The notes under the pieces: model-generated
Told to the model about the DNA's origin: nothing
The model's input: the letters and a program-made list of their open reading frames with translations, nothing else
Database searches by the model: none
Assembly: GCA_020429915.1 (NCBI GenBank)
Contig: JAGQKV010000026.1
Location: 2,217-66,216 of the forward strand
Reading direction: 5' to 3'
DNA length: 64,000 nucleotides
Source: Candidatus Omnitrophota bacterium
GTDB lineage: Bacteria > Omnitrophota > Gorgyraeia > Zapsychrales > Zapsychraceae
Program-made: the position numbers and the translations under genes
Shown: positions 1 to 64,000 of the stretch, piece by piece
Layout of the letters: every line of letters starts with the position of its first letter
How positions within the stretch are numbered: the stretch's first letter is position 1

Positions 1-23
1 ACGACAATCCGGATCCGGACCGC

Positions 24-3000
24 ATGGCTAACCGCAGGCGACAATTCAATGTTCGCGTCGCGCTGATCACGCTCTTCGCGTGTGTTATGGGGATGGTGTG
101 TCCGCGGGCCGCCTTTACGGTCGCGCCGTGGTTTGATTCCAACTGGAATTACCGCAAACAAATTACGGTCGATGAGACTAAGGTGGCGTCCGACCTGACT
201 GATTTCCCGATGCTCATCAACCTGTCGGCCGACAGTGGCCTGGCCGGCCATGCCCAGGCGGACGGGGACGACATCCTGTTCACGGCAAGCGACGGGACCA
301 CACAGCTCGATCATGAGATCGAACGCTATGATGCCGGTACCGGCGCACTGGTCGCCTGGGTGGAGGTCCCGCTGCTGACGTCCACCACCGGGACCATCGT
401 GTATATGTATTACGGCAACGGTGCGGCCGCTAATCAGGAGAATGTCGCGGGGACCTGGTCGTCGACTTACCAGGGCGTTTGGCACATGGCGGAAGACCCG
501 TCGATTGATACCGACGGCGACTGCGGCGGCGGCACGTCCGAGGAGTGCGATTCGACCAACAATGACCTGGATGGCGAATCATTCGGTTCGATGACGAATA
601 CCGATCTGGTCACCGGGCAGATCAACGGCGCTCTTGAATTGGACGGCAATGACGATTACATCGGCGTGGCCGACAGCGGGACGTTGGATATCACCGATGA
701 CCTGTCGCTGTCGACCTGGATCCGGCCGGAACTGCAGGCGGCCGGCGGGGCGGGAAGCATCGCGGTAATGGCGGTCGAACAGCGCGTCTTCGGCGACAAG
801 CAGGGGACCATGCCGGAGATGGTGCATGTGGCGGGAGAAATTTATGCCATCGCCTACGCGGGTAACGGCAACGACGGATTCCTGACCACGATACGGGTGG
901 CCGACGACGGGACGATCACCGCCAGCGAAATCATCGATACGCTGGAATTCGACGCCATCCAGGGTCTTAATCCCGAGATTATCCCGGTCAGCGGGAACAT
1001 TTACGCGGTGGCCTATCAGGGGCAGGGCAATGACGGATTTCTGATCAGTGTGTCCATCTCCAGCGCCGGCGTCATATCGGCCGTGATCGACTCGATCGAG
1101 TTTGCTCCGGTCGACGGGATCACGCCCAAAATCGTCGAGTTGTCCACCGGGGTGTTCGCTATCGCCGTGAACGGCGGAGCCCAGGACGACGACCTCTTTA
1201 CGGTCACTATCAGCGGCGCCGGCGCGATCAGCAGCTCCCCGGTGGAGGAGATGGTCTTTGGTGACATCACCGCATTTGAGCCGGAGATAATTCACATCGC
1301 GGGCGATATTTACGCGGTTGTATTCCGCGGGTCGGCCAATGACGGTTACGTTTCTACGATTGAGATCGGCACCGACGGGACGATTCAATCCGGAACCATC
1401 ATCGATACCCTGGAGTTTGATACTTTCTATGCCGAGGATCCGGAGATCATCCTGGTCAACGGCGATGTCTACGCGATCGCGTATGAAGGGGACGGCAACG
1501 ACGGGTTCGTGACTACGGTCGAAATCGACAGCAACGGCCAGATTACCGATACGATCCTGGACACCTTTGAGTTCGATTCCACCGGTGCCGACAACGCCCA
1601 GATCGTCAATGTCACCGGTAACATCTATGCGATCGCGTACGACGCGGGGACGGGCGGTAACGACTTTGCCACGATTACCATCGCCAATGACGGCAATATC
1701 GGTCCGACCGTACTGGACCGGCTGGTCTTCGGCGATGTGCAGGCGAATGAGGCGGAGATTATCCACATTTCCGGTGATATCTATGCGGTGGTCTACCGGG
1801 GCGCGGGCAGCGACGGTTACGTGACGACGGTGGACATTTCCGCTGCGGGCAGCATCGATGCCGGGGTCATTCTCGATGTCCTGGAATTCGATACGGATAA
1901 CGCCCAAAATCCCGAGATCATCCCGGTCTCCGGTGATATTTACGCGATCGTCTACCGCGGGTCCGGGAATGACGGTTTTGTCGTGACCGTCGACATTGAT
2001 TCCGCCGGTAACATCCAGGATACTTTGGTCGATTCCGCGGAAATCGTGACGACCGACATCAACTATCCCAGCATCGTGCATATTTCAGGCGATGTCTACG
2101 CGGTCGTCTACACGGACTCGGCGAATGACGGGGTGGCGGTTACCGTGGATATCGCGGCCGACGGCACGATCACCACGCCGGTCATCGATTCCTTCGAATT
2201 CGACACGGTCAGCGGTCTGTATCCGCGGATTATTCATGTGTCCGGTGACGTCTACGCGATTGTCTACGCCGGTTCGGGCAGCGACGGGTTTATCGTCACG
2301 CTGGATATCGACACGGACGGGACCATCAACACGCCGGTTATCGATTCCTTTGAATACGATACATCTGCCGGGATATTTCCGGACATCCAAAATATCACGG
2401 GTGACATCTTTGGGGTCGTTTATCGCGGCGCCGGAAACGACGGGTTTGCCGTGACCCTGGACATCGACACGGACGGGACTATCAACACGCCGGTCATCGA
2501 CAGCCTGGAATTCGATACGACGTTTGCCAACACGCCGAAGCTGATCGATGTGACCGGCACATTGTACGCCGCCGCTTATGAGGACAGTACCGGAGACGGA
2601 CAGATCGTCACCTTTACCATCTCGAATGCCGGCGCGATATCTGCGGTGATCGACTCGTTCGAGTATGAAGTTGAAGACGGGGATGCGCCCGATCTGATCC
2701 AGGTATCCGGTACGATGTTCGCCGTGGCCTACACGTCCCAGGGGGTGGCCAAGCTCTCCACGTTCACGATTTCGAATGCCGGGACGTTCACCGGCAGCCT
2801 GGTCGACCAGGGCGGGTTCGGTTTTGGGGCCGAACACAATGACGCGGATCCCAAACTGGTGCGTCTGGCCAGCGACATGCTGGCGGTCGTCTTTACCGGG
2901 GTCGGGAATGACGGGACGATCAAGACGATACAGATCAATTCGTCCGGGGTCATCACCGACGGTTGGTTCGATTATTTTGAATACGACACCGCGCAGGGGG

Positions 3001-6000
3001 ATGACCCCGACATCATCAATCTCTCCGGGAGCGACTACGCCATCGTTCATGAAAACGGCAGCAGCGTCGGTCAGGTAACGACCCTGGATATCAACAGTGA
3101 CGGGACGATCCCCAAGGTCATCAATGATACCTTGGTGCTCAACGCCACGGCCACGGTCTTCCCCAAGATTACCAACGTCAACGGGACTTTGTATGCCGTG
3201 GTCTATGAAGACGTCGACAATGACGGCGTGATTCAAACGCTCACCATTTCGAGTGCCGGTGCGATCTCCGGCAGCGTGATCGACACCCTCGAATATGAGG
3301 TGGCGGACGGCGACACGCCGGACCTGCTGTCTATTGACAGCGACACGGTGGCCATTCCTTATGCCAAGGCTGGTGTCGCGCGCCTGGCCACGGTCGATAT
3401 CGACGGCAGCGGTATGATGGCAGCCTCCGTAACGGACATCTCCGATTTCGGTTACGGAAGCGTCCATATCGATTCGTCGCCGGAATTAATTCATATCTCA
3501 GGGGAATATTACGCGGTGATCTACGGCGGGACGAGCAACGACGGGATGATTAAGACCATTCGCCTGGATAGCAGCGGAAACGTGGTCGACGGGTTCGTCG
3601 ACTTCTTCGAGTATGCCACCGCCCAGGGGCTCGATCCGAGTGCAGTTCATGTTTCCGGCGATATTTACGCGATCACCTATCGCGGGCCGGGAAATGACGG
3701 TTTTGTGGCCACGGTCGACATCTCGGTGACCGGTACGATCCAGCAGGCGGTGGTCGATGAATGGGAATTTTCAACCACGGATATCATCACCCCGAAGATG
3801 ATTAACATTTCCGGCACCACTTACGCCATCGTGTATGAAGACGAGAACGGGGACGGTCAGCTGGTGACGCTGAGCATCTCCAATGCCGGAGCAATCACCA
3901 CGTCACTGATCGACACCTTTGAATTCGATGTCATCGACGGCGAAACACCGGAGATCATTCCGATCAGCGGGGATATTTACGCGATTGCCTACGACCGCGG
4001 AGAGTTTTCACAAATGAAGACCGTGGAAATATCCGCGGCCGGCGCTATCACGGAGCCCGCCGTCGACCGCGGCGACTACGGCGCGGGCGGGATCCATACC
4101 AATACAGGGCCGGCGCTGTTCCATCTGACCGGGGATATTTGGGGGGTCTTGTATACCGGTGTGGGCGGGGACGGTAAGATCAAGACCATGGAAATCGATG
4201 CCGCCGGGACCGTGGTGGACGGTTTCCGCGACGGTTTTGAATTTGATGAAGTGAACGGGAATCAGTTTGACTTATCCACGGTCTCGGGCGACATCTACGC
4301 GGTGGCGTACCGCGGTGATGCGAATGACGGCTTCCTGGTCACGCTGGATATCTCCACGACCGGGACGATCGCGCAGGCTGTGGTCGATTCCTGGGAGTTT
4401 TCGACCGTTGATATCCAGACGCCGCGCATTCTCAAGATTTCCGGAACGACTTATGCCATGGTTTATGAGAACAGCGCCGGCGCCGGGCAATTGGTCACCT
4501 TGACCATCGCCAATGACGGTTCCATCACGACGTCGTTTATCGACACGCTGACGTTTGACGCCAGCGTCGGCGATACGCCTACCATAATGAATGTCTCCGG
4601 GGACATCTATGCCATAGCCTACAGCGGGGTGGACACGGACGGCTTCCTTGTGACCGTGGATATCGACGCGGCCGGAAACATAACCCCGGTCATCGATACG
4701 TTTGAATTCGACGGGACGGAGGCGCAGACTCCTGAATTGGTTTCGATCACCGGCACCATGGTGGCGGTCGCCTATGATGGGTCGGGCAATGACGGGTTCG
4801 TGTCGACAATCGGTATCGACGCGGCCGGAAATATTGACGCCGCGGTCACCGACACCCTCGAGTTCGATGCGGGGCAGGGTGAGACGCCGGAAATTCGCTA
4901 CCTGGGCAGCGATATCTATGTGATTGCCTACTCCGGGCCCGCGGATGACGGCTTCCTGGTCACCGTCTCTATCGCGTCCGACGGCAATATCGGTCCCGCC
5001 GTGCTCGATTCTCTGGAATTCGACGATCAGAATGCGTTGACGCCTTCGGTACGGACTCTCGGCGACAGCAAGGTCATCATTGCTTATGACGGGGTCGACG
5101 GGGTGACAGGGTACGATCTGCAGATTATCGATGTGCTCTCAGACGCCAATCGCGGGATCTATAAAGGCAATGCTTATCAGATCGACGGCACCAGCGGCAC
5201 CATCTTCGCGACGATCAATACCACGACCATCACCGGTACCAGTACGGTGTCCGGCGCCGACTGGGAACACGTGGTCCTGACCTATGACCGCGACGCCGGC
5301 AGTAATCAGATGAAGCTGTACCTGAGCGGTTCGCTGGCCATAGCCACCGGGTTGACGGATTTCATCAATACGAACAGCGGCTCTTTCAACATCGGTGAGG
5401 CGTTCTTCGGCGGAGTGGACGAAGTGCGCATCGCCGACGGTGCCGTCCTGTCGGCCGACTGGATCGCCACCGAATTCGCCAACCAGAATGATCCCGATAC
5501 GTTCTACACCCTCGGACCGGAGCGGGTGGAAGGGATCAAGACCTGGGGAGACGGAACAAACGTCCCGCCCACCGGGTTCTGGAATGTCGGGGCCAACTGG
5601 ACTGGCAATACCGTTCCGACCGGTGTGGACCTGGTCAACTTCGATGATACCGCTGTCACTGACTGTGTGGTCGATGTGACGGTCGACATCGCGGGTCTCG
5701 ACATCAATACCGGTTATACCGGGTCGATCATCCAGGGATCCAATGTGATCACCATCGGCACCTTCGGATTCAATCAGGCCGACGGGACCTTTACCGGCGG
5801 TGACGCGGATATCGACGTCAACGGAGCGTTCATTCTCAACACCGGGACATTCACCGCGACCAGCGGCACGCTCGCCGTGGCCGAGGACTTCACAATTCTG
5901 ACCAACGGGACCTTTGCTGACAACGGCGGGACCGTAGCGATCGAAGGCTCGATGGATATGAGTGTGACGACCAACGGCGCGACCTTCCATCACCTGACCT

Positions 6001-9000
6001 TCAACAAGATCACGGGTCCGGCGGCGACCGTCACCTTGGAGGACAGCTTCACCGTTCGGCGATTGCTAACCGTGGATAAGGCGGATGCGGATAACTTCAT
6101 CATAACGCCCAACGGAACGCTGACCATCACGGCCCAGGGTTCCTTCGCCATGGCCAACACCAGCGGAAGCGGCAACCTGACCTTCGGTACTTCAGACATG
6201 CTTCTCGATCTGTCCGGGACGCTGGACCAGGATATCACCCAGACCGCGGGGACCTTTGCCGCCGCTTTTGAGAATATCCGGACGACAGGCGTTACCATGT
6301 TGCAGTCCGCATTCACCACCGTCGGCAGCGGGGCGGATTGTACGTTGGTAGAAGGGGTGTTCGCGCTCAACGGCTTTGACTTCACCTGCGGCGGAGACTT
6401 TACCGTGGAGGACGGAGTGACCTTGCGGCTGGACGGAACGGAAACCGTGAGCACGCCCGCGATCAGCCCGACGTCCACGGTCGAGTATGTAGGCACGACC
6501 GCGCTCGGAGTGTTGCAAGCGTGGGACTATGACTTTTTGGTGATCAACGGCACCGGCGGTACCGTGACACAGCAAACGGATGTGGCCGTCGCTGCGGACG
6601 TGACCATCAGCGCGGGGACACTGGACGTCAACGGTTATGAGTTGGCGGTCTCCGGATCGATGGACATCGACGGCGCCCTCGACGCCTCACCGGGCAGCGG
6701 CGGGGATTCACGGATTATCGTGGGGGCGGATTGGGATGCCGCCGGCGGAACGTTCACGCAAACCGATTCTACGGTCATGTTTGTGACCACGACCACGGCC
6801 GGCATTACCTCCGCCGGGGAGGCGTTCGATAACATTGTGATCAACGACGGGCTTATCGGCTACTGGAAGTTTGATGACACGGTGACGTCCTCGGCCGACT
6901 CCAGCGGTTACGGGCATACCGGATCATGGTCGGGTAACCCGTCGCCGTCGACCGACCGGCCGCTGCTTAAGATGCGCAACCGGTACAGTCTGGATTTCAA
7001 CGGTTCCACCGACTTCATTAATGCAGGGGATCAGGATATTTACCGCGGTCTGGATGAATTGACCTTATCGGTTTGGGTCAAGCAAAGCGCGACCGGTCCG
7101 AACCAGGCGGTCATCGGCCACTGGGGCAACACCACACCCCGGGACAGCCGCAAGTTCCTGATCCGCATCAATGACGGTGACATCCAGGGGTTTGTGTATA
7201 CGACACAACCGGCTCAGGAAGGCGGGACCTTCTCGACCACCGACCTGACCGATGCCTGGCACCATTTGGCGCTCACCTGGGACGGATCGACTTTACGCAT
7301 GTACATCGACGGCGCGGTCAGCGGCACCACTTTCTCCGGATCGGGCGCGCTCAATGACACGTCTCAGAATAATTTCTATATCGGTAACGATGAAGGCGGT
7401 TCCGGGACCTTCTTCAACGGGTTGCTCGATGACGTGCGCGTCTATGACCGCGCCCTGACGGCCACGGAGATCGGGAAACTGGCCGACGGCCGTCATCCGT
7501 TGACGTCGCTGGGTACCGTGACCTTGCAGGACGCGTTGGATGTGGACGGCACGTTATTCCTTAACGCCGGCGCGCTGAACACCGGCAGTGACCGGGCAAT
7601 CACCGTGGCCACGGGCTGGGAAAATAACGGCGGAGTCTTCCTGGCCAATACCGGGACGGTCACCTTTGACGGCGGAGATCAGGCCATCCCGGGATCCGAG
7701 ACGTTCTATAACTTCGAGATGTCCGTGACATCGACCGGGACACTCACCTTCGGGAAACGTTCGGTGACCGCCACGACCGGGACGCTCACGTTGCAGGGGG
7801 CGGCCGGAAACCTGCTGGCGTTGCGCAGTTCGGAGGATGCGATACGCTCCGAGATCAATCCCGCCGGCGGCCGGGTGATCGGATTCCTGGATGTTCATGA
7901 TAATTCCAATATCAGCGGGGCCGTGATCGACTGTACCAACAATTGTACGGACTCGGGGAACAATATTGAGTGGGACTTCGGCGGCGGCACCAACACCCTG
8001 AGCGGAACGCTTTACACGGACGAGGGGATTACGCCGTTGACCAGCACGAACTTGGCCGTTTCCATCGACGGGGATACGGCGATACTCACGGCGACGTCCA
8101 ACGCGGTCACCGGGACGTTCCTGATCAATTACACGGCGTCCAGCATCACGGCAGGCGACATCTTAACCTTCTATATCGATGGTGAGACCGAGAAGGGCGT
8201 CACTGTGACCATTTCAGACGGCCATTCGTTGGCCGGCATTCCGATTTATCAAAATTATCTCATCGTGCGCAGCGAAAACGGGCCGAGTCTGACGACGAAT
8301 GATCTGGACGTGGCGAATAACAGCGGGGACGCGGACATCGCTGCCATTTACACCATGACCGGCAGTCTGTTGTTTATGGAATCGGGCACGGAGTTGTTCA
8401 TCCCGTCCGGAGAAACCTTGGCGCCGGACGCGACCATCCGGGTCCACGACATCGACATCAACGGGACGTTGAGCATGAACAGTCTGACGGTGTTCGTGGA
8501 CGGGTCGTGGGACGCGAGTAGCGGTACGTATAGCCAGTCCGCCGCCGGGGTCGTCTTCACCGGGACCGGAACGGAGTCCATCACTGCCGCCAGTCAGTCG
8601 TTCTACGATATGTACTTTAATAACGGCCTGATGGCTTATTGGCGCTTTGAGGAGAGCAGTTCGCCGGCCGTTGACAGCAGCGGCCGCGGCAATCACGGGG
8701 TCTGGAATTCCGACACGGCTTCATCGGCGGACGTCCCGGCCCTGAATTTTACCAATGACCGGTCGATCGAATTCTTTGGGGATGACGATTATGTGGATAT
8801 CATCGATTCACAGGTCGCCGGCCGCGACTTTAAGAATCTCGGCAGCAACAACAACTACACATTGGCCGCGTGGATTCAAACCACCGGCGGCACCGGATCA
8901 GGGACCACCTGGACCGTTAATGCCGTGGTTGTCGAGTTGGGTTCGGAAGGTGCCAGCGCGACCCGTGTGCCGTTCAGTTTCGGGGTGGATTCGGATTTTG

Positions 9001-9860
9001 TAGCGCTCGGACGCACGGCGAACTACACGACATCCGATGAGATCGAAGTTGGGTCCGTAGCCGTCAACGACGGAACGTGGCACCATATCGCCGCCGTTGT
9101 CATGGGCGATACGGTTGATTTCTATGTGGACGGGACCTTCGACGTCTCGCGGACATTCACGGTGGCCACCGGAGACGTGTCGACCAATAACCGGACCGTC
9201 AACTTCCAGATCGGTGTCGGCGCGACGAACTTCGGGGTCAAGAATTTGAGTGATTTTAACGGTCTGATTGATGATGTCCGGATCTATTCGCGGGCGATCT
9301 CGGCCGCGGAGGTCCGCATGCTGGCCGACGGGTATCATGACGGGAACAATCTGGGGATGTGGTCGTTGAATGATGATCTGGACATCAACAACAACTTTAC
9401 GCTGTTCGACGGGACCGTGTCGGCCGGTACCCGTGACATCACCATCGCCGGTGACTGGCAAAACTTCGGCGGCCAGTTCAGTCCGGGTACCGGCCGGGTG
9501 ACTTTTGACGGGACGGCGCAGGCCATCCCGGCTTCGTCCACTTTCTATCAGTTCGACAAGACAGTGGCGGCCACGGATACCCTGACCTTCGGGGAAGGAT
9601 CGACCCTGGTGGTCACCGGATCGGTGCGGATGCAGGGTGCATCCGGCAACTTGTTATTGCTGCGCTCATCAGACAGCGGGACGCAGTGGCGTATTACCCC
9701 GCCGGCGACCAAGCCAATTCGTTTTGTGAATGTCCAAGACTCATTCAATACCTCGCCGAGTGACATCAACCCGGCCGACTCGGTCGATAGCGGTAATAAT
9801 GTCCGCTGGTTCCCGACCCGGACCGGTCCGCTGAAGGGGGCGATCATCTTCGTTGACTAG
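24..9860 (+). CDS. Giant secreted surface protein (3278 aa): N-terminal signal peptide, DUF2341-like domain, several LamG/concanavalin-A-like domains, about 21 tandem 68-aa repeats and Gly/Thr-rich beta-helix-like segments. It resembles an MshQ-like adhesin.
   Basis: Uninterrupted 9.8-kb ORF with no competing long ORFs except antisense junk. N-terminus MANRRRQFNVRVALITLFACVMGMV is signal-like. LamG-type motifs recur (DDVRVYDRALTATEI, DDVRIYSRAISAAEV, SADWIATEF). Repeat consensus is PEIIhvSGDIYAvvYrGsGNDGFv.TvDI...G.I...vIDs.EFD. Confidence 0.75.
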   Translation: MANRRRQFNVRVALITLFACVMGMVCPRAAFTVAPWFDSNWNYRKQITVDETKVASDLTDFPMLINLSADSGLAGHAQADGDDILFTASDGTTQLDHEIERYDAGTGALVAWVEVPLLTSTTGTIVYMYYGNGAAANQENVAGTWSSTYQGVWHMAEDPSIDTDGDCGGGTSEECDSTNNDLDGESFGSMTNTDLVTGQINGALELDGNDDYIGVADSGTLDITDDLSLSTWIRPELQAAGGAGSIAVMAVEQRVFGDKQGTMPEMVHVAGEIYAIAYAGNGNDGFLTTIRVADDGTITASEIIDTLEFDAIQGLNPEIIPVSGNIYAVAYQGQGNDGFLISVSISSAGVISAVIDSIEFAPVDGITPKIVELSTGVFAIAVNGGAQDDDLFTVTISGAGAISSSPVEEMVFGDITAFEPEIIHIAGDIYAVVFRGSANDGYVSTIEIGTDGTIQSGTIIDTLEFDTFYAEDPEIILVNGDVYAIAYEGDGNDGFVTTVEIDSNGQITDTILDTFEFDSTGADNAQIVNVTGNIYAIAYDAGTGGNDFATITIANDGNIGPTVLDRLVFGDVQANEAEIIHISGDIYAVVYRGAGSDGYVTTVDISAAGSIDAGVILDVLEFDTDNAQNPEIIPVSGDIYAIVYRGSGNDGFVVTVDIDSAGNIQDTLVDSAEIVTTDINYPSIVHISGDVYAVVYTDSANDGVAVTVDIAADGTITTPVIDSFEFDTVSGLYPRIIHVSGDVYAIVYAGSGSDGFIVTLDIDTDGTINTPVIDSFEYDTSAGIFPDIQNITGDIFGVVYRGAGNDGFAVTLDIDTDGTINTPVIDSLEFDTTFANTPKLIDVTGTLYAAAYEDSTGDGQIVTFTISNAGAISAVIDSFEYEVEDGDAPDLIQVSGTMFAVAYTSQGVAKLSTFTISNAGTFTGSLVDQGGFGFGAEHNDADPKLVRLASDMLAVVFTGVGNDGTIKTIQINSSGVITDGWFDYFEYDTAQGDDPDIINLSGSDYAIVHENGSSVGQVTTLDINSDGTIPKVINDTLVLNATATVFPKITNVNGTLYAVVYEDVDNDGVIQTLTISSAGAISGSVIDTLEYEVADGDTPDLLSIDSDTVAIPYAKAGVARLATVDIDGSGMMAASVTDISDFGYGSVHIDSSPELIHISGEYYAVIYGGTSNDGMIKTIRLDSSGNVVDGFVDFFEYATAQGLDPSAVHVSGDIYAITYRGPGNDGFVATVDISVTGTIQQAVVDEWEFSTTDIITPKMINISGTTYAIVYEDENGDGQLVTLSISNAGAITTSLIDTFEFDVIDGETPEIIPISGDIYAIAYDRGEFSQMKTVEISAAGAITEPAVDRGDYGAGGIHTNTGPALFHLTGDIWGVLYTGVGGDGKIKTMEIDAAGTVVDGFRDGFEFDEVNGNQFDLSTVSGDIYAVAYRGDANDGFLVTLDISTTGTIAQAVVDSWEFSTVDIQTPRILKISGTTYAMVYENSAGAGQLVTLTIANDGSITTSFIDTLTFDASVGDTPTIMNVSGDIYAIAYSGVDTDGFLVTVDIDAAGNITPVIDTFEFDGTEAQTPELVSITGTMVAVAYDGSGNDGFVSTIGIDAAGNIDAAVTDTLEFDAGQGETPEIRYLGSDIYVIAYSGPADDGFLVTVSIASDGNIGPAVLDSLEFDDQNALTPSVRTLGDSKVIIAYDGVDGVTGYDLQIIDVLSDANRGIYKGNAYQIDGTSGTIFATINTTTITGTSTVSGADWEHVVLTYDRDAGSNQMKLYLSGSLAIATGLTDFINTNSGSFNIGEAFFGGVDEVRIADGAVLSADWIATEFANQNDPDTFYTLGPERVEGIKTWGDGTNVPPTGFWNVGANWTGNTVPTGVDLVNFDDTAVTDCVVDVTVDIAGLDINTGYTGSIIQGSNVITIGTFGFNQADGTFTGGDADIDVNGAFILNTGTFTATSGTLAVAEDFTILTNGTFADNGGTVAIEGSMDMSVTTNGATFHHLTFNKITGPAATVTLEDSFTVRRLLTVDKADADNFIITPNGTLTITAQGSFAMANTSGSGNLTFGTSDMLLDLSGTLDQDITQTAGTFAAAFENIRTTGVTMLQSAFTTVGSGADCTLVEGVFALNGFDFTCGGDFTVEDGVTLRLDGTETVSTPAISPTSTVEYVGTTALGVLQAWDYDFLVINGTGGTVTQQTDVAVAADVTISAGTLDVNGYELAVSGSMDIDGALDASPGSGGDSRIIVGADWDAAGGTFTQTDSTVMFVTTTTAGITSAGEAFDNIVINDGLIGYWKFDDTVTSSADSSGYGHTGSWSGNPSPSTDRPLLKMRNRYSLDFNGSTDFINAGDQDIYRGLDELTLSVWVKQSATGPNQAVIGHWGNTTPRDSRKFLIRINDGDIQGFVYTTQPAQEGGTFSTTDLTDAWHHLALTWDGSTLRMYIDGAVSGTTFSGSGALNDTSQNNFYIGNDEGGSGTFFNGLLDDVRVYDRALTATEIGKLADGRHPLTSLGTVTLQDALDVDGTLFLNAGALNTGSDRAITVATGWENNGGVFLANTGTVTFDGGDQAIPGSETFYNFEMSVTSTGTLTFGKRSVTATTGTLTLQGAAGNLLALRSSEDAIRSEINPAGGRVIGFLDVHDNSNISGAVIDCTNNCTDSGNNIEWDFGGGTNTLSGTLYTDEGITPLTSTNLAVSIDGDTAILTATSNAVTGTFLINYTASSITAGDILTFYIDGETEKGVTVTISDGHSLAGIPIYQNYLIVRSENGPSLTTNDLDVANNSGDADIAAIYTMTGSLLFMESGTELFIPSGETLAPDATIRVHDIDINGTLSMNSLTVFVDGSWDASSGTYSQSAAGVVFTGTGTESITAASQSFYDMYFNNGLMAYWRFEESSSPAVDSSGRGNHGVWNSDTASSADVPALNFTNDRSIEFFGDDDYVDIIDSQVAGRDFKNLGSNNNYTLAAWIQTTGGTGSGTTWTVNAVVVELGSEGASATRVPFSFGVDSDFVALGRTANYTTSDEIEVGSVAVNDGTWHHIAAVVMGDTVDFYVDGTFDVSRTFTVATGDVSTNNRTVNFQIGVGATNFGVKNLSDFNGLIDDVRIYSRAISAAEVRMLADGYHDGNNLGMWSLNDDLDINNNFTLFDGTVSAGTRDITIAGDWQNFGGQFSPGTGRVTFDGTAQAIPASSTFYQFDKTVAATDTLTFGEGSTLVVTGSVRMQGASGNLLLLRSSDSGTQWRITPPATKPIRFVNVQDSFNTSPSDINPADSVDSGNNVRWFPTRTGPLKGAIIFVD
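774..5100 (+). repeat. Array of about 21 tandem, divergent coding repeats of about 204 bp (68 aa) inside the giant CDS
   Basis: The motif SGDIYA[IV]xY.G.GNDGF recurs at a regular spacing of about 68 aa through residues 250-1690 of the translated ORF. Confidence 0.7.
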
Positions 9861-9978
9861 CACCCGGCGTATCATGTACATTCATATATATAATGCATAC
9901 CTGTCCGCCGGACGTTGACCACAGACGGCGTTGTGACAAAGTGCAATTCGCAAAGATACCAAATCAGGGAGAAGGCAT

Positions 9979-10539
9979 ATGAAAAACAGTTTCTTTGTGT
10001 CATGGATATTGGCAGGCGTACTGGCCTCGGCCGCCTTACCGGCGCGGGCCGCTGAAGGGGCGAACGTCCATTCCTTTGCCATGGAGAATATGGACGGCGA
10101 ACAGGTCAGTCTGTCGCAATATAAAGGGAAGGCGCTGTTGATCGTGAATACGGCCTCCCGCTGTGGATACACGCCGCAGTATGCCTCGCTGGAACAGCTG
10201 TACCAGAAATACAAAGACCGCGGCTTTGAAGTGCTGGCCTTTCCCGCCAATAATTTCGGCGGACAGGAGCCCGGGTCCAATGAGCAGATTCAGGAGTTCT
10301 GTCTGATAAAGTACCGCACCACGTTCCCGCTGTTTGCCAAGAGCAGTGTGAAGGGCGCGGACATCAACCCGCTGTACGCCTACCTGACCGCCGACAGCCC
10401 TTTCAGCGGACCGATCAAATGGAACTTCAATAAGTTTCTGGTGGACCCCGCCGGGGAGGTGGTAGCGCGGTATGATTCGCCGGTGGACCCGTTGTCCGAC
10501 CAAATCGTCACCAAGTTGGAAACAATCCTGCCCCAATAA
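9979..10539 (+). CDS. Glutathione peroxidase family protein (Cys-type, with signal peptide)
   Basis: GPx motifs LIVNTASRCGYTPQY and LAFPANNFGGQEPG and WNFNKFLVD are present. The N-terminal hydrophobic signal is MKNSFFVSWILAGVLASAALPARA. Confidence 0.9.
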   Translation: MKNSFFVSWILAGVLASAALPARAAEGANVHSFAMENMDGEQVSLSQYKGKALLIVNTASRCGYTPQYASLEQLYQKYKDRGFEVLAFPANNFGGQEPGSNEQIQEFCLIKYRTTFPLFAKSSVKGADINPLYAYLTADSPFSGPIKWNFNKFLVDPAGEVVARYDSPVDPLSDQIVTKLETILPQ

Positions 10540-10568
10540 CATAAATTCTCACCGTAAAGGAGATACCC

Positions 10569-11051
10569 ATGGCTTTGAAAGAAAACGATAAGGCGCCCGA
10601 CTTCAAGCTGCCTAATCAGGACGGTGAAAAGGTCAAGCTCGCCGATTTCAAAGGGAAGTGGCTGCTGCTGTATTTTTATCCCAAGGACAACACGCCCGGC
10701 TGCACCAAAGAGGCGTGCGCGATGCAGGAGAGCCTCAGGCAGTTCAACAAACTCGACTTTGCCGTCGTCGGCGCCAGCACCGATTCCGTAGCCAGCCACA
10801 AGAAGTTTGCCGAGAAGTTCGGCCTCACTTTTGATCTGCTCGCCGATGAGGACAAGGCCCTGGTCAAGGACTACGGCGTGTGGGGCAAGAAGAAATTTAT
10901 GGGCAAAGAGTACTTGGGGATCAACCGCAGTTCCTTTTTGATCGATCCGAAGGGGAAGATCGTCAAGATTTATGCGAAGGTGAAGCCGGCGGAGCATGCG
11001 GATGAAGTTCTTGCGGATTTGAAGGAGCTTCAATCGCAAGTAAAAGTATAG
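10569..11051 (+). CDS. bcp: Thiol peroxidase / peroxiredoxin Bcp (AhpC/TSA family)
   Basis: Classic Bcp motif YFYPKDNTPGCTKEAC. The protein is 160 aa and has an RBS-like AAAGGAGA upstream. Confidence 0.9.
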   Translation: MALKENDKAPDFKLPNQDGEKVKLADFKGKWLLLYFYPKDNTPGCTKEACAMQESLRQFNKLDFAVVGASTDSVASHKKFAEKFGLTFDLLADEDKALVKDYGVWGKKKFMGKEYLGINRSSFLIDPKGKIVKIYAKVKPAEHADEVLADLKELQSQVKV

Positions 11052-11060
11052 GTAACTTGA

Positions 11061-11160
11061 GGTGGGATTGGTGATTTGTGATTGGTGGACGGCCCGTTAT
11101 TTTATTCCCAAACTTGGGCCCGCAAGCTATTCAAATCCCCAATAACTAATTACCCCTACA
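11061..11160. repeat. Heptamer tandem repeat inverted pair (GGGATTG GTGATTT GTGATTG ... AATCCCCAATAAC)
   Basis: Direct 7-mer repeats with a partially complementary downstream arm. Located after bcp. Confidence 0.5.
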
Positions 11161-11184
11161 GTATATAGTTGGCAAGTTCTCAGC

Positions 11185-11790
11185 GTGCGCGATATAATGC
11201 CAAGCGTTATGAAACGCGTCGTTTATCTGCCAATTCTACTGATCCTCCTCACACCAATTCAAGCCATTGCCGACACACTGGGCGACGTCCTGGAGCGTCA
11301 GGACATGAGCGGTTACCTGGCTGACATTCCCGCCGCGCAACCCGTTACCAGTTATGCTGCCTATCAGGACCGGACGACCTTCCTGTTGGCGTATTATCAC
11401 GCCTATCCCCAAGATCAGAATTTCCTTGAGGACACCCTGCGCGTGCTTCACATCGACCTTCCCGCCCGGCAGGTGACACGTAAGGAAATCCTGTTGCCCG
11501 TTAAGTTGAATGCGTATGAGCCGACTTACCTGGGATCCGTCCTCGAAGTCCGCAAGATCGGTCCGCGTTTTTATTTGAAAGGCCACCTCAGCCCGTCCGC
11601 CAGTCCGACCCTCGTGTTAACGGAGGAATTGGATGTGTGGGATGTCCTGCCCGGCTGGGTGACAGAGACGGATGAGGGGGGCGGCATCATATACCAGCAC
11701 AATGCGGTGCATTTCGGCGTGCCGTCAACACCGCCACGGTTTTTCCGCTATGATCCGGCTGGCCGGACATCCGTCGCTATAAAAAATTAG
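11185..11790 (+). CDS. Hypothetical exported protein
   Basis: ORF with an N-terminal hydrophobic signal (VVYLPILLILLTPIQA). No recognisable domain. The exact start is uncertain (alternative Met at 11197 or 11209). Confidence 0.45.
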   Translation: MRDIMPSVMKRVVYLPILLILLTPIQAIADTLGDVLERQDMSGYLADIPAAQPVTSYAAYQDRTTFLLAYYHAYPQDQNFLEDTLRVLHIDLPARQVTRKEILLPVKLNAYEPTYLGSVLEVRKIGPRFYLKGHLSPSASPTLVLTEELDVWDVLPGWVTETDEGGGIIYQHNAVHFGVPSTPPRFFRYDPAGRTSVAIKN

Positions 11791-11838
11791 GCACACATGC
11801 TCCGGTGATCACGGATTTATGATATCGTAGTACGGAAT

Positions 11839-13299
11839 ATGCGATCTTCTCTAGCAGACAGTTGGCTGACAATCATGTGGCGCCCCATGGGCCGCTGGCG
11901 CACGGAGGTGTTGTGGCGGTTGTTCGGGATCGTGCTGATTCAGTATGTCACCATCCAGGCGCAGGATTATGACTGGGCGACATTTATGAGTCTGCCGCGG
12001 GGATTGCATTGGGCGGGACTGGCGGGTTTGATGTTGGTTGTTCTGGGCGCGCGGCTCATCTGTCTGATTATTGCCGCGGGTGTCCTGCTTTGTTATCTGC
12101 TTCCCATCTATTTTTACGTCGTGACCCTGCAGGTCTCCGAGGAGTACCTGCTTTTTTTGTGCTTGCCGTTGACGGCGATCCTGCTCAGCGTGATCGTCAT
12201 GCTGACGCACTCAGGAATCGATGAGCGCCGCCGCGAGATAATCGATGACGCGCACTGCGCATTGTTTCGGGTCAGCGCGTTGATGATGATGAGTTTCGCG
12301 GCCTTTCACAAAATCAACAGCGATTTTCTCAATCCTGATGTCTCCTGCGCCGCCGGGTTGTTCGCCAATCTCACCGACTGGTGGAACATTCCGTTCCTGG
12401 CCGTTCTCAGGAACGCGCCGCCGGCCATGGGGATCGTCACCGAGGCCTTGGTGCCGGTATTGCTGGCGATCAGTCCGCCGCTCGGTTTGATCTACACGAT
12501 TTTCCTGATGGCATTCATCGGCCTTCTCGGAGCGACGGCCTTCACCCTGATTGTGATTGTGATGGCCTGCGGCTTTCTCCGGGATGAGGACGGGACCGTG
12601 ATCCGCGCGGGCTTTAGTAAGTACAAATGGATCATCGGTGGGATCACGGCGGCTGTAGCGGTGATTTCATTCTTAACCTATACAGGTAAACCGCACTGGT
12701 TCGGATTTCTGCTGTTTCAGTCGACAACGCTGATGGTTTTAGGCGCGGCGATCCTGCCGGTCATTGGCGGCGCACCGCGGCGTCAACCGCTACGCCTGTT
12801 GCCTTCGCCGGCGGCGGTGCGTGTGACGCTGACGGTCTACCTGATCGCCGGGGTCGTCAACGGGTTCAGCCCGTACCTGGGGTGGAAGTTCCGCAGCAGT
12901 TTTGCCATGCTGAGCAACTTGCGCACCGATCATGCACGTTGGAACCATCTGCTCGTCCCCAAGGCCTTTTTTCTGCGCGAACATGATCATTTTATCCGCA
13001 TTACCAAGGTCGACATGAACGCTCCCGCCTACCGGCGCCAGCAGGCCCTAGGCCGGCGCGCGGCCAAAGAGGGAATGGTCGTCGGTCTGGTTTCGCCGAT
13101 GAGCTTGGCGCTACGTTTGAAACGTTTTAACGGTGAGGACACGCAGGTCGACCTGCATGTGACTTACAAAGGAGCCGACTACTTTTTTCCCGACGCCACG
13201 CGCAGCGTCCGTTTAAAGGCCTGGCTCGCCGGCCTGCCGCACAACAAACTCTTCCAGGAATGGCTCGTCAGTGAAGGGCCTCAGCCGTGTTATCACTGA
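11839..13299 (+). CDS. Polytopic integral membrane protein of unknown function
   Basis: 486-aa ORF with at least 8 hydrophobic helices. The start codon is uncertain and no motif could be assigned confidently. Confidence 0.5.
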   Translation: MRSSLADSWLTIMWRPMGRWRTEVLWRLFGIVLIQYVTIQAQDYDWATFMSLPRGLHWAGLAGLMLVVLGARLICLIIAAGVLLCYLLPIYFYVVTLQVSEEYLLFLCLPLTAILLSVIVMLTHSGIDERRREIIDDAHCALFRVSALMMMSFAAFHKINSDFLNPDVSCAAGLFANLTDWWNIPFLAVLRNAPPAMGIVTEALVPVLLAISPPLGLIYTIFLMAFIGLLGATAFTLIVIVMACGFLRDEDGTVIRAGFSKYKWIIGGITAAVAVISFLTYTGKPHWFGFLLFQSTTLMVLGAAILPVIGGAPRRQPLRLLPSPAAVRVTLTVYLIAGVVNGFSPYLGWKFRSSFAMLSNLRTDHARWNHLLVPKAFFLREHDHFIRITKVDMNAPAYRRQQALGRRAAKEGMVVGLVSPMSLALRLKRFNGEDTQVDLHVTYKGADYFFPDATRSVRLKAWLAGLPHNKLFQEWLVSEGPQPCYH

Positions 13300-14061
13300 T
13301 TACTTTTCGAGGATGGCATAAATATTAATCGAGAGATACTCCCGCAGGAACGGCAGGGCGCGCAGGGCGTTGAGGACCGGGACCAAGGGGTGGGCGGCGG
13401 TATTGACCCGGTAGGAGATCTTTTTCAACCCGCAGTCATCGATCATACGTTCATAATCCGCGTAGTCGAGACCGTTCAGGCCGAGATCGTTCAATGAAGA
13501 AATATTCTCGCCGGGATGGCGGCGGTTATAAGAGGAGATTTTCTGCGCGTGCGTTCCGCTTACATGCGCCCACGGAAAATATTTCTGGGCCGGTAAATTG
13601 AGCCGGCGGTGATCGCCGAACGGTGCGTTATAAAGCGGGCCGAAACCGAGATAAAAACGGCCGCCGGCTGACAAATTATTATTTACTGCCGCCAAACAGC
13701 TGGCCGGATCCTCGATGTGTTCGAACGTCGCCTGCGACAGGACAATATCGAACGGCTGTTCGTTTAAATCCTCAATAGTCCTGTGCCGGAACGAGACACG
13801 CGGCCGCAAGTCTGTGAAGCGTTCATCCAATAGTTCATCGGCCATGCCGATCAGTTTCGCGTTGACGTCCAGGCCGACCACCTCTTTTGCGCCGGCACCG
13901 GCCGCGTGAAACGTGAGCGCACCGTGCCCGCAGCCGATGTCCAGCACGCGTTTGCCGGTGAAGTCGATGCCGCCCGGAAAACGGCCCACGAATTCACGGG
14001 CCTTGTCCTGCCGGTGTTCGAAGTACTTCAGGTCTTTGGCGGTAAGTTCCATGGTTAACAT
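13300..14061 (-). CDS. Class I SAM-dependent methyltransferase
   Basis: SAM-binding motif VLDIGCGHGALTF. The longer ORF reaching 14217 has a non-protein-like N-terminus, so the likely true start is M-L-T-M-E-L-T at 14061. Confidence 0.75.
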   Translation of the reverse strand: MLTMELTAKDLKYFEHRQDKAREFVGRFPGGIDFTGKRVLDIGCGHGALTFHAAGAGAKEVVGLDVNAKLIGMADELLDERFTDLRPRVSFRHRTIEDLNEQPFDIVLSQATFEHIEDPASCLAAVNNNLSAGGRFYLGFGPLYNAPFGDHRRLNLPAQKYFPWAHVSGTHAQKISSYNRRHPGENISSLNDLGLNGLDYADYERMIDDCGLKKISYRVNTAAHPLVPVLNALRALPFLREYLSINIYAILEK

Positions 14062-14374
14062 TCTAGCAAAGATCAGGCGAAAGGCATCCGAAATGTTTGC
14101 CGCCAAATAAACAGCACCTGTCATGGATTCTGTTGGATTGACATGTTTGTGGAAGCTGAGATATAGTAAGCAAGCGATAAAGGGAGGTGGGTGATGAGTG
14201 ATGGGTGGCGACAGCAAGGACGTCTCCCGGACAATCTTTGAAGGAATGACTCTTCACCATTATGGCAGTGATTTCGGTCCCGATATTGATTTAATGAAGC
14301 GGTTAGCCCATGAGCTTCTGGATAGAAATTGCAGCACATAGCCGGATCATCACCCAAAGCAGGAATTAAGTCCC

Positions 14375-17300
14375 ATGAAGGAAACCATGCAAGTCTGGAT
14401 CGACCGCGGAGGCACCTTCACCGACTGCCTCGGTGTCTTCCCCTGCGGGGAGATGGCCTGTGCCAAGGTGCTGTCATCGGATTCCGCACCGTTGCAAGGG
14501 ATCCGCGTCCTGCTCAGTCTCCGCCGTAACGAACGCATCCCACCGTGCGAGATCAAGATGGGTACGACCATCGCGACCAATGCCCTGCTCGAACGCAAGG
14601 GCGTTCGCCAGGCGCTTTTGATCACCAGAGGATTTAAGGACACGCTCGCCATCGGAACCCAGCAACGGCCCGATCTGTTTGATTTGCGCATCACCCTGCC
14701 GTCCGTCCTGCCGGATAAAATCATCGAGGTGGACGAGCGTCTGGCCGCCAACGGGCGCGTGTTGCAGCCGGCCGATCCCGCCGTCATCCGCCGGGAACTG
14801 GACCGGTTGCGCCGTGACGGCTATCGCAATGTGGCCGTGGTCCTGTTGCACGGCTACGCGCATCCCCGGCACGAGAAACTCATTGCCGGCCTGGCACGGC
14901 AGGCCGGGATGACGCACGTCGCCTGTTCGCATGAAGTCTGTCCCGAGATCGGACTGACCGGACGCGGCGATACCACCACCGTGGACGCCTATCTGACTCC
15001 GCTACTTATCAATTACATGAATGTCCTGCACGCTGACCTGCCCGGTTCCACACTGATGATGATGCAGTCCAGCGGCGGCCTGATCGACGCCGCGCATTTT
15101 CGCGGCGCCAACGCGATCATGTCGGGCCCGGCTGCCGGGGTGGTGGCCTGCGCCCGGCTTGGAGAATGGTTCGGTTACGACAAACTGATCGGCTTCGATA
15201 TGGGCGGGACGTCGACCGATGTCTCGCGCTATGACGGCGCCTTCGAATATACCTACGAAACGGTCACCGCGGGCGTGCGCATCAAGGCCCCGATGGTACG
15301 TATTCATACCGTGGCCGCCGGCGGCGGATCGATCTGCCGTTGTCTCGCCGGCCGGCTGACCGCCGGGCCGGACAGCGCCGGCGCGGATCCCGGTCCGTTG
15401 TGTTACGGTTTGACGGACAAGAACGGCCGGCCCAAGGCCCGCGAACTGACCGTCACCGATATCAATTGTTTCCTCGGCCGCGTCATCGAGGATAACTTTC
15501 CCATGAACCTGCACAAACCGCCGGTCGCGGTTCGGCTGCGTGCCGTTCAGGCCGAATTGAAGAAGCACAAGCAGGACCTCGGCCTGGCGCGCATCGCTGA
15601 AGGATTCCTCGAGGTGATCAATCTGCAAATGGCCCAGGCGGTCAAGGAAATCTCCGTCGCGCAGGGCCGTGATGTGCGTGAATATACGTTGTGCAGTTTC
15701 GGCGGGGCCGGGGGACAGCACGCCTGCGCGGTGGCCCGTCATCTTGGGATTCAGAAAGTCTTGCTCCATCCGTACGGCGGTGTTCTTTCGGCCTACGGTA
15801 TCGGCCTGGCCGATACCGTGTGGAGCGGTTCGGCGCCGGTGAAACACCAGCCGCTGAACGATGTCACCCGTAAGAATCTCGGCCCGATCTTCGCCCGGCT
15901 GATGCGTAAGGGCGGACGCCTGCTCAAGAAGCAGGGTTTCAATCCGGTGGATATGTATTACGTCCTGAAATTCGATCTGCGGTACACGGGCACCGACAAC
16001 GCGATCACGGTCAGCGAACCCAAGGATATGAATTATCTCCGTGCTTTTACGGAAGAACACCGTAAGCTTTACGGATACGTGCGCGAGAACCGTCCGGTCG
16101 AAATCCTGCAGGTCCGCGTCGATGTCATCGGCAGGACGCCGCATCCGCGGCCGCCCAAATTGCCGCGGACGGGGAGAGGGAAGACGCCGGCGCCGGTGCG
16201 TATCGGCCAAACGATCTTTGACGGACGCATGCTGCGCACGCCGGTGTATCAACGCGACGGCTTGACCCCCGGCGCTTGCATCAAGGGGCCCGCCCTGATC
16301 CTGGAAAAAATCGGCACTATCGTGGTGGAACCGGGATTCCGGGCGGCCGTCGATGACTATGGAAACATTGTTCTCGAACAGACGATACGAGCCGGAGCGA
16401 AAAAGTACGGCAGCCGGGCCGATCCGGTGGCGCTGGAGGTCTTCAATAATCTGTTTATGTCGACGGCTCAGCAGATGGGCAAGGCCTTGCAGCGCACGGC
16501 CGTGTCAACCAACATCAAGGAACGGCTCGACTTTTCCTGCGCGCTGTTCGATGCCCGCGGCGACCTGGTCGCCAACGCGCCGCACATCCCGGTGCATCTC
16601 GGGGCGATGGGACAGAGCGTGCGCGCCGTCATGGTCGCACATCCGCGGATGAAGCCGGGCGACGTCTTTGTGACCAACAATCCCTTTGACGGAGGGACGC
16701 ACCTGCCGGATATCACGGTGGTGACGCCGGTGTTTTACAAGAAGACGGACCGGCGCCCGGCGTTTTTTACCGCCAGCCGGGCGCATCACGCCGACGTCGG
16801 CGGCGTCACGCCGGGGTCGATTCCGCCATTTTCGCGGACGATCGCGGAGGAAGGCGTCCTGCTCGATCACGTCAAACTGGTCAGCTGCGGCCGTTTTCAG
16901 GAACAACTTTTTGAACGGATGTTCTCCTCCGGCGACTATCCGGCACGAAACCTCGCCGACAATCTCGCCGACCTACAGGCTCAAATCGCGGCCAACCGTC
17001 TCGGCGCGCGGCTGCTGGAGGAAATGTGCGGTCATTACGGCATCAAAACAGTGCTGGCCTACATGCGTCATGTCCGCGACAATGCCGCCCGCCAGGTGCG
17101 CGACGCCCTGGCCCGCATTCCCGACGGCGTGCATGAGTTTGAGGACGCGCTCGACAACGGCGCGCCGATCTGCGCGCGGATCACGGTGCGCGGTCGCCGG
17201 GCCGCGATCAGTTTTAAGGGAAGCGCTCCGCAACAGGACGACAACCTCAACGCGCCGCCCGCCGTGGTGCGCTCGTGCGTGCTGTACGTCCTGCGCAGTC

Positions 17301-17950
17301 TGGTGAAAGAACCGATCCCGTTGAATGACGGCTGCCTGGCCCCGGTCAGTATTACCATTCCCCCGGGGTCGGTATTGAATCCGTCGCCGGGCCGGGCGGT
17401 GGTCGGCGGAAACGTGGAGACCTCGCAACGCGTGGTGGACTGTCTGCTCGGCGCGTTGGGCCTGGCCGCGGCCAGTCAGGGCACGATGAACAACCTGGCC
17501 TTCGGCGACCGGCACTTCGGTTATTATGAAACGATCGCTGGAGGAGTCGGCGCGGCCGACGGCTATCACGGGGCCGACGCGGTGCACACGCACATGACCA
17601 ATACCCGCATTACCGATCCCGAGGTCCTGGAGACGCGCTTTCCGGTCCGGCTGGCGGAATTCCGGATCCGTCCATTATCCGGAGGAAAGGGGCTTTTCCG
17701 CGGCGGATGCGGCGCGGTGCGGTCTTTTATTTTTCTGAAGGATCTGGACGTCTCTTTATTGACCGAGCGCCGCGTGCGCGCGCCGTTCGGATTAAAGGGG
17801 GGAAGCGCTGGTCAACCCGGGCGAAACGTGCTAGTGTTAGCGAACGGCACGAAAAAGATATTGAACGGCAAGGTTTCCCTGCGGGTCAAGCGGGGCGACC
17901 GGCTCGAGGTCCACACGCCCGGCGGCGGTGGATTCGGCAGAAAGACGTGA
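14375..17950 (+). CDS. Fused hydantoinase A/B family enzyme (5-oxoprolinase-like, ATP-dependent)
   Basis: N-terminal [14 protein letters not shown] (HyuA / Hydant_A N-terminus) and a C-terminal HyuB-like half, 1191 aa, as seen in 5-oxoprolinases. Confidence 0.9.
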
Positions 17951-17953
17951 TCC

Positions 17954-20872
17954 ATGACAGAGCCTTCCCGGGAACAGAGGATCCAGGACACCGGCCGGCG
18001 CCTGCTTGAGCTGGCGCGCCGGGAGGAAGCGGTCCTCGCCAAGAAATACCGCTTTGAGTACGCGCTGCTCGACTGGTGCATGGCCAATGACGAGCTGAAG
18101 ACTCGCGTATTCCGTTTTATTGACGTCTTCCCGCAGCTGCGGACGGCCGATCAGGTCGTCCGGCACATCCGTGAATATTTCCCGCAATCCGAACACCGCA
18201 TCCCGGCCTCCATCCGCGCCGGACTGACGCTGACCCGTGCGCCGTTACTGACGAAGAATGTCCTCAATACCATTACCCGTTCAATGTTCGCGCGGATCGC
18301 GCGGCTGTTTATTGCCGCGCAGGATACCGCGCAGGTGATGAAGGTCCTGGACGGTCTCGACGAGCGCGAGGTAACCGCTTCCATCGACTTGCTGGGTGAG
18401 CGGACGCTCAGTGACAGCGAAGCCGAAGACTATTTTCATCGCTATTACGCGCTGATCGAGGCCTTCGGCCGGCGCGGGGGTGACATCAGCCGGCAGAATA
18501 TCTCGGTAAAGCTTTCGGCCTTGGACCCGCTCTTTGATCCGATCGATCCCGAAGGTTCCAGCCAGCGCGTACGCCGCCGGTTGAGCGAACTGCTGCGTGC
18601 GGCACGGGCGGCAAACGTCTTTGTTCACATTGATATGGAAGAGTACGCGGTGCGCGACCTGACCCTCACCGTGGTACGCGATGTCCTGCAGGACGCGGAG
18701 TTCCTCAACGGGATCGATATCGGCATCGTGTTGCAGGCCTATTTGCGTGACGCCGACGAATGTCTTGATGACATCCTCGGCTGGGCACGCACGCTATCGC
18801 GGCCGGTGACGGTCCGGTTGGTGCGCGGCGCTTATTGGGACCAAGAGATCATGCTGGCGCGGGCCAATCACTGGACGTCTCCGGTTTTTCATAACAAACA
18901 GGAAACCGACTTGATGTTCGAACGGCTTATCGACCGGATCCTGGATGAACCGGAGTGTCTGCGGCTGGCCGTGGCCACGCATAATGTGCGTTCCATCGCC
19001 TGCGCGATGACCATGGCCGAGGAAAAAGGCGTGAGCCATGACAGTTTCGAGTTTCAGTTGCTCTACGGGATGGGCGCGCCGCTGGTGGAGGCCCTGCGGC
19101 AACTGGACTACACCCCGCGGGTGTACATGCCGATCGGCGACGCCGTTCTGGGGATGTCGTATTTGGTCCGTCGGCTTCTGGAGAATGTCTCTTCGCAATC
19201 GTTCGTCCGCCGCGGGATCCATGAAAAGGCGGACCCGCAGACCGTGCTGGCACCGCCGGAGGAAATCGACACGCCGCCGATCAACGAGGAGTCCGGCGGT
19301 TTTGAACCCTGTCCACCGCTTGAGTTTTTTGAGGAGGCCCCGCGCATCCATTTCATCGCGACGCTGGCCCGCACGATCAGCGAAGGCCCGGTCGAGGTGC
19401 CGTTGATTATCAACGGTAACGAAATCTTCAAGCCGTCGCCATTAACTGTCTTGTCGCCGAATGACGGAAAGACGCCGGTGGTTCGCGCGACCATGGCTGA
19501 GGCCGGTGACGTGGAGCAGGCTCTGAGTGCAGCGCAGTTGCAGTTTCCCGCGTGGTCGCGGCGTCCGATGTCCGAACGGGCGGATTATTTGCGCAAAGCG
19601 GCGCAGTGGATGTCCGATCACCGCAGCCGGCTAGCCGCGTCGGCGGTGATTGAGGTCGGCAAACCATTGCGGGAGGCGGACGCAGACGTGAAGGAAGCGA
19701 TCGACTTCCTCAATTACTATGCGTGGGCCGCCGAACGAATGGACCGCACGGCGGATGTGATGTCGTTGGCTGACGAAATCAATACGGTCGTTCCGGTCGG
19801 GCGCGGGGTGACCGCGGTCATCGCTCCCTGGAATTTTCCGCTGGCGATTTTGACCGGGATGAGCGCCGCGGCCTTGGTTATGGGCAATACGGTCATCCTG
19901 AAACCCGCCGAACAGTCGATGCTGTGCGGTCTGGAGGTGATGAACGCCTACCGGGGGGCCGGGATCCCGGCGGGGGTGGTCAATTTTCTGCCCGGCCGCG
20001 GCGAGGACGTCGGCGTTCGGCTGACGGATGATGAACGCGTGAAGATTATCGCGTTTACCGGCTCGCGCACCGTCGGGACCGGGATTATCGAACGGGTCCA
20101 CCGCGATCTCGGCGGCCGGCGGGATATCAAGAAGCTGATTGTTGAGATGGGCGGCAAGAACGCCGCGATCGTGGACGGCAGCGCCGACTTTGATCAGGCC
20201 ATTCCCGCCGTACTTGCCTCCGCCTTCGGTTTTGCCGGACAAAAGTGCTCGGCGTTATCGCGACTGATCGTTCTCGACGATATTTACGATGATTTCGTGG
20301 CCCGCCTGTGCCGCGCCGCGCCGTCGGTCTTGACCGGCAGCGCCCTGGACCCTTTGACCGGATGCGGGCCGGTCATCGATCCGGACGCCTTGCAGCGGAT
20401 CCGCAAGGTGTTAACGGACGCTCGGGATTCGGGAACCGTGGCGTACCAGGCGGCATTGCCGGAGGGGATGCCCGGATACTTTATTCCGCCGACGATCATT
20501 ACCGGCCTGCCCGCGGCCTCGCCGCTCTTGCGTGAAGAGATCTTCGGGCCCGTCCTGGCCGTGTTGCGCGCCGGCACGCTCGCCGAAGCGCTGCGCATCG
20601 CCAATGACAGCGACTATGCACTTACCGGCGGGATCTTCAGCCGAACGCCGTCGTCGATCGCGCGCGCCAAACGGGACCTGCAGGTTGGGAATCTGTATGT
20701 GAACCGGATCATTACCGGCGCACTCGTTGGCCGGCATCCCTTCGGGGGATACAAAATGTCAGGGACCGGGACCAAGGCCGGCGGAGCCGCGTATTTACGC
20801 GAATTCTGTGTGGAGCGGACGATTAGCGAGAATGTTATGCGACACGGCTTTGCGCCGTTGGGTGAAGATTAG
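17954..20872 (+). CDS. putA: Bifunctional proline dehydrogenase / L-glutamate gamma-semialdehyde (P5C) dehydrogenase PutA (short form without DNA-binding domain)
   Basis: PRODH motif [10 protein letters not shown] in the N-terminal half and ALDH motifs [11 protein letters not shown] and GQKCSA in the C-terminal half, 972 aa. The start lies 4 nt after the hydantoinase stop. Confidence 0.9.
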
Positions 20873-20879
20873 TCACAAG

Positions 20880-20975
20880 GGTGATGAGTGCTGTGTGATG
20901 AGTGATGATCGTATTAGGCGCCTCGTATGCGGCACCGGATACTGCCATCACCCATCACTTCATGCACCTCCTGAA
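20880..20975. repeat. Heptamer tandem repeat inverted pair (GTGATGA GTGCTGT GTGATGA GTGATGA ... CATCACCCATCAC)
   Basis: Located between putA and the ATPase gene. Confidence 0.5.
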
Positions 20976-21001
20976 AACAGCACTTACAGGCGAGCTGACC
21001 A

Positions 21002-21544
21002 ATGATCCATACACTAAAACTATGCGCAAGACACTCCGGCCGCGTCAGCGGTCCGGATGAAATGTCGTTCCCATCGGGGTACACGGTCATCGCCGGGCCC
21101 AACGGTTCGGGGAAATCAACACTGCTGCGGGCCATTCACGAATGTGAGGAGTGCCGGTGGGAGGGAGACGAGGACAGCGCGTTTTTTTATTTCGACAGCG
21201 AAACCATGAACCCGCACCGCTCGGACGACGCGCACAGCGGCTGGCCGGGATCACTGATTAAGGTCCGCGCCATGTTTTCTTCACACGGGGAAACCATGCG
21301 CGACGTCCTCAGTCTGGTCAAGTTTAAGCCGGGCGACACCTTGTTGCTGGACGAACCGGAAAGCGGCCATGATTTGGACTGGGCCATCCGGATTCACAAG
21401 GGCGTACTGCGGATCGTCCGCGGCGGGGTGCAGGTGATCGCGGCGTCGCACCATCCCGTTTTTTGGCAGAAGGCCCATCTGATCGAGTTACGCAAGGATT
21501 ATGTAGAGCGGGCGCGGCTTAAATGGCGCGACCGTTTGTCATAG
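21002..21544 (+). CDS. Small standalone P-loop ATPase (ABC/AAA_21-like)
   Basis: Walker A GPNGSGKST and Walker B LLLDEPESGHD in 180 aa. No partner genes are adjacent. Confidence 0.55.
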   Translation: MIHTLKLCARHSGRVSGPDEMSFPSGYTVIAGPNGSGKSTLLRAIHECEECRWEGDEDSAFFYFDSETMNPHRSDDAHSGWPGSLIKVRAMFSSHGETMRDVLSLVKFKPGDTLLLDEPESGHDLDWAIRIHKGVLRIVRGGVQVIAASHHPVFWQKAHLIELRKDYVERARLKWRDRLS

Positions 21545-21698
21545 AGTTGGTTCGTCGATTTCGCTGATTGAGCGCGGGGTTCCCGAGGAGTTATCGATAT
21601 GCAATTGACCATGGATTACAACCTGTTGACCGGTGTCGTGCTCGGGCCGCTTGGTTCCGGCCGAAGCACTGGCATGAAGGACATGCTCTGGAAGCGCT

Positions 21699-23000
21699 AT
21701 GAAGAACATCCATAAAATCAGCATCTACTTTGTCATCCTGATTGTCCTGTTCATAACAGGCGGCGGCTTGATCCTCGGCCGTATCCATGTGATGACCATC
21801 GCCCACGAGCGGTTGATCGAGGAGCATCATGAGATCGATCAGATCACCGCCTTCCTTACGCGGATCGACACCCTGATGGGCTTGCTGGTCCAGCAGCAGG
21901 ACCGGACGGAATTCAGCGCGCCCGAGTTAAGCTTGATCGATAAATTAGCCAAGGACCTCGAACAGATTCGCGGGACGTCGGTACGGGGCGAGGAATTCGA
22001 GGAGTCGGGACACAGCCTGGCCGAGAGCCGTCGTTTTGTGAGCCTGTTCGAGCGGTTTCAGCGGTTTCTGACGAGTGTCGGTCAGCGGCCGGAAGGGCGG
22101 GAGGAACTCCTGGACCGGCTGGAATCCCTGCGCCAGGCCGGCGCGGACTTGCAGGCCTTCTATATGCGCGAAATGGGCGAGGCCGCCGATCACGCACAAC
22201 TCATCGAGGTGCAGGTGATGCATCGGATCGCGGTGATCGGGCTGGTGTTCCTGCTTTTGCTGTGCGCGGCGGCGGTGTGGTTTGTCTATCTGATTAACCG
22301 CAGCACGTTGATGCTGATCGAACGCGAGAAGAATTTGACGATCGGGCTGTTGGCCCAAAGCCTGTCTCACGAAATCCGCAATCCGTTGAGCATTATCAAG
22401 TCTTCGACCTCGGTCATACGCAGGAAGCTGCCGCCGGATTCGGAAGAGTACGAGATCACCGGCTATCTGCGCGACGAGGCGGACCGGATCAGCAATCTGG
22501 TCGACCAGTTGTTGCAGCTACGCGCCGAAGAAAGGCCGCAGCTGGCGGCGGAAAATCCCGCCGAGATCATCGGTCAGGTTTCGCAACTGGTGTCGGGTTT
22601 TGCGGCCAAAGCCGGCGTGGCGGTCTCATTCAAGGATGAGGTCGGTCCCCAGACCGTGACGTGCGACCGCAATCAGATCAAGCAGGTGTTGATCAACGTG
22701 ATTATCAACGCGATCGAGGCCTCCGACGGTACCGGCGTCACCATCGAAACGCAGACGTCGGGCCGGGTTTATGATATTCTGGTCAGTGACAGGGGCATGG
22801 GCATGGATCCCCGCACCCTGCGTGAGGCCTACACGCCGTTCTTTACCACAAAAGAAAACGGATCCGGTCTCGGGCTGTTCGTTGCCCGCAAGATTATGGA
22901 AGGCAACGGCGGGGGGATCGCTATTAAATCAGCGCCGGGTGCGGGGACGACGGTGACCATCACCCTGCGCAAACAACCGGAGAACTCTCATGGCGGATGA
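21699..23000 (+). CDS. Sensor histidine kinase (membrane-anchored)
   Basis: N-terminal TM helix, H-box LSHEIRNPLS, G-box GSGLGLFVARKIMEGNGG. Confidence 0.85.
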   Translation: MKNIHKISIYFVILIVLFITGGGLILGRIHVMTIAHERLIEEHHEIDQITAFLTRIDTLMGLLVQQQDRTEFSAPELSLIDKLAKDLEQIRGTSVRGEEFEESGHSLAESRRFVSLFERFQRFLTSVGQRPEGREELLDRLESLRQAGADLQAFYMREMGEAADHAQLIEVQVMHRIAVIGLVFLLLLCAAAVWFVYLINRSTLMLIEREKNLTIGLLAQSLSHEIRNPLSIIKSSTSVIRRKLPPDSEEYEITGYLRDEADRISNLVDQLLQLRAEERPQLAAENPAEIIGQVSQLVSGFAAKAGVAVSFKDEVGPQTVTCDRNQIKQVLINVIINAIEASDGTGVTIETQTSGRVYDILVSDRGMGMDPRTLREAYTPFFTTKENGSGLGLFVARKIMEGNGGGIAIKSAPGAGTTVTITLRKQPENSHGG

Positions 23001-23541
23001 ACCCGTACATATCCTAATCGTCGATGACGAAGACCGCTTGCTGCGGATTCTGCGTCTCGGCCTGCGCAATGCCGGTTTTAACGTGACGACCGCGGGCAGC
23101 GGCGAGGAAGCCCTCGACATATTGCTTAAGAAAGATATCGATCTGCTGCTGACGGATATCCGGTTGGGCGGCATGTCGGGCGTGGACCTGATTTATGAGT
23201 TGGAGCGGTTGGACGTGCAGCTGCCCATAATCGTTATGACGGCGCACGCCGATGTCGACACGGCGGTGAAGTCGCTGAAACACGGCGCCAATGACTATAT
23301 TCAAAAACCTTTTACCGTTGAAGAGGTGGAAAAACTGATTCGCGATCTGCTGGCCAAGATGCCGTCCGCCGAATCCCCGGGGCCGCTGCCGTCGCTGGAC
23401 GAAGGCGTCTCCCAGACGGAAAAAGAGCTGATCCTCAAGGCCCTCGAGCAGTCCGGGTACGTCAAGGCGAAGGCCGCCAAGCTGTTGAAGGTCTCCGAAC
23501 GGACCCTGTGGAACAAGCTAAAAAAGTACGATATTTCGTGA
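22990..23541 (+). CDS. Response regulator with receiver domain plus Fis-type HTH, lacking a sigma-54 AAA+ domain
   Basis: ILIVDDEDRLLRIL and LLLTDIRLGGMSG form the receiver. The C-terminal LKVSERTLWNKLKKYDI is a Fis-family HTH. The gene overlaps the HK stop. Confidence 0.85.
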   Translation: MADEPVHILIVDDEDRLLRILRLGLRNAGFNVTTAGSGEEALDILLKKDIDLLLTDIRLGGMSGVDLIYELERLDVQLPIIVMTAHADVDTAVKSLKHGANDYIQKPFTVEEVEKLIRDLLAKMPSAESPGPLPSLDEGVSQTEKELILKALEQSGYVKAKAAKLLKVSERTLWNKLKKYDIS

Positions 23542-23668
23542 TTTTCACGGACTGTCTCCCGACCCTGCACGTATTTTCATGGTTTTAACTTCCCGCTGAA
23601 GCATTTTTCCTTTATTTCCGGCCGGATTGCGTTTCCTGCTGATGAAATTCCCTCTCCGATAAGGCACA

Positions 23669-24283
23669 ATGTGTCGTAAGGAGGTTGTCATGAATCAAAC
23701 ATTTTCTCGGTGCCTCGGGGCGATGGCCGCCCTGACGGTGCTTACCGCCGGACCCGCTTGGTGCGACGAAGCGGTCTATCACATTGATCCCGCGCAGAGC
23801 CGCATTGAATTTTCCTTCCGGTCCACCCTCCACAAGGTGGAGGGAGAAGTTCACCGCTTCGCCGGAACGTTCGCCGGCCGGTCCGGACTGATGAACCACA
23901 TCCGTGAGGGAGAAGTCATCGTAGATACCGAATCCCTCGATACCTTCCACCCCAAACGCAATCAAAACATGTTGGCGATGTTCGACAGCACGGAGTATCC
24001 GCGAATCCGTTATCGCATTACGGAAGTCATCGGGGTGCCCGCGGTGGACGGCCCGGAGGGGCGTATTACTCTGAAAGGCGTGCTTACGATACGCGATCGG
24101 GAACAGCCGATCGAGATCCCGGCGGACATCACTGAGACCGAAGAGGGGTTGCGGTTGAACGGCAGTGTCGATCTCAGCCTTAAAGATTTTGACCTGAAGC
24201 CGCCGTCGGTGGCCATGGTCATCCGTGTCTTTGACGCGGTGCATATTGACTTTACCGCCTTACTCAAGGAGCAGCAGACATGA
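23669..24283 (+). CDS. YceI-like family periplasmic protein (polyisoprenoid/lipid-binding)
   Basis: Signal peptide followed by the YceI-like motif IDPAQSRIEFSFRSTLHKVEGEVHRFAGTF. Confidence 0.8.
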   Translation: MCRKEVVMNQTFSRCLGAMAALTVLTAGPAWCDEAVYHIDPAQSRIEFSFRSTLHKVEGEVHRFAGTFAGRSGLMNHIREGEVIVDTESLDTFHPKRNQNMLAMFDSTEYPRIRYRITEVIGVPAVDGPEGRITLKGVLTIRDREQPIEIPADITETEEGLRLNGSVDLSLKDFDLKPPSVAMVIRVFDAVHIDFTALLKEQQT

Positions 24284-25422
24284 CACATTATGACGCGTTG
24301 GTGATCGGGGCGGGTCCGGCGGGGATCGCCGCCGCCATCGAATTATCTTTAGCCGGCTGGGAAGTCTTGCTGATTGACAAGGCCGGTTTTCCCCGCGGAA
24401 AGGTATGCGGCGGTTTCGTCGGACCGGAGAACAAGGCCATCCTCGCCGAGTACGGATTGCTGGATGCCTTGGAGCGTCGCGGCGCCAAGTACGTAACGCA
24501 TCTGCAGATCAGCGCCGCCAACAATATCTCGGTGCGGGTCCCGATCTACTTCAACGGCCGGCCGGACTACGGATTGGGCATCAGCCGCTCCGCGATGGAC
24601 GAACTCCTTTTGGCCAAGGCCCTGGATATCGGCGTCAATTTTGAGGGCGGGATAACCGCCCAACACATGGTCCATCGCGGCGGCCACAGTACCTTCACGT
24701 TGGTGGGCCGGGACGGCCGCGCGCCCGCGGAGGCATCGGCAACGCACGTGATATATGCCAACGGGGGAGCCGTCAAAGGAAAAAGCCCGGCTTCCCGTTT
24801 ATACGGGGCATCATGCCTCTTTGATTCCATCGGCGACAGCGGGGCCGATGTGATCATGCATTTTCTCGATCAAGGCCACGCCGGGATCAACCGCTTCGAG
24901 GACGGATCGGTCAATGTCTGTTACGTCATTAAAGACGCGCTGTTTCGCCGGTTCAAAGGAGATTTTGACCAGGTGTGGCGGCATATGCTGGGAGCTAACC
25001 GAAACCTGTACCGGCAGATGAAGAACGCCCGTCCGCTGACCAGGTGGCACGGGACATTTGTCGATATGGACCGTCCGCTGCGGTTCTTTGACGGCCATGC
25101 CTTTTACACGGGGGACGCCTCTGCGGTGATTCATCCGGTGGCCGGCGGCGGGATAACGCTGGCGTTGAGCGGCGGAATCTTGCTGGGTTCCCTACTCGGC
25201 CGGCATCATCCGGAAGACGTCTTCCGTGCGGCCGAGGCAGAGGCATACGCGAAGGCCTTTCGCCGACGGTTTGCCTGGCCGTTACGGGCCTCACGGATGA
25301 TCGGGGCGGCGGGCCATACGGCGCCCGTGGCCAACTCCGTGATTCGCCTCCTGAAATGGAGGGAAGCCCATTTGCATCAGCTCTTCGATATTTTTCATCA
25401 ACCCGCCGTGTTACAAGCGTAA
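24280..25422 (+). CDS. FAD-dependent oxidoreductase (geranylgeranyl-reductase-like flavoprotein)
   Basis: Rossmann FAD motif YDALVIGAGPAGIAAA followed by GKVCGG. The ATGA start overlaps the YceI stop. Confidence 0.85.
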   Translation: MTHYDALVIGAGPAGIAAAIELSLAGWEVLLIDKAGFPRGKVCGGFVGPENKAILAEYGLLDALERRGAKYVTHLQISAANNISVRVPIYFNGRPDYGLGISRSAMDELLLAKALDIGVNFEGGITAQHMVHRGGHSTFTLVGRDGRAPAEASATHVIYANGGAVKGKSPASRLYGASCLFDSIGDSGADVIMHFLDQGHAGINRFEDGSVNVCYVIKDALFRRFKGDFDQVWRHMLGANRNLYRQMKNARPLTRWHGTFVDMDRPLRFFDGHAFYTGDASAVIHPVAGGGITLALSGGILLGSLLGRHHPEDVFRAAEAEAYAKAFRRRFAWPLRASRMIGAAGHTAPVANSVIRLLKWREAHLHQLFDIFHQPAVLQA

Positions 25423-25440
25423 TTTGTTAAGGAGTATACC

Positions 25441-26550
25441 ATGTCATCAATCAAGATTGTCGATATCGCGACCGCGAACCCGCCGTTGAAACTTACTCAG
25501 GAGGAGATTCTCAACCGGATCCTGAAGTCTCCCTTGCGTTCGGCTCGCGAAAAAAAGTTGTACACCAAGTTCCTCACCGAACCGTCCATCCGGACGCGCT
25601 ACGTCGCGATCGAAGACCAACCGGAGAAATTGTTTGAGGAAACCCAGGACGAAGCCATCGATCGTTTTCAGGTCCAGGCGACCCGTCTGGGTGCACAGGC
25701 CGTCAAGAAGCTGCTGCGCCGGACCGGGCTTAAGCCGCACGACATCGACGGCATCATCATCACCACCTGCACCGGATATCTGTGTCCCGGATTGACATCC
25801 TATATCTCCCAGGCCGTCGGTCTGCGTGAGGATATTTACGCGCTGGATATGGTGGGGACCGGATGCGGGGCGGCCTTGCCGGGGATGAAGTCCGCTTGGC
25901 AATATCTGACCGCCCATCCCGATTCGCGGGTCATTGTGCTGGCGGTGGAAATCTGCACGGCCACTTCCTATTGGAATGAAGATTTGGACCTCATTATTTC
26001 CAATTCGATATTCGGTGACGGAGCCGCCGCCTGCCTGTTGACGAACCGCGGGGAGAGTGCCGGTCTGGAAATCCGGGAGTTCCAATCGGTATTGTGGCCG
26101 CAGTACCGGGACGAGCTGCGTTACGTGACCAGGAACGGACGGCTGCTCAATGTCCTCAAGAAAGATGTGCCTTCGCTGGCGGCCTCCGCGTTTCACCGGA
26201 TTTATCAGCGTCTGACCAAGGACTTCACGGTCAAGATCGACCGGATGGCCGTGCATCCCGGCGGCCGCAAAATCCTCGATGAAATCGAGGCCATTTCTCC
26301 GTTCGGCGGCGATGCCTTGCGCCGTTCACGGTCGGTGCTGGCCCGCTACGGCAATATGTCTTCACCCAGCGTCCTGTATGTGCTGCGCGATATCCTGCAT
26401 AAAGATAACTGTCAGTCCGGCGAGACGGTCGGTATCTTTGCCTTCGGCGCGGGGATGACGGCCTTCGGTTGTCTCGCCGTGTATCGCGCGGCGGCCGTGC
26501 CCGACCGTTCCGTGAACCGTAAGGAGGTGTGCGATGGCGCTGTCGTCTGA
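25441..26550 (+). CDS. Type III polyketide synthase (chalcone/stilbene synthase-like)
   Basis: 369-aa thiolase-fold protein with a CHS-like N-terminus and a Cys-containing active-site region ITTCTGYLCPG. It is co-operonic with the oxidoreductase and the methyltransferase. Confidence 0.75.
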   Translation: MSSIKIVDIATANPPLKLTQEEILNRILKSPLRSAREKKLYTKFLTEPSIRTRYVAIEDQPEKLFEETQDEAIDRFQVQATRLGAQAVKKLLRRTGLKPHDIDGIIITTCTGYLCPGLTSYISQAVGLREDIYALDMVGTGCGAALPGMKSAWQYLTAHPDSRVIVLAVEICTATSYWNEDLDLIISNSIFGDGAAACLLTNRGESAGLEIREFQSVLWPQYRDELRYVTRNGRLLNVLKKDVPSLAASAFHRIYQRLTKDFTVKIDRMAVHPGGRKILDEIEAISPFGGDALRRSRSVLARYGNMSSPSVLYVLRDILHKDNCQSGETVGIFAFGAGMTAFGCLAVYRAAAVPDRSVNRKEVCDGAVV

Positions 26551-27292
26551 AAAAAAGGATTTAATCCGGCGGGCGGGTTTTCAGGAGCACTTCCAGGCGG
26601 ATTCCTGGTCGGACTTCAACCGGCAGTTCTTCAACGGGTTGGCTCCCAAGTATGACGCCCTGAATGAGGTGCTGACCTTCGGGCAGCAAAAGCGCTACAA
26701 AACCCGCGCGGTCCGCCGTTCCGGGATTACCCCCGGGGATCTGGTGCTGGATATCTGTACCGGGACCGGTGATATGGCCTTTTTGATTGCCGACGAATTC
26801 GAGCGCAGCACGGTGATCGGCATCGATGTTGCCGAATCAATGTTGCATATCGCCCGCCGGCGTGCGGCCGGGCGGCCGGATGTCGAATTTCGTGTGGGAG
26901 ACGCCATGGCCCTGCCGTTTACGGACGGTATGTTTGATGCGGCTGTCATGAGCTACGGGTTGCGAAACCTGGATGATTTGCAAAAAGGTATTGATGAGGT
27001 CCGACGGGTCGTGAGGCCCGGGGGGAAGATAACCTTCATCGATCTCGGAAAACCCGAGGGAGCCCTGCGTCAGTTGATTTATCGTGCGTACTTTGAAAAT
27101 CTTTTGCCGTTCCTCGGCCGCCACCTCTTTCACCGGGGCGAGTTCAATTCCTTCCGGTATTTACCGGAATCGAACAAGAATTTTCCCACACCCACCCAAC
27201 TGCGTGCGACGCTGACTGCCAGCGGACTGCGCGACATCCAAACCTACACTTATATGGGAGGGACGGTCCTGCAGCTGACCGCCGTCCGCTGA
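26534..27292 (+). CDS. UbiE/COQ5-family SAM-dependent methyltransferase
   Basis: DLVLDICTGTGDMAF and MSYGLRNLDD motifs. It overlaps the PKS gene by 17 nt. Confidence 0.85.
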   Translation: MALSSEKKDLIRRAGFQEHFQADSWSDFNRQFFNGLAPKYDALNEVLTFGQQKRYKTRAVRRSGITPGDLVLDICTGTGDMAFLIADEFERSTVIGIDVAESMLHIARRRAAGRPDVEFRVGDAMALPFTDGMFDAAVMSYGLRNLDDLQKGIDEVRRVVRPGGKITFIDLGKPEGALRQLIYRAYFENLLPFLGRHLFHRGEFNSFRYLPESNKNFPTPTQLRATLTASGLRDIQTYTYMGGTVLQLTAVR

Positions 27293-27413
27293 CGGGGCGC
27301 GTCCCCGCGGGATGTCACTCTCAATTCCTCATGAAAAACTGGGCTTCATCCGGATTTTTGGTAGTATAATACGTGCAAGCAATCCAATCATGCAGAAACA
27401 AAGGAGCAGAACA

Positions 27414-27875
27414 ATGAGTCGCAAGTTTCTTGTGTTGGTCGTATCCGTCTTATTGCTGATGCCGGTCGGCACAGTCCGGGCCGCTAATGATGGTGAAAAG
27501 GGGGCCAGCGCTATGGCTCAGGAGAAGGCGTCGGATCAGGCCGTGTTTAATCGTGTCGGCGATTGGTTCGCGACCGTGGGCAAGTCGGACGCTGAAAAAG
27601 AAGCCATTAAGGCGGAACGCAAGGCCAAACGGGCCGCAAAAAAAGCCGAAAAAGAGGCCCGGAAAAAAGCGAAGATGGCGGAAATGGATGCCAAGAAGGC
27701 CATGGGCGACGCAGAAGGCGAGATGAAAGAAAAGTCCGAAAAAGCGAAAGAGAAGGCCGCCGGAATGGACAAGGATGCCAAGAAGAAAATGAAAGGCGCC
27801 AAGAAAGATATGGACGACAAGATGGACAAGACCGGTAAGGAATGGAAGAATAAAATGAAAGGCATGGACAAGTAA
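27414..27875 (+). CDS. Secreted low-complexity Lys/Ala/Glu/Met-rich protein
   Basis: RBS AAGGAG 8 nt upstream of the ATG. Signal peptide MSRKFLVLVVSVLLLMPVGTVRA, followed by KKAEKEARKKAK-type repeats. The 5'-extended track ORF at 27312 is not supported. Confidence 0.6.
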   Translation: MSRKFLVLVVSVLLLMPVGTVRAANDGEKGASAMAQEKASDQAVFNRVGDWFATVGKSDAEKEAIKAERKAKRAAKKAEKEARKKAKMAEMDAKKAMGDAEGEMKEKSEKAKEKAAGMDKDAKKKMKGAKKDMDDKMDKTGKEWKNKMKGMDK

Positions 27876-27891
27876 CCGAAGGGGGGAGATT

Positions 27892-28059
27892 ATGGACATC
27901 GTAAGGATAGTTTTGGCTGTTTTTTTGCCGCCGGTGGCGGCCTACATGCAGGTCGGGGTGACCCAGCATTTTTGGATCAATATCGTGCTGACCATTCTCG
28001 GCGGGTTGCCGGGTATGATCCACGCACTGTGGCTGGTCGTCTCGAAAAAGACGGCTTAA
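27892..28059 (+). CDS. Pmp3/YqaE (UPF0057) family small hydrophobic membrane protein, 55 aa
   Basis: [22 protein letters not shown]...[24 protein letters not shown] matches the Pmp3/YqaE family signature. It is absent from the ORF track because it is under 60 aa. Confidence 0.8.
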
Positions 28060-28132
28060 CAAGAATCCCGCGCCTGCGGTGCGGTTGATCCCCATACTCC
28101 CGGCCGGAGGAGTCCCGTTCCCGGTCTCAGCT

Positions 28133-28453
28133 ATGAAAAAATGTCCTTACTGTGCTGAAGATATCCAGGACGACGCGGTCAAGTGCAAGCATTGCGGCGA
28201 GTTTCTCGACAAGGCTCCTGTCGCCAAAAAGCCTTGGTACTTCCGCACCTCGGCGCTGGTGATAGCCATCCTGTGCGTCGGGCCGCTGGCGCTCCCGTTG
28301 CTGTGGTTTAATCCTGCCTATTCCCGGGTGACCAAGATCCTGGTGACCCTCATACTTCTGGTATTATCTTATTTTCTTTATGAGGCCACGTTACAGGCGT
28401 TGGCCACGTTGCAACAGTATTACGGCATCATCTTCGAGAATTACGGCGGATAA
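28133..28453 (+). CDS. Zinc-ribbon domain membrane protein
   Basis: The N-terminus carries CPYC...CKHCG (zinc ribbon), followed by two hydrophobic helices. A start at 28133 is preferred over the track start at 28079. Confidence 0.6.
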
Positions 28454-28569
28454 CGTCGTCTGGTCCTCATTTTATTTAGACATCAACACATTCGGGACGC
28501 GCACCTAATCGTGCGCCGGTAGATGCCGGCCCCGTCACAATCATTCCTTTTGGCATCTGCGCGGCAAAG

Positions 28570-28597
28570 AATCCCTATTGACTTTTTTCACGGACAT
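28570..28597 (+). promoter_or_regulatory. Sigma-70-like promoter with extended -10 (TTGACT-16 nt-TGaTATTAT)
   Basis: TTGACT at 28570-28575 and TGaTATTAT ending at 28597, in an AT-rich intergenic stretch. Confidence 0.4.
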
Positions 28598-28603
28598 GAT
28601 ATT

Positions 28604-28810
28604 ATTCCATTAATATTTCAGGAGTAAATATTTTCGCTGCCGTCCCCGTCGGGAAACCGGCGTTAAAAACGGTCTAATGTCGGCTGGGCGTCCCAGCCGC
28701 TTCGCGGAAAAGAAAGCCTAACGCATTCTAGTTTATATTGTTTTTCGTGCCGGAAAGCAATTTTACTGGGATGCGTTTTTTTATGCCCGGCCGCCGGCCG
28801 GCCGGTTTTG
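28604..28810 (+). ncRNA. Candidate small RNA of about 200 nt, bounded by a promoter and an intrinsic terminator
   Basis: Lies between the promoter at 28570-28597 and a GC-rich hairpin plus T-tract at 28785-28809. It contains an internal perfect hairpin GGCTGGGCGTCCCAGCC. No convincing ORF is present (longest 14 aa). Confidence 0.3.
28785..28809 (+). terminator. Rho-independent terminator-like GC hairpin followed by TTTT
   Basis: GCCCGGCCGCCGGCCGGCCGG followed by TTTT. Confidence 0.4.
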
Positions 28811-28996
28811 AGAATTTCTTTGCCGAGAATCTTAAACTCAATGCGACCGTGGAAGGTATGGGCAAGCTGCTCAAAGACCGCTACGGTATTATCATGTTAT
28901 AGCTATTATCCCGATCGACGGGATGCGATGATCCTTCCGGGAGCGACTCAATAAGTGGGTTCGCCGGAAAGGATATCGATCAAGGAGGTGAGAGAC

Positions 28997-29089
28997 GTGA
29001 AACCTGCAAGCAACAAGAGCAAACCAGAAGCCAAACAAGCCGCCAAGCCCCAAACAGCCAAACCGGCCGGAAAATCCAAGACCAAATAG
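28997..29089 (+). CDS. Possible 30-aa Lys/Pro/Ala-rich micro-protein
   Basis: Strong RBS AAGGAGGTG 6 nt before a GTG start. Translation is MKPASNKSKPEAKQAAKPQTAKPAGKSKTK. Speculative. Confidence 0.25.
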   Translation: MKPASNKSKPEAKQAAKPQTAKPAGKSKTK

Positions 29090-29462
29090 GTCTTCGGTTG
29101 GACATTGTAGAGAAGAATCATCCATGATTATCCGGCAGGCCGGTCGGGACATCCGTCCGGGCCGCCTGCCGGAACAGCCCCGCCCTTATGCCCATTAAAC
29201 TTTCCTGCTTGACAAATCGAACCATCTGAATAAAATAAGTCATTAATAAACGTATTTGACTGATGTGGTTGACGCATTTTATTGCAAGAAAGAGGTTTAT
29301 TTCCCTGCTAAAGACGTCATTGGAAATATGCCCAGCTGATTAAATCAAATACGTAAAAAAGTTACTGATTAATCTTCGAAGCCGGAAACCCTGAGTTCAG
29401 AGCTCGTCTCGCTTAATTGCGGGGCGGGCTTTTTTTATGCAGCGGCCAGCGTTGAGCGGAAA

Positions 29463-29936
29463 GTGAATAGACAGGGTTTTGCGGTGGTGGCCGAGCCGGC
29501 CGCCGTAGTGCGCCGCGTTGAACAGCAGCGGGAGTTGAAAGGCGTAAATAAGGAGAAAGAAGGTCACGGCCGCGATCTCCCCGCGCCGGCCGAAACGGGC
29601 GGTGAAACGTTGGCACAGAAATACGTACAGCAGAAAGATCCCGGTCAGGATGCAGAAACCCAGGCGGGCCTGCTCCGCCAGCCGGTAATGGACATCTCGC
29701 GTGTCGATACCGCCGGGAAAGTAAAGGAGGTCATGATCCTGGATTACTACGAAATCCGCGGCAAACCGGCGGCCAAGCGTCGTTTCTTGAAACAGTACCG
29801 CGGCAAGGGCGTGAGCGATCCGATCCGGTTGCGCAAGGACATCGACGGTGTGACCGGCGCGACCATCACGTCGCGTTCGTTGACCGACGGTGTGCGCAAG
29901 GCCGTGCATGTCCATGCCTTGATAAGCTCAAAATGA
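29463..29936 (+). CDS. FMN-binding domain protein (FMN_bind, NosR/RnfG-like C-terminal module)
   Basis: C-terminal FLKQYRGKGVSDPIRLRKDIDGVTGATITSRSLTDGVRKA matches the FMN_bind signature. The overlapping minus-strand ORF has no motifs. The N-terminal boundary is uncertain. Confidence 0.55.
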   Translation: MNRQGFAVVAEPAAVVRRVEQQRELKGVNKEKEGHGRDLPAPAETGGETLAQKYVQQKDPGQDAETQAGLLRQPVMDISRVDTAGKVKEVMILDYYEIRGKPAAKRRFLKQYRGKGVSDPIRLRKDIDGVTGATITSRSLTDGVRKAVHVHALISSK

Positions 29937-30001
29937 GTGGCGCCCGGACAGCGGGACAATAATGCTACCTCCCTAAGGCCAAGAGTGGTATACTACCTCC
30001 C

Positions 30002-31372
30002 ATGGCAACCTACAAAACGATCGCCAAGACCGTTAAGGCGGAGGACGGGCGCGAGATTCATTACTCCGAAGTCTTGACGGGACTGACTTATGCCTTGGAC
30101 CTGCCGCTCGCTCAACCCGCGGGCCACACCCTGCGCACTTGCTGGATCGGCATGCATATCGGCCGCCAGTTGGAATTACCCCCCGACCAGCTTTGGGAAC
30201 TCTATTATACGCTTCTGCTGAAGGACGCGGGCGGCAGCCGCATCGGCTCGCGGCTGTTCGAACTGTTTTACAACGATGATTTGGTGGTCCAGAATGCCTA
30301 TCGCAAACTCAACCGGCAGCAGTTTAAGGACGTCCTGCGGTTTCTCAATAAGCACGCCGGGATCTATGAAGGGACGTTCGGCCAGTTAAGCCGGATCATC
30401 AACCTGCTGATTCAATGGAAAGCCGTGACCGCGGAATTGAGCAAGGTCAAAGGTGAAGCCGGTGCCGAGATCGTAAAGAATCTCGATCTTCCCGAAGCCG
30501 TTGCCGCGGCCGTATGCGCCGTCGATGAGCATTTTAACGGCAAGGGCCAGCCGCAGGGCTTGGAAGGGGACAAGATTCCCCTGTACGCGCGCATCGCCCT
30601 GCTCACTCAAGTCGTGGACGCCATCCAGGCCGAGGACGGCAAGGACGCCGCGCTGGCCGAGGCCGAAGGCCGCAGCGGCACTTGGTTTGATCCCCAGATT
30701 GTTGCCGCCTTCAAATCCGTTGCCGAAGAGGATGCCTTTTGGGCGGGATTGACCTGTGCCGAACTGCGCGCAGCGGTCATCAAGCTGGAACCGAAGGATA
30801 AGGTGATAATTCTCACCGAGGAAAAGCTGGATGATCTCGCCCAGGCGTTTGCCGTCATCATCGATAACAAAAGCGACTTTACCAAAGGACACAGCGCGCG
30901 CGTGGCCGAGTATGCCGAGGCCGTGGGTAAGCTGGACGGCATGGATATGCCGTCTTTGCGTCAATTGAAACGCGCCGCGCTGCTACATGATCTCGGCCGG
31001 CTGGGCATCAGTAACGCTATCCTTGACAAACCGGTGGCCATCACCAAGACGGAACATGAGATGACGCAAAAACATGCGGTGTGGTCGGAAGAAATTCTCG
31101 GACGCATTTCCATATTCCGTCAACTGGCCGTGGTGGCCGGTGCCCATCACGAACGCCTGGACGGACTCGGCTATCCCAACGGCAAGAAGAAAGATGATAT
31201 TCCCGGTGACTCCCGCATCATCACCGTGGCCGACATATACGACGCCCTGACCACCACCCGGCCACACCGGGAGCGCATGGACAACCCCAAGGCCTTTGAG
31301 ATCCTCAACGGTATGCGCGACGGCGCGTTGGAAGGCAAGTATGTGGATCTGTTGCGGAAGAATGTCGAATAA
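30002..31372 (+). CDS. HD-GYP domain phosphodiesterase (c-di-GMP) with an N-terminal degenerate HD-like domain
   Basis: HSARVAEYAE...LLHDLGRLGI...GAHHERLDGLGYPNG is a canonical HD-GYP signature. The N-terminal half has HTLRT...LLLKDAG, a degenerate HD. Confidence 0.85.
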   Translation: MATYKTIAKTVKAEDGREIHYSEVLTGLTYALDLPLAQPAGHTLRTCWIGMHIGRQLELPPDQLWELYYTLLLKDAGGSRIGSRLFELFYNDDLVVQNAYRKLNRQQFKDVLRFLNKHAGIYEGTFGQLSRIINLLIQWKAVTAELSKVKGEAGAEIVKNLDLPEAVAAAVCAVDEHFNGKGQPQGLEGDKIPLYARIALLTQVVDAIQAEDGKDAALAEAEGRSGTWFDPQIVAAFKSVAEEDAFWAGLTCAELRAAVIKLEPKDKVIILTEEKLDDLAQAFAVIIDNKSDFTKGHSARVAEYAEAVGKLDGMDMPSLRQLKRAALLHDLGRLGISNAILDKPVAITKTEHEMTQKHAVWSEEILGRISIFRQLAVVAGAHHERLDGLGYPNGKKKDDIPGDSRIITVADIYDALTTTRPHRERMDNPKAFEILNGMRDGALEGKYVDLLRKNVE

Positions 31373-31410
31373 CCGCGCGGACCGATCCCTCTCTACCAAG
31401 GAATTTTATC

Positions 31411-31806
31411 ATGATCAGTAAACGAATACTCAAGGCCGCCCTGGGCTGTGCCGTGCTGGCGGCCGGTTGCGCCGGCGATCCCGAGGTCAAGATTGTACCT
31501 GAGACGCAGGTCGTCATCAGCACAAGCGGCGACGACCGGATCACCATCTCCGATAGCGACGGCATCCGGGGGGTGGTCGGCCTGCAGCGCATCCCCGTGG
31601 GAACGGAATACCGGGATCTGCCCGTTGATTTTCAATTCGATCAGACCGGGGCTCTCCGCTACGATATCAAAGTGGGTGACACCTTCAAGGTCCCGGGCAC
31701 GGTGTTGCACGTGGAAGTGACTGATATGAACGGCAACCAGAGCTTTCATTTTATCCGCTCCACACCCCAGGGTTTCCAGACCGGGACCTTTACCAAGAAC
31801 GGTTAG
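31411..31806 (+). CDS. Hypothetical lipoprotein
   Basis: Lipobox-like signal sequence AALGCAVLAAGCAG. No recognisable domain. Confidence 0.5.
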   Translation: MISKRILKAALGCAVLAAGCAGDPEVKIVPETQVVISTSGDDRITISDSDGIRGVVGLQRIPVGTEYRDLPVDFQFDQTGALRYDIKVGDTFKVPGTVLHVEVTDMNGNQSFHFIRSTPQGFQTGTFTKNG

Positions 31807-31958
31807 CCATCCGGGTGCGCCGGATAATTAAAGCGAGTAACACAAAGCGAAGTCGTCACCGTTCTGATGAATTGCCTTTATGCGGAGGCTTGAGATTGTG
31901 GCCGGCGAGTGACAAAAGATGATGTACAAACTGACGGATATGAGTATAATACGGCGAC

Positions 31959-33935
31959 ATGTCGGGGATAGCCGCTGCTATACATAACAATCTTGCAACA
32001 TCACTGCTCTTGGAACCACGGAGGCGGACACGTATTGTTTGTGCGGCTTGTCTGATTCTGTCCGCCTGTCCGACCGTAGTCCCGAGGGCTGCCGCGAACG
32101 AAGTTTCCCAAGATAACGAATCGGTATACCTGCCGAATGATTCCTACCCGACAGTGATGACTCACGACACGGTTGTCGTCTCGGCCACACGCATGCCCGC
32201 GCTCGTGGGCGAGATTTCACAGGATGTCTATATCATCTCAGGGGACGCGGTCCGCGATTTGCCTGCGCGTGATATTGCCGAGGCCCTGACGTACACTCCT
32301 GCCGTCGATGTTCAATTAAACGGTTTTCCCGGACGTCCCACTTCCTTATCAATTAATGGTTCCAGTGCGCGCCATGTCCGGTTGCTGGTCGACGGGATCC
32401 CCTTCAACACACAGCTCTCGGGCCAGGCCAATCCGGCCCAGATTCCGGTGGATTATGTCGGCAGTGTTGAAATCATAAAGGGCCCGGCGTCCAGTGCTTG
32501 GGGCTCGGCCTTGGGCGGAGTGGTTAATGTGATCTCCAGACCTGTCGGATCGGCCGCACAGCCGCAGGGGGCCGTCACCACTTCTTTTGCCGAGTTCGGA
32601 ACCTTCCGTCACAGCCTCGAATTGGCCGGCGCCGTCGATACGGCAGGCTATTTCTTTACGGGAAGCCACTTTGAGACCGACGGTCCGCGGCCCGTGTCCG
32701 ACGTCAAAGAAAGTAACGGTTTCGGGAAGATCAGCATTCCGCTGGCGGACGCTATGGCGATCACGGGACAGTTCGGATACGTCAACTCCGACTCGCAATA
32801 CAGAGGGCCCACAGACGCCGTTATCTCCGCTCAGCCTTACCGCTCGCGGTTCGGGAAGCTGCAAATCCAGTCTGAGGACGATGACCTGCAATGGTCGGCC
32901 GCCGTCAAATTCAATGATCAGGATATTCGCACCGACTCCATCAGTCCGATGACCGGGGACACGCTGTTCTCCACTATCAGCAGTGACTGGTACAAAGGCA
33001 TCAGTCTGAACGGCAAACTCGATCTCGACGACTACGGCAGCCTGGTGGCCGGCGTCGATTATGAGTATCACCGGTTGAAATCCAACAATTTCCTGGCGAG
33101 CAGTGAGGATCTGACGACGCAGGCTCCCTATATCAACTATTCCATCGGCCGTCGGAATTGGGACGTCGATCTGGGATTGCGCTTCGATCATAATGACCGC
33201 TTCGGATCCCAAGTCAGCCCCAGTCTGGGGGCGGTGTATTATTTTCATGATCCGGCGCGAACGTCCGTGCGTGCCCGGGTGGCCCGCGGTTTCAACGCGC
33301 CGCCATTGTTGTGGTTGTACAATGACGATCCGGCCCTGTTTGTCGGCGCCAATCCCGACCTTAAGGCGGAACGCGCCGTGGTCTATGAGGTCGGACTTAA
33401 ATCCCACTGGCAGAGGCTGCAATTTCAGTTGAATCTGTACCGGGCCAATGTTCGCGACGCGATCGCGCTGATGTTCGACGCGGACGATTTTGTGTTCCGG
33501 CAACGCAACTTCGAAGAGTTCCGGCGGCAGGGTGCGGAGATTTTGATCGATTACCGGCTGACCGATCAAATCACCCTGTATACCAGCGGCGCGTTCAATG
33601 ACGTTGAGAACCGGCAGACCGGTGAGACGGTGCGGGATCAGGGCATCGCCCGGCAGAAATTTACGTTCGGGACCCGCTATCGTAACACGCACGGTTTTTC
33701 CTGTTACCTTCTGGGGTACTATAACCGCTGGAGTTCTCCTCCCGACCTTAATCCCAATGACCGTAAACCCATCTTCGATCTGCGCATGTCCCAGGCCGTA
33801 AAGAAAGAAGGACGGGGGCCGGGGTTGGAAGTTTTCCTGAACGTCCACAATCTGACCAACAGCAAATATTGGTCCAGCGAGTCCTTTCCGTTAGCGAAAC
33901 GGTACTTTGAAGGCGGTATGACCATCCGTTTTTAG
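31959..33935 (+). CDS. TonB-dependent outer-membrane receptor
   Basis: Plug-domain motifs DTVVVSATR...LLVDGIPFN and a C-terminal terminal Phe (GMTIRF). The start is uncertain (in-frame TTG at 32010 would give a better signal peptide). Confidence 0.8.
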   Translation: MSGIAAAIHNNLATSLLLEPRRRTRIVCAACLILSACPTVVPRAAANEVSQDNESVYLPNDSYPTVMTHDTVVVSATRMPALVGEISQDVYIISGDAVRDLPARDIAEALTYTPAVDVQLNGFPGRPTSLSINGSSARHVRLLVDGIPFNTQLSGQANPAQIPVDYVGSVEIIKGPASSAWGSALGGVVNVISRPVGSAAQPQGAVTTSFAEFGTFRHSLELAGAVDTAGYFFTGSHFETDGPRPVSDVKESNGFGKISIPLADAMAITGQFGYVNSDSQYRGPTDAVISAQPYRSRFGKLQIQSEDDDLQWSAAVKFNDQDIRTDSISPMTGDTLFSTISSDWYKGISLNGKLDLDDYGSLVAGVDYEYHRLKSNNFLASSEDLTTQAPYINYSIGRRNWDVDLGLRFDHNDRFGSQVSPSLGAVYYFHDPARTSVRARVARGFNAPPLLWLYNDDPALFVGANPDLKAERAVVYEVGLKSHWQRLQFQLNLYRANVRDAIALMFDADDFVFRQRNFEEFRRQGAEILIDYRLTDQITLYTSGAFNDVENRQTGETVRDQGIARQKFTFGTRYRNTHGFSCYLLGYYNRWSSPPDLNPNDRKPIFDLRMSQAVKKEGRGPGLEVFLNVHNLTNSKYWSSESFPLAKRYFEGGMTIRF

Positions 33936-33961
33936 CGTTTTTTTGAGTTTCCGCCCGTAAA

Positions 33962-33978
33962 GGTAGAAAAAAGTCAGT
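33962..33978 (+). promoter_or_regulatory. Copy 1 of the shared upstream motif GGTAGAAAAAAGTCAGT, with ATTTACA 18 nt downstream
   Basis: An identical 17-mer recurs at 40905-40921. Both lie about 96-100 nt upstream of a start codon (SBP gene and the AraC-type RR gene). Confidence 0.35.
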
Positions 33979-34061
33979 CCTTTGGCGGGTAATGTCATTT
34001 ACAACGGCGGCAATTCATGTACAGTACTATCAGCTAGCCTAATTCTACTTCTCCGAATATT

Positions 34062-35696
34062 ATGTCAGTTAAATCGCAGTTGACTTTACCGTTGGTGATC
34101 CTGTCCATGTCGACTCTATTGATATCATTTGCTGCCTCCGCGGCCGTGCCCGTACCCGCAGTACAAACCCGTTCCCGCAATGATCCTGCCTGGAAGTCTC
34201 ACCCGTACGGAGGGACGCTGGTCTGGGGAAGCGTCTTTCCCCCGACGGCATTCAATCCCACCCGGAACTATACCGGTATTACCACGGCCCTGCAGGATCT
34301 TATTTTTAACCGGCTGGTCCGCCTCAACGCGGACGGTGAAATGGAACCGGACCTGGCCCGGTCCTGGGATATTTCCGATGACGGACGGGTGTATACTTTC
34401 CATCTGCGCGAAGGGGTCCGTTTTCATGACGGGGTGGAACTGACGGCCGAGGACATCCGCTTTACCTACGAACGCATTCTTGACGAAGCCCATGAGTCGC
34501 CGTACCGGCCGGACCTGATTCCGGTGGAGCGTCTCGAATGCCCGGACCGCTATACCTTTCGGGTTGTTTTTAAGACTCCCGATCCGTTATGGCTGAGGCG
34601 TATGGTGCGGGAGGTCCTGCCGAAGCATTTGCTTTCAGGTGACAGTGATCAAGCGGCGGCTTTTTATGACCGTCCGGTGGGAACCGGACCGTTTCGATTT
34701 GATTTTTGGGACAAGGAAAAGCGAACGCTGGGACTGAAAGCCAATACGGACTATTTTGAAGGCCGGCCGTATCTTGACGCGGTTCGCGTCAGGATCTATC
34801 CCGACAATTCGACATTATGGGCGGCGTTTATGCGCCGCGAGGTCGACCTGGTCCAGTTTATCAACCGCGAGGACTTTATGGTCGCCGCCGAGGATGCGTC
34901 GTTCCGGACGTATGCCGTCGAGTGGGGCATGTACAGTGCCTTGCTGTTTAATACCGAGGATCCGATATGGCACAATCCGCAACTCCGCAGGGCCGTGGCC
35001 CATGCGATCGATACGCGGCAGTTCCGGGAGACCTTCGACGTTCAGGACGGGAGATCGCCGGCAATTCCGGCTTCGGAGCGGACGATTCGGCCGTATCCGT
35101 TCGATCCGTCGCGGGCGGCGGCGATCCTGGATGAGGAGGGGTGGCGGATGGGGGGCTCCGGCATACGGCAAAAGGACGGCGAGGAATTGGAATTGCGTAT
35201 CCTGATCGATGAGCGCAGCCGTATGGACCGGATCGCGGCCCGCATTATTCGTCAAAATCTTGCCGAGGTGGGTGTGCGCGCCAAGGTTTTGCTTTACTCG
35301 GACGAGAAAGAACTCACAATGCCTCTTTGGCAAGAGCGCAGGCCGCAGGCCTGGGTGAGGCTCGTTCCCGATCCAGATTTCTTGGGTGTCCTGGCGCTGG
35401 AATTTTGGTATTCCTATTCCCACAACCGTGGCAAGATATGGAAATATCGTAATCAGCGAGCGGATATGCTGTTCGAACGTATCGAGAAGGAAAAGTCGGC
35501 GGCAAAAATTGCCATGTTGACGCAGGAGATGTGTGGTTCCATTTATGAGGATCAGCCCGCTAGTTATTTGTTTCTGCCTAAGAGCCTCTTCGCCGTGAGC
35601 GCTCGTTTTGCAAATACATCCGCGTACTTTACCAATAGCCAACCGACATTTACGATCAAAGACTGGTACATTACACCAACGAACACGCAGCCTTAA
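34062..35696 (+). CDS. ABC transporter substrate-binding protein, family 5 (peptide/nickel type), orphan
   Basis: SBP_bac_5 features GVRFHDGVELTAEDIRFTYERI and RPVGTGPFRF, plus a signal peptide. No permease or ATPase genes are adjacent. Confidence 0.85.
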   Translation: MSVKSQLTLPLVILSMSTLLISFAASAAVPVPAVQTRSRNDPAWKSHPYGGTLVWGSVFPPTAFNPTRNYTGITTALQDLIFNRLVRLNADGEMEPDLARSWDISDDGRVYTFHLREGVRFHDGVELTAEDIRFTYERILDEAHESPYRPDLIPVERLECPDRYTFRVVFKTPDPLWLRRMVREVLPKHLLSGDSDQAAAFYDRPVGTGPFRFDFWDKEKRTLGLKANTDYFEGRPYLDAVRVRIYPDNSTLWAAFMRREVDLVQFINREDFMVAAEDASFRTYAVEWGMYSALLFNTEDPIWHNPQLRRAVAHAIDTRQFRETFDVQDGRSPAIPASERTIRPYPFDPSRAAAILDEEGWRMGGSGIRQKDGEELELRILIDERSRMDRIAARIIRQNLAEVGVRAKVLLYSDEKELTMPLWQERRPQAWVRLVPDPDFLGVLALEFWYSYSHNRGKIWKYRNQRADMLFERIEKEKSAAKIAMLTQEMCGSIYEDQPASYLFLPKSLFAVSARFANTSAYFTNSQPTFTIKDWYITPTNTQP

Positions 35697-35765
35697 TATG
35701 ACAGAATCATGACGGAGAGTCGCCTTTTTGGGACACCCAAACCAAATCCGAAAGGAGGTGAGGAT

Positions 35766-35876
35766 ATGGACATTATCCAAGAAGGTAAAACTGACATAAA
35801 GGAAATGGCTGCCTTGGGCTGTTGTTGGCCGCCGGGAACACAAAACATGCAACTAACCGAACCCGAAGAGGATTAA
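35766..35876 (+). CDS. Candidate RiPP precursor peptide (36 aa): MDIIQEGKTDIKEMAALGCCWPPGTQNMQLTEPEED
   Basis: Strong RBS AAAGGAGGTG 5 nt upstream of the ATG. It lies immediately upstream of a radical SAM/SPASM enzyme with an RRE-like N-terminus and an ABC exporter, and it contains a GCCWPPG core. Confidence 0.45.
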   Translation: MDIIQEGKTDIKEMAALGCCWPPGTQNMQLTEPEED

Positions 35877-35898
35877 TTATTTCTTTACCCACTAAAAG

Positions 35899-35930
35899 CT
35901 GTGCCGGGGACGCTTGCGTCCCCGGCACAG
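35899..35930 (+). terminator. Perfect 15-bp inverted repeat hairpin between the precursor ORF and the rSAM gene (attenuator/transcript-stabilising hairpin, no U-tract)
   Basis: CTGTGCCGGGGACGC tt GCGTCCCCGGCACAG. Confidence 0.45.
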
Positions 35931-35951
35931 CGGCCAAAGGGAGGGTAAATT

Positions 35952-37316
35952 ATGCGGCTTTCGCATCACACTATCGTCGTCAAAGACTATCCGTCCAAAG
36001 GTGAACACCTCCTTTACAGTACGCGGACCCAGGCCCTGGTCAAGATTGAGGACGCACTGCGTTTGCTGCTGGACCGGCTTCCCTCCGCGGGGCCGGCCGA
36101 TACGGTCCCCTACCAACAGGAAATCAAACAATTGCACGACATGGGCCTGATCGTCACCGGCGATGCGGAAGAACAGTCCCGGTTGCGCGAGCATCTGAAC
36201 CAGATCAAATTTAGTCATGACGAGTCCTGTCTCCCGGTCACCATCCTGACCACCTATGGCTGCAATTTTAAATGCACTTATTGTTTTGAGGAGTCCACCC
36301 GTACGAACGACAGGTTGAGTGCCGAACATCAGCAAAAGATCATCCGCTGGCTGAAAGACCGGGTCAGGACGTTGGGATATCGAAGCCTTTACTTGAACTA
36401 CTACGGCGGCGAACCGTTGTTGAATCAACCGGCCATCGAACAGATCTCCACGGAAATGAGACGTTGGTGCCGGGAGTCAGGCGTCGGCTTCGGCATGGCA
36501 TTGCAGACCAACGGCTACCTGCTGACTCCGCAAGTGGTTCGTAAATTTCTTGAGTTGAATCTGGTCGGCGTGCGGGTCAGCCTGGACGGGGTCGGAGAGG
36601 ACCATGACCGCTACCGCCCGCTGCGCGGCGGCGGCGGGACGTTCACGCGCATCATGCGTAACATTGTCGACTGCGTGGACCTGGTGCCCATCGGAATCTC
36701 GATCGGCTTTGACAAAGGAGACGTGGAGCCCATCGAAAAACTGGTCAATCACTTCGAGGAACTCGGAATCCTGCATAAGCTCGGCCGGATCATCACCTCG
36801 CCCATTACACCCACGGTCGGACCGGCGGGCCGTCCGGAGGCCGTGCGGGGCTCCGAGTGCATGTGCCATTCGCAGGATGCCACTTTGGCTGCGGCGATGC
36901 GCCGCATTAACGCGCTGTTTGAGGCCAAGGGGATCAACAAGGTCAAAAGCGGCATGGCCACCAATGTGTGCCCGCTGACCCGTGAGAACGGCGGGGTCAC
37001 CATCGACCAGGAGGGCAGGCTTTATAAATGCAATTCGCTGCTCGGTCATCCGGAGTTTTCCGTCGGGCATGTTGACGACGCGCAATATAATGAGACGGGC
37101 CGCCGCTTCCGGGACCTGGACGTGTGGCGGCAGTGCCCGATCGACTGCACGTACCTGCCGATGTGCAGCGGCGGTTGCCGGTTAATGGCGTTTGTCGGCG
37201 AATCAAAAAGTTTCCGGGTGGCCGCCTGCAAAAAACCGTACTTAAATGAAATGGCGGCCGAATTTATCAAACGCGACTATGACCGTTTGACGGCGAAACA
37301 AAAGGCGGCGGTATGA
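35952..37316 (+). CDS. Radical SAM / SPASM-domain peptide-modifying enzyme with an N-terminal RRE (PqqD-like) domain
   Basis: CxxxCxxC motif CNFKCTYC at about residue 104, after a roughly 100-aa N-terminal extension resembling PqqD/RRE (HLLYSTRTQALVKIEDALRLLLDRL). The C-terminus is Cys-rich (CPLTRENGG...CNSLLGH...CPIDCTYLPMCSGGCRL), typical of SPASM. Confidence 0.85.
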   Translation: MRLSHHTIVVKDYPSKGEHLLYSTRTQALVKIEDALRLLLDRLPSAGPADTVPYQQEIKQLHDMGLIVTGDAEEQSRLREHLNQIKFSHDESCLPVTILTTYGCNFKCTYCFEESTRTNDRLSAEHQQKIIRWLKDRVRTLGYRSLYLNYYGGEPLLNQPAIEQISTEMRRWCRESGVGFGMALQTNGYLLTPQVVRKFLELNLVGVRVSLDGVGEDHDRYRPLRGGGGTFTRIMRNIVDCVDLVPIGISIGFDKGDVEPIEKLVNHFEELGILHKLGRIITSPITPTVGPAGRPEAVRGSECMCHSQDATLAAAMRRINALFEAKGINKVKSGMATNVCPLTRENGGVTIDQEGRLYKCNSLLGHPEFSVGHVDDAQYNETGRRFRDLDVWRQCPIDCTYLPMCSGGCRLMAFVGESKSFRVAACKKPYLNEMAAEFIKRDYDRLTAKQKAAV

Positions 37317-39043
37317 CATTCGGATCCCTGCTGCGGCCTTATCGCTGGCGTATCATCATTCTGGTGCTCTGTTTGTTTGCCATTAACGGTTTGGCATTGG
37401 CCCTGCCGTGGGGCATCAAATTGTTGATCGATGATGTCCTTATCCGGCGGGATATCCCCGGCCTGCATCGGCTCAGTATTTATTTGATCGTGATCCTGCT
37501 GGTGCGCGCCGGCCTGAATTTCTTCCGCTACCGGCAAAGCGCGTTGATGGGTGAGCGGATTATTTGTCGCGTCCGGGAACGGCTCTACGAGAAGGCGCTG
37601 CGCCTGGCCGTTCCTTCTTTCCGTGCGCAGGGGGCGGGCAGTTTATTAACCCGCATGACGGGCGATCTCGACAGCCTGCGCCGGTTTTTATTCGGCGAGG
37701 CAGTGGAATTTGTCTATTCCATCCTCGGCGTGGCCATGCTGCTGGCGGTACTTGTGGTCCTGAATGTCAAGCTGGCCGCGGTGGCGTTGCTGGGCGTGCC
37801 TGTTTTCTTAAGGATTTATTTTCGCCTGTTCCCGCAACTCCGTTCCAATTATCGTGCGGTGCGTGAATCCTGGGGCGCGCTGATCGCGCGGGCCGGCGAG
37901 GTCCTCAATGCCGTGATGACCGTCCGCACGCTTAACGGGCAGGACCGGGAGCGGGCGTATCTGCGGACCGGGCAGGAGGGCCTGTTGCATACGGCGGCAA
38001 GCGTCCACCATTTGAACGCCGGATTATGGATGGCGGTGGACCTGTTTTCCTCGTTGTGCACGGTGGCTGCTTTATGGCTGGGCGGGTTGGAGGTGATCCG
38101 CGACCGGATGACGCAGGGCGAGCTGGTGGCGTTCTACACTTACTTGGGGATGCTGCTTGCGCCGTTGGCCCGGCTGACCCTGATACAGGGAACGCAACAG
38201 GAGGCGGCGGCCGCATTGGAGCGGATCAACGAAATCATGGACATCCCGCATGTCGAGCCGCCCGATCGTCCGGGGGCCGCGGCGGAAGACATCGCCGGTC
38301 AGCTTTCATTCATGGGAGTGTCCTTCGGCTATGCGGAGGGCGGGCCGGTGTTGCGCGGCGTTAATTTTCAGGTCAGACAAGGGGAAACCGTCGGCATCGT
38401 GGGCGCCAGCGGTACGGGCAAAACCACCCTCGTCAATTTGTTGCTGCGCTTTTACCGCCCCGACGCGGGCCGCATTCTCCTCGACGGACGCCCGCTGGAT
38501 GACTTTGATCTGCACGGTTTTCGGCGGCAGGTGGCCGTGGTCCTGCAGGATGACGTCCTGCTCAGCGGTACGATCCGGGAAAACATTGCCTACGGACACG
38601 CAGCGGGTCCGGGTGCCGTGGAAGAGGCCGCCCGCCTGGCCTGCGCGCACGATTTTATCATGGCCTTACCGAAAGGCTATGAAACGGCGGTCGGCGAGAA
38701 AGGCGACGGTTTGTCCACGGGACAACGCCAGCGGATTGCCATCGCCCGCGCCTTGTTGCGCAGGCCGGCCGTGTTGATCCTTGATGAAGCGACCTCTGCT
38801 GTGGATGCCATGACCGAAAACCGGATCCAGGACGCCGTCCGGAGGGTCATGGCGGGGAAGACCACCCTCATCATCGCCCACCGCTTTTCCACGCTGGCCG
38901 ATGCGGACCGGATTATCGTTCTCGACGGCGGCAGGGTCGTCGAGTACGGGGACCACAGCTATCTTTTGAACAAAGGCGGGATTTATAGTAGCCTATATTG
39001 GGAGCAATTCCGTTCGGCGGACATCCCCGCCGGATCCGGTTAA
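37313..39043 (+). CDS. ABC transporter, fused permease/ATP-binding exporter, with no peptidase domain
   Basis: Six TM helices, then Walker A GASGTGKTT, signature LSTGQRQRIAIARAL and Walker B ILDEATS. It overlaps the rSAM stop by 4 nt. Confidence 0.9.
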   Translation: MTFGSLLRPYRWRIIILVLCLFAINGLALALPWGIKLLIDDVLIRRDIPGLHRLSIYLIVILLVRAGLNFFRYRQSALMGERIICRVRERLYEKALRLAVPSFRAQGAGSLLTRMTGDLDSLRRFLFGEAVEFVYSILGVAMLLAVLVVLNVKLAAVALLGVPVFLRIYFRLFPQLRSNYRAVRESWGALIARAGEVLNAVMTVRTLNGQDRERAYLRTGQEGLLHTAASVHHLNAGLWMAVDLFSSLCTVAALWLGGLEVIRDRMTQGELVAFYTYLGMLLAPLARLTLIQGTQQEAAAALERINEIMDIPHVEPPDRPGAAAEDIAGQLSFMGVSFGYAEGGPVLRGVNFQVRQGETVGIVGASGTGKTTLVNLLLRFYRPDAGRILLDGRPLDDFDLHGFRRQVAVVLQDDVLLSGTIRENIAYGHAAGPGAVEEAARLACAHDFIMALPKGYETAVGEKGDGLSTGQRQRIAIARALLRRPAVLILDEATSAVDAMTENRIQDAVRRVMAGKTTLIIAHRFSTLADADRIIVLDGGRVVEYGDHSYLLNKGGIYSSLYWEQFRSADIPAGSG

Positions 39044-39077
39044 ACACGTTCGGCAAAGATCGGCGATTCCGATAACA

Positions 39078-40883
39078 ATGAAGATTCTTTCCTCACCCAT
39101 TCAGCGACTGTTTCCCAAACGTATCTGGCACCAGATCTTCGCCGTTTTGGTGTGTGTCATCGTAATCCCGTTGATTGTTCTCGGTCTGCTGTTAATCCGG
39201 ACCGCGCACCAGGCCATCAAAACGACGGTCTTCCGTGACCACAAGGAGGTGGCTGTGCAGGCCACCGCTCAGGTTGCCGAACGGATTGAGGGGGCGCGGC
39301 AGTCGTTGCTGATCGCGGCTTCGGTATTATCGGCCCTGCCCGACGATCCCTGGCGGCAGGAAACCGTCATTGTCGAACTGTCCCTGAATAATCCGGCGTT
39401 TGAACGGGTCGCCGTCGTAAATCCGGACGGCCGGGAAACGGCCACATCGCAGTTGGGTACTGTTCTGCGGGACCGGTCGGCGGAACACGCCTTTCGCCGC
39501 GCCCTCACCGGTGACTCATTCCTGTCCAAAGTCCGTTTGACTGACGGCGATGTGCCGTATCTCACCCTGGCCGAACCCCTGCGTCAGGCGGGCAAGGTCG
39601 TCGGCGTGCTGATGGCCGATCTCAATGTGCGCGGCATCTGGGATAACGTGGACCAGATTCAATTCGGGGAACACGGTCTCGCCTATATTATCGACGGCAA
39701 AGGGCGCATCATCGCCCACCGGGACAAGAAGCTGGTCATGCAGGAGGCCTCCGTTCCCGATCCGCGGATTCTGCAAGACATCCTTTCCGGCCGTTCCGGT
39801 AACGTGGCCACGACCGGACCGGCGGGTGAGAAACTGCTGGTGTCCTACGCACCCATTCGCAACGTGAATTGGGGACTGGTGATCTCTCAGCCTGAGCGCG
39901 ATGCGTACGCTTACGCACAGACCATGCGCGCCCAGTCGTGGTTGATCATCTTGCTGGGGATCCTGGCCACGGTCCTGACCAGTTTTCTGCTGGCGCGGTT
40001 TGTCGGGCGTCCGATCAATGAGCTCATCTCGGCGACCGAGCGTCTTGCCAAAGGGGATTTTACGCAGCGTTTCCGCGTGCGTCAGCGCAATGAAATCGGC
40101 AGGTTGATGTTCTCGTTCAACCGCATGACGGCGCAGTTGCGCCGGGCGCGCGACATGCGCAATCTGTCGGTGATCGGCAACGCCGCCACCCGTCTGGCGC
40201 ATGAACTGAAGAATTCCCTCCAGATGGTAACCACCTTCGTCAAACTTTTACCGGAGCGTTCGCACGACAAAAAATTCCTGCAGGAGTTCGCGGACACCAT
40301 TCCCGGCGAACTGGACAGCTGGAATGCATCGTTGCGCAACATGATGATCTTCTCGCAGCGGGAATCGCCCTTTCCCACGACCGCCGTCGATATCAACGTC
40401 CTGCTCGGCGACATGGCCCTCCTGACCAAACTCAAGCTGCGCCAGATGGACATCCGGATCGTCACCGATCTGCCGCCGGGGCTCCCGCCGGTCGAAGGCA
40501 ATGAAGACAAACTGAAACAGGTTTTTCTCAACATGATGACCAACGCGCTGGAAAGCGCCCCGCGCGGTACGACCGTGGAAGTGACGGCATGCAGGCAGCC
40601 GGCAGGTGCGCCCGGGGGAAAGGATGCCGTGGAGATCATGATGAGCAATGCCTGCCTAAACCTCGAAGGTTTCGAGCCCGAACGGATCTTCGAGCCTTTT
40701 TATACCACCAAAACCGGAGGATTCGGCCTGGGGCTGTCGATCAGCCGCGAGGTGGTGGAGCGCCACGGCGGTTGCATGTGGGCGCAGGCCGATACCGTCC
40801 GGCAGCGTATTTCCTTCATTGTTCGTCTTCCCGAGGCCGGGGCCATGCGTCCAACAGGCCCTGATCCGGACCTGTCCCGCTGA
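39078..40883 (+). CDS. Sensor histidine kinase with periplasmic sensing domain and HAMP
   Basis: Two TM helices flank a periplasmic region of about 250 aa. HAMP (LAKGDFTQRFRV), H-box (ATRLAHELKNSLQ), HATPase (GGFGLGLSISREVVERHGG). Confidence 0.85.
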   Translation: MKILSSPIQRLFPKRIWHQIFAVLVCVIVIPLIVLGLLLIRTAHQAIKTTVFRDHKEVAVQATAQVAERIEGARQSLLIAASVLSALPDDPWRQETVIVELSLNNPAFERVAVVNPDGRETATSQLGTVLRDRSAEHAFRRALTGDSFLSKVRLTDGDVPYLTLAEPLRQAGKVVGVLMADLNVRGIWDNVDQIQFGEHGLAYIIDGKGRIIAHRDKKLVMQEASVPDPRILQDILSGRSGNVATTGPAGEKLLVSYAPIRNVNWGLVISQPERDAYAYAQTMRAQSWLIILLGILATVLTSFLLARFVGRPINELISATERLAKGDFTQRFRVRQRNEIGRLMFSFNRMTAQLRRARDMRNLSVIGNAATRLAHELKNSLQMVTTFVKLLPERSHDKKFLQEFADTIPGELDSWNASLRNMMIFSQRESPFPTTAVDINVLLGDMALLTKLKLRQMDIRIVTDLPPGLPPVEGNEDKLKQVFLNMMTNALESAPRGTTVEVTACRQPAGAPGGKDAVEIMMSNACLNLEGFEPERIFEPFYTTKTGGFGLGLSISREVVERHGGCMWAQADTVRQRISFIVRLPEAGAMRPTGPDPDLSR

Positions 40884-40904
40884 ATTCATCTAAATTTGTC
40901 CACA

Positions 40905-40921
40905 GGTAGAAAAAAGTCAGT
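40905..40921 (+). promoter_or_regulatory. Copy 2 of the shared upstream motif GGTAGAAAAAAGTCAGT, followed by the direct repeat ATTTACATTAA twice
   Basis: 17/17 identity to 33962-33978. ATTTACATTAA occurs at 40939 and 40965. Confidence 0.35.
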
Positions 40922-41000
40922 TGAAAGGCGTTCGCCCTATTTACATTAATGGCTGAATGTGAGAGATTTACATTAAACCTGCCGCAAAGGAAAGGGACCG

Positions 41001-41729
41001 ATGATGCTCTCCGAAGAAATCCTGGTTATTGATGACGATGACCGCGTCATTAAAAGTCTGAAGGTGGCCTTGCTGGAATACCGGATAACGGCCTTCATTC
41101 GCGGTCGGGAGGCGTTGACTTATTTGCGCAAACCCAATCTGATCCATTTGGTCCTGCTGGACGTGATGATGCCCGACATGGACGGGCTGTCCGTTCTGAG
41201 AGAAATCAAGGCCATCAACAGGGACATCGGTGTGATCATGATGACCGGTTACGGCTCCAAAGACGTGATTATCGAGGCCTTGCGGTTGCATGCGGATGAC
41301 TTTGTCGAGAAGCCCTTTGAGATCGAAGACATCAAGGCGAAGATCCGGACCGTCCTGCAGGAAAAAGTCAGCGATCCGCGGCATCAGGATGACGTCAACG
41401 GTCACCTCAGGAGGATTAAGAGTTTTGTTCGCCGTGATCCGAAGAACGCGTCGCTGGAATTGATCGCCGAACAAATGCAACTCAGTCCGCGGTACATCAG
41501 CCGGATGTTCATCAAGCACAACGGCGAGAGCTTTCGGGAATACAAAATGAAGATCAAGATGGAAAAGGCCCGCGAATTACTGACCCGGTCGCGTCTGTCC
41601 ATCAATGAAATAGCGATTAACCTCGGATATCAGAACGGAGAGTCATTCATGCGGTTGTTCAAGCGTGAGAATGCCATGACCCCCACCCAGTACCGGAGCA
41701 ATTACGGAGGCGGTAAACGCGGACAATGA
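41001..41729 (+). CDS. Response regulator with AraC-type HTH output domain
   Basis: Receiver motifs LVIDDDD, LLDVMMPDMDG, MMTG, VEKPF. The C-terminal INEIAINLGYQNGESFMRLFKRENAMTPTQYR is an HTH_AraC. Confidence 0.85.
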   Translation: MMLSEEILVIDDDDRVIKSLKVALLEYRITAFIRGREALTYLRKPNLIHLVLLDVMMPDMDGLSVLREIKAINRDIGVIMMTGYGSKDVIIEALRLHADDFVEKPFEIEDIKAKIRTVLQEKVSDPRHQDDVNGHLRRIKSFVRRDPKNASLELIAEQMQLSPRYISRMFIKHNGESFREYKMKIKMEKARELLTRSRLSINEIAINLGYQNGESFMRLFKRENAMTPTQYRSNYGGGKRGQ

Positions 41730-42133
41730 ATCCAACCCTGGAGCACATAATTTTGATCATCGATGCGCATCCGGTGTACGCGCTGAAATTGGAGGGTTTC
41801 CTGCGGGGGTTGACCTTTCGCCATATATCGCTGACGGAAAACGGCGGCGCCGGGATCGAAGCCGCGCGCGGGGACAAACCCGGTTTGGCGCTGGTCAGCG
41901 GCATGCTTCCGGATATGGACGCGACGGAATGCTGCCGGCAAATCCGCGCCGTGAGTCCTGCGACCAGGATTATTGTGCAGACCGGTCTTTTTACCGAAGA
42001 TGCGCAGATCGGGGCCCTGCGCGACAGCGGGGCCGATCATGTACTGCCGCGTCGGGAAAAGGACTGGTCGCCGCTGCAACGTGCCGTGGAAGATTGTCTC
42101 GGATTGCCCGCTGGTTCGCAAAAATCCGGCTGA
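41726..42133 (+). CDS. Atypical receiver-domain protein (pseudo-receiver with Ser in place of the phospho-acceptor Asp)
   Basis: Receiver fold (ILIIDAH...LALVSGMLPDMDA...IIVQTG), but the D57-equivalent is Ser (LVS) and the D13-equivalent is Ala. The ATGA start overlaps the upstream RR stop. Confidence 0.6.
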   Translation: MNPTLEHIILIIDAHPVYALKLEGFLRGLTFRHISLTENGGAGIEAARGDKPGLALVSGMLPDMDATECCRQIRAVSPATRIIVQTGLFTEDAQIGALRDSGADHVLPRREKDWSPLQRAVEDCLGLPAGSQKSG

Positions 42134-42152
42134 ACGGAGATGCCCTATTGTG

Positions 42153-42587
42153 ATGGAATCCTCGGATACCGTCATCCAACGGACCAGGCGCAATATTCTG
42201 GTGGTTGATGACGACGAACTTATGCGTAGAACTCTGCAGCGACTGCTGATGCTGCAACGGCATTATGATGTGCGGTGTCTGGCTGACGGGGCGCTGGTCA
42301 TGGACGAGATCCGGCAGTGGCGTCCGCATCTGATCGTGTTGGATACCCGGATGACGGGCAAGGACGGCCTGACGGTCTGCCGGGAAATACGGCAGGATGC
42401 CCGTCTGGACGAGATCCGCATCATCGTCCTGTCCGGGGCCCTTGATCAGGACCTCGAACACGTCGTGCTGGCCGCCGGTGCCGACGCCTATTTTGAGAAA
42501 CCGTTCGACAGTCAAGCGTTGTTATCAGCCATTAGAAACTTGGTTTTTCCTGACAATCCGGACCGCCCGCCGGCGACCGCAGAGTAA
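42153..42587 (+). CDS. Single-domain CheY-like response regulator
   Basis: LVVDDDE, LIVLDTRMTGKDG, IIVLSG, YFEKPF. A start at 42153 is preferred over the track start at 41973. Confidence 0.75.
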   Translation: MESSDTVIQRTRRNILVVDDDELMRRTLQRLLMLQRHYDVRCLADGALVMDEIRQWRPHLIVLDTRMTGKDGLTVCREIRQDARLDEIRIIVLSGALDQDLEHVVLAAGADAYFEKPFDSQALLSAIRNLVFPDNPDRPPATAE

Positions 42588-42597
42588 AAGTTAATCC

Positions 42598-42765
42598 GTG
42601 ACAGATGTGCCCCCCGATTCCCTGGTCATTCAAATCGAACCGGGCTCCGCTCCGGCCGAAGAGATCGCGTCATTACTGATCGATGTGTCGCGCCTGTACC
42701 GCTTGTGCGGCGGCAGCGGTCTTGGCTTTGAGGCCGGGACCGGATCAATAACCGAAGGTGAATAA
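42598..42765 (+). CDS. Possible 55-aa small protein (GTG start)
   Basis: Protein-like translation ...EEIASLLIDVSRLYRLCGGSGLGFE, packed between the RR stop and the next ATG. Speculative. Confidence 0.2.
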   Translation: MTDVPPDSLVIQIEPGSAPAEEIASLLIDVSRLYRLCGGSGLGFEAGTGSITEGE

Positions 42766-42767
42766 GT

Positions 42768-43175
42768 ATGAAAAATAACGGCATTCGATTTACGGCCCGG
42801 CCGGTTGCCGCCGGGGTGCGGGAAACCGAAACGTGGCACAGTTTCCGAAAGTGGTTCGTCCGGTCGCTGGAGTACCAGGCTACCCGCCGGCCGTACGGAT
42901 TGCGCGCGGACCGGAGGTCTTCCTCCGGCGGCGATGAAGACCGGGAGCGGTCGGAGGTGATCGTGCGGGAGGCGTGCGCGGCTGTGGCCGGCATCGAATC
43001 TCTGGAGAACGGAAATATCCGGCCGGTCCTTGACATCCGCCGCGCGCGGCAGATCGAGGTGGATATGAATGCCGCCGTCGACAGGCAGTTGACACAGATC
43101 GCGCGTTATCTGGACTATCTGGAGGATTGCTACGGGGTCCGCGTCGCGTTTCGCAACGGATGTGACGATGGGTGA
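42768..43175 (+). CDS. Hypothetical protein (135 aa)
   Basis: RBS GAAGGTGA upstream. Its stop overlaps the start of the next ORF. The antisense ORFs here are R/P-rich junk. Confidence 0.35.
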   Translation: MKNNGIRFTARPVAAGVRETETWHSFRKWFVRSLEYQATRRPYGLRADRRSSSGGDEDRERSEVIVREACAAVAGIESLENGNIRPVLDIRRARQIEVDMNAAVDRQLTQIARYLDYLEDCYGVRVAFRNGCDDG

Positions 43176-43575
43176 GTGTCTGTGGTGGGCCGCCGGCAGC
43201 GGCATCTTCGGGGTGATCGCGGGATTTCTGGGCGCGCGGTGGTGGCGGCAGCGGGCGTTGAGGCGCCGGCGCCGCGCCCGCAAGTTGATCCGGGGGCTGG
43301 ACCATCCCGCAGCGGCTTCCCGTGACCGGACGCCGTCGCCGGTTTCGCGGCCGGCCGTCACGGACACAGAACCCGCGTACGAATATCTGCTCGACATTAT
43401 GCTGGGCGGCGGGCTCAACCTTTTGCGGGAGGCCATGACGTCGCTGATCAATCGCTATGCCGCCGAGGGCTGGAGCTTCTATACGATCAGCAGTGATTTT
43501 AAGGGAGCGGGCGGCTGCTGGATCGTCTTCCGGCGCCGGCGGGAGTCCGGCAAGCGGGGGGAAGATGGTGAATAA
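43162..43575 (+). CDS. Hypothetical membrane-anchored protein (137 aa)
   Basis: N-terminal TM helix LWWAAGSGIFGVIAGFLGA followed by an Arg-rich stretch. Overlapping start and stop suggest translational coupling. Confidence 0.35.
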   Translation: MTMGECLWWAAGSGIFGVIAGFLGARWWRQRALRRRRRARKLIRGLDHPAAASRDRTPSPVSRPAVTDTEPAYEYLLDIMLGGGLNLLREAMTSLINRYAAEGWSFYTISSDFKGAGGCWIVFRRRRESGKRGEDGE

Positions 43576-43999
43576 AGGTTCGGCCATATCAAAGATGGAG
43601 CTCGCCGTCATGGTATTGGCGGCCGCGGGTCTCCTGGGCGCATCGGCGTATTTCCTGTTTCCCGACTCTATGCCGTCCGGCGGTACGGTCGATGCGAAGA
43701 TGAAGGCCGGGCAGCGCCGCACCGTCCCCGCCCTCTTGCGGGATGCCTACCGGGACTACAACCAGACCGTTAACAGCAACCGGGACACTTACGGTGTGTT
43801 GTACTATCCCTGTCCCGCCGGGTACGACTGCCGCGGTTTGATCCCGCCGGAATTATTGTTGCCCGCCGACGAGGTTGTCTTCGACTATTGCGGCGGAGAC
43901 CGCGAAGAATGCCTTATCCTCGCCATCGATATGCTGATCCGGTCGGGGATTGAGGATGTTGAGGCGTACCTCGCGGACCGGGGCGCGGCCGAAGGCTAG
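43565..43999 (+). CDS. Hypothetical membrane-anchored Cys-containing extracytoplasmic protein (144 aa)
   Basis: Internal start MVNKGS with RBS GGGGGAAG. TM helix LAVMVLAAAGLLGASAYFLF, then YYPCPAGYDCRGL...DYCGGDREECL. Confidence 0.4.
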   Translation: MVNKGSAISKMELAVMVLAAAGLLGASAYFLFPDSMPSGGTVDAKMKAGQRRTVPALLRDAYRDYNQTVNSNRDTYGVLYYPCPAGYDCRGLIPPELLLPADEVVFDYCGGDREECLILAIDMLIRSGIEDVEAYLADRGAAEG

Positions 44000-44126
44000 T
44001 CGGGGGAAGGGCAGCGACTAGCGGAAAGCGGCCAGGGAAGAGAAAGGGATCAGTGGATAGGAGATAGTGGGATTAGTGAACAGGAGGGGGTTAGTAAAAA
44101 GATTCATGAAAGAACTAACCGCTAAC

Positions 44127-45109
44127 TGTGTTATTCCAGGACATCGGTAACAGATTTAAAATAGTTGATTCTGCGCTGAACCGGTGTCAGGCCCTTTAGA
44201 CTTAAGTGAGGGCGATTAAAATTATAGTGTTGAACGAAGGCATCAAGAACCTGTGAGCGATGAAGACTATTGCGCAAGCGGATACGATTATAGCACTCAT
44301 CATCAATGGTTCTAAAAAAGCGCTCAACTTTGCCATTTGTTTCAGGATGATACGGTCGCAAAAGGTAATGCCGAATGCCTAAATCCCGGCACGTTTGGGC
44401 GAATAAAGTTAAACGACTGGCATGAGCGGCATAGCGCATCGAAAAACAAAAAGCATTATCGGTTAACACGGCCTTAACAGGATAATTGTAGTATTCTAAG
44501 GCCAAATATAAAAAATCTGTGGCCGCACGAGTAGTTGCGGCCGGATAAATGCGACAGAAAGCTTCTCTGGAGTAATCATCCAGAATAGCAAACTGATGCT
44601 CTTTGGGATGTCCTCGACGTAGCGGAACAAGCGTTTTAGTATCCAGATGTAAGAGTTCACCGGGATAAGTTTTTTCATATCGCTGGGGCTTCTTCCTCGG
44701 TTTTTTCGGCTGCAGGTACTGGAGGCCTTGCCGGCAAAGCGTACGATAAACGCTGCTGTGGCTTAAACCCAAACGTAATGCAATGCGAGCTGGGCCGATC
44801 TTCTCCTTTACTCGCAGGGATATGATCTGTTGTATGACATGATCCGATAATGCGCCAGGCGAATTCTGGGGCCGGGTAGAATGATCCTCAAGTCCCTCGA
44901 TGCCCAGTTTCTGATACCGATTTAACCATTTATAGATGGTCTTTCGGCTTAAATCAAAGAGCTTAGCGATATCGGTGACAGAATTACCGTTATTAATTAA
45001 TTCGATGCACCGTAACTTGACTTTACGTGATATTCGGGAATTCATCGGACACCCTCCTTTGGTGCAATTCTACCAAAGAAATGTGTTACCGATGTCCTGA
45101 AACATCACA
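44127..45109. mobile_element. Intact IS481-family insertion sequence (about 983 bp) with about 31-bp imperfect terminal inverted repeats (TGTG...CACA) and a 6-bp target site duplication GCTAAC
   Basis: Left end TGTGTTATTCCAGGACATCGGTAACAGATTT versus the reverse complement of the right end TGTGATGTTTCAGGACATCGGTAACACATTT. GCTAAC lies at 44121-44126 and 45110-45115. Confidence 0.8.
44131..45045 (-). CDS. IS481-family DDE transposase (HTH + rve integrase core)
   Basis: N-terminal HTH (VTDIAKLFDLSRKTIYKWLNRY) and an rve core with the DDE context LHLDTK...LTDNAFCF...HPETNGKVERF. Confidence 0.9.
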   Translation of the reverse strand: MNSRISRKVKLRCIELINNGNSVTDIAKLFDLSRKTIYKWLNRYQKLGIEGLEDHSTRPQNSPGALSDHVIQQIISLRVKEKIGPARIALRLGLSHSSVYRTLCRQGLQYLQPKKPRKKPQRYEKTYPGELLHLDTKTLVPLRRGHPKEHQFAILDDYSREAFCRIYPAATTRAATDFLYLALEYYNYPVKAVLTDNAFCFSMRYAAHASRLTLFAQTCRDLGIRHYLLRPYHPETNGKVERFFRTIDDECYNRIRLRNSLHRSQVLDAFVQHYNFNRPHLSLKGLTPVQRRINYFKSVTDVLE

Positions 45110-45233
45110 GCTAACCCCTAGTCCCGGGAGGGCGCTCCCTAAACACTCGCCGCTCATCGCTAACCGCTAGTATACAGTGTATCGGCGCCCATGGAGCTCT
45201 AACCATGCAGATTATCCATAATCTGGTACAATA

Positions 45234-46238
45234 ATGATCATGCCTAAAAGCCCATCCGAGACACGCGGCTATCCGGCACTGCTAAGAACATTGCGCGCCG
45301 AGGTCGCGTCGGCCAAAAGCGATATTGCGCGGCGCACCGTCGTGCTCTATTGGACGGTGGGCCGGCACATCAATCAGTTTCTTTCCTCGCAACCCGCGGA
45401 CGGTTCCTACCGGCGCGGGTTTTTTCATGGGTTGAGCGAGGACTTGGGCATCGATACCCGGACTTTATACCACGCGTCTTTGTTTGAACGGACATACCCC
45501 AAGCTCGACGCCAAGCTTGATTTGAGCTGGTCGCATTACCGCTATCTCTGCCAGCTGCCCACCGCTGCCGAGCGCCGCCGCTGGGAACGGCGCATTATTA
45601 AAGAGAAGATCAGTTCCCGCGACCTGTTGGCCTTGATGCATGAGGGCGAAACAGACATGCCCGGCGGAACGCTGGCAGAACCGGTGCGCGGACAGCTGTA
45701 CCATTACCGCCTGATCAAGAGCAGCAAGCTGGTGACCGGGCCTGATGTGATGCTGGTCGATTGCGGCTTCGAGAATTGCGTGGACGTCCCGCAGGCATCC
45801 GTCCGGCTGAACAACACGCACGTGTACCGGTCGGACAAACAGGACGGCGTCTACACGTTAAAGGCATCGAAGGTGACGCGCGACCGGCTGTACACGTACA
45901 AAGCCTATGTCGAGCGCGTGATCGACGCCGACACGCTGAAGGTGATCGTCGACTGCGGCTTCGGCATCCGCCACCGCCAGACCGTCCGGCTGAAAGGCAT
46001 CGACGCCCCCGAGCTCAAGACCATCCCAGGCACCCGCGCCGCCGCCTGGGTCAAAAACCAACTCAAAGAATGCCCCTTCATCATCCTGCGCACCCACAAG
46101 ACGGATAAGTATGCGCGGTATTTGGGGGATGTGTTTTATTTGGCGCATGAGCAAGACGCGGATGTGGTGGTGGCTCAGGGAGATTATCTGAATGGGGGGA
46201 TGGTGGAGATTGGTCATGCGCAGATATGGGAAAAGTAA
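45234..46238 (+). CDS. Fusion protein: DUF1016 (YhcG N-terminal-like) domain plus staphylococcal-nuclease-like (SNase/thermonuclease) domain
   Basis: N-terminal half RRTVVLYWTVGRHINQFL...FFHGLSEDLGIDTRTLYHASLFERTYP resembles YhcG_N. C-terminal half VIDADTLKVIV...VRLKGIDAPE...DKYARYLGDVF resembles the SNase fold. Confidence 0.7.
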   Translation: MIMPKSPSETRGYPALLRTLRAEVASAKSDIARRTVVLYWTVGRHINQFLSSQPADGSYRRGFFHGLSEDLGIDTRTLYHASLFERTYPKLDAKLDLSWSHYRYLCQLPTAAERRRWERRIIKEKISSRDLLALMHEGETDMPGGTLAEPVRGQLYHYRLIKSSKLVTGPDVMLVDCGFENCVDVPQASVRLNNTHVYRSDKQDGVYTLKASKVTRDRLYTYKAYVERVIDADTLKVIVDCGFGIRHRQTVRLKGIDAPELKTIPGTRAAAWVKNQLKECPFIILRTHKTDKYARYLGDVFYLAHEQDADVVVAQGDYLNGGMVEIGHAQIWEK

Positions 46239-46287
46239 CAAATAAATCGTATTGAAACAATAAAAGGAAATCAGAAAGGTTCAACGC

Positions 46288-47094
46288 ATGGTACGTATTC
46301 CCAAGAAAGTATCTGAACGGTTAAAGAAGGAAATGAGCAGATTTCAAAAGATTCTCAAGAAGGCCAAGGATCGGGATGTTAATGAGTCTGATACGGTGAC
46401 GATCATCACGGATATGTTGGCTGAAGTCTTTGGGTATGACAAATACTCCGAAATTACAAGCGAACAGGCTATAAGAGGGACTTATTGTGACTTGGCTATA
46501 AAGTTAGACGGAAAAATGAAGTTCTTGATTGAGGTTAAGGCCATCGGTCTCAATCTAAAGGATAATCATCTCCGGCAAGTTATCGGCTACGGGGCCACGA
46601 ACGGCATCCCGTGGGTTGTCCTGACAAATGGTATAGAGTGGCAGATATATCGCATCAAGTTTGAGAAACCGGTAAACTACGAATTGGTGTTTACACTTAA
46701 TTTTGCCGAAATAAGCACGCGTAAGCAGGAAGACCAGGACAAGGCATTTTTGCTATGTAAAGAAGGCCTTGAAAAGGCCGCCATTGAGGAATTTCATGAT
46801 CATGTGCAGAGTGTGAACAGATTTATGATCGGGGCAATTTTGCAGTCGGATACAGTGATATCCGTCATTAGACGAGAGTTGCGCAAGATGACCGATGGTG
46901 TGCGAGTCAAGGATGACGAAATTAGACGGATTTTGATTGAGGAGGTGCTTAAACGGGATACGGTGCAGGGTGAAATGGTAAAAGACGCGATGTCCAAGAT
47001 AAAGAAGGCTCATAAAAAGAAAGTTAAGAAAGCATCGAGGCGTAAGAAAATTGTGGCATCGGAGGAGCCTCAGCCTGATATTGAGCAAGGTTAA
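46288..47094 (+). CDS. HsdR_N-like / Mrr-like PD-(D/E)xK restriction-endonuclease-fold protein with a Lys-rich C-terminal tail
   Basis: YCDLAIKLDGKMKFLIEVKAIG...QVIGYGATNGIPWVVLTNGIEWQIY matches the D...(E/I)xK...Q..Y...TNG pattern of the type I R-subunit N-terminal nuclease domain. Confidence 0.6.
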   Translation: MVRIPKKVSERLKKEMSRFQKILKKAKDRDVNESDTVTIITDMLAEVFGYDKYSEITSEQAIRGTYCDLAIKLDGKMKFLIEVKAIGLNLKDNHLRQVIGYGATNGIPWVVLTNGIEWQIYRIKFEKPVNYELVFTLNFAEISTRKQEDQDKAFLLCKEGLEKAAIEEFHDHVQSVNRFMIGAILQSDTVISVIRRELRKMTDGVRVKDDEIRRILIEEVLKRDTVQGEMVKDAMSKIKKAHKKKVKKASRRKKIVASEEPQPDIEQG

Positions 47095-47124
47095 GATTGT
47101 TTCCGGAAGGTCTGTTTACGTATT

Positions 47125-47844
47125 ATGGCAATATCAAATAGTCTCACATGGATTAAGAATGTTGTCGAATGCACGGACACACCTGCGGGTCGACGTTTTG
47201 ACCTGTTCATTCAGTTCTTAATAATTTTGTCGATTGTGACATTTTCAATCGAAACCTTGCCGAATCTTGGTCAGCCAGTCAAGGCTGTCCTGCGCTACAT
47301 TGAAGTCGCCGTAGTGCTTGTATTTACTATGGAATATGCTCTGCGCATTTTAGTGTCTGGCCACAAGATAAGATTTATCTTCAGCTTTTTCGGATTGGTG
47401 GATTTTCTGGCGATTTTGCCATTCTATTTAGCCTTGGGGATAGATTTGAGGGCCATCCGGGCGCTGCGATTGTTTAGGCTTGTTTGGTTGATGAAGTTGG
47501 CACGATATGGCCGGGCAATAGAGCGTTTTCGGAAGGCCTTTGAGATTGCCAAGGAAGAAGTTGCCCTATATTTGATGTTCACTTTGATCCTGTTGTTCCT
47601 ATCTAGTGTCGGTATTTATTATTTTGAACACGATGCTCAACCGGATGAATTTCAGTCCGTGTTCCATGCAATGTGGTGGGCCGTTGCTACGCTTTCTACG
47701 GTGGGATATGGGGATATTTATCCGGTGACAGCCGGAGGGAAGGTGTTTACGTTTTTTGTCCTAATTTTGGGATTGGGGATTGTCTCGGTGCCATCGGGGT
47801 TGATTGCATCAGCGTTGATGCGAGTAAAGTCGGAAGAGTTGTAG
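47125..47844 (+). CDS. Minimal 6-TM voltage-gated potassium channel (Ion_trans; S4 voltage sensor plus GYGD selectivity filter)
   Basis: S4 RAIRALRLFRLVWLMKLARY with Arg at every third position. Pore TLSTVGYGDIYP. 239 aa, ending right after S6. Confidence 0.85.
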   Translation: MAISNSLTWIKNVVECTDTPAGRRFDLFIQFLIILSIVTFSIETLPNLGQPVKAVLRYIEVAVVLVFTMEYALRILVSGHKIRFIFSFFGLVDFLAILPFYLALGIDLRAIRALRLFRLVWLMKLARYGRAIERFRKAFEIAKEEVALYLMFTLILLFLSSVGIYYFEHDAQPDEFQSVFHAMWWAVATLSTVGYGDIYPVTAGGKVFTFFVLILGLGIVSVPSGLIASALMRVKSEEL

Positions 47845-47947
47845 GCGGTTGCAAAATGAAGCCGCTTTAAAGAAAAGCGTTCTTTTTCAGCTTGGATGGT
47901 TATTGCAACTATTATCGACTAGAACAGTAACAGTCTAAAGCATACAT

Positions 47948-48631
47948 TTGGAGGTGCAAATGGGACCAAACAGGATTATGGTATTTTATGATGGTGGATT
48001 CTTTAGGCATGGTCAAATTTACTTTAATTATAATGAGGGTCGTGGGTGGTTCAGTTTGCCACAACTACACATAACATTAGAAAAGTACGTGGCCAGTAAG
48101 ATCAAAACGCCTGTTGAAATTACTAAAGTCGTTGGGGCACACTATTATGATGGTAGACCTTCTACAAATGTGGCAGACTCGGATAGTTTAGAGAAAGATC
48201 GTAAATTTGAAATGAGCCTTATATCTGCGGGTGTGGTGCCACATTATTTAGCCCTTAGTGAGAAATTAAAAGGCTCGCCACCAGAAGAGTCATATTATTT
48301 GATGCAAAAGGGTGTGGATGTAAAGCTTGCATTGGATGCATTAGATTTTGCTCATGACAATAGATTTGACGTAGCGGTATTAATTGCAGGAGATGGCGAT
48401 TTTGTACCACTTGTTCGGAAGGTTACCTCCTTGGGTAAGCAGGTTCTGGTGGCCTATTTCGAATTCGATTCATGGAAGGACAACATAGGAAAGAATCATA
48501 AACCATGCTATGTATCACGAGAACTGATTGATGCTGCCACAGCATCACTAAACTTTAATCAATTAGTTAAGGATCGAGATTGGAAGAGTGAGATACGATC
48601 ATTGTTCTTTAAACCAAAAACTTCTGAGTGA
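47948..48631 (+). CDS. NYN-domain (LabA/YacP-like) putative ribonuclease
   Basis: IMVFYDGGFF...GVDVKLALDALDFAHDNRFDVAVLIAGDGDFVPLVRKVTSLGKQV matches the NYN signature. Confidence 0.75.
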   Translation: MEVQMGPNRIMVFYDGGFFRHGQIYFNYNEGRGWFSLPQLHITLEKYVASKIKTPVEITKVVGAHYYDGRPSTNVADSDSLEKDRKFEMSLISAGVVPHYLALSEKLKGSPPEESYYLMQKGVDVKLALDALDFAHDNRFDVAVLIAGDGDFVPLVRKVTSLGKQVLVAYFEFDSWKDNIGKNHKPCYVSRELIDAATASLNFNQLVKDRDWKSEIRSLFFKPKTSE

Positions 48632-48850
48632 CGACTTTGAACAGAACTCGAAGAATGTAGATATAAATTGTGCCAATAATAATAGGGGCCCTAATAAAAT
48701 CCGGGCACCGAAAAAAATAGATACCAAATATTACAGGGCAATCTGGAATCTTTGTTTACGGGTCCATTGACATTTTCTCATTAGAATTGGCTCCTTTCCT
48801 TGGAGCTCAATTCTACACAATTTACTCACTTGCACTCAAGAATATTTGAA

Positions 48851-49008
48851 AATCAGGGGACACAATACCTATATCCGTCAGTGCCGGGATGATTGTGTCA
48901 GAGGGTTACCAATAACAATCTGCAATCTATAATTAAAGTACTCCAAAATCCAAAATCGGGGGACACAATACCTATTTCGCGCGAGTTAAGTATTGTGTCC
49001 CCTGATTT
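48851..49008. repeat. Three copies of the element AATC(A/G)GGGGACACAATAC(C/T)T: two direct copies 100 bp apart, plus an inverted copy forming a 13-bp perfect hairpin with copy 2
   Basis: Copies at 48851-48870, 48953-48973 and, inverted, 48990-49008. Hairpin GGGGACACAATAC ... GTATTGTGTCCCC. Confidence 0.5.
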
Positions 49009-49052
49009 CCTGATTTTAGGAGTTGTGGAGTAAACAGTGAGAGGGTGAATTT

Positions 49053-49589
49053 ATGGATAAGAAAATCTTGATAGAAAAGTATTTTCAGATAGTCGTAGAT
49101 AAATTCTCTCAGTATATGGAGAGTAACGATTTTCTGTTAGAAACAAGGGAAATACAAAACAACTCGGCGCAAGTAGTTTTTCGCAGCGGAAGCCGTTATG
49201 TGAAACTGCTTATGAACCTCGACGAGAGAGATGGGCCGAACTACTTCAATATAGTCCTGGGTGAGGGCTTATCAACATATCCTGAAGCAGATTGGAACTC
49301 CATAGCATTATGGAAACTTATGGAGTCTCATAGCCATGATAATGTCGGCGAATATGCTATAAGATTGACGGATGTGAAGGATGTTGAAAAAGTTATTGAT
49401 TTGGGATTGCAGGATTTAGAGGGTTACGGAAACGAATTTATGTGCGGAAAGATATCAACATTTCGGAAAGTGCGAGGAAAATTAAACAGGGATAGGGAGC
49501 CATATATTATTCATAAGTTTGATAAAGATAAAGGCCGAGTTTCGGTTGTTGATCCCGAGTCCGAGAGGTTGCGAAAGAAGTTTAGTTGA
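49053..49589 (+). CDS. Hypothetical protein (178 aa), low GC, unknown function
   Basis: AT-rich ORF on the same strand as the upstream nuclease/channel genes. No recognisable motif. Confidence 0.5.
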   Translation: MDKKILIEKYFQIVVDKFSQYMESNDFLLETREIQNNSAQVVFRSGSRYVKLLMNLDERDGPNYFNIVLGEGLSTYPEADWNSIALWKLMESHSHDNVGEYAIRLTDVKDVEKVIDLGLQDLEGYGNEFMCGKISTFRKVRGKLNRDREPYIIHKFDKDKGRVSVVDPESERLRKKFS

Positions 49590-49730
49590 AGAAAAAATAG
49601 TGCCGTTTTCATAAGGCCCCCAAGAGCAATTCTTTATAGTATAAATCAATCGTAGTAAATGAATTAATTCATAAACCTAAGCCGTTCTCTTTCTCGTCTC
49701 TATCCGCTAAACGCTATCCGCTGAATTCGA

Positions 49731-50240
49731 TTAGAACAATGTCCCCACGGTCTTCATCGGCAGAAAAAGGCGTAAGGGTTGATCGGGGAAGGGGATGAAG
49801 CCGAATTTCAGGTAGAATCCGGCGGCCTTCTCATGGAGGGCATCGACGACCACGGCCATCGATCCGATTTGCTCTGACTGGTAGTAACTTCGCCTTAAGG
49901 CATCAATCAAAAGGCGTGGTCCTAATCCCCGCCCCGCGCAGCGTTGATCCACGGCCAACCGGCCCAGCAGGGTTGCCGGTTTGAGCTTATACGGCGACAG
50001 TTTCAGTTTCTTCAAGACCTCCGCAGAAAAATCCTCTCTGGGGACATGGAGCGCCGACAGGGTATAGTATCCCCGGACGCGACCGTCCTCATCACAATGG
50101 ACGAACACGGCTGTTTCTTTGCGTTCCATATCCAGGCGGGCGTATTTGTGCAGATAATCATTCAGGACCGGTTCAATGCAGGAAAAGGATTTTCTGTCAT
50201 GCCGTTTGTGCAGCGGCTCGGTGAGAAACTCCCCCGGCAT
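49731..50240 (-). CDS. GNAT-family acetyltransferase toxin (TacT/KacT/AtaT-like) of a type II TA system
   Basis: GNAT core LGRLAVDQRCAGRGLGPRLLIDAL. The gene sits immediately downstream of and abutting a DUF1778 gene. Confidence 0.8.
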   Translation of the reverse strand: MPGEFLTEPLHKRHDRKSFSCIEPVLNDYLHKYARLDMERKETAVFVHCDEDGRVRGYYTLSALHVPREDFSAEVLKKLKLSPYKLKPATLLGRLAVDQRCAGRGLGPRLLIDALRRSYYQSEQIGSMAVVVDALHEKAAGFYLKFGFIPFPDQPLRLFLPMKTVGTLF

Positions 50241-50507
50241 TCAGGAAACGACTTTCCGGTAATCTTGGGCGGCCTTTTTCAGGGCCTTGTTCGGCGCAGG
50301 CGGGTTGAGGAGGGCTTCAATAAAAACCTTTTGATCATTTTCACTCATGGCGAGCTCTTGGTGGCGCTGAATAATGTGGGCCGCTTCTTTGTCGGCGGCC
50401 GATGTGACGAACTCCGTTACTGAGGCAAAATTCCCCAGCGCGGCGGCCCGTGCGTAGAGCTTCTTTTTTTCTTCCGTGATCCTCGTATCCAGGCGGGCTT
50501 TTTTCAT
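50241..50507 (-). CDS. DUF1778 (RHH) antitoxin, TacA/KacA-like
   Basis: 88 aa, MKKARLDTRITEEKKKLYARAAALGNFASVTEFV, typical of the DUF1778 family. It lies upstream of the GNAT toxin. Confidence 0.8.
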   Translation of the reverse strand: MKKARLDTRITEEKKKLYARAAALGNFASVTEFVTSAADKEAAHIIQRHQELAMSENDQKVFIEALLNPPAPNKALKKAAQDYRKVVS

Positions 50508-50518
50508 AGTTCAAGTGT

Positions 50519-50550
50519 ACAACATATGTACGTACAAGTCAATGCCGGGG
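50519..50550. promoter_or_regulatory. Imperfect palindrome immediately upstream of the antitoxin start (candidate TA autoregulatory operator)
   Basis: TTCAAGTGTACAACATATGTACGTACAAGTC, with inverted TGTAC/GTACA half-sites around a central ATAT. Confidence 0.45.
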
Positions 50551-50562
50551 GGCAGCGGTTAG

Positions 50563-50710
50563 CGTATAGCGGCTAGCGGTTAGTCTCAGGCAGCGTCATT
50601 TGCGTTTAGGGCTAAGCGGTTAGTTTTCCCGGTTTGGTTCTTCACTGAATCCTCTATCCACTATTTTCTATGCACTCTCTATTCGCTAGCCGCTATACGC
50701 TAATCGCTGG
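50563..50710. repeat. Long imperfect inverted repeat built from TAGCGGT-type heptamers (AGCGGTT AGCGTAT AGCGGCT AGCGGTT ... CGCTAGC CGCTATA CGCTAAT CGCT)
   Basis: The left arm at 50563-50634 and the right arm at 50684-50710 are reverse complements over about 27 nt. Confidence 0.6.
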
Positions 50711-50878
50711 AAATAAGAGCATATACACCACATCAAAACTGACGTATACTACGCTATATCAGCCTATAAACATCAAAATTGATGGGATGTGTTGTTCCAT
50801 GTGATATTGACGCAAGGCATCATATGTGATATATTATGGGCGTATATAAGTGTAATAAATCAATAATGAGGTCTTATT

Positions 50879-51229
50879 ATGGAATGGAAAGGGATGTCGG
50901 ATGAGGCAATTCTGGAGGAGATCGGGGGGCGGATCGCCCGCTACCGGTTGAACCGGAATATGACGCAGGCGGCCTTGGCGACCGAGGCGGGGGTGTCGGT
51001 GCCGACCGTCCAGCGCGCCGAGGCGGGGCGCTCGATTCAGGGGATGAAACTCGTGCGGATCCTGCGCGTTTTGGGCCTGCTCGAAAACCTGGAGGCGCTC
51101 ATCCCCGAACCGGCCGCCAGCCCGCTGCAGCAATGGCAACAGGACGGCCGTGTGCGTCAACGGGCCTCCGGTTCCGGCCAGCCATCCGCGGATGCCGATG
51201 AGGAATGGACCTGGGGAGACGACCAGTGA
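50879..51229 (+). CDS. XRE-family HTH protein (HipB-like antitoxin)
   Basis: HTH LNRNMTQAALATEAGVSVPTVQRAE. It lies immediately upstream of and overlaps the HipA-like gene. Confidence 0.7.
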   Translation: MEWKGMSDEAILEEIGGRIARYRLNRNMTQAALATEAGVSVPTVQRAEAGRSIQGMKLVRILRVLGLLENLEALIPEPAASPLQQWQQDGRVRQRASGSGQPSADADEEWTWGDDQ

Positions 51230-52527
51230 GTGTCGCCGAGGTGCGGCTGTGGGGCCGGGCGATCGGCGCCGTGGCCTGGGATGAGGCGCGGGGGACCGCG
51301 CACTTTGAATACACCCCGGCCTTCGCGCGCAGTGCCATCGAGGTTGCGCCGTTGATGATGCCGCTTAAAGAGGGGATCTATTCGTTTCCGTCGCTGGCCC
51401 GCGAATCCTTTCACGGCCTGCCGGGACTGCTCGCCGATTCCCTGCCCGATAAATTCGGCAACGCGTTGATCGATGCCTGGCTGGCCGCACAGGGCCGTAC
51501 GCCCGCGGGATTCAATCCGGTGGAACGCCTGTGCTATATCGGGACCCGCGGCATGGGGGCGCTGGAGTTTCAGCCGGCGCGGGCGCCGTTTCGCGCGAGC
51601 GGCGAACCGCTGGACATCGCCGCGCTGGTGGAGCTGGCCTCGGCGATCCTCACCCAACGCGATTCCTTCCACGGATCGTTCGCGTCAGATGAAAAGGGAC
51701 AGGCCCTGCGCGACATCCTGCGGGTCGGGACATCCGCCGGCGGGGCGCGGGCCAAGGCGGTCATCGCCTGGAATCCGGACACCAACCAGGTCCGCTCCGG
51801 ACAGGCCGCCTCCCGGGACGGATTTCAGCATTGGATCCTCAAGTTCGACGGGGTCACCGGCAACCGCGACAAGGAGCTCGACGATCCGGCGGGCTACGGA
51901 CTGATCGAATACGCGTACGCGCTGATGGCCGCCGCGGCCGGGATCCATATGAGCGAATGCCGCTTGCTGAAAGAAGGCGGGCGCAGCCACTTCATGACGC
52001 GCCGCTTCGACCGTACCGCAGACGGGCACAAGGTCCACATGCAGTCGCTGGGCGCGCTGGCGCATTTTGATTTCAACCGGGCCGGCGCCTATTCGTATGA
52101 ACAGGCCGTGCAGGTGATCCGGCGGCTGGGCCTGCCGATGAGCGCGGTGGAAGAGCAGCTACGCCGCGCGGCCTTTAACATCGTGGCCCGCAATCAGGAC
52201 GACCACGTCAAGAACATCGCCTTTCTGATGAACAAGGCCGGACAGTGGCGGCTGTCGCCGGCCTTCGATGTGATCTACAGCTACAACCCCGACGGGGACT
52301 GGACCGCGCGGCATCAGATGTCGTTTAACGGCAAACGCGACGGCTTCACCGCCGCGGACTTCACCGCCTTCGGACGGACGGCGTCGATGAAAAAGGGACG
52401 GGCCGAAGAGATCCTCGCCGAGGTCTCCGCCGCGGTCAAACGCTGGCCCGAATTCGCCGCCGCGGCCGGGGTGGATGAGCGCACGGCGGGGAGGATCGGG
52501 AAGGCGCACCGGAAAATCAGCGGTTAG
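51205..52527 (+). CDS. HipA-family serine/threonine kinase toxin
   Basis: HipA C-terminal motif DDHVKNIAFLMNKAGQWRLSPAFDVIYS plus a HipA N-terminal-like region. A GTG start at 51226 overlapping the hipB stop is an equally likely start. Confidence 0.85.
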   Translation: MDLGRRPVSVAEVRLWGRAIGAVAWDEARGTAHFEYTPAFARSAIEVAPLMMPLKEGIYSFPSLARESFHGLPGLLADSLPDKFGNALIDAWLAAQGRTPAGFNPVERLCYIGTRGMGALEFQPARAPFRASGEPLDIAALVELASAILTQRDSFHGSFASDEKGQALRDILRVGTSAGGARAKAVIAWNPDTNQVRSGQAASRDGFQHWILKFDGVTGNRDKELDDPAGYGLIEYAYALMAAAAGIHMSECRLLKEGGRSHFMTRRFDRTADGHKVHMQSLGALAHFDFNRAGAYSYEQAVQVIRRLGLPMSAVEEQLRRAAFNIVARNQDDHVKNIAFLMNKAGQWRLSPAFDVIYSYNPDGDWTARHQMSFNGKRDGFTAADFTAFGRTASMKKGRAEEILAEVSAAVKRWPEFAAAAGVDERTAGRIGKAHRKISG

Positions 52528-52675
52528 CGTTTAGCGGTTAGGGAATAGAAAGTGAACATACGGTATCAGAACGCCTCAATCCCAAATCTTGCGCAAGACA
52601 GGGGTTCAAGTTTTTGCGGGCCGGCGCGGGGTCGAAATAGTTGACAGGTGAACTAACAGGTGATAATCTTGAAAC

Positions 52676-53377
52676 ATGTCCGTCGCCGTTAGTCCCAAGA
52701 AGATTATTCAAATCCTGATTCTCATTGCCGGTATCGGTTATTGCTGGAACGCCCTGCCGCATTCAATGGTGTGGGCGGACCTGAAGGCCAAGTTTCACGA
52801 TCCCACCGCTAACCTGGACATCCGTCCGGGGGACATCATTTTTCAGGACATCCACGGCAAGCTTTTTCGCGTGATCGAAGACGTCTCGGGCAGCCGCCTG
52901 ACGCATTGCGGGATCGTGGTCCGGCATGACGGCGATCTTTATGTGCTGGAGGCCATCGGCCCGGTGATGCTGACGCCGCTGAAGGCGTGGGTCCACCGCG
53001 GGATCGGCAGCCGTTTCGCCGTGGTGCGGCTGAAGGCGCCGTACCGGTCGCACGTCCCGGCGATCATCCGCGCCGGGTATGCCTACCTGAGCAAACCGTA
53101 TGACTTCCAGTATGAGATGACCGACGACAAGATCTACTGTTCGGAGCTGGTATACAAGGCGGTGGAGACCGCCACCGGCATCCGGCTCGGTCCGCTGCGC
53201 CGACTGGGTGATCTGAAGTGGCAGGGCCACGAAGCCTTTATCCGGGCGATGACCGGCGGGGAATTGCCGTTGGACCGCAAGATCATCACGCCCGGCGATC
53301 TGGCCGCATCCGATAAAGCGGATGTCGTCTTCTCAAACTTTATACACACCCCATCACGCAAAAAGATTCTCCGATAG
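52676..53377 (+). CDS. YiiX-family (DUF830) permuted papain-like putative hydrolase
   Basis: GDIIFQD...LTHCGIVV...DKIYCSELVYKA, with an N-terminal TM/signal. Confidence 0.65.
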   Translation: MSVAVSPKKIIQILILIAGIGYCWNALPHSMVWADLKAKFHDPTANLDIRPGDIIFQDIHGKLFRVIEDVSGSRLTHCGIVVRHDGDLYVLEAIGPVMLTPLKAWVHRGIGSRFAVVRLKAPYRSHVPAIIRAGYAYLSKPYDFQYEMTDDKIYCSELVYKAVETATGIRLGPLRRLGDLKWQGHEAFIRAMTGGELPLDRKIITPGDLAASDKADVVFSNFIHTPSRKKILR

Positions 53378-53570
53378 TTTTCCGTCCCGCCTTTCCCGGT
53401 TCACTCCGGTAATTTGATTGAATCCGCAAAATAAGAATATGTTGAACTAACTGTTTTCTCGGTAAGTAAAGGTGATACAATACCTCATGGCTCCGGGAAA
53501 GTCATAATCCCGCTCGCGTCCCAGCTTCGGTTAACGGTGTTGTCGCCTTTCCGTCATAGCCCCGGGGGAA

Positions 53571-54185
53571 ATGTCCGTTCATCTCAAAATTGCGATGAAG
53601 ACACGACTCGGCTTATTGCCCATTCTGTTAGCTGTTTTCCTAAGCTGTCCCGCCGTCTGCCCGGCGCAAGAATATCTTCCCGCCAAGGTATCCGCCGCCC
53701 TAATATTTAAAATCCTGACCTACGACCGGTCATTGCCGGAACGTTTCGGCAAGGAGGTACGTATTGGTGTCCTGTATGACCGGCAGCAGTCCGCGGAGGA
53801 GGCATTTGCCCGCGAATTTATCGAAGGTATGCAGGCCGGGGCGGCCAAGTTCAAATCCGACGGGCTTACCGCACGTGTTGAAAAGCTGGCGTACGACGGG
53901 GGGATTTCTCCGGACGAAGTGGCGGCCCTTATTCGTGAGCAGAATATCGGTGTGATCGTCACCCTTAGTAACGATGGGGCGGTCTTGCGGGACGTGGCGG
54001 CCGCCACCCGTGCGGCCAAAGTGAATTCCGTCTGCTTGCAGCAGGGGTGCCTCGATCACGGGATCGCGTTCGGTGTGCTGATCAAGGGCGCCAAGCCAAA
54101 GATGTTTGTGAATGTCCCGCGGACGCGGGAGGAAGGCAGCAATTACAGCAGCAAGTTATTGACGCTCTGCGAGAAAGTCAATTGA
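53571..54185 (+). CDS. Periplasmic DUF4154/YfiR-like protein
   Basis: Signal peptide, then KVSAALIFKILTYDRSLP, which resembles the DUF4154 family. It sits directly upstream of a sensor kinase. Confidence 0.5.
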   Translation: MSVHLKIAMKTRLGLLPILLAVFLSCPAVCPAQEYLPAKVSAALIFKILTYDRSLPERFGKEVRIGVLYDRQQSAEEAFAREFIEGMQAGAAKFKSDGLTARVEKLAYDGGISPDEVAALIREQNIGVIVTLSNDGAVLRDVAAATRAAKVNSVCLQQGCLDHGIAFGVLIKGAKPKMFVNVPRTREEGSNYSSKLLTLCEKVN

Positions 54186-54195
54186 TGGCCAAGAG

Positions 54196-55752
54196 ATGAA
54201 GAGAATTACACACCAGAAGAGTTTGCGCGTCAAGTTCGTCGTCTATGTGATGGTCATGGTTACGCTGTTGATCGGGATGTCGACATTTGTGGTGTCTCTG
54301 GCTTACCAGAGTTACGCCAAGCAGACCCTGCTCGACAATGCCACCGGCACCATCCGCGCCTTAAGCTACGGGATCAGCGCCGCCCTCGAGTTCGGTGATA
54401 AGGAGCTGATTGCCGAGTCCCTGGGACTCCTGCGCAATACCGACGAGTTTGTCTCGGCGGCCGTGTACAGTCAAAGCGGGGAATCTATTGTGGAGGTTCG
54501 CTTGAAAGAGCACGTCAGTACGCATGATTTTCGTCAGCATATGGTTCCGTTGGCTGTCCCGGTCGTAAACGAAACCGATACCATGATCGGTTCCATCGAG
54601 GCCAAAATCACGACCTCTTATCTGGAAGATGAGATGGTCACCAATATCAAGCGGATCGTCATCGGCGGATTGATATTCCTGATGGCCTCGGCCTTCTTGA
54701 CATTTACCCTGGCCGGTCGTTTTCTGACGCCGTTGCTCGAACTCAAGAAGAGGATTGAGTCCATGGCCGCGCATGGAAAGTTCGAGCAGGTCCCGGTCAA
54801 TTCCTCCGATGAGATCGGCGACCTGGCCGCCAGCTTTAATCAAATGAGCGATGCTCTGAAGAAGACCATGACCAGCCGTGACCTGTTGCAGGAGGAGGTC
54901 GAGCGCCGCAAGCAGGCCCAGCAGGAATTGCAGGAGACGCAGGACCAACTGATCCAGTCGGAAAAGATGGCGTCGATCGGACAGTTGGCCGCCGGTGTGG
55001 CCCATGAAATCAATAATCCTATCGGCTATGTCAACGGCAACGTACAGGCCCTGGTCGAATACGTGGCGATCCAGAAAAAATGGCGGGAGAAGGTGGGCGC
55101 CCTGAAGGAGTCGGTGACGAACGACGATTGGGAAAAGGCCCGGGAGACGATCACCGCGTTGAAGGAGTTCGAAGAAGAGGAACAGCTGGCCCACATCTGG
55201 AAAGATACCGACGCCTTGTTAACGGAATCCCTGGAAGGGTTGAGTCGTGTGGCCAAGATCGTGCTGGATTTAAAGACATTTTCCCGGACGGACCAGGGTA
55301 CGGACGAGGCCGTCCAGGTGGACGATGTGATCAACGGTGTGTTGAATATTGTCCACAACGAAATTAAGTACAAGTGTCAACTCGAACAGGACCTGCAGCC
55401 GGTTCCGCCTGTCCGGTGCGGTTATCAGAAACTGAGTCAGGTCCTGGTCAATCTCATCATAAATGCCGCTCAGGCGTGTGAGAAAAAAGGCACGATCCGG
55501 ATTAGGACTTTCGAGAAACAGGGGAAGGTTTGTATAGAAATCGACGATAACGGTGAGGGGATCCCGCCGGACCGGTTACCCAAGATATTCGATCCCTTTT
55601 TTACGACGAAGCCCGTCGGTGAGGGCACGGGTTTGGGGTTGAGTATCAGTTATGAAATCATTATGAAATGCGGCGGCGACATCAAAGTGCGGTCCGAGCC
55701 GGGGAAGGGGACGACCTTTACCGTTGTCCTGCCCTCCGCGGCGAAAGCATAA
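54196..55752 (+). CDS. Sensor histidine kinase (TM + HAMP + HisKA + HATPase)
   Basis: H-box AAGVAHEINNPIGYV. HATPase GTGLGLSISYEIIMKCGGDIKVRS. Confidence 0.85.
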   Translation: MKRITHQKSLRVKFVVYVMVMVTLLIGMSTFVVSLAYQSYAKQTLLDNATGTIRALSYGISAALEFGDKELIAESLGLLRNTDEFVSAAVYSQSGESIVEVRLKEHVSTHDFRQHMVPLAVPVVNETDTMIGSIEAKITTSYLEDEMVTNIKRIVIGGLIFLMASAFLTFTLAGRFLTPLLELKKRIESMAAHGKFEQVPVNSSDEIGDLAASFNQMSDALKKTMTSRDLLQEEVERRKQAQQELQETQDQLIQSEKMASIGQLAAGVAHEINNPIGYVNGNVQALVEYVAIQKKWREKVGALKESVTNDDWEKARETITALKEFEEEEQLAHIWKDTDALLTESLEGLSRVAKIVLDLKTFSRTDQGTDEAVQVDDVINGVLNIVHNEIKYKCQLEQDLQPVPPVRCGYQKLSQVLVNLIINAAQACEKKGTIRIRTFEKQGKVCIEIDDNGEGIPPDRLPKIFDPFFTTKPVGEGTGLGLSISYEIIMKCGGDIKVRSEPGKGTTFTVVLPSAAKA

Positions 55753-55788
55753 AAGATATCGAGAAACACTTAACAATCGGAGAGCCCC

Positions 55789-57774
55789 ATGAAAAATCAC
55801 ACTCTTATTTTCCTGGCTATTCTGGTGGCAGCATGGCCGGCTCCGGTCACCGCGGCGGAAGACGCCAGCGTCGAACAGATGATGGAAATGTCGCTGGAGG
55901 AATTGCTGGACATCACGGTGACATCGGCAGGCGGCCGCGAACAAAGGATGAAAGAGGTGTCGCACGCGATGTTCGTTATCTCGCGCGAAGACATCGAACG
56001 CTCCGGCGCGCGCAACGTGCCGGACCTGCTGGAAAAGGTCCCCGGGATGCATGTGCAGAGTATCGACGCCAACCGGTATCAGGTGTCCATCCGTGGGGTC
56101 CCTGACCTGGCAACTTTCAATTTGCTGGTGCTGGTCGACGGCGTGATTGTGTACAATCCGATCTTCAACGGGACGGTGTGGGAATCGATTTACGTGTCCC
56201 TGGACGAGATCGATCGCATTGAAGTCATCCGCGGCCCGGGAGGAGTGCTATACTCACAAAACTCGGTCAACGGGGTTATCAACATTATTACACGAGCGGC
56301 CACCGACACGGAAAACTATGTGAGCCTGCGCGCCGGGAACTTTGATTACCGCAGCGCCGTGTTCGGGGCTGGCCATCAAAACGATAAACTTTCCGTACGA
56401 ACATACGGTGACTTCAGTTTCGACAACGGATATGACAAAATCCGTTCGGTGGGCCGCCTGAACAACCGGGCTGAAGAGGAGGCCGCCGGTTTCAAGGTCC
56501 AGTATGACTTCACTCCGGACCGCAAGCTGGTCCTGGACGGGAAATACAAGAACTTCGACGGGAACAATCGCGGGATCCTGGGAATGTCCCAGGGGAAATG
56601 GCAGGCGGAGATGTACGGCGGGTCCGCACGGTTCGACCAAAGGGTCGACGACCGCTACGACTATTTTGCCAAGTTAGATGTGATTCAACATACGTTTTCG
56701 TTTCTATCGACGCATGACAGCGATGTCGTCGCCTTCAGCGGTCTGACTCAGCACAATCTCCATTACGACCTGGCCGGCCGGCACATAGCTTCGCTCGGTG
56801 CCGAGTTGCGCTTCAGCCAGGCCAATACCAACAAGCTGGTCTTTCCGGCGCCCGCCGCCGATGCGCAGCGGTCACAGCGGGTGCTCAGTTACTTTATTCA
56901 GGATGAGTATCGGCCGGCGGACAAATGGATCATCACGCCCGGATTGCGTGTTAATTCCAACGATATGGTCCCGGACCACGTCGATAAGTATTTGTTGGAA
57001 CCGCGGCTGGCGGTGTTGTACAAGCTTCATCCCAAACACAGCCTGTTGGTATCGGGAGGGCGCAGCTATCGCACGCCGAGCATGGTCGAGCGTTTTTCAC
57101 AGCTGCCGCTGCAGGGAGGGCTTACTTACGCGGGAACGCCCGATCTCGAACCCGAACGGATCCATAATTATGAAATCGGCTGGCGCGGACTGATGCTGGA
57201 GGACCGGTTGAGTCTCAATGCCACCGCCTTCAAGCGCAAGACCACCAATCTTCAGATCATTACCGAACTCCAGGGGACCAGTTTCCTGTTTGACAATAAC
57301 GGCAAGATGACGAGCACCGGCCTGGAACTTGATGGTCAATATTCTTGGAACGAACGCCTCACGCTGTACGGGGATTATACTTATCTGCATCAGCAAACTT
57401 ATCCGGACAACAACGCTCAATACTATTACTTCGATTTTCTGGAGCAGAAGTTCTCCAAGCATCAGATCGGATTGGGATTACGCTGGACCAAGGACCGCTG
57501 GAAATGCGACTTTTACGTTAAGTGGCATGAAGGATTCCGCCAGCCGGCCAGTGTCGACGGTTTGCTTTCCCCGTTGTCGGAGGAGTATTCGGATTACATC
57601 AAGACCAAGATCCGGATCGCTTATGCCTTTGCCTTTCCCGGCCTGCACATGGATGCCGACGACGCCGAGCTGGAACTGGTGATTAATGACCTGTTCGGCG
57701 ACAATATCAATGAATCCGAGGCGAATTATTATCGCGAGCCCGATGTGTGGCTGGGGTTGAAGGTGAAATTCTAA
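55789..57774 (+). CDS. TonB-dependent receptor (paralog A, 661 aa)
   Basis: Signal peptide, plug motifs and a C-terminal Phe (LGLKVKF). Confidence 0.85.
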   Translation: MKNHTLIFLAILVAAWPAPVTAAEDASVEQMMEMSLEELLDITVTSAGGREQRMKEVSHAMFVISREDIERSGARNVPDLLEKVPGMHVQSIDANRYQVSIRGVPDLATFNLLVLVDGVIVYNPIFNGTVWESIYVSLDEIDRIEVIRGPGGVLYSQNSVNGVINIITRAATDTENYVSLRAGNFDYRSAVFGAGHQNDKLSVRTYGDFSFDNGYDKIRSVGRLNNRAEEEAAGFKVQYDFTPDRKLVLDGKYKNFDGNNRGILGMSQGKWQAEMYGGSARFDQRVDDRYDYFAKLDVIQHTFSFLSTHDSDVVAFSGLTQHNLHYDLAGRHIASLGAELRFSQANTNKLVFPAPAADAQRSQRVLSYFIQDEYRPADKWIITPGLRVNSNDMVPDHVDKYLLEPRLAVLYKLHPKHSLLVSGGRSYRTPSMVERFSQLPLQGGLTYAGTPDLEPERIHNYEIGWRGLMLEDRLSLNATAFKRKTTNLQIITELQGTSFLFDNNGKMTSTGLELDGQYSWNERLTLYGDYTYLHQQTYPDNNAQYYYFDFLEQKFSKHQIGLGLRWTKDRWKCDFYVKWHEGFRQPASVDGLLSPLSEEYSDYIKTKIRIAYAFAFPGLHMDADDAELELVINDLFGDNINESEANYYREPDVWLGLKVKF

Positions 57775-57852
57775 TATCCGCGTACGGATGTTACGTAAGT
57801 CCATTGCCGTTCTGTATAAATTGCAATTAGCATATTCCCTTGGGGAGGTGTA

Positions 57853-59838
57853 ATGAACCTTCGTATCCTTTTGCTTGTGGTTGCCTTGCTGTGGACGGGA
57901 GGGGGGCCGGCTTGGGCTGGTGATGACGCCAGCGTTGAGCAGATGATGGAGATGTCGCTGGAAGAATTGCTGAACATCACGGTGACATCCGCGGGCGGCC
58001 GCGAGCAGAAGATGAAGGAGGTGTCGCACGCAATGTTCGTTATTTGGCGCGAGGACATCGAGCGTTCCGGCGCGCGCAACGTGCCGGATCTGCTGGAAAG
58101 GGTCCCGGGGATGCATGTTCAGAGCGTGGACGCTAATCGCTACAACGTCTCCATTCGCGGAGTGCCCGACGCCGGAGTCTTCAATCTGTTGGTTTTGGTG
58201 GACGGGGTCATTGTGTTTAATCCCATGTATAACGGGACTCTGTGGCAATCCGTCTACGTGACGCTGGATGAGATCGAACGCATCGAAATCATCCGCGGGC
58301 CCGGCGGGGTGTTGTATTCCTCCAATGCGGTCAATGGTGTCATCAATATTATTACCAAACCGGCGACGTCAAACGAAAATCACGTGACGATGCGGACGGG
58401 TAATCTCGATTACCGCAACGCCGCCTTCGGCGTCGGACACCGGCGCGACAAACTGTCGGTACGCACATTCGCGGACTTCAGTTACGACCGTGGCTACGAT
58501 AAGGTTAAGGGTGTCGGGGATGTGTCCGACCGCTCCGATGAAGAATCGGCCGGCTTCAAGGCGCAATATGATTTCAATGAAGACCGGAAAGTGGTGCTCG
58601 ATGCGAAGTACAAGGGTTTTGACGGAGATAATCGCGGTATTTTAGGCGCAAGCCAAGGCAAGTATCAAGAGAAAATGTACGGGGCTTCACTCAGGTTCGA
58701 CCACAAGGTCAGCGACAGCTATGACTACTTCGGTAAGCTCGATATTATCCAGCACACATGGTCGTTGGTCACGACCCATGACAGCGATATCCTTTCATTT
58801 AGCGGTCAAACCCAGCACAATTACCGCTTTATGTTCATTGGGGATCATATTTTGTCGGCCGGAGCGGAACTGCGCTTCAATCGCGCAAATATCGGCGCGC
58901 AGACATTTCCCCGGCCGTATGCCAATCCTCATGAGTCACAGCGGGTCCTCAGCTATTTTGTGCAAGACGAATACCGTCCGGGAAGCAAATGGATTATAAC
59001 GCCGGGGCTGCGCGTCAATTCTAATCAAATGATTCCGGACAGCCTCGATACCTATTTGCTCGAGCCGCGCCTGGCCGTCGTCTACGAAATCAATAAGCAA
59101 CACAATCTGCGTCTCGCCGCCACACGCAGCTACCGCACGCCAAGTATGGCCGAACGTTATATCAGGGTCGATCTCGGAGGAGGGATTTTCTATCAGGGTA
59201 GTCCTGATATTGAACCGGAACGGGTGCATACTTTTGAAGCGGGCTGGCGGGGGCTCATGCTCGATGATCGGCTCAGCCTAAATGCGGACGTTTTCCTTAT
59301 GAAGGTTCGGGATGCGTTGATCATCACGGATCTCGAGTTTCCCAATATCAACTTTGAAACCAACGGTGATATGAAGGTCAGCGGCTTCGAAATGGACGGG
59401 CAGTATGCACTGAACGAACAGTGGAGCGTCTACGGCGATTACACTTACCTGAACAACAAAACCGACGCCGACCACAACAGCCAGTACTACGCCTTCAAAC
59501 TCAAGGAACAAAAATACTCCAGGCATCAGCTGGGTATGGGGCTGCGCTGGACCAGGAGCCGGTTGAAACTGGATGCTTACGTAAAGTGGCTCGACGGCTA
59601 CACGCATCCGGCGAGCCTAGACGGCGTACTGCATCCGGTGAACGTCGAGTTTCCCTGTTTCTTTAAAACCAAGTTCCGCATCGCCTACGCGTTTAAGATG
59701 CCCGGTTTTGATATGGATGATTATGATGCCGAAGCGGAACTGGTCGTCAATGATGTCATCGGGGCGAATACGATAGAGGCCGAATCACTGTATTACCGCG
59801 AACCTGATGTGTGGCTGGGATTGAAGGTGAAATTCTAG
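57853..59838 (+). CDS. TonB-dependent receptor (paralog B, 661 aa, tandem duplicate of paralog A)
   Basis: Same length as paralog A. Long identical stretches (DASVEQMMEMSLEELL, ARNVPDLLE, YREPDVWLGLKVKF). Confidence 0.85.
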   Translation: MNLRILLLVVALLWTGGGPAWAGDDASVEQMMEMSLEELLNITVTSAGGREQKMKEVSHAMFVIWREDIERSGARNVPDLLERVPGMHVQSVDANRYNVSIRGVPDAGVFNLLVLVDGVIVFNPMYNGTLWQSVYVTLDEIERIEIIRGPGGVLYSSNAVNGVINIITKPATSNENHVTMRTGNLDYRNAAFGVGHRRDKLSVRTFADFSYDRGYDKVKGVGDVSDRSDEESAGFKAQYDFNEDRKVVLDAKYKGFDGDNRGILGASQGKYQEKMYGASLRFDHKVSDSYDYFGKLDIIQHTWSLVTTHDSDILSFSGQTQHNYRFMFIGDHILSAGAELRFNRANIGAQTFPRPYANPHESQRVLSYFVQDEYRPGSKWIITPGLRVNSNQMIPDSLDTYLLEPRLAVVYEINKQHNLRLAATRSYRTPSMAERYIRVDLGGGIFYQGSPDIEPERVHTFEAGWRGLMLDDRLSLNADVFLMKVRDALIITDLEFPNINFETNGDMKVSGFEMDGQYALNEQWSVYGDYTYLNNKTDADHNSQYYAFKLKEQKYSRHQLGMGLRWTRSRLKLDAYVKWLDGYTHPASLDGVLHPVNVEFPCFFKTKFRIAYAFKMPGFDMDDYDAEAELVVNDVIGANTIEAESLYYREPDVWLGLKVKF

Positions 59839-60070
59839 CGGCATAACTTTTTTGTATCAGAAACTTACCCAAGTGAAACTTTTTCCGTGCCGGGTTGTCT
59901 AAGCGACAAATGGCCGGAAAAACACGTCCCCTCAACTGCAAACAACCTCCCAGACTGAGAAAAATGACCGTTCCGCGCTTTTTGCCCCGCGGGCCCCGGT
60001 TTTCCGTCCATCCGAAACTCAAGTTACAACACTTTAAATTTCAACGCTTTATCAAACAAAGGAGTCTGTC

Positions 60071-60652
60071 ATGAAACATTCACGCTTTATTCTGATCCTC
60101 ACGGTGATCGCCTTCGCCGCCGTACCCGCGTCCACCGCTCTGGCCGGTCAAGGCGGCCGAGATGGCTGTCCGGGCTATGGCTTGAACGGCAAGGGCTTTG
60201 ACGGTCACGGCCGCGGCCACGGTCAGCGCCGTGGCAAACGGGACAAGGGTATGGACGGCATGCTCTATGCCAAGACCCATTTTCTCCTTAAACATCAAGA
60301 TGAGCTGGGACTGAGCGAAGACCAGGTGAAGCAGATCAAGAAGCTGAAACTCTCCACCAAGAAGGCGGTCATCGCCAAAGAGGCCGAGATCGATATCGTC
60401 ACGGTCGACCTGCACGCCGTCCTTTGGGAAGAATCCCCGGATGCCGCCGCGGTCCGCTCCCTGGTCTCCAAGAAGTACGACCTTAAAAAGGAAAAGGCAC
60501 TGACCGTCACCGACGCCTTCCTGCAGCTGAAGACGGTTTTGACCGCCGAACAAAAGGAGAAGGCCAAGGCGGTTTGGAAGAAGAAACGGGACGGTCAGCG
60601 CAAGTTCCGCCAGATGCCTTCCGCCATGCCCGAACCGATGAACGACGAATAA
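60071..60652 (+). CDS. Spy/CpxP/ZraP-like periplasmic LTxxQ-motif protein
   Basis: Signal peptide, Gly/His-rich stretch, then helical regions with LSEDQVKQIKKL and LTAEQKEKAKAV (LTxxQ-type). Confidence 0.55.
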   Translation: MKHSRFILILTVIAFAAVPASTALAGQGGRDGCPGYGLNGKGFDGHGRGHGQRRGKRDKGMDGMLYAKTHFLLKHQDELGLSEDQVKQIKKLKLSTKKAVIAKEAEIDIVTVDLHAVLWEESPDAAAVRSLVSKKYDLKKEKALTVTDAFLQLKTVLTAEQKEKAKAVWKKKRDGQRKFRQMPSAMPEPMNDE

Positions 60653-60941
60653 TCCGCCGTTAAAAATCAGTCATTGATAAAAAGTGCAAAGAGGACAGTC
60701 CCGCGGGGCTGTCCTCTTTTCTGGTGAGATGTTTCCCGCCATGCAGCTCCGTGAAATCAAACAACGGGCAGAATCCTCATTAACTCATATACTCATCTAC
60801 ATAGGTCGCAACCTGTGGTTGCGACCTTTCTCATCATATTTTAATGTTCCCTTAATCTTCTCTTAATCTACGCTTTGCTACACTGCCACTCAGTTGGTTG
60901 ACGCAAACAACGGATAATCACCAACCTAAAAAAGGAGGTAT

Positions 60942-61274
60942 GTGATGAAAACGTTAATGGGTATCACCCTGCTGGCCCTGATCATCGGATTGGCTGCGCC
61001 GTCATTCGCTTTCTTCGGCCTGCCGGAAACGGTGGAGGGGACGGTCGAGGAGGTCGATGAAGACATCCTGGCCGTGCACACGGTCAAGGGGAACACGGAG
61101 AAGATCATCCAGATCCTGCTGGGGCCGGAGACCGAATACACTGACATAGCGGCCGCGGACGAGCTCAAGCCCGGCGATGTGGTTCAAATCAAATACAAAG
61201 AAAAGGACGGCGACCGCATCGCCGTCTCCGTGACGAAGATCGCGGCGAAGGTGTCGAGGGAGTTGAAGATTTAG
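60942..61274 (+). CDS. Small exported protein of unknown function
   Basis: Signal peptide MMKTLMGITLLALIIGLAAPSFA. RBS AAAGGAGG upstream. Confidence 0.5.
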   Translation: MMKTLMGITLLALIIGLAAPSFAFFGLPETVEGTVEEVDEDILAVHTVKGNTEKIIQILLGPETEYTDIAAADELKPGDVVQIKYKEKDGDRIAVSVTKIAAKVSRELKI

Positions 61275-61285
61275 TTCCTGTGAAC

Positions 61286-61420
61286 GTGAGTCGGGATAAG
61301 GGATACGGGATAAGTGATAGGAACAGTTTACCGCCGTTTCACCGGAGTAGGCCCGGGAGGCAAACCTGATTTGCCGCAGACTGTTCTTATCCCGTATCAC
61401 GTATCCCTTATCCCGTTAGA
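61286..61420. repeat. Inverted pair of GGGATAA-type heptamer repeats (CGGGATA AGGGATA CGGGATA AGTGATA ... TTATCCC GTATCAC GTATCCC TTATCCC)
   Basis: The arms at 61286-61325 and 61388-61418 flank about 60 nt. Located upstream of the response-regulator gene. Confidence 0.6.
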
Positions 61421-61433
61421 AAAGGAGCGCATC

Positions 61434-61796
61434 ATGAAGAAAAGAATCCTCATTGTCGACGACGAAGAACGGATCCGTAAGGTCTACAAACGCTTCCTGT
61501 ACGCCGTCAGCATCAAGCTGTACGACGTCACCGACACAGCCGATGCCGAGGAGGCCACCGAATGCCTGATCCGCCACCAGTTCGACCTGGTGATCCTCGA
61601 TCTGCGTATGGCCGGTGTGGACGGCCGGGAGCTGTTTGCGATCATCAAGGAATGTAACCCGCAGCAGAAGGTGATCGTGGCCAGCGTCTATCCCATCGAC
61701 CGACAAAGGCGCATGGTGCCGGCCGCCGACGACTACTTTGACAAGGCCGACGGCCCGATCAGGCTGCTGGAGGCGGTTACGCGGAATATGGCTTGA
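61434..61796 (+). CDS. Single-domain response regulator receiver
   Basis: RBS AAAGGAG. ILIVDDEE, LVILDLRMAGVDG. A start at 61434 is preferred over the track start at 61314, which runs through a repeat hairpin. Confidence 0.75.
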   Translation: MKKRILIVDDEERIRKVYKRFLYAVSIKLYDVTDTADAEEATECLIRHQFDLVILDLRMAGVDGRELFAIIKECNPQQKVIVASVYPIDRQRRMVPAADDYFDKADGPIRLLEAVTRNMA

Positions 61797-61815
61797 GAGG
61801 CCGAGGCGGTGGGAA

Positions 61816-61975
61816 GGAAATTTAGTGGTGATTAGTGATTGGTGATTAGGGATTTGGGATTATGCCCGTTGGTCTATTTTGGCATTAGGGTATGAATCAA
61901 GGGTGGCACCCTGCTTAACCAATCAAGGTCGATAATTCAAATCCCCAATCCCTAATCACCAATCCCAAATAAGCA
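61816..61975. repeat. Inverted pair of GGTGATT-type heptamer repeats (GGTGATT AGTGATT GGTGATT AGGGATT TGGGATT ... AATCCCC AATCCCT AATCACC AATCCCA)
   Basis: The arms at 61816-61860 and 61932-61975 are separated by about 70 nt. Confidence 0.6.
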
Positions 61976-62290
61976 CTTCCTTGGCACCAAATATCTTTAC
62001 GCAAATTTCACAATTCTCCTCTTTACTCGACGGTAGTCCGGGATTATACTGATATCAAATCGTAGGCGCACCGGGGTTTTTAGCCATCCCGGCCGGCAGC
62101 CCTTTGTTGGTCCATCCCATTGCCGGAATAAGTCGCGCGCCGTATTTCCTGATCAATACCAATTGAATTCCGGAAACCTGCCCCTGGGTCACCGAGGGAT
62201 ATTCCTCTGTCCGCGGCCGTGTTTCCGGTCCCGAATACCGATTAACACAGATTTGTATCTGGTTTTTCACCTTCACGGAGGAGGACCATT

Positions 62291-62521
62291 ATGAGTGATT
62301 TACTTTGGATGAACATGCAATTGTCCGACCGCTGTGTCTCCCGGATGCTGGAAGAAGAGACGCAAACGCAGGAAGACAACAAGACCCTTTTCGAGATGCT
62401 GGCCGAGACCTACTTGGCGCCGTTCCAGCACAAAAGCGCTCCGGGCCGGGGCAAGGCTGCCAAGCGCATATTCGGTGATACGCCGGGAAGTTTCGGCGGC
62501 CGCGACAGATCACAGTGGTGA
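62291..62521 (+). CDS. Hypothetical small protein (76 aa)
   Basis: RBS GGAGGAGG 6 nt upstream of the ATG. No recognisable motif. Confidence 0.35.
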   Translation: MSDLLWMNMQLSDRCVSRMLEEETQTQEDNKTLFEMLAETYLAPFQHKSAPGRGKAAKRIFGDTPGSFGGRDRSQW

Positions 62522-62635
62522 CCGCGCGGGACACTTTTATTCCCGGGGACAAGTTCCGGCCGGACGTGTGTCGGGTCGATTTCCGGTAAAATCCGGGACG
62601 GGACGCTGATTATGGACTATAATGCCTGAAATGCA

Positions 62636-62797
62636 GCGGATAGCGTCTAGCGGTTGGGGTTGAGTAAGGGGGCAGCAATTAGGAAACAGTGAAATTGGGG
62701 AATAAACATTCCAGCCTCGTCAGTACTAACCACTCATCCCTAACCCCGAAATGGTGCCTCCTGAAACTAACCGCTAGCCGCTAAACGCTAACCGCTA
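62636..62797. repeat. Inverted pair of TAGCGGT-type heptamer repeats (GCGGATAGCGTCTAGCGGTTGGGGTT ... AACCGCTAGCCGCTAAACGCTAACCGCTAG)
   Basis: The arms flank about 100 nt. Related short copies occur at 45145-45170, 49699-49723 and 52518-52543. Confidence 0.6.
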
Positions 62798-62811
62798 GAA
62801 ATAAGTGCATC

Positions 62812-64000
62812 ATGAGCGATAGTATTTCTCCCTTAAAGAAACTCGCCTTTACAGTCATCGCCGTCATCCTGGCGCTGGTCATTATCCTGTCCGTCAATGA
62901 AGTTGTTTTCCGAATCGTGCGCGGCGCCCCCAATCCGCTGGGGGCGACGACCCAGCAGACCATGACGTCGCTGTTCGAACCGGGGACCGTCATGAAGGAC
63001 AAGACCAATCAGTTCAACGAGTACAACTACACCGCGCATATCAACAGCCACGGTTACCGCGGCCCCGAGTTTGTCACGCCCAAGCCCGCTGGGGTCAAGC
63101 GTGTCATGCTCATCGGTGATTCGTTCACCTTCGGTGTAGGCGCCGACGATGACGAGACCATTCCTGCCTTGGTGGGCGAGCGTTTAAAGAAGATCGATCC
63201 GGCGGTGGAGGTAATCAACGCCGGGGTCGGTCATGCCTCACCGATTTATCACTGGGTGAACCTGCAGAATTTTCATCTGAAACACCAGCCCGACATCGTG
63301 GTCCTGCTCCTGGACCTGACCGACATCCAGGACGACTGGCGGCATGAGGGGCAGGCCCGCTACGACAAGAAGGGGAATATCAAGGCCTTCGACGTCACCT
63401 ATGAAAACGGTAAGTGGTCGTGGTGGCGCTGGCTGACCTTTTATTGCGCCAGCTGGCTGCAGTTCGACAAGAAGGTGCTGCGGTCGTTCGAGAAGAAAAA
63501 CATCATCGGCTGGGAAAAGTACAAGGAGCTGAAGAAAGAAGGCATCCGCTCCAAGGCCTACATCGTCAATATGGAAGAGGGGAGCCTGCCGGAGAAGAAG
63601 CTGCTGGAGTTCGACGGGCTGCTGTTCCTGCGCGGGAAGACGCGCGAGCGCCTGATCCGCAAACAGTTCAAGCGCACCGCCGGTTATCTCGACAAGATCA
63701 AGGCCGAGCTCGACGCGCGCGGGATCCCGCTGGTCCTGGTCGCGTATCCGTACGGGATTTACGTCGGGGCCGACGAGTGGAACGAGGGACGTTACACCTG
63801 GGGCTTCGACAAAGACCGGCTCTATACCGACCACCTGCCTTTTGAAATCATCGGCGAGTACGCGCAGTCGCGCGGTATTCCCTATATCAACACCACCCCC
63901 GCTCTGATTGCGGCCCGCAAGGATTCCCGGGAACCGTTCTATTTCAAATGGGACGGTCACATGACCCCGGCGGCGAATCGTATCGTGGCGGATGTGCTTG
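62812..64000 (+). CDS. SGNH/GDSL-family hydrolase (AlgX/AlgJ-like), 3'-truncated at the window end
   Basis: N-terminal TM anchor, GDSL block MLIGDSFTFGVG and catalytic DGHMTPAAN near the window end. The ORF has no stop within the window and is not in the track. The antisense ORF 63238-63960 is rejected. Confidence 0.7.
   Translation, partial: MSDSISPLKKLAFTVIAVILALVIILSVNEVVFRIVRGAPNPLGATTQQTMTSLFEPGTVMKDKTNQFNEYNYTAHINSHGYRGPEFVTPKPAGVKRVMLIGDSFTFGVGADDDETIPALVGERLKKIDPAVEVINAGVGHASPIYHWVNLQNFHLKHQPDIVVLLLDLTDIQDDWRHEGQARYDKKGNIKAFDVTYENGKWSWWRWLTFYCASWLQFDKKVLRSFEKKNIIGWEKYKELKKEGIRSKAYIVNMEEGSLPEKKLLEFDGLLFLRGKTRERLIRKQFKRTAGYLDKIKAELDARGIPLVLVAYPYGIYVGADEWNEGRYTWGFDKDRLYTDHLPFEIIGEYAQSRGIPYINTTPALIAARKDSREPFYFKWDGHMTPAANRIVADVL

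Follow-up and report, generated by a model that had tools for sequence, protein, structure and literature searches.

A minimal voltage-gated-type K+ channel and its recurrent HSDR_N-like neighbour on a low-GC islet of an Omnitrophota genome

For twenty years, prokaryotic Kv channels have served structural biology as workhorses. Their physiological roles are essentially obscure: knock-outs show no phenotype, and there is no study in a native setting (PMC2234077). The 64-kb stretch of DNA analysed here (hereafter the window) raises the question of these roles in a concrete form, as it places a gene for a short K+ channel among genes with nuclease-type domains. What is this channel, and does it belong with any of its neighbours? 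A previous sequence-only reading described a complete but minimal voltage-gated channel, set in an AT-rich, nuclease-rich operon and atypical for a housekeeping K+ channel. We show below that this description holds for the protein, holds in part for its surroundings, and leads to a single neighbour.

The gene at 47125..47844 (+ strand) begins with an ATG and encodes 239 aa, almost certainly a minimal 6-TM voltage-gated K+ channel. The Pfam profile Ion_trans (PF00520) matches residues 24-237 over profile positions 3-239 of 241 (E 3e-35; 122 bits, cut-off 25), with Ion_trans_2 as second Pfam match, and the PDB sequence matches are Kv1.3, Kv2.1 and Kv4.2 at E ~1e-25 and KvAP at ~1e-19. In the AF2 model (pLDDT 77), S1 is placed at about residues 20-43, S2 at 50-77, S3 at 81-97 and S4 at 108-128, followed by the S4-S5 linker with S5 (130-167), the pore helix (179-191) and S6 (203-238). 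Foldseek matches this model to Kv1.2, Kv1.3, Kv2.1, Kv4.2 and Shaker with probability 1.0 (E 6e-10 to 1e-7); the TM-score is only ~0.5, because a monomer model leaves the orientation of sensor and pore uncertain. We aligned 32 family sequences (31 homologues and the window protein). The basic residues R109, R112, R115, R118, K124 and R127 of the S4 voltage-sensor helix RAIRALRLFRLVWLMKLAR (aa 109-127, nt 47449-47505, + strand) are invariant in all 32, and so is the K+ selectivity filter TVGYGD (aa 192-197, nt 47698-47715, + strand). The counter-charges E70 in S2 and D93 in S3, as well as F67, are also invariant, and the key residues of S2, S3 and S4 align with the same regions of Kv1.3 and Kv2.1. 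Hence the ORF, the Pfam matches and the alignment bear out the earlier claim of a complete S1-S6 architecture with an Arg at every third S4 position and a TVGYGD filter. The claim that the protein stops right after S6 was equally accurate: both the ORF end and the AF2 model put the C-terminus within 9 residues of the end of S6, with no C-terminal or cytoplasmic domain. The product would be a functional minimal Kv channel, built from nothing more than the S1-S4 voltage sensor and the S5-P-S6 pore and presumably assembled as a tetramer. It offers no cytoplasmic domain for obvious gating by a soluble partner.

The minimal build itself is no peculiarity of this protein but proved to be the norm for a very large, multi-phylum family. 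We found more than 6,800 homologues; the best 120 are all 231-308 aa long and most of them 231-260 aa, the typical size is ~235 aa, and the family is kept at ~60-65% identity across phyla. The C-terminal domain is absent in 32/32 aligned sequences. Our search returned no characterised member of this ~235-aa family. The NCBIfam model for Kch (NF007828, cut-off 425) scores the protein at 40 bits, and that for MVP (NF040645, cut-off 300) at 59 bits. In 80 reference genomes, the genes that recur beside the channel are housekeeping genes particular to each lineage (Obg, hpt-adk, purK, thyA/folA, pst), and this synteny is all that came out when a general conserved partner of the family was sought. 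The family is also present on IMG/VR contigs (44 loci). The closest relative of the window channel (P0002, 66% identity) is unpaired, and the contexts of the exact window protein (P0001) all come from one population and are uninformative. What had been called atypical for a housekeeping channel is so for this copy, which lies in an acquired, mobile/defence-like region, but not for its family, mostly found in housekeeping synteny in the 80 genomes. Taken as a whole, the family comes close to a widely conserved housekeeping clade, a placement that the sequence-only reading had itself named as counting against its view.

The region around the channel is composite. The channel gene lies on a low-GC islet of ~3.4 kb (46239..49700, GC 0.41 against 0.57), together with the HSDR_N-like gene, a gene for an NYN-domain protein (47948/47960..48631, + strand; Pfam NYN, 6e-16) and orf178 (49053..49589, + strand), which has no family match. 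The GC contents of these genes are 0.435 (HSDR_N-like), 0.451 (channel), 0.394 (NYN) and 0.393 (orf178), compared with 0.56-0.58 in the flanks. The drop in GC begins exactly at the stop codon of a gene for a DUF1016_N + SNase fusion (45234..46238, + strand), the left border of the islet; a related species (L084) retains this gene at the equivalent position and has the identical starting point of the drop. Judged by its composition and its left border, the islet is foreign DNA that was acquired horizontally. The AT-rich setting reported earlier is correct for the HSDR_N-like, channel, NYN and orf178 genes but not for the DUF1016-SNase gene, which falls outside the AT-rich segment because its GC is host-like (0.587). 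Near the islet are TacAT and HipBA modules and an IS481-family insertion sequence (44114..45122, - strand; transposase 44131-45045) with 44-nt terminal inverted repeats, which is specific to this strain and missing in L084. The islet is not bordered by direct repeats or att-like sites, the Rfam scan of 43000-51500 gave no match, and the 64-kb window has no tRNA.

Within the islet, the HSDR_N-like gene and the channel gene are separated by 30 nt, and a terminator-like hairpin CGCTTTAAAGAAAAGCG with a T-rich tail (47863..47879, + strand) follows 19 nt past the channel stop codon. The terminator and promoter calls at this locus are consensus matches only, and the hairpin scan is weak (7 sites against 4.1 +/- 2.2 expected), so that the hairpin is not significant alone; with this reservation, it probably ends the HSDR_N-like/channel transcription unit. 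The NYN gene and orf178 begin only after gaps of 115 nt and 422 nt, respectively. The nuclease-type neighbours that had been seen around the channel are indeed present in Pfam terms (DUF1016_N + SNase, HSDR_N_2, NYN), but their status as an operon is not established, because of this hairpin and these two gaps.

The immediate upstream neighbour (46288..47094, + strand) encodes a 268-aa HSDR_N-like protein, with matches to Pfam HSDR_N_2, HSDR_N and MmeI_N; HSDR_N_2 (PF13588) reaches 28.7 bits against a cut-off of 25. A survey of PD-(D/E)xK proteins grouped the HSDR_N_2 family with the N-domains of EcoR124I HsdR (PMC3424549). In our 26-sequence alignment, the PD-(D/E)xK residues D68...E82-x-K84 are invariant in an N-terminal restriction-endonuclease-like domain, which is followed by a conserved helical domain and a Lys-rich disordered tail. 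The AF2 model (pLDDT 81) gives weak Foldseek matches, to REase-fold proteins only (E >= 0.03), with no fold match for the C-terminal half, and a PDB profile search of the protein returned nothing. The 268 aa contain no helicase/ResIII match, and no MTase or specificity gene was found within 40000-56000. Homologues are labelled 'predicted type IV restriction endonuclease' by JGI. Against PADLOC-DB v2.0, the channel has no match and the partner only 17 bits, against a PD-(D/E)xK model associated with DRT; homologues that are paired at other loci give no PADLOC match or weak type IIG REase matches. The literature search yielded nothing pertinent to the HSDR_N-like/Kv pairing or to what HSDR_N_2 proteins do. 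The nearest relatives of the partner in the window (L085-L091, 61-74% identity) are unpaired.

Is the adjacency of these two genes more than an accident of the islet? We examined 80 HSDR-centred metagenome loci and found that 6 of them carry 7 ORFs for 6-TM K+ channels; each of these loci has a channel downstream of the HSDR_N-like gene and on the same strand. This corresponds to ~20 channels per Mb, whereas control flanks amounting to 1.27 Mb contain 1 true extra channel, i.e., an enrichment of ~25x (Poisson P 4e-7), and the channel is the sole recurrent +1 neighbour of the HSDR family in the 80 loci. The channel-centred sets yielded pairs at L041 and L259, the viral HSDR set one more, convergent pair (L218), and L084, found via its HSDR_N-like homologue, shows the same arrangement as the window. 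Tight same-strand pairs are seen in the window, L084, L041, L146, L092, L110, L116 and L259, and looser pairs in L113, L138, L064 and L218. The gap ranges from -4 to 40 nt across the window, L084, L092, L110 and L116 and is ~-16 nt in L041, the locus with a disrupted HSDR_N-like gene beside an intact channel; in L113 and L138 the genes are unlike in GC and 1-2 kb apart. All linked channels have intact S4 and TVGYGD, all linked partners an intact D...ExK, and an anomalous GC is common to both genes in the window, L041 and L110. On these sequence data, the linkage is probably non-random.

The pairs occur beside integrase, excisionase and MTase genes (L041), a phage tape-measure gene (L218), XRE and MTase genes (L259, on an IMG/VR contig), XRE and pentapeptide-TIR genes (L092), a HerA-like ATPase gene (L138) and, in the window, the IS, TacAT and HipBA. 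Pairing is by no means general. Indeed, ~97% of channel loci have no nuclease gene and ~90-95% of nuclease loci have no channel; most members of each family being unpaired, both proteins clearly work alone. In plasmid records, the channel (15) and the partner (7, mostly Leptospira weilii) never occur in one record. For the tightly coupled third channel subtype, pairing is not the rule: in its close relatives, the upstream position is taken by a ComM-like AAA+ gene. The linked partners fall into at least 6 sub-clades and the linked channels into 3 subtypes; the identities of partner and channel are not correlated (Spearman -0.18), and there is no co-phylogeny. A module of single origin was rejected on this ground, and repeated assembly is favoured because co-phylogeny is absent. 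Between the window and L084, the two genes of the pair show pS values of 0.81 and 0.85, which are saturated, against 0.44 for a flanking gene; like the GC anomaly common to both genes, this points to a transfer of the two together.

The same data must be weighed against a first alternative, namely that this is an ordinary K+ channel working by itself, which sets or limits membrane potential or K+ homeostasis and happens to sit in a variable region, and that its adjacency to an HSDR_N-like gene is meaningless, both being frequent island cargo and hence meeting more often than random genes would. This is a possible if doubtful explanation. It fits the huge, conserved channel family with its mostly housekeeping synteny, the overwhelmingly unpaired state of both families, their presence on IMG/VR contigs (44 channel and 76 HSDR loci) and the missing co-phylogeny; prokaryotic K+ channels are moreover known for lateral transfer and for unclear or dispensable roles (PMC2234077). 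It accounts less well for the geometry and the frequency of the pairs: all tight cases but one are same-strand with the channel downstream, the spacing is often <=40 nt or the stop and start codons overlap, and the ~25-fold enrichment over control flanks singles out the channel as the only recurrent +1 neighbour. That 3 channel subtypes should have met at least 6 partner sub-clades is also hard to obtain by chance co-residence. The reading that we prefer as a whole, with a confidence that stays somewhat below even, is that the HSDR_N-like gene and the Kv gene may form a facultative, horizontally moving cassette which has been assembled repeatedly and possibly serves phage exclusion.

Such a cassette could also be understood as one molecular device, in which the HSDR_N-like protein would be, rather than a defence nuclease, a cytoplasmic auxiliary or regulatory subunit supplying a ligand- or nucleic-acid-sensing module, in the manner of beta-subunits or RCK domains. 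The lack of a cytoplasmic domain in the channel suits this idea, as do the conserved C-terminal helical domain and Lys-rich tail of the partner, facing acidic channel C-termini, and the translational coupling in L116 and L041. We nevertheless consider it improbable: at least ~90% of partner-family genes have no nearby channel and ~97% of channels no partner, the two proteins do not co-evolve, and the invariant D...ExK argues for a presumably active nuclease.

On the other hand, the two-gene cassette could serve the mobile element or prophage that carries it. Like Kcv of chloroviruses, the channel would then manipulate the membrane potential of the host, either to exclude superinfection at the entry step or to time lysis, and the DNA of the host or of competitors would be the target of the nuclease. 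K+ channels of viruses have been described (PMC12332018), members of both families are found on viral or prophage contigs, and two pairs point in the same direction, L218 beside a tape-measure gene and L259 on an IMG/VR contig. The HSDR family also lies near integrase and repressor genes: on viral contigs, HSDR_N-like genes adjoin XRE repressors as well as integrases or recombinases (12 neighbour genes in 36 loci), in a Pfam census that is descriptive only. A comparison of defence-gene density between HSDR-centred and channel-centred loci was confounded, because most loci with long flanks were from the viral collection. Against a cassette that serves the element stand the absence of phage structural or integrase genes flanking the islet in the window and the core-genome synteny of most channel family members, and we regard such an explanation as quite improbable.

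The remaining neighbours do not accompany the channel. In the 80 channel loci of reference genomes, NYN and orf178 each occur in 0/80 and DUF1016-SNase gives 1 weak match; in the 80 HSDR-centred loci, NYN gives 1 weak match. TacT, HipA and a C92 peptidase do not co-vary with the channel either (80 genome, 80 metagenome and 44 viral loci). The co-variation proposed by the sequence-only reading thus fails for NYN, orf178 and DUF1016-SNase (0-1/80 channel loci) and succeeds for the immediate upstream HSDR_N-like gene, which accompanies Kv-type channels repeatedly at other loci. The neighbourhood does not amount to a 'nuclease-rich operon' system, because the first three neighbours never recur with channel homologues (0-1/80): as judged from its sequence, this block is a mosaic, and NYN, orf178 and DUF1016-SNase are bystanders. 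A multi-nuclease operon was rejected for want of co-variation across genome, metagenome and viral loci. That these five genes in a row (DUF1016-SNase, HSDR_N-like, channel, NYN and orf178) should make up a single defence operon whose membrane effector is the channel, as the sequence-only reading implied, is highly improbable, although all five share one strand, three have nuclease-type domains, DUF1016_N (PDC-S02) and NYN (HEC-09) are weak PADLOC candidates and TA modules adjoin, because NYN, orf178 and DUF1016-SNase are missing from ~280 related loci (weak matches aside), because DUF1016-SNase has host GC and a divergence history different from that of the HSDR_N-like/channel pair, and because the hairpin and the long gaps part the channel from NYN and orf178.

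How could a facultative two-gene cassette work? In the window, the HSDR_N-like gene and the channel would have arrived together on the 3.4-kb islet and would probably be co-transcribed up to the hairpin after the channel; more generally, the pairing would be a recurrent but facultative module of mobile/defence-type regions. The nuclease-like protein may act as a restriction- or exclusion-type factor, typical of prophage integrase-repressor regions, and the channel may couple membrane voltage to K+ flux. Phage genome entry is known to cause ion fluxes and depolarisation (bioRxiv 10.64898/2026.01.24.701513), and the channel could open in response to the depolarisation brought about by an invading phage. 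Once open, it could be an effector or amplifier, through K+ loss, growth arrest or a change in the ionic milieu in which the nuclease acts. Hailong sets a precedent for a channel effector that is coupled to an enzyme of nucleic acids (PMC13434031; PMC13586616). A role of the pair in conflict or defence can be proposed only tentatively from these sequences and contexts. A little less likely is the specific scheme in which the voltage sensor reads the depolarisation of phage entry and the K+ flux arrests the cell or licenses the nuclease, as a two-gene anti-phage cassette for exclusion or abortive infection undescribed so far.

A reproducible link between minimal Kv channels and restriction-like nucleases in mobile or prophage regions would yield a testable hypothesis, voltage sensing in cell-virus conflict. 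If it is true, the immune-effector channels represented by Hailong and Chp1 would be extended to true voltage-gated K+ channels, and an anti-phage cassette would give prokaryotic Kv channels their first concrete biological role. If the link is mere co-residence, the window channel is an ordinary family member on a small islet.

Compared with known channels, the window protein shares with KvAP and KvLm the S1-S4 sensor and S5-P-S6 pore, an S4 Arg at every third position, the TVGYGD filter and the near or complete absence of a cytoplasmic domain. It matches the KvAP chains 1orq/2a0l/6uwm over full length (E ~1e-19), and its fold matches Kv transmembrane domains; it is slightly shorter than KvAP, belongs to a separate and much larger bacterial family, and scores higher against eukaryotic Kv1/2/4 (92 bits) than against KvAP (72 bits). 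KvLm has only 3 of 8 conserved sensor charges (PMC2151562); unlike KvLm, the window channel keeps the full S4 charges together with E70 in S2 and D93 in S3. E. coli Kch is also a 6-TM K+ channel with an S4-like helix, but the window channel lacks an RCK/TrkA domain. The hyperpolarisation-activated Kv channel MVP of Methanocaldococcus has likewise six TM segments and an S4-like helix; the window channel is an equivalog of neither Kch nor MVP. As for the partner, it resembles stand-alone HSDR_N_2/COG2810 proteins in its Pfam HSDR_N_2 match, REase fold and D...ExK, and differs from them by an extra conserved C-terminal helical domain without a fold match and by a linkage to Kv channels undescribed there. 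With type I HsdR it has the N-terminal PD-(D/E)xK in common, but neither the SF2 helicase/translocase nor hsdM/hsdS nearby.

Among defence systems, Hailong (HalA/HalB) offers the closest parallel, by analogy only: it is also a two-gene cassette of mobile elements, combining a tetrameric K+-channel-like protein with a nucleic-acid enzyme, and its channel has been proposed or shown to be the membrane effector (PMC13434031; PMC13586616). The window partner has a PD-(D/E)xK fold and is not an NTase such as HalB, which synthesises oligo-dA, and the islet contains no NTase. The window channel possesses a true voltage sensor and K+ filter and lacks the cytoplasmic DNA-binding crown of HalA; there is no PADLOC or sequence relationship to Hailong, and the window pairing is facultative. 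What counts against the proposed role is that a strictly K+-selective voltage-gated channel would be mild as an effector next to the depolarising pores already known. One of these, the CARF-pore Chp1 of type III CRISPR, forms a tetrameric pore which depolarises the membrane upon an infection signal (bioRxiv 10.64898/2026.08.05.743128). Chp1 is gated by cyclic oligoadenylate via its CARF domain, whereas the window channel has no ligand domain and would be gated by voltage.

We showed that the open reading frame at 47125-47844 (forward strand, ATG start, 239 aa) encodes a bona fide Kv-type channel. In a Pfam search, PF00520 Ion_trans matches over the full length (E 3e-35, profile positions 3-239 of 241), with Ion_trans_2 as a second match. 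Its best PDB sequence matches are Kv1.3, Kv2.1 and Kv4.2 (around 1e-25), while KvAP (1orq/2a0l/6uwm) aligns over the full length (about 1e-19) and MlotiK1 matches at 1e-16. The AF2 model, computed from a 32-sequence alignment (pLDDT 77), contains helices S1-S6 and the pore helix, terminates just past S6, and retrieves with Foldseek the transmembrane domains of Kv1.2, Kv1.3, Kv2.1, Kv4.2 and Shaker with probability 1.0. The six charges of S4 (RAIRALRLFRLVWLMKLAR, aa 109-127), F67/E70 in S2, D93 in S3 and the TVGYGD filter (aa 192-197) are invariant in this alignment. The sequence-only reading had described this S1-S6 build, the S4 arginine pattern, the filter and the stop right after S6, and all of them are borne out. 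Two equivalog assignments were rejected, namely E. coli Kch (40 bits against a cut-off of 425, and no RCK domain) and the hyperpolarisation-activated MVP (59 bits against 300).

On the other hand, the minimal architecture, previously taken as a peculiarity, is the norm of the family, because the homologues are equally short and none of the 32 aligned sequences has a C-terminal domain. A search at E < 1e-10 gave more than 6,800 homologues, of which the best 120 measure 231-308 aa (mostly 231-260 aa), share about 57-66% identity with the window channel, and represent Planctomycetota, Gammaproteobacteria (including Legionella and Vibrio parahaemolyticus), KSB1, Calditrichia, Thermodesulfobacteriota and others. 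This agrees with the long-standing view in the literature that 6-TM K+ channels with an S4 are widespread in prokaryotes, laterally transferred and of unknown role (PMC2234077). The identical protein is annotated as "ion transporter" in a Candidatus Omnitrophica MAG and recurs on numerous contigs without any change of context. Taken by itself, the channel is an ordinary, if new, addition to an already known type. In a Methanothrix MAG (locus L055, 9121-10813; L-numbers designate fetched loci, with locus-internal positions), two Kv-type channel genes stand in tandem.

We also showed that the channel sits on a foreign islet (46239-49700), in agreement with the AT-rich setting noted earlier. GC falls from 0.587 in the DUF1016-SNase gene (45234-46238, forward) to 0.435 exactly at the stop codon of that gene and stays at 0.39-0.45 as far as about 49700, against 0.56-0.58 in both flanks. 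The islet carries the gene of a 268-aa HSDR_N-like protein (46288-47094, forward), the channel, an NYN gene (47960-48631) and orf178 (49053-49589). A terminator-like hairpin (47863-47879) lies 3' of the channel; NYN follows the channel after 115 nt with a strong RBS of its own, and 422 nt separate it from orf178. In this last gap (48841-49017), the motif AAAATCAGGGGACACAATACCTA, some 27 nt long, occurs four times as direct and inverted repeats that could form two hairpins; Rfam returned nothing for the array. The DUF1016-SNase gene, host-like in GC and kept in a related species (L084), encodes an unusual fusion of DUF1016_N (YhcG-like N-terminal) with a staphylococcal-nuclease domain, and its N-terminal part matches the PADLOC candidate family PDC-S02. 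To its left lies an IS481-family insertion sequence (44114-45122; transposase 44131-45045, reverse; 44-nt terminal inverted repeats), which is missing from the syntenic region of L084 and at which several public contigs of the same population end. The start of its inverted repeat resembles GCTAACCGCT/AGCGGTTAGC-rich repeats of REP or MITE type that are scattered between genes here and in the related species (window 45139-45168, 50553-50709 and 62721-62808; L084 2430-2518). Directly right of the islet, a TacT-like GNAT toxin (49731-50240) and its TacA antitoxin (50241-50507) are encoded on the reverse strand, followed by a second toxin-antitoxin module on the forward strand, an HTH (HipB-like) gene with HipA (50879-52527).

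The channel had been read as embedded in a nuclease-rich operon, and co-variation with its neighbours had been proposed as a check. Among 80 reference-genome loci encoding family members, NYN, orf178, TacT, HipA and the C92 peptidase were found in none, DUF1016-SNase in one (weakly, by its SNase part only), and the HSDR_N-like gene in two. Clustering of the three neighbours on either side recovered nothing but housekeeping synteny specific to individual lineages (Obg, hpt-adk, purK, thyA/folA, pstABC). The operon therefore fails as a system, and the reading is largely wrong in detail: the other nuclease genes of the window play no part in the linkage. What survives is the HSDR_N-like gene, which recurs as a channel partner; the real association of this one nuclease-like gene with the channel is apparently undescribed, and our literature search found no publication on an HSDR_N-like/Kv pair.

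This association was then tested from the side of the partner. In 80 metagenome loci centred on the HSDR_N-like gene (62 with at least 500 bp downstream), six have a downstream 6-TM K+ channel on the same strand (L146, L092, L110, L116, L113, L138), and an HMM search counts seven channel ORFs in them, a density of about 20 per Mb of flank. As a control, 1.27 Mb of flanks from the channel-centred set yielded a single true extra channel, the tandem duplicate in L055, the remaining matches being pieces of a split central gene. With this control rate, finding six or more channel-bearing loci has a Poisson probability of 4e-7. For the five cases of direct adjacency among 156 loci, P lies between 5e-4 and 9e-8 if a generous channel frequency of 1 per 500 to 1 per 3,000 genes is assumed. 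The channel is the sole recurrent +1 neighbour of the HSDR_N-like family, every other downstream gene being a singleton. The viral collection adds two cases, L259, where an HSDR_N-like gene (32% identity to that of the window) lies directly upstream of a channel, and L218, where the channel is convergent with it and adjoins a tape-measure gene. We thus showed a recurrent same-strand linkage of the channel with a PD-(D/E)xK-fold gene, which is very probably non-random.

The partner is one of a large family of stand-alone proteins about 265 aa long, to which JGI gives the annotation "predicted type IV restriction endonuclease" and in which D68...E82-x-K84 is invariant. Its AF2 model (pLDDT 81) gives weak but consistently restriction-endonuclease-like fold matches (DrdV, Cas4, EcoT38I, HsdR N-domain), and none for the C-terminal helical half. 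PADLOC v2 matched neither this gene nor the channel. On IMG/VR contigs, the HSDR_N-like gene typically adjoins integrases/recombinases (12 neighbour genes in 36 loci) and XRE/cI-type repressors (12 genes), which is the usual site of accessory exclusion genes.

All linked channels have a full Ion_trans domain, an Arg-rich S4 and a T-x-[ST]-T-V-G-Y-G-D filter, and all linked partners keep D...ExK. The channels fall into three subtypes, ending right after S6 (subtype 1: window, L084, L146, L041), in a CPHCG motif (subtype 2: L092, L259, L113, L138, L064) or in a tail of about 40 aa (subtype 3: L110, L116, L218). Gaps between partner and channel are tight in the window (30 nt), L084 (24), L110 (25) and L092 (about 40), negative in L116 (-4) and L041 (about -16, partner disrupted), and wider in L146 (212 nt) and L259 (at most 112 nt). 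Pairing was gained and lost repeatedly, since beside these three subtypes the linked partners form at least six sub-clusters at 65% identity, partner relatives at 85-90% identity are often unpaired, and partner and channel identities are uncorrelated (Spearman -0.18). Upstream of channels closely related to that of L116 (77-82% identity), a ComM-like AAA+ gene stands in place of the HSDR_N-like gene, and the nucleotide similarity of these loci to L116 is limited to the channel ORF. Such repeated assembly and loss is the pattern expected if selection favours co-localisation, and not that of a single inherited operon.

Other arrangements were observed around the channels. In three lineages (L288 2234-4753, L291 2513-4789, L294 2363-4756), a ComM/YifB-like Mg-chelatase-family AAA+ gene precedes the subtype-3 channel at a distance of 43-85 nt, and the flanks outside this pair differ from locus to locus. 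Subtype-2 channels with a terminal CPHCG/CPHCN zinc-ribbon-like motif (L113 4191-5463, L138 6454-7849, L064 9641-10798) directly follow a small (lipo)protein that is often rich in Ser/Thr and carries a 'KYHLxxC...CxxC' motif (DUF5763 in L064); this protein may be a second recurrent partner. In L113, the HSDR_N-like gene adjoins a 488-aa fusion (2414-3880, reverse) of a voltage-sensor domain (Ion_trans S1-S4, 4.8e-11) with a CorA-like Mg2+ transporter domain (1.7e-28).

Partner and channel share an anomalous GC in the window, L041 and L110, but not in L113 and L138; where shared, it points to co-transfer. In L041, a Phycisphaerae MAG, the channel is immediately preceded by an HSDR_N-like homologue, in a patch whose GC is lower (0.55 against 0.64). 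At 9208-9968, residues 79-101 or so of this homologue, including ExK, are gone and the frame shifts, with the overlapping channel intact; either the cassette is decaying or the assembly is in error here. L084 (72-76% nucleotide identity) keeps the order DUF1016-SNase, HSDR_N-like, channel and the same GC break. Between window and L084 (46288-47844 against 3639-4817), synonymous sites are saturated in the HSDR_N-like gene (pS 0.81) and the channel (pS 0.85) and unsaturated in the adjacent DUF1016-SNase gene (pS 0.44, dN/dS 0.22). Divergence is thus far greater in the cassette than in its flank, which suggests that the two genes were swapped together at a fixed site, unless base composition causes the effect.

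The surroundings of paired loci are mobile or defence-type: IS481, TacAT and HipBA in the window; integrase, excisionase and a C5-MTase in L041; prophage structural genes in L218; XRE and a type II MTase in L259; XRE and a pentapeptide-TIR protein in L092; and a HerA-like ATPase in L138. The L092 protein (6612-7694), with pentapeptide repeats and a TIR domain, lies immediately 3' of the pair and has PADLOC TIR-type matches (ThsB-like, SAVED-TIR).

The pair could be a facultative cassette for cell-virus or mobile-element conflict. Phage genome entry brings depolarisation and ion fluxes (bioRxiv 10.64898/2026.01.24.701513); the voltage sensor could read them, and the K+ flux could arrest the cell or alter the ionic conditions for the nuclease. 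Against this, both families are mostly found singly, a K+-selective channel is a mild effector, and the channel has no obvious docking domain. We consider a defence-type function possible, if rather doubtful. The association is relevant to the question of which purpose Kv channels serve in prokaryotes; its significance, moderate as it stands, would be high if the cassette did serve in defence. The window channel and its partner are unrelated to the proteins of Hailong and Chp1 and lack the defining features of both systems. These nevertheless offer conceptual precedents, Hailong (Tan et al. 2025, reviewed in PMC13434031, section 14; PMC13586616) by coupling an ion-channel effector, a tetramer, to an enzyme that acts on nucleic acid, and Chp1 by its CARF-gated pore (bioRxiv 10.64898/2026.08.05.743128).

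Follow-up and report, generated by a model that had tools for sequence, protein, structure and literature searches.

The heptamer-based elements in this stretch of DNA are best explained, with a probability of roughly 60%, as noncoding palindromic repeat elements of a REP/MITE-like kind whose arms are degenerate 7-nt microsatellites, which places them in the heptanucleotide LSSR class. LSSRs in Mrazek's 2007 sense reportedly comprise tandem units of 5 to 11 nt. Within this class, which also covers the cyanobacterial STRR sequences, the closest relatives are the convergent GGGAATC pairs of Xanthomonas. Heptanucleotide repeats are the commonest of the longer microsatellites in bacteria, and we know of no accepted function for them since STRRs were described in 1990. 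The host is an uncultured Candidatus Omnitrophota MAG. The window (the whole 64,000-nt stretch analyzed) and its extension to ∼82 kb hold ∼17 elements, about one per 5 kb, adding Omnitrophota as a phylum with very dense heptamer repeats. The sub-families in this lineage are TAGCGGT, GGTGATT/GTGATGA, GGGATAA, and GAATATC.

The arrays depart strongly from randomness and are restricted to noncoding spacers. Tandem Repeats Finder returned period-7 arrays of 3 to 5 units (3.1 to 5.0 copies) in the window, starting at 11066, 20881, 49700, 50554, 50679, 52519, 61293, 61388, 61828, 61940, and 62767. A lag-7 self-match scan (at least 17/21) gave five arrays at period 7 and none or one at each other period from 4 to 12. 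When the window was scanned for 7-mer periodicity at a self-match of at least 15/21, 11 period-7 arrays were retrieved, compared with a mean of 0.55 (maximum of 2) in 100 dinucleotide shuffles. Counts of the TAGCG-type (30 versus 5.2 in shuffles), GTGAT-type (22 versus 1.8), and GGGATA-type (5 versus 0.04) patterns were likewise elevated. As in LSSRs, runs longer than composition predicts were found at period 7 when periods 4 to 12 were compared, and the arrays, with a unit length that is not a multiple of three, are depleted from coding sequence. Ten of the 11 are fully intergenic in a window that is ∼89% coding, and the other overlaps a gene end and stop codon. Both the 7-nt tandem units and the intergenic placement reported in the preliminary description are thus borne out.

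The long bulged hairpins predicted there from paired arms were recovered at roughly half of the sites listed, with arms 40 to 115 nt apart, while the sites at 14185, 49699, and 52518 proved to be poor pairs. Inverted arms were identified at 50553-50583/50679-50709 (31 nt, 90% complementary), 61292-61334/61373-61415 (43 nt, 84%), 61824-61861/61940-61977 (38 nt, 87%), and 62635-62655/62769-62789 (21 nt, 86%). All four pairs, which lie in the originally flagged interval, are strongly stable on folding (z-scores of −6.7 for 50550-50709 as a DNA fold, −6.9 for 61284-61418, −5.4 for 61820-61977, and −5.6 for 62634-62799). The fold at 20877-20975 is weaker (−3.0), and that at 11059-11160 is poor (−1.65). 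Each well-formed element is predicted to be able to fold into a bulged hairpin of 25 to 45 bp on either strand. In RNA folds, about seven elements favor the sense strand, six the antisense, and one neither; with no consistent bias, nothing therefore points to selection for one strand at the RNA level.

Strongly stabilized folds, together with the conserved centers of two elements described below (E10 and E11), are what would be expected if the centers were structured cis-regulatory RNAs or small RNA genes and the heptamer arms only a closing stem. This reading is extremely unlikely, as strand bias is absent, centers differ between loci and orthologues while arms persist, and Rfam gave no matches at the gathering score in the whole window or at an E value of ≤1 in 49500-64000. 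Hardly more can be said for G-quadruplex-forming regulatory repeats, as proposed for Xanthomonas GGGAATC and Nostoc GGGGAYT. The arms are G-rich, G3 tracts occur in GGGATAA and GGGATTW units, and the G-rich strand is placed as in Xanthomonas, but the whole window contains no canonical four-tract motif (G3+N1-7 ×4) on either strand, which contradicts G-quadruplexes here. The commonest units (TAGCGGT, GGTGATT, and GTGATGA) lack a G3 tract altogether.

Terminal-repeat-like arms are seen in the TAGCGGT-type elements. A hairpin at 50550-50709 (E6) lies between the divergent promoters of tacAT-like and hipBA-like modules; situated between promoter-like sites, it might go untranscribed. The element at 52514-52680 (E7) is intact in its left array (52514-52545) and decayed at its right end, and the hipA stop codon (TAG, 52525-52527) is provided by the first unit. 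By contributing or abolishing stop codons where genes end, such elements are a known hazard for assembly and gene calling. A third element, at 62634-62811 (E10), includes the shared right flank GAAATAAGTGCA, begins 13 nt past a TATAAT box, and stops immediately short of the ATG (62813) of an SGNH/ALGX gene. Its paralogue (E11) lies 1.6 kb downstream, past the window end; the two share 91.7% identity over 109 nt of center yet occupy two different 5′ untranslated regions (UTRs). In relatives (ALGX proteins 82% and 78% identical), both UTR sites are empty, and the promoter-like sequence and ribosome-binding site are retained.

Such features could indicate true MITEs, that is, IS deletion derivatives moved in trans by a transposase recognizing heptamer-built terminal inverted repeats. 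Consistent with this, a 31-nt arm consensus (CAGCGGTTAGCGTTTAGCGGCTAGCGGTTAG) is common to four to six TAGCGGT elements, among them E6, E7, E10, and E11, which also share the right flank GAAATAAGNGCA; E10 and E11 are near-identical at loci whose orthologous sites are empty; and an element size of 100 to 190 nt fits. We nevertheless consider this explanation unlikely. Shared terminal inverted repeats were found in the TAGCGGT sub-family only, and arm sequences differ from locus to locus in the GGTGATT and GGGATAA types. Target-site duplications were not consistent among the elements examined: GAAAT-like flanks lie on both sides of E10 only, E11 has a partial match, and E6 and E4 have none. Within the ∼82 kb read, there is no cognate transposase or RAYT-like gene and no IS with matching termini, the sole IS being of the IS481 family with unrelated ends. 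Three element centers are also single copy in the ∼82 kb. Given these three results (no consistent duplication, no cognate transposase or RAYT, and single-copy centers), duplicative mobility is shown for E10/E11 only.

The IS481-family element (44126-45110, minus strand; transposase at 44131-45045 with rve and LZ_Tnp_IS481 domains) is itself inserted into one of the heptamer elements (E4), as the preliminary description had proposed. A CTAA direct repeat flanks it (44122-44125 and 45111-45114). The left half of the interrupted element (44012-44125) carries CAGCGAC and TAGCGGA units and an inner GGGATTA/GGGGTTA tier, and the right half (45111-45170) ends in CATCGCTAACCGCTAG. ISs insert in REP sequences. 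At 49700-49723 (E5), on the edge of a low-GC island, a solo C-rich arm (CTATCCG CTAAACG CTATCCG CTG) was retrieved for which no left partner was found.

The remaining elements of the window carry units of other types. A GGTGATT-type element at 11059-11160 (E1), between an AhpC-like gene (stop at 11051) and the next plus-strand gene, has a left array at 11059-11093 and a degenerate right arm at ∼11130-11160, giving a weak hairpin. A weak case (E2, 14180-14361) lies between divergent genes, its GGTGATG-type left array (14180-14210) having a short partner of ∼12 bp, ∼135 nt off, at about 14345-14356. The GTGATGA-type hairpin at 20877-20975 (E3) begins 5 nt past the putA stop codon; at the orthologous site of an 89%-identical relative, its arms are conserved and its center is replaced. 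A GGGATAA-type hairpin (E8, 61284-61418) fills the spacer between a DUF5666-like gene (stop at 61274) and a response regulator gene (ATG at 61434), and a GGTGATT/GGGATTW-type hairpin (E9, 61820-61993) lies 3′ of the response regulator stop codon (61796). In a strain with ∼99% identical flanks, E9 is swapped for a GGGACNN-type heptamer hairpin (z-score of −6.2); the same strain has a 100% identical E10. Copies are thus gained, kept, or swapped between relatives; heptamer elements turn over between strains, with the hairpin layout retained.

This swap bears on whether the elements are operator arrays for a DNA-binding protein of which each dimer reads a single heptad, as the ribbon-helix-helix omega repressor of pSM19035 does with the heptad WATCACW. 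Some units (AGTGATT) match that heptad in reverse complement; the 7-bp register and convergent orientation also fit. Moreover, paired tandem-repeat sites in Geobacter metallireducens are annotated as "global regulator binding sites" (Aklujkar et al. 2009, PMC2700814). An operator role is very unlikely here, however. One element is replaced in a near-identical strain by another whose units are different, a single genome harbors at least four unrelated unit types, 40 to 115 nt of variable DNA separates the arms, the elements are mostly 3′ of stop codons rather than at promoters, and none is linked to a candidate binding-protein gene.

The preliminary description regarded the family as genome specific. 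In contrast, this inverted layout is also seen for TAGCGNN and GTGATNN arrays of many phyla and of viral contigs. When species-representative genomes were scanned with AGCGNNTAGCGNNTAGCGNNTAG, at least 120 loci were obtained, and the matches listed include Omnitrophota, Gemmatimonadota, Acidobacteriota, Verrucomicrobiota, Planctomycetota, Chloroflexota, Proteobacteria, CPR, and others. Among the matches listed from these genomes, 40/129 arrays have a reverse-complement partner downstream. The result was the same in viral contigs, for the TAGCGNN as well as the GTGATNN type. The pattern is genuine but is that of a repeat class widespread in bacteria and noticed earlier; it is not unique to this genome.

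A simple and falsifiable rule holds across these pairs: the G-rich arm lies 5′. All paired elements of the window and extension conform, and for three searched arrays the G-rich arm came first in 40 versus 3, 55 versus 1, and 27 versus 1 of the matches listed. Among 100 unique, unselected inverted pairs, 98 were skewed, and 82 of these had the G-rich arm 5′ on both strands, compared with 16 that did not (P = 7e−12). Counted by distinct unit (54 units), the ratio was 43 to 11. The outer terminus is not conserved across phyla. Finding the layout in unrelated phyla, built from 54 different units, is more compatible with a sequence-independent process than with MITEs. This rule is new, as are the TAGCGGT arm consensus, the E10/E11 copies, and the E9 hairpin swap.

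Neither slippage nor simple hairpin selection explains the G-rich-5′ rule. It is conceivable, but decidedly unlikely, that this chirality marks a sequence-independent device or the footprint of one unrecognized generative mechanism, in which case the hairpins would perhaps not be tolerated junk. An example of a device would be a transcription barrier or insulator, bidirectional and U-tract-free, in which the C-rich, Rho-loading arm is never exposed first; a generative mechanism could make the G-rich repeat strand first and then copy it by fold-back synthesis. If either were true, it would give a testable answer to the 35-year-old STRR/heptamer-repeat puzzle. If the rule is not functional, the elements are still useful strain markers.

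The barrier version can be weighed against gene context. If the G-rich arm emerges first whichever way transcription runs, such a hairpin might act as a U-tract-independent barrier in both directions, stopping or pausing RNA polymerase or hiding a C-rich Rho-loading site. Six elements (E1, E3, E4, E7, E8, and E9) lie 0 to 24 nt past a stop codon; elements are nearer the stop than the next start (8 versus 49, 5 versus 27, 24 versus 314, and 13 versus 64), and the chirality is symmetric. A consensus terminator scan of this region found fewer terminator-like sites than in shuffles (8 versus 16), and in Xanthomonas, transcript starts and stops fall at such repeats more frequently than at control sites (PMC4692102). 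We still regard a dedicated barrier as doubtful, because E10 and E11 occupy 5′ UTRs and E8 a tight gene pair, and strong termination at such sites would switch off the gene downstream. Furthermore, no U-tract was found at any element, and the chirality argument is one that we only infer.

The preferred reading, palindromic repeat elements with microsatellite arms, suggests the following course. Units would expand by replication slippage at the 7-nt register, as already proposed for heptamers in the literature, and intrastrand template switching or gene conversion may keep the two arms similar. Duplicative spread, in MITE- or REPIN-like fashion, would bring whole elements into tolerated positions, presumably just 3′ of stop codons and in the interval from promoter to ribosome-binding site. 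Any effect would be that of a REP/BIME-type extragenic palindrome, acting as a transcript hairpin or cruciform-prone DNA site that, we infer, could mark or insulate transcript boundaries and offer IS target sites. A sequence-specific regulator role would not be expected.

Comparison with known systems is consistent with this placement. The GGGAATC repeats of Xanthomonas form 70 to 75 convergent pairs, prefer four units, and lie ∼28 nt from a stop codon (Rehm et al. 2015, PMC4692102). The elements here likewise consist of convergent, opposite-strand pairs of 7-nt arrays with about four units preferred and the G-rich sequence placed 5′ on both strands. Their intergenic sites, mostly flanked by co-directional genes, lie within tens of nucleotides of the upstream stop codon or overlap it, and relatives vary in repeat length while keeping the site type. 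The elements here differ in their units, in the coexistence of several unit families, in arms that enclose centers of 40 to 115 nt, and in one sub-family whose terminal-repeat-like arm is fixed and whose near-identical copies are dispersed. Most units also lack G3 tracts, and none suited to a four-tract G-quadruplex occur in the window; therefore, the Xanthomonas G-quadruplex explanation does not carry over.

The resemblance to STRRs suggested in the preliminary description holds in kind only. Both are tandem heptanucleotides, mostly intergenic, present in many copies per genome, and lineage typical in their units, but STRR units (CCCCAGT, TTGGTCA, and CAACAGT, in heterocystous cyanobacteria) differ from TAGCGGT, GGTGATT, GTGATGA, and GGGATAA and belong to another host phylum. 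Only a few of the Nostoc repeats are paired as inverted repeats (PMC4692102). The G. metallireducens sites share tandem 7- to 9-nt repeats, opposite-strand pairs at variable distance, and adjoining ISs in some cases; unlike the present elements, they have the units MTYCTGA, GTTGCTYN, and TCTCCGTS, are known from supplementary alignments, and are putative protein-binding sites (PMC2700814). REP/BIME and REPIN sequences are similarly abundant and intergenic, with two inverted modules forming a long hairpin, are co-transcribed with flanking genes, serve as IS insertion targets, and are gained or lost between strains. However, REP modules are imperfect palindromes, whereas the arms here are direct tandem heptamers, and REPINs depend on a RAYT (IS200/IS605-like Y1 transposase), of which there is none within ∼82 kb. 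Finally, the TAACTGA repeats of marine Beggiatoaceae, proposed as translational regulator sites, are also intergenic heptamer tandems (2 to 6 copies) found just upstream of start codons and scattered across phyla, but they are of a single unit type and nearly all direct, with 1 indirect case in 170 sets (MacGregor 2015, PMC4679880).

The heptamer tandem repeats named in the preliminary description were borne out by Tandem Repeats Finder, which retrieved 11 period-7 arrays of 3.1 to 5.0 copies in the window. In a lag-7 self-match scan, period 7 yielded five arrays, and each other period from 4 to 12 yielded none or one. With a looser lag-7 threshold, 11 arrays were found, compared with a mean of 0.55 and a maximum of 2 in 100 dinucleotide-preserving shuffles of the window. 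Degenerate-pattern counts for the three main unit types were similarly non-random (30 versus 5.2, 22 versus 1.8, and 5 versus 0.04 in the shuffles). The arrays are also restricted to intergenic DNA: 10 of 11 lie entirely between genes and the remaining one overlaps a gene end, in a window that is ∼89% coding.

Hereafter, the array-containing elements are numbered E1 to E10 along the window. Within the interval originally flagged, four elements have arms that align as inverted repeats with 84 to 90% complementarity, as had been proposed. These are E6 (50553-50583 and 50679-50709; 90%), E8 (61292-61334 and 61373-61415; 84%), E9 (61824-61861 and 61940-61977; 87%), and E10 (62635-62655 and 62769-62789; 86%). 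The same four elements fold into the predicted hairpins (z scores of -5.4 to -6.9 relative to shuffles), but several other sites do not follow. E3 (20877-20975) folds moderately (z = -3.0), and E1 (11059-11160; z = -1.65) and E2 (14180-14361) fold poorly; E5 (49700-49723) is a solo arm, and the partner arm of E7 (starting at 52514) has decayed. The suggested insertion of an IS481-family element (44126-45110) was upheld, as it splits E4 and has a CTAA duplication on its flanks. A G-quadruplex reading was rejected, as no canonical motif occurs on either strand in the whole window. Known RNA families were likewise rejected, with no Rfam match at the gathering score across the window or at an E value of ≤1 in 49500-64000. 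Sense and antisense folding energies did not differ consistently; thus, there is no sign of selection on one transcribed strand, and RNA-level strand selection was rejected.

The IS-interrupted E4, together with a DUF1016/SNase gene, borders one side of a low-GC island (46240-49700; 41 to 45% GC versus ∼57% elsewhere), and the solo arm E5 borders the opposite side. This island, which encodes HSDR_N-like, ion-channel-like, and NYN-domain proteins, was probably acquired horizontally. It also contains three direct and inverted copies (48841-49017) of a ∼25-nt motif (…GGGGACACAATAC…) that is unrelated to the heptamers.

The host assignment is consistent with the encoded proteins: PutA shares 100% identity with a Candidatus Omnitrophica MAG protein, and the close homologues of two window proteins are all from Omnitrophota. 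Contigs base-identical to the window occur in two other samples. Further elements are present in the 7.8 kb past the window end, including E11, which is 92% identical to E10 (62634). A GTGATGG-type hairpin is also found there within a 210-nt tandem duplication (93% identical; L001:12531-12920, just past the window end) that includes the last ∼80 nt of the SGNH/ALGX gene preceding the hairpin. After a bPH_5 gene, a GGGATAC-type element is present in three tandem copies of a ∼172-nt unit (L001:13660-14160), the left ends of which resemble that of E8 (GAGTCGGGATAAGGGATACG…GAACAGTYTRCCGCC). A GAATATC-type hairpin lies in the same 7.8 kb. No heptamer array was found in the 10 kb that precede the window, giving a patchy distribution of ∼17 elements in ∼82 kb. 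Just upstream of the window (L582:47-7659) is an array-free, defense-like cluster encoding an SbcC-like ATPase, two GmrSD-type nucleases, an ADP-ribosylglycohydrolase, and an MqsA-like antitoxin.

An element typically starts 0 to 24 nt 3′ of a stop codon and occupies the spacer as far as the following ribosome-binding site. The exceptions are E10 and E11, which start 10 to 13 nt after -10-like boxes and thus lie within 5′ untranslated regions (UTRs). E6 is flanked by divergent promoter-like sites; it lies between back-to-back toxin-antitoxin modules (49731-52527), with TacA/GNAT (TacT-like) on the minus strand and HTH/HipA on the plus strand. The elements reshape gene ends, as seen in three cases of overlap. 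E7 supplies the hipA stop codon (52525-52527) through the TAG in its first unit, and PutA of a relative with 89% identity terminates at a TGA inside an array (L003:3277-3279). An ORF past the window end (L001:14700-14804) extends into the stop-free GAATATC array and encodes 174 amino acids, compared with 155 in a relative with 82% identity.

The repeats had been described as genome specific, which was not borne out. AGCGNNTAGCGNNTAGCGNNTAG was found at ≥120 loci in species-representative genomes of many phyla, including Omnitrophota (at least eight loci), Gemmatimonadota, Acidobacteriota, Verrucomicrobiota, Planctomycetota, and Chloroflexota, as well as in Alpha- and Gammaproteobacteria and CPR lineages. 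Overall, the observation itself is confirmed and its interpretation is supported in part, with the arrays, arms, and IS insertion standing and the genome specificity falling. Among the matches listed from species-representative genomes, a reverse-complement partner lay ≤400 nt downstream of 40 of 129 arrays and upstream of only 3. In viral contigs, downstream partners outnumbered upstream ones by 55 to 1 for TAGCGNN arrays and by 27 to 1 for GTGATNN arrays. A special role for the TAGCG unit was rejected, as control permutations were also abundant in viral contigs (TGACGNN at ≥120 loci and TGGCANN at 93), with weaker or absent polarity (9 versus 4 and 7 versus 7, respectively). It follows that heptamer arrays occur generally and are not tied to one unit. 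When searched literally, the repeat strings found here were contained in no searchable paper.

Polarity was then quantified across all retrieved loci for period-7 arrays of every kind that had an inverted partner, leaving out the four searched units and removing duplicates. In the resulting 100 pairs, the 5′ arm was G rich in 82 and C rich in 16 (P = 7e-12); with each distinct unit counted once, the ratio was 43 to 11. Purine skew predicted polarity less well (73 versus 26), and keto (G+T) skew was rejected as a weak predictor (58 versus 38). G-C skew is the real predictor, and the rule is valid on both strands because the layout is palindromic. Every paired element of the Omnitrophota genome keeps it. 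It could be imagined that the arrays supply stop codons, since units that each contain a TAG, TGA, or TAA would, at a period of 7, close all six frames. This idea fits the units of this genome and two gene ends, those of hipA and of putA in L003, the relative with 89% identity. It was rejected as a general rule, as the stop-bearing strand formed the 5′ arm in 60 versus 45 unselected pairs and the Xanthomonas unit GGGAATC lacks a stop codon.

Comparisons within the genome and with relatives indicate how the elements change. The TAGCGGT elements E6, E7, E10, and E11 have a common, family-specific arm consensus (CAGCGGTTAGCGTTTAGCGGCTAGCGGTTAG) and right flank (GAAATAAGNGCA); only E10 and E11, duplicates at two loci, share a center. 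The 5′ UTRs bearing E10 and E11 are intact but element free in relatives with 82% and 78% identical ALGX, one of which has other heptamer hairpins elsewhere. In the 78% relative, a TTCGAAA-type hairpin occupies a 5′ UTR (L127:2743-2878) of a gene that has none in this genome, and GTGATCA-type arms lie ∼650 nt apart with a 159-amino-acid ORF between them (L127:1945-2650). E3 persists at the same site in the 89% relative with its arms conserved and its center replaced by one that is 60 nt longer. In a strain with ∼99% identical flanks (L583:1-170 versus window 61830-61993), a hairpin built from GGGACNN units takes the place of E9, which has GTGATTR/GGGATTW units; the new hairpin has a different center and folds equally well (z = -6.2). 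E10 is 100% identical in that strain. The change at E9 is a local replacement in an otherwise near-identical background. No donor for the swapped variant was found in the available sequence. Taken together, the E10/E11, E3, and E9 comparisons show that elements can be gained, stay in place, or be exchanged for others, with the inverted layout and its G-first order maintained. The elements have no consistent target-site duplication, and no terminus conserved across phyla was found; CAGCGG was rejected as an outer terminus, as the first AGCG is mostly preceded by a T.

Comparable repeats are known. According to a summary in PMC4679880, heptanucleotide repeats are the commonest longer microsatellites in many prokaryotes, with polymerase slippage put forward as the cause. 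Rehm et al. described 70 to 75 pairs of convergent GGGAATC repeats on opposite strands in Xanthomonas, with four units preferred and the repeats located ∼28 nt away from the preceding stop codon (PMC4692102). Their gene context is mostly the same between species, their length is variable, and transcript starts and stops are more frequent at them than at controls; a function was not established (PMC4692102). Geobacter metallireducens contains tandem 7- to 9-nt repeats in opposite-strand pairs of variable spacing, some adjoined by insertion sequences (PMC2700814). The best explanation for our data is that the elements are REP/MITE-like palindromes built of 7-nt microsatellites, those of Omnitrophota adding a new member to the class typified by the convergent repeats of Xanthomonas. 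Units would grow by slippage, arms would be homogenized by template switching or gene conversion, and elements would spread duplicatively; like REP sequences, they may influence transcript boundaries or the local structure of the DNA. The chirality rule falls outside this explanation and is the loose end of greatest interest. It may stem from a barrier to transcription, from the avoidance of Rho loading, or from a fold-back mechanism that generates the elements.

Other features of the window include a 3,278-amino-acid DUF2341/laminin-G protein (24-9860) and a cluster encoding an FAD-dependent oxidoreductase, a type III polyketide synthase-like enzyme, and a UbiE-type methyltransferase (24280-27292). 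Two tandem paralogous TonB-dependent receptor genes (55789-59838; 661 amino acids each) are preceded by a CHASE8/HAMP histidine kinase and a DUF4154 gene.
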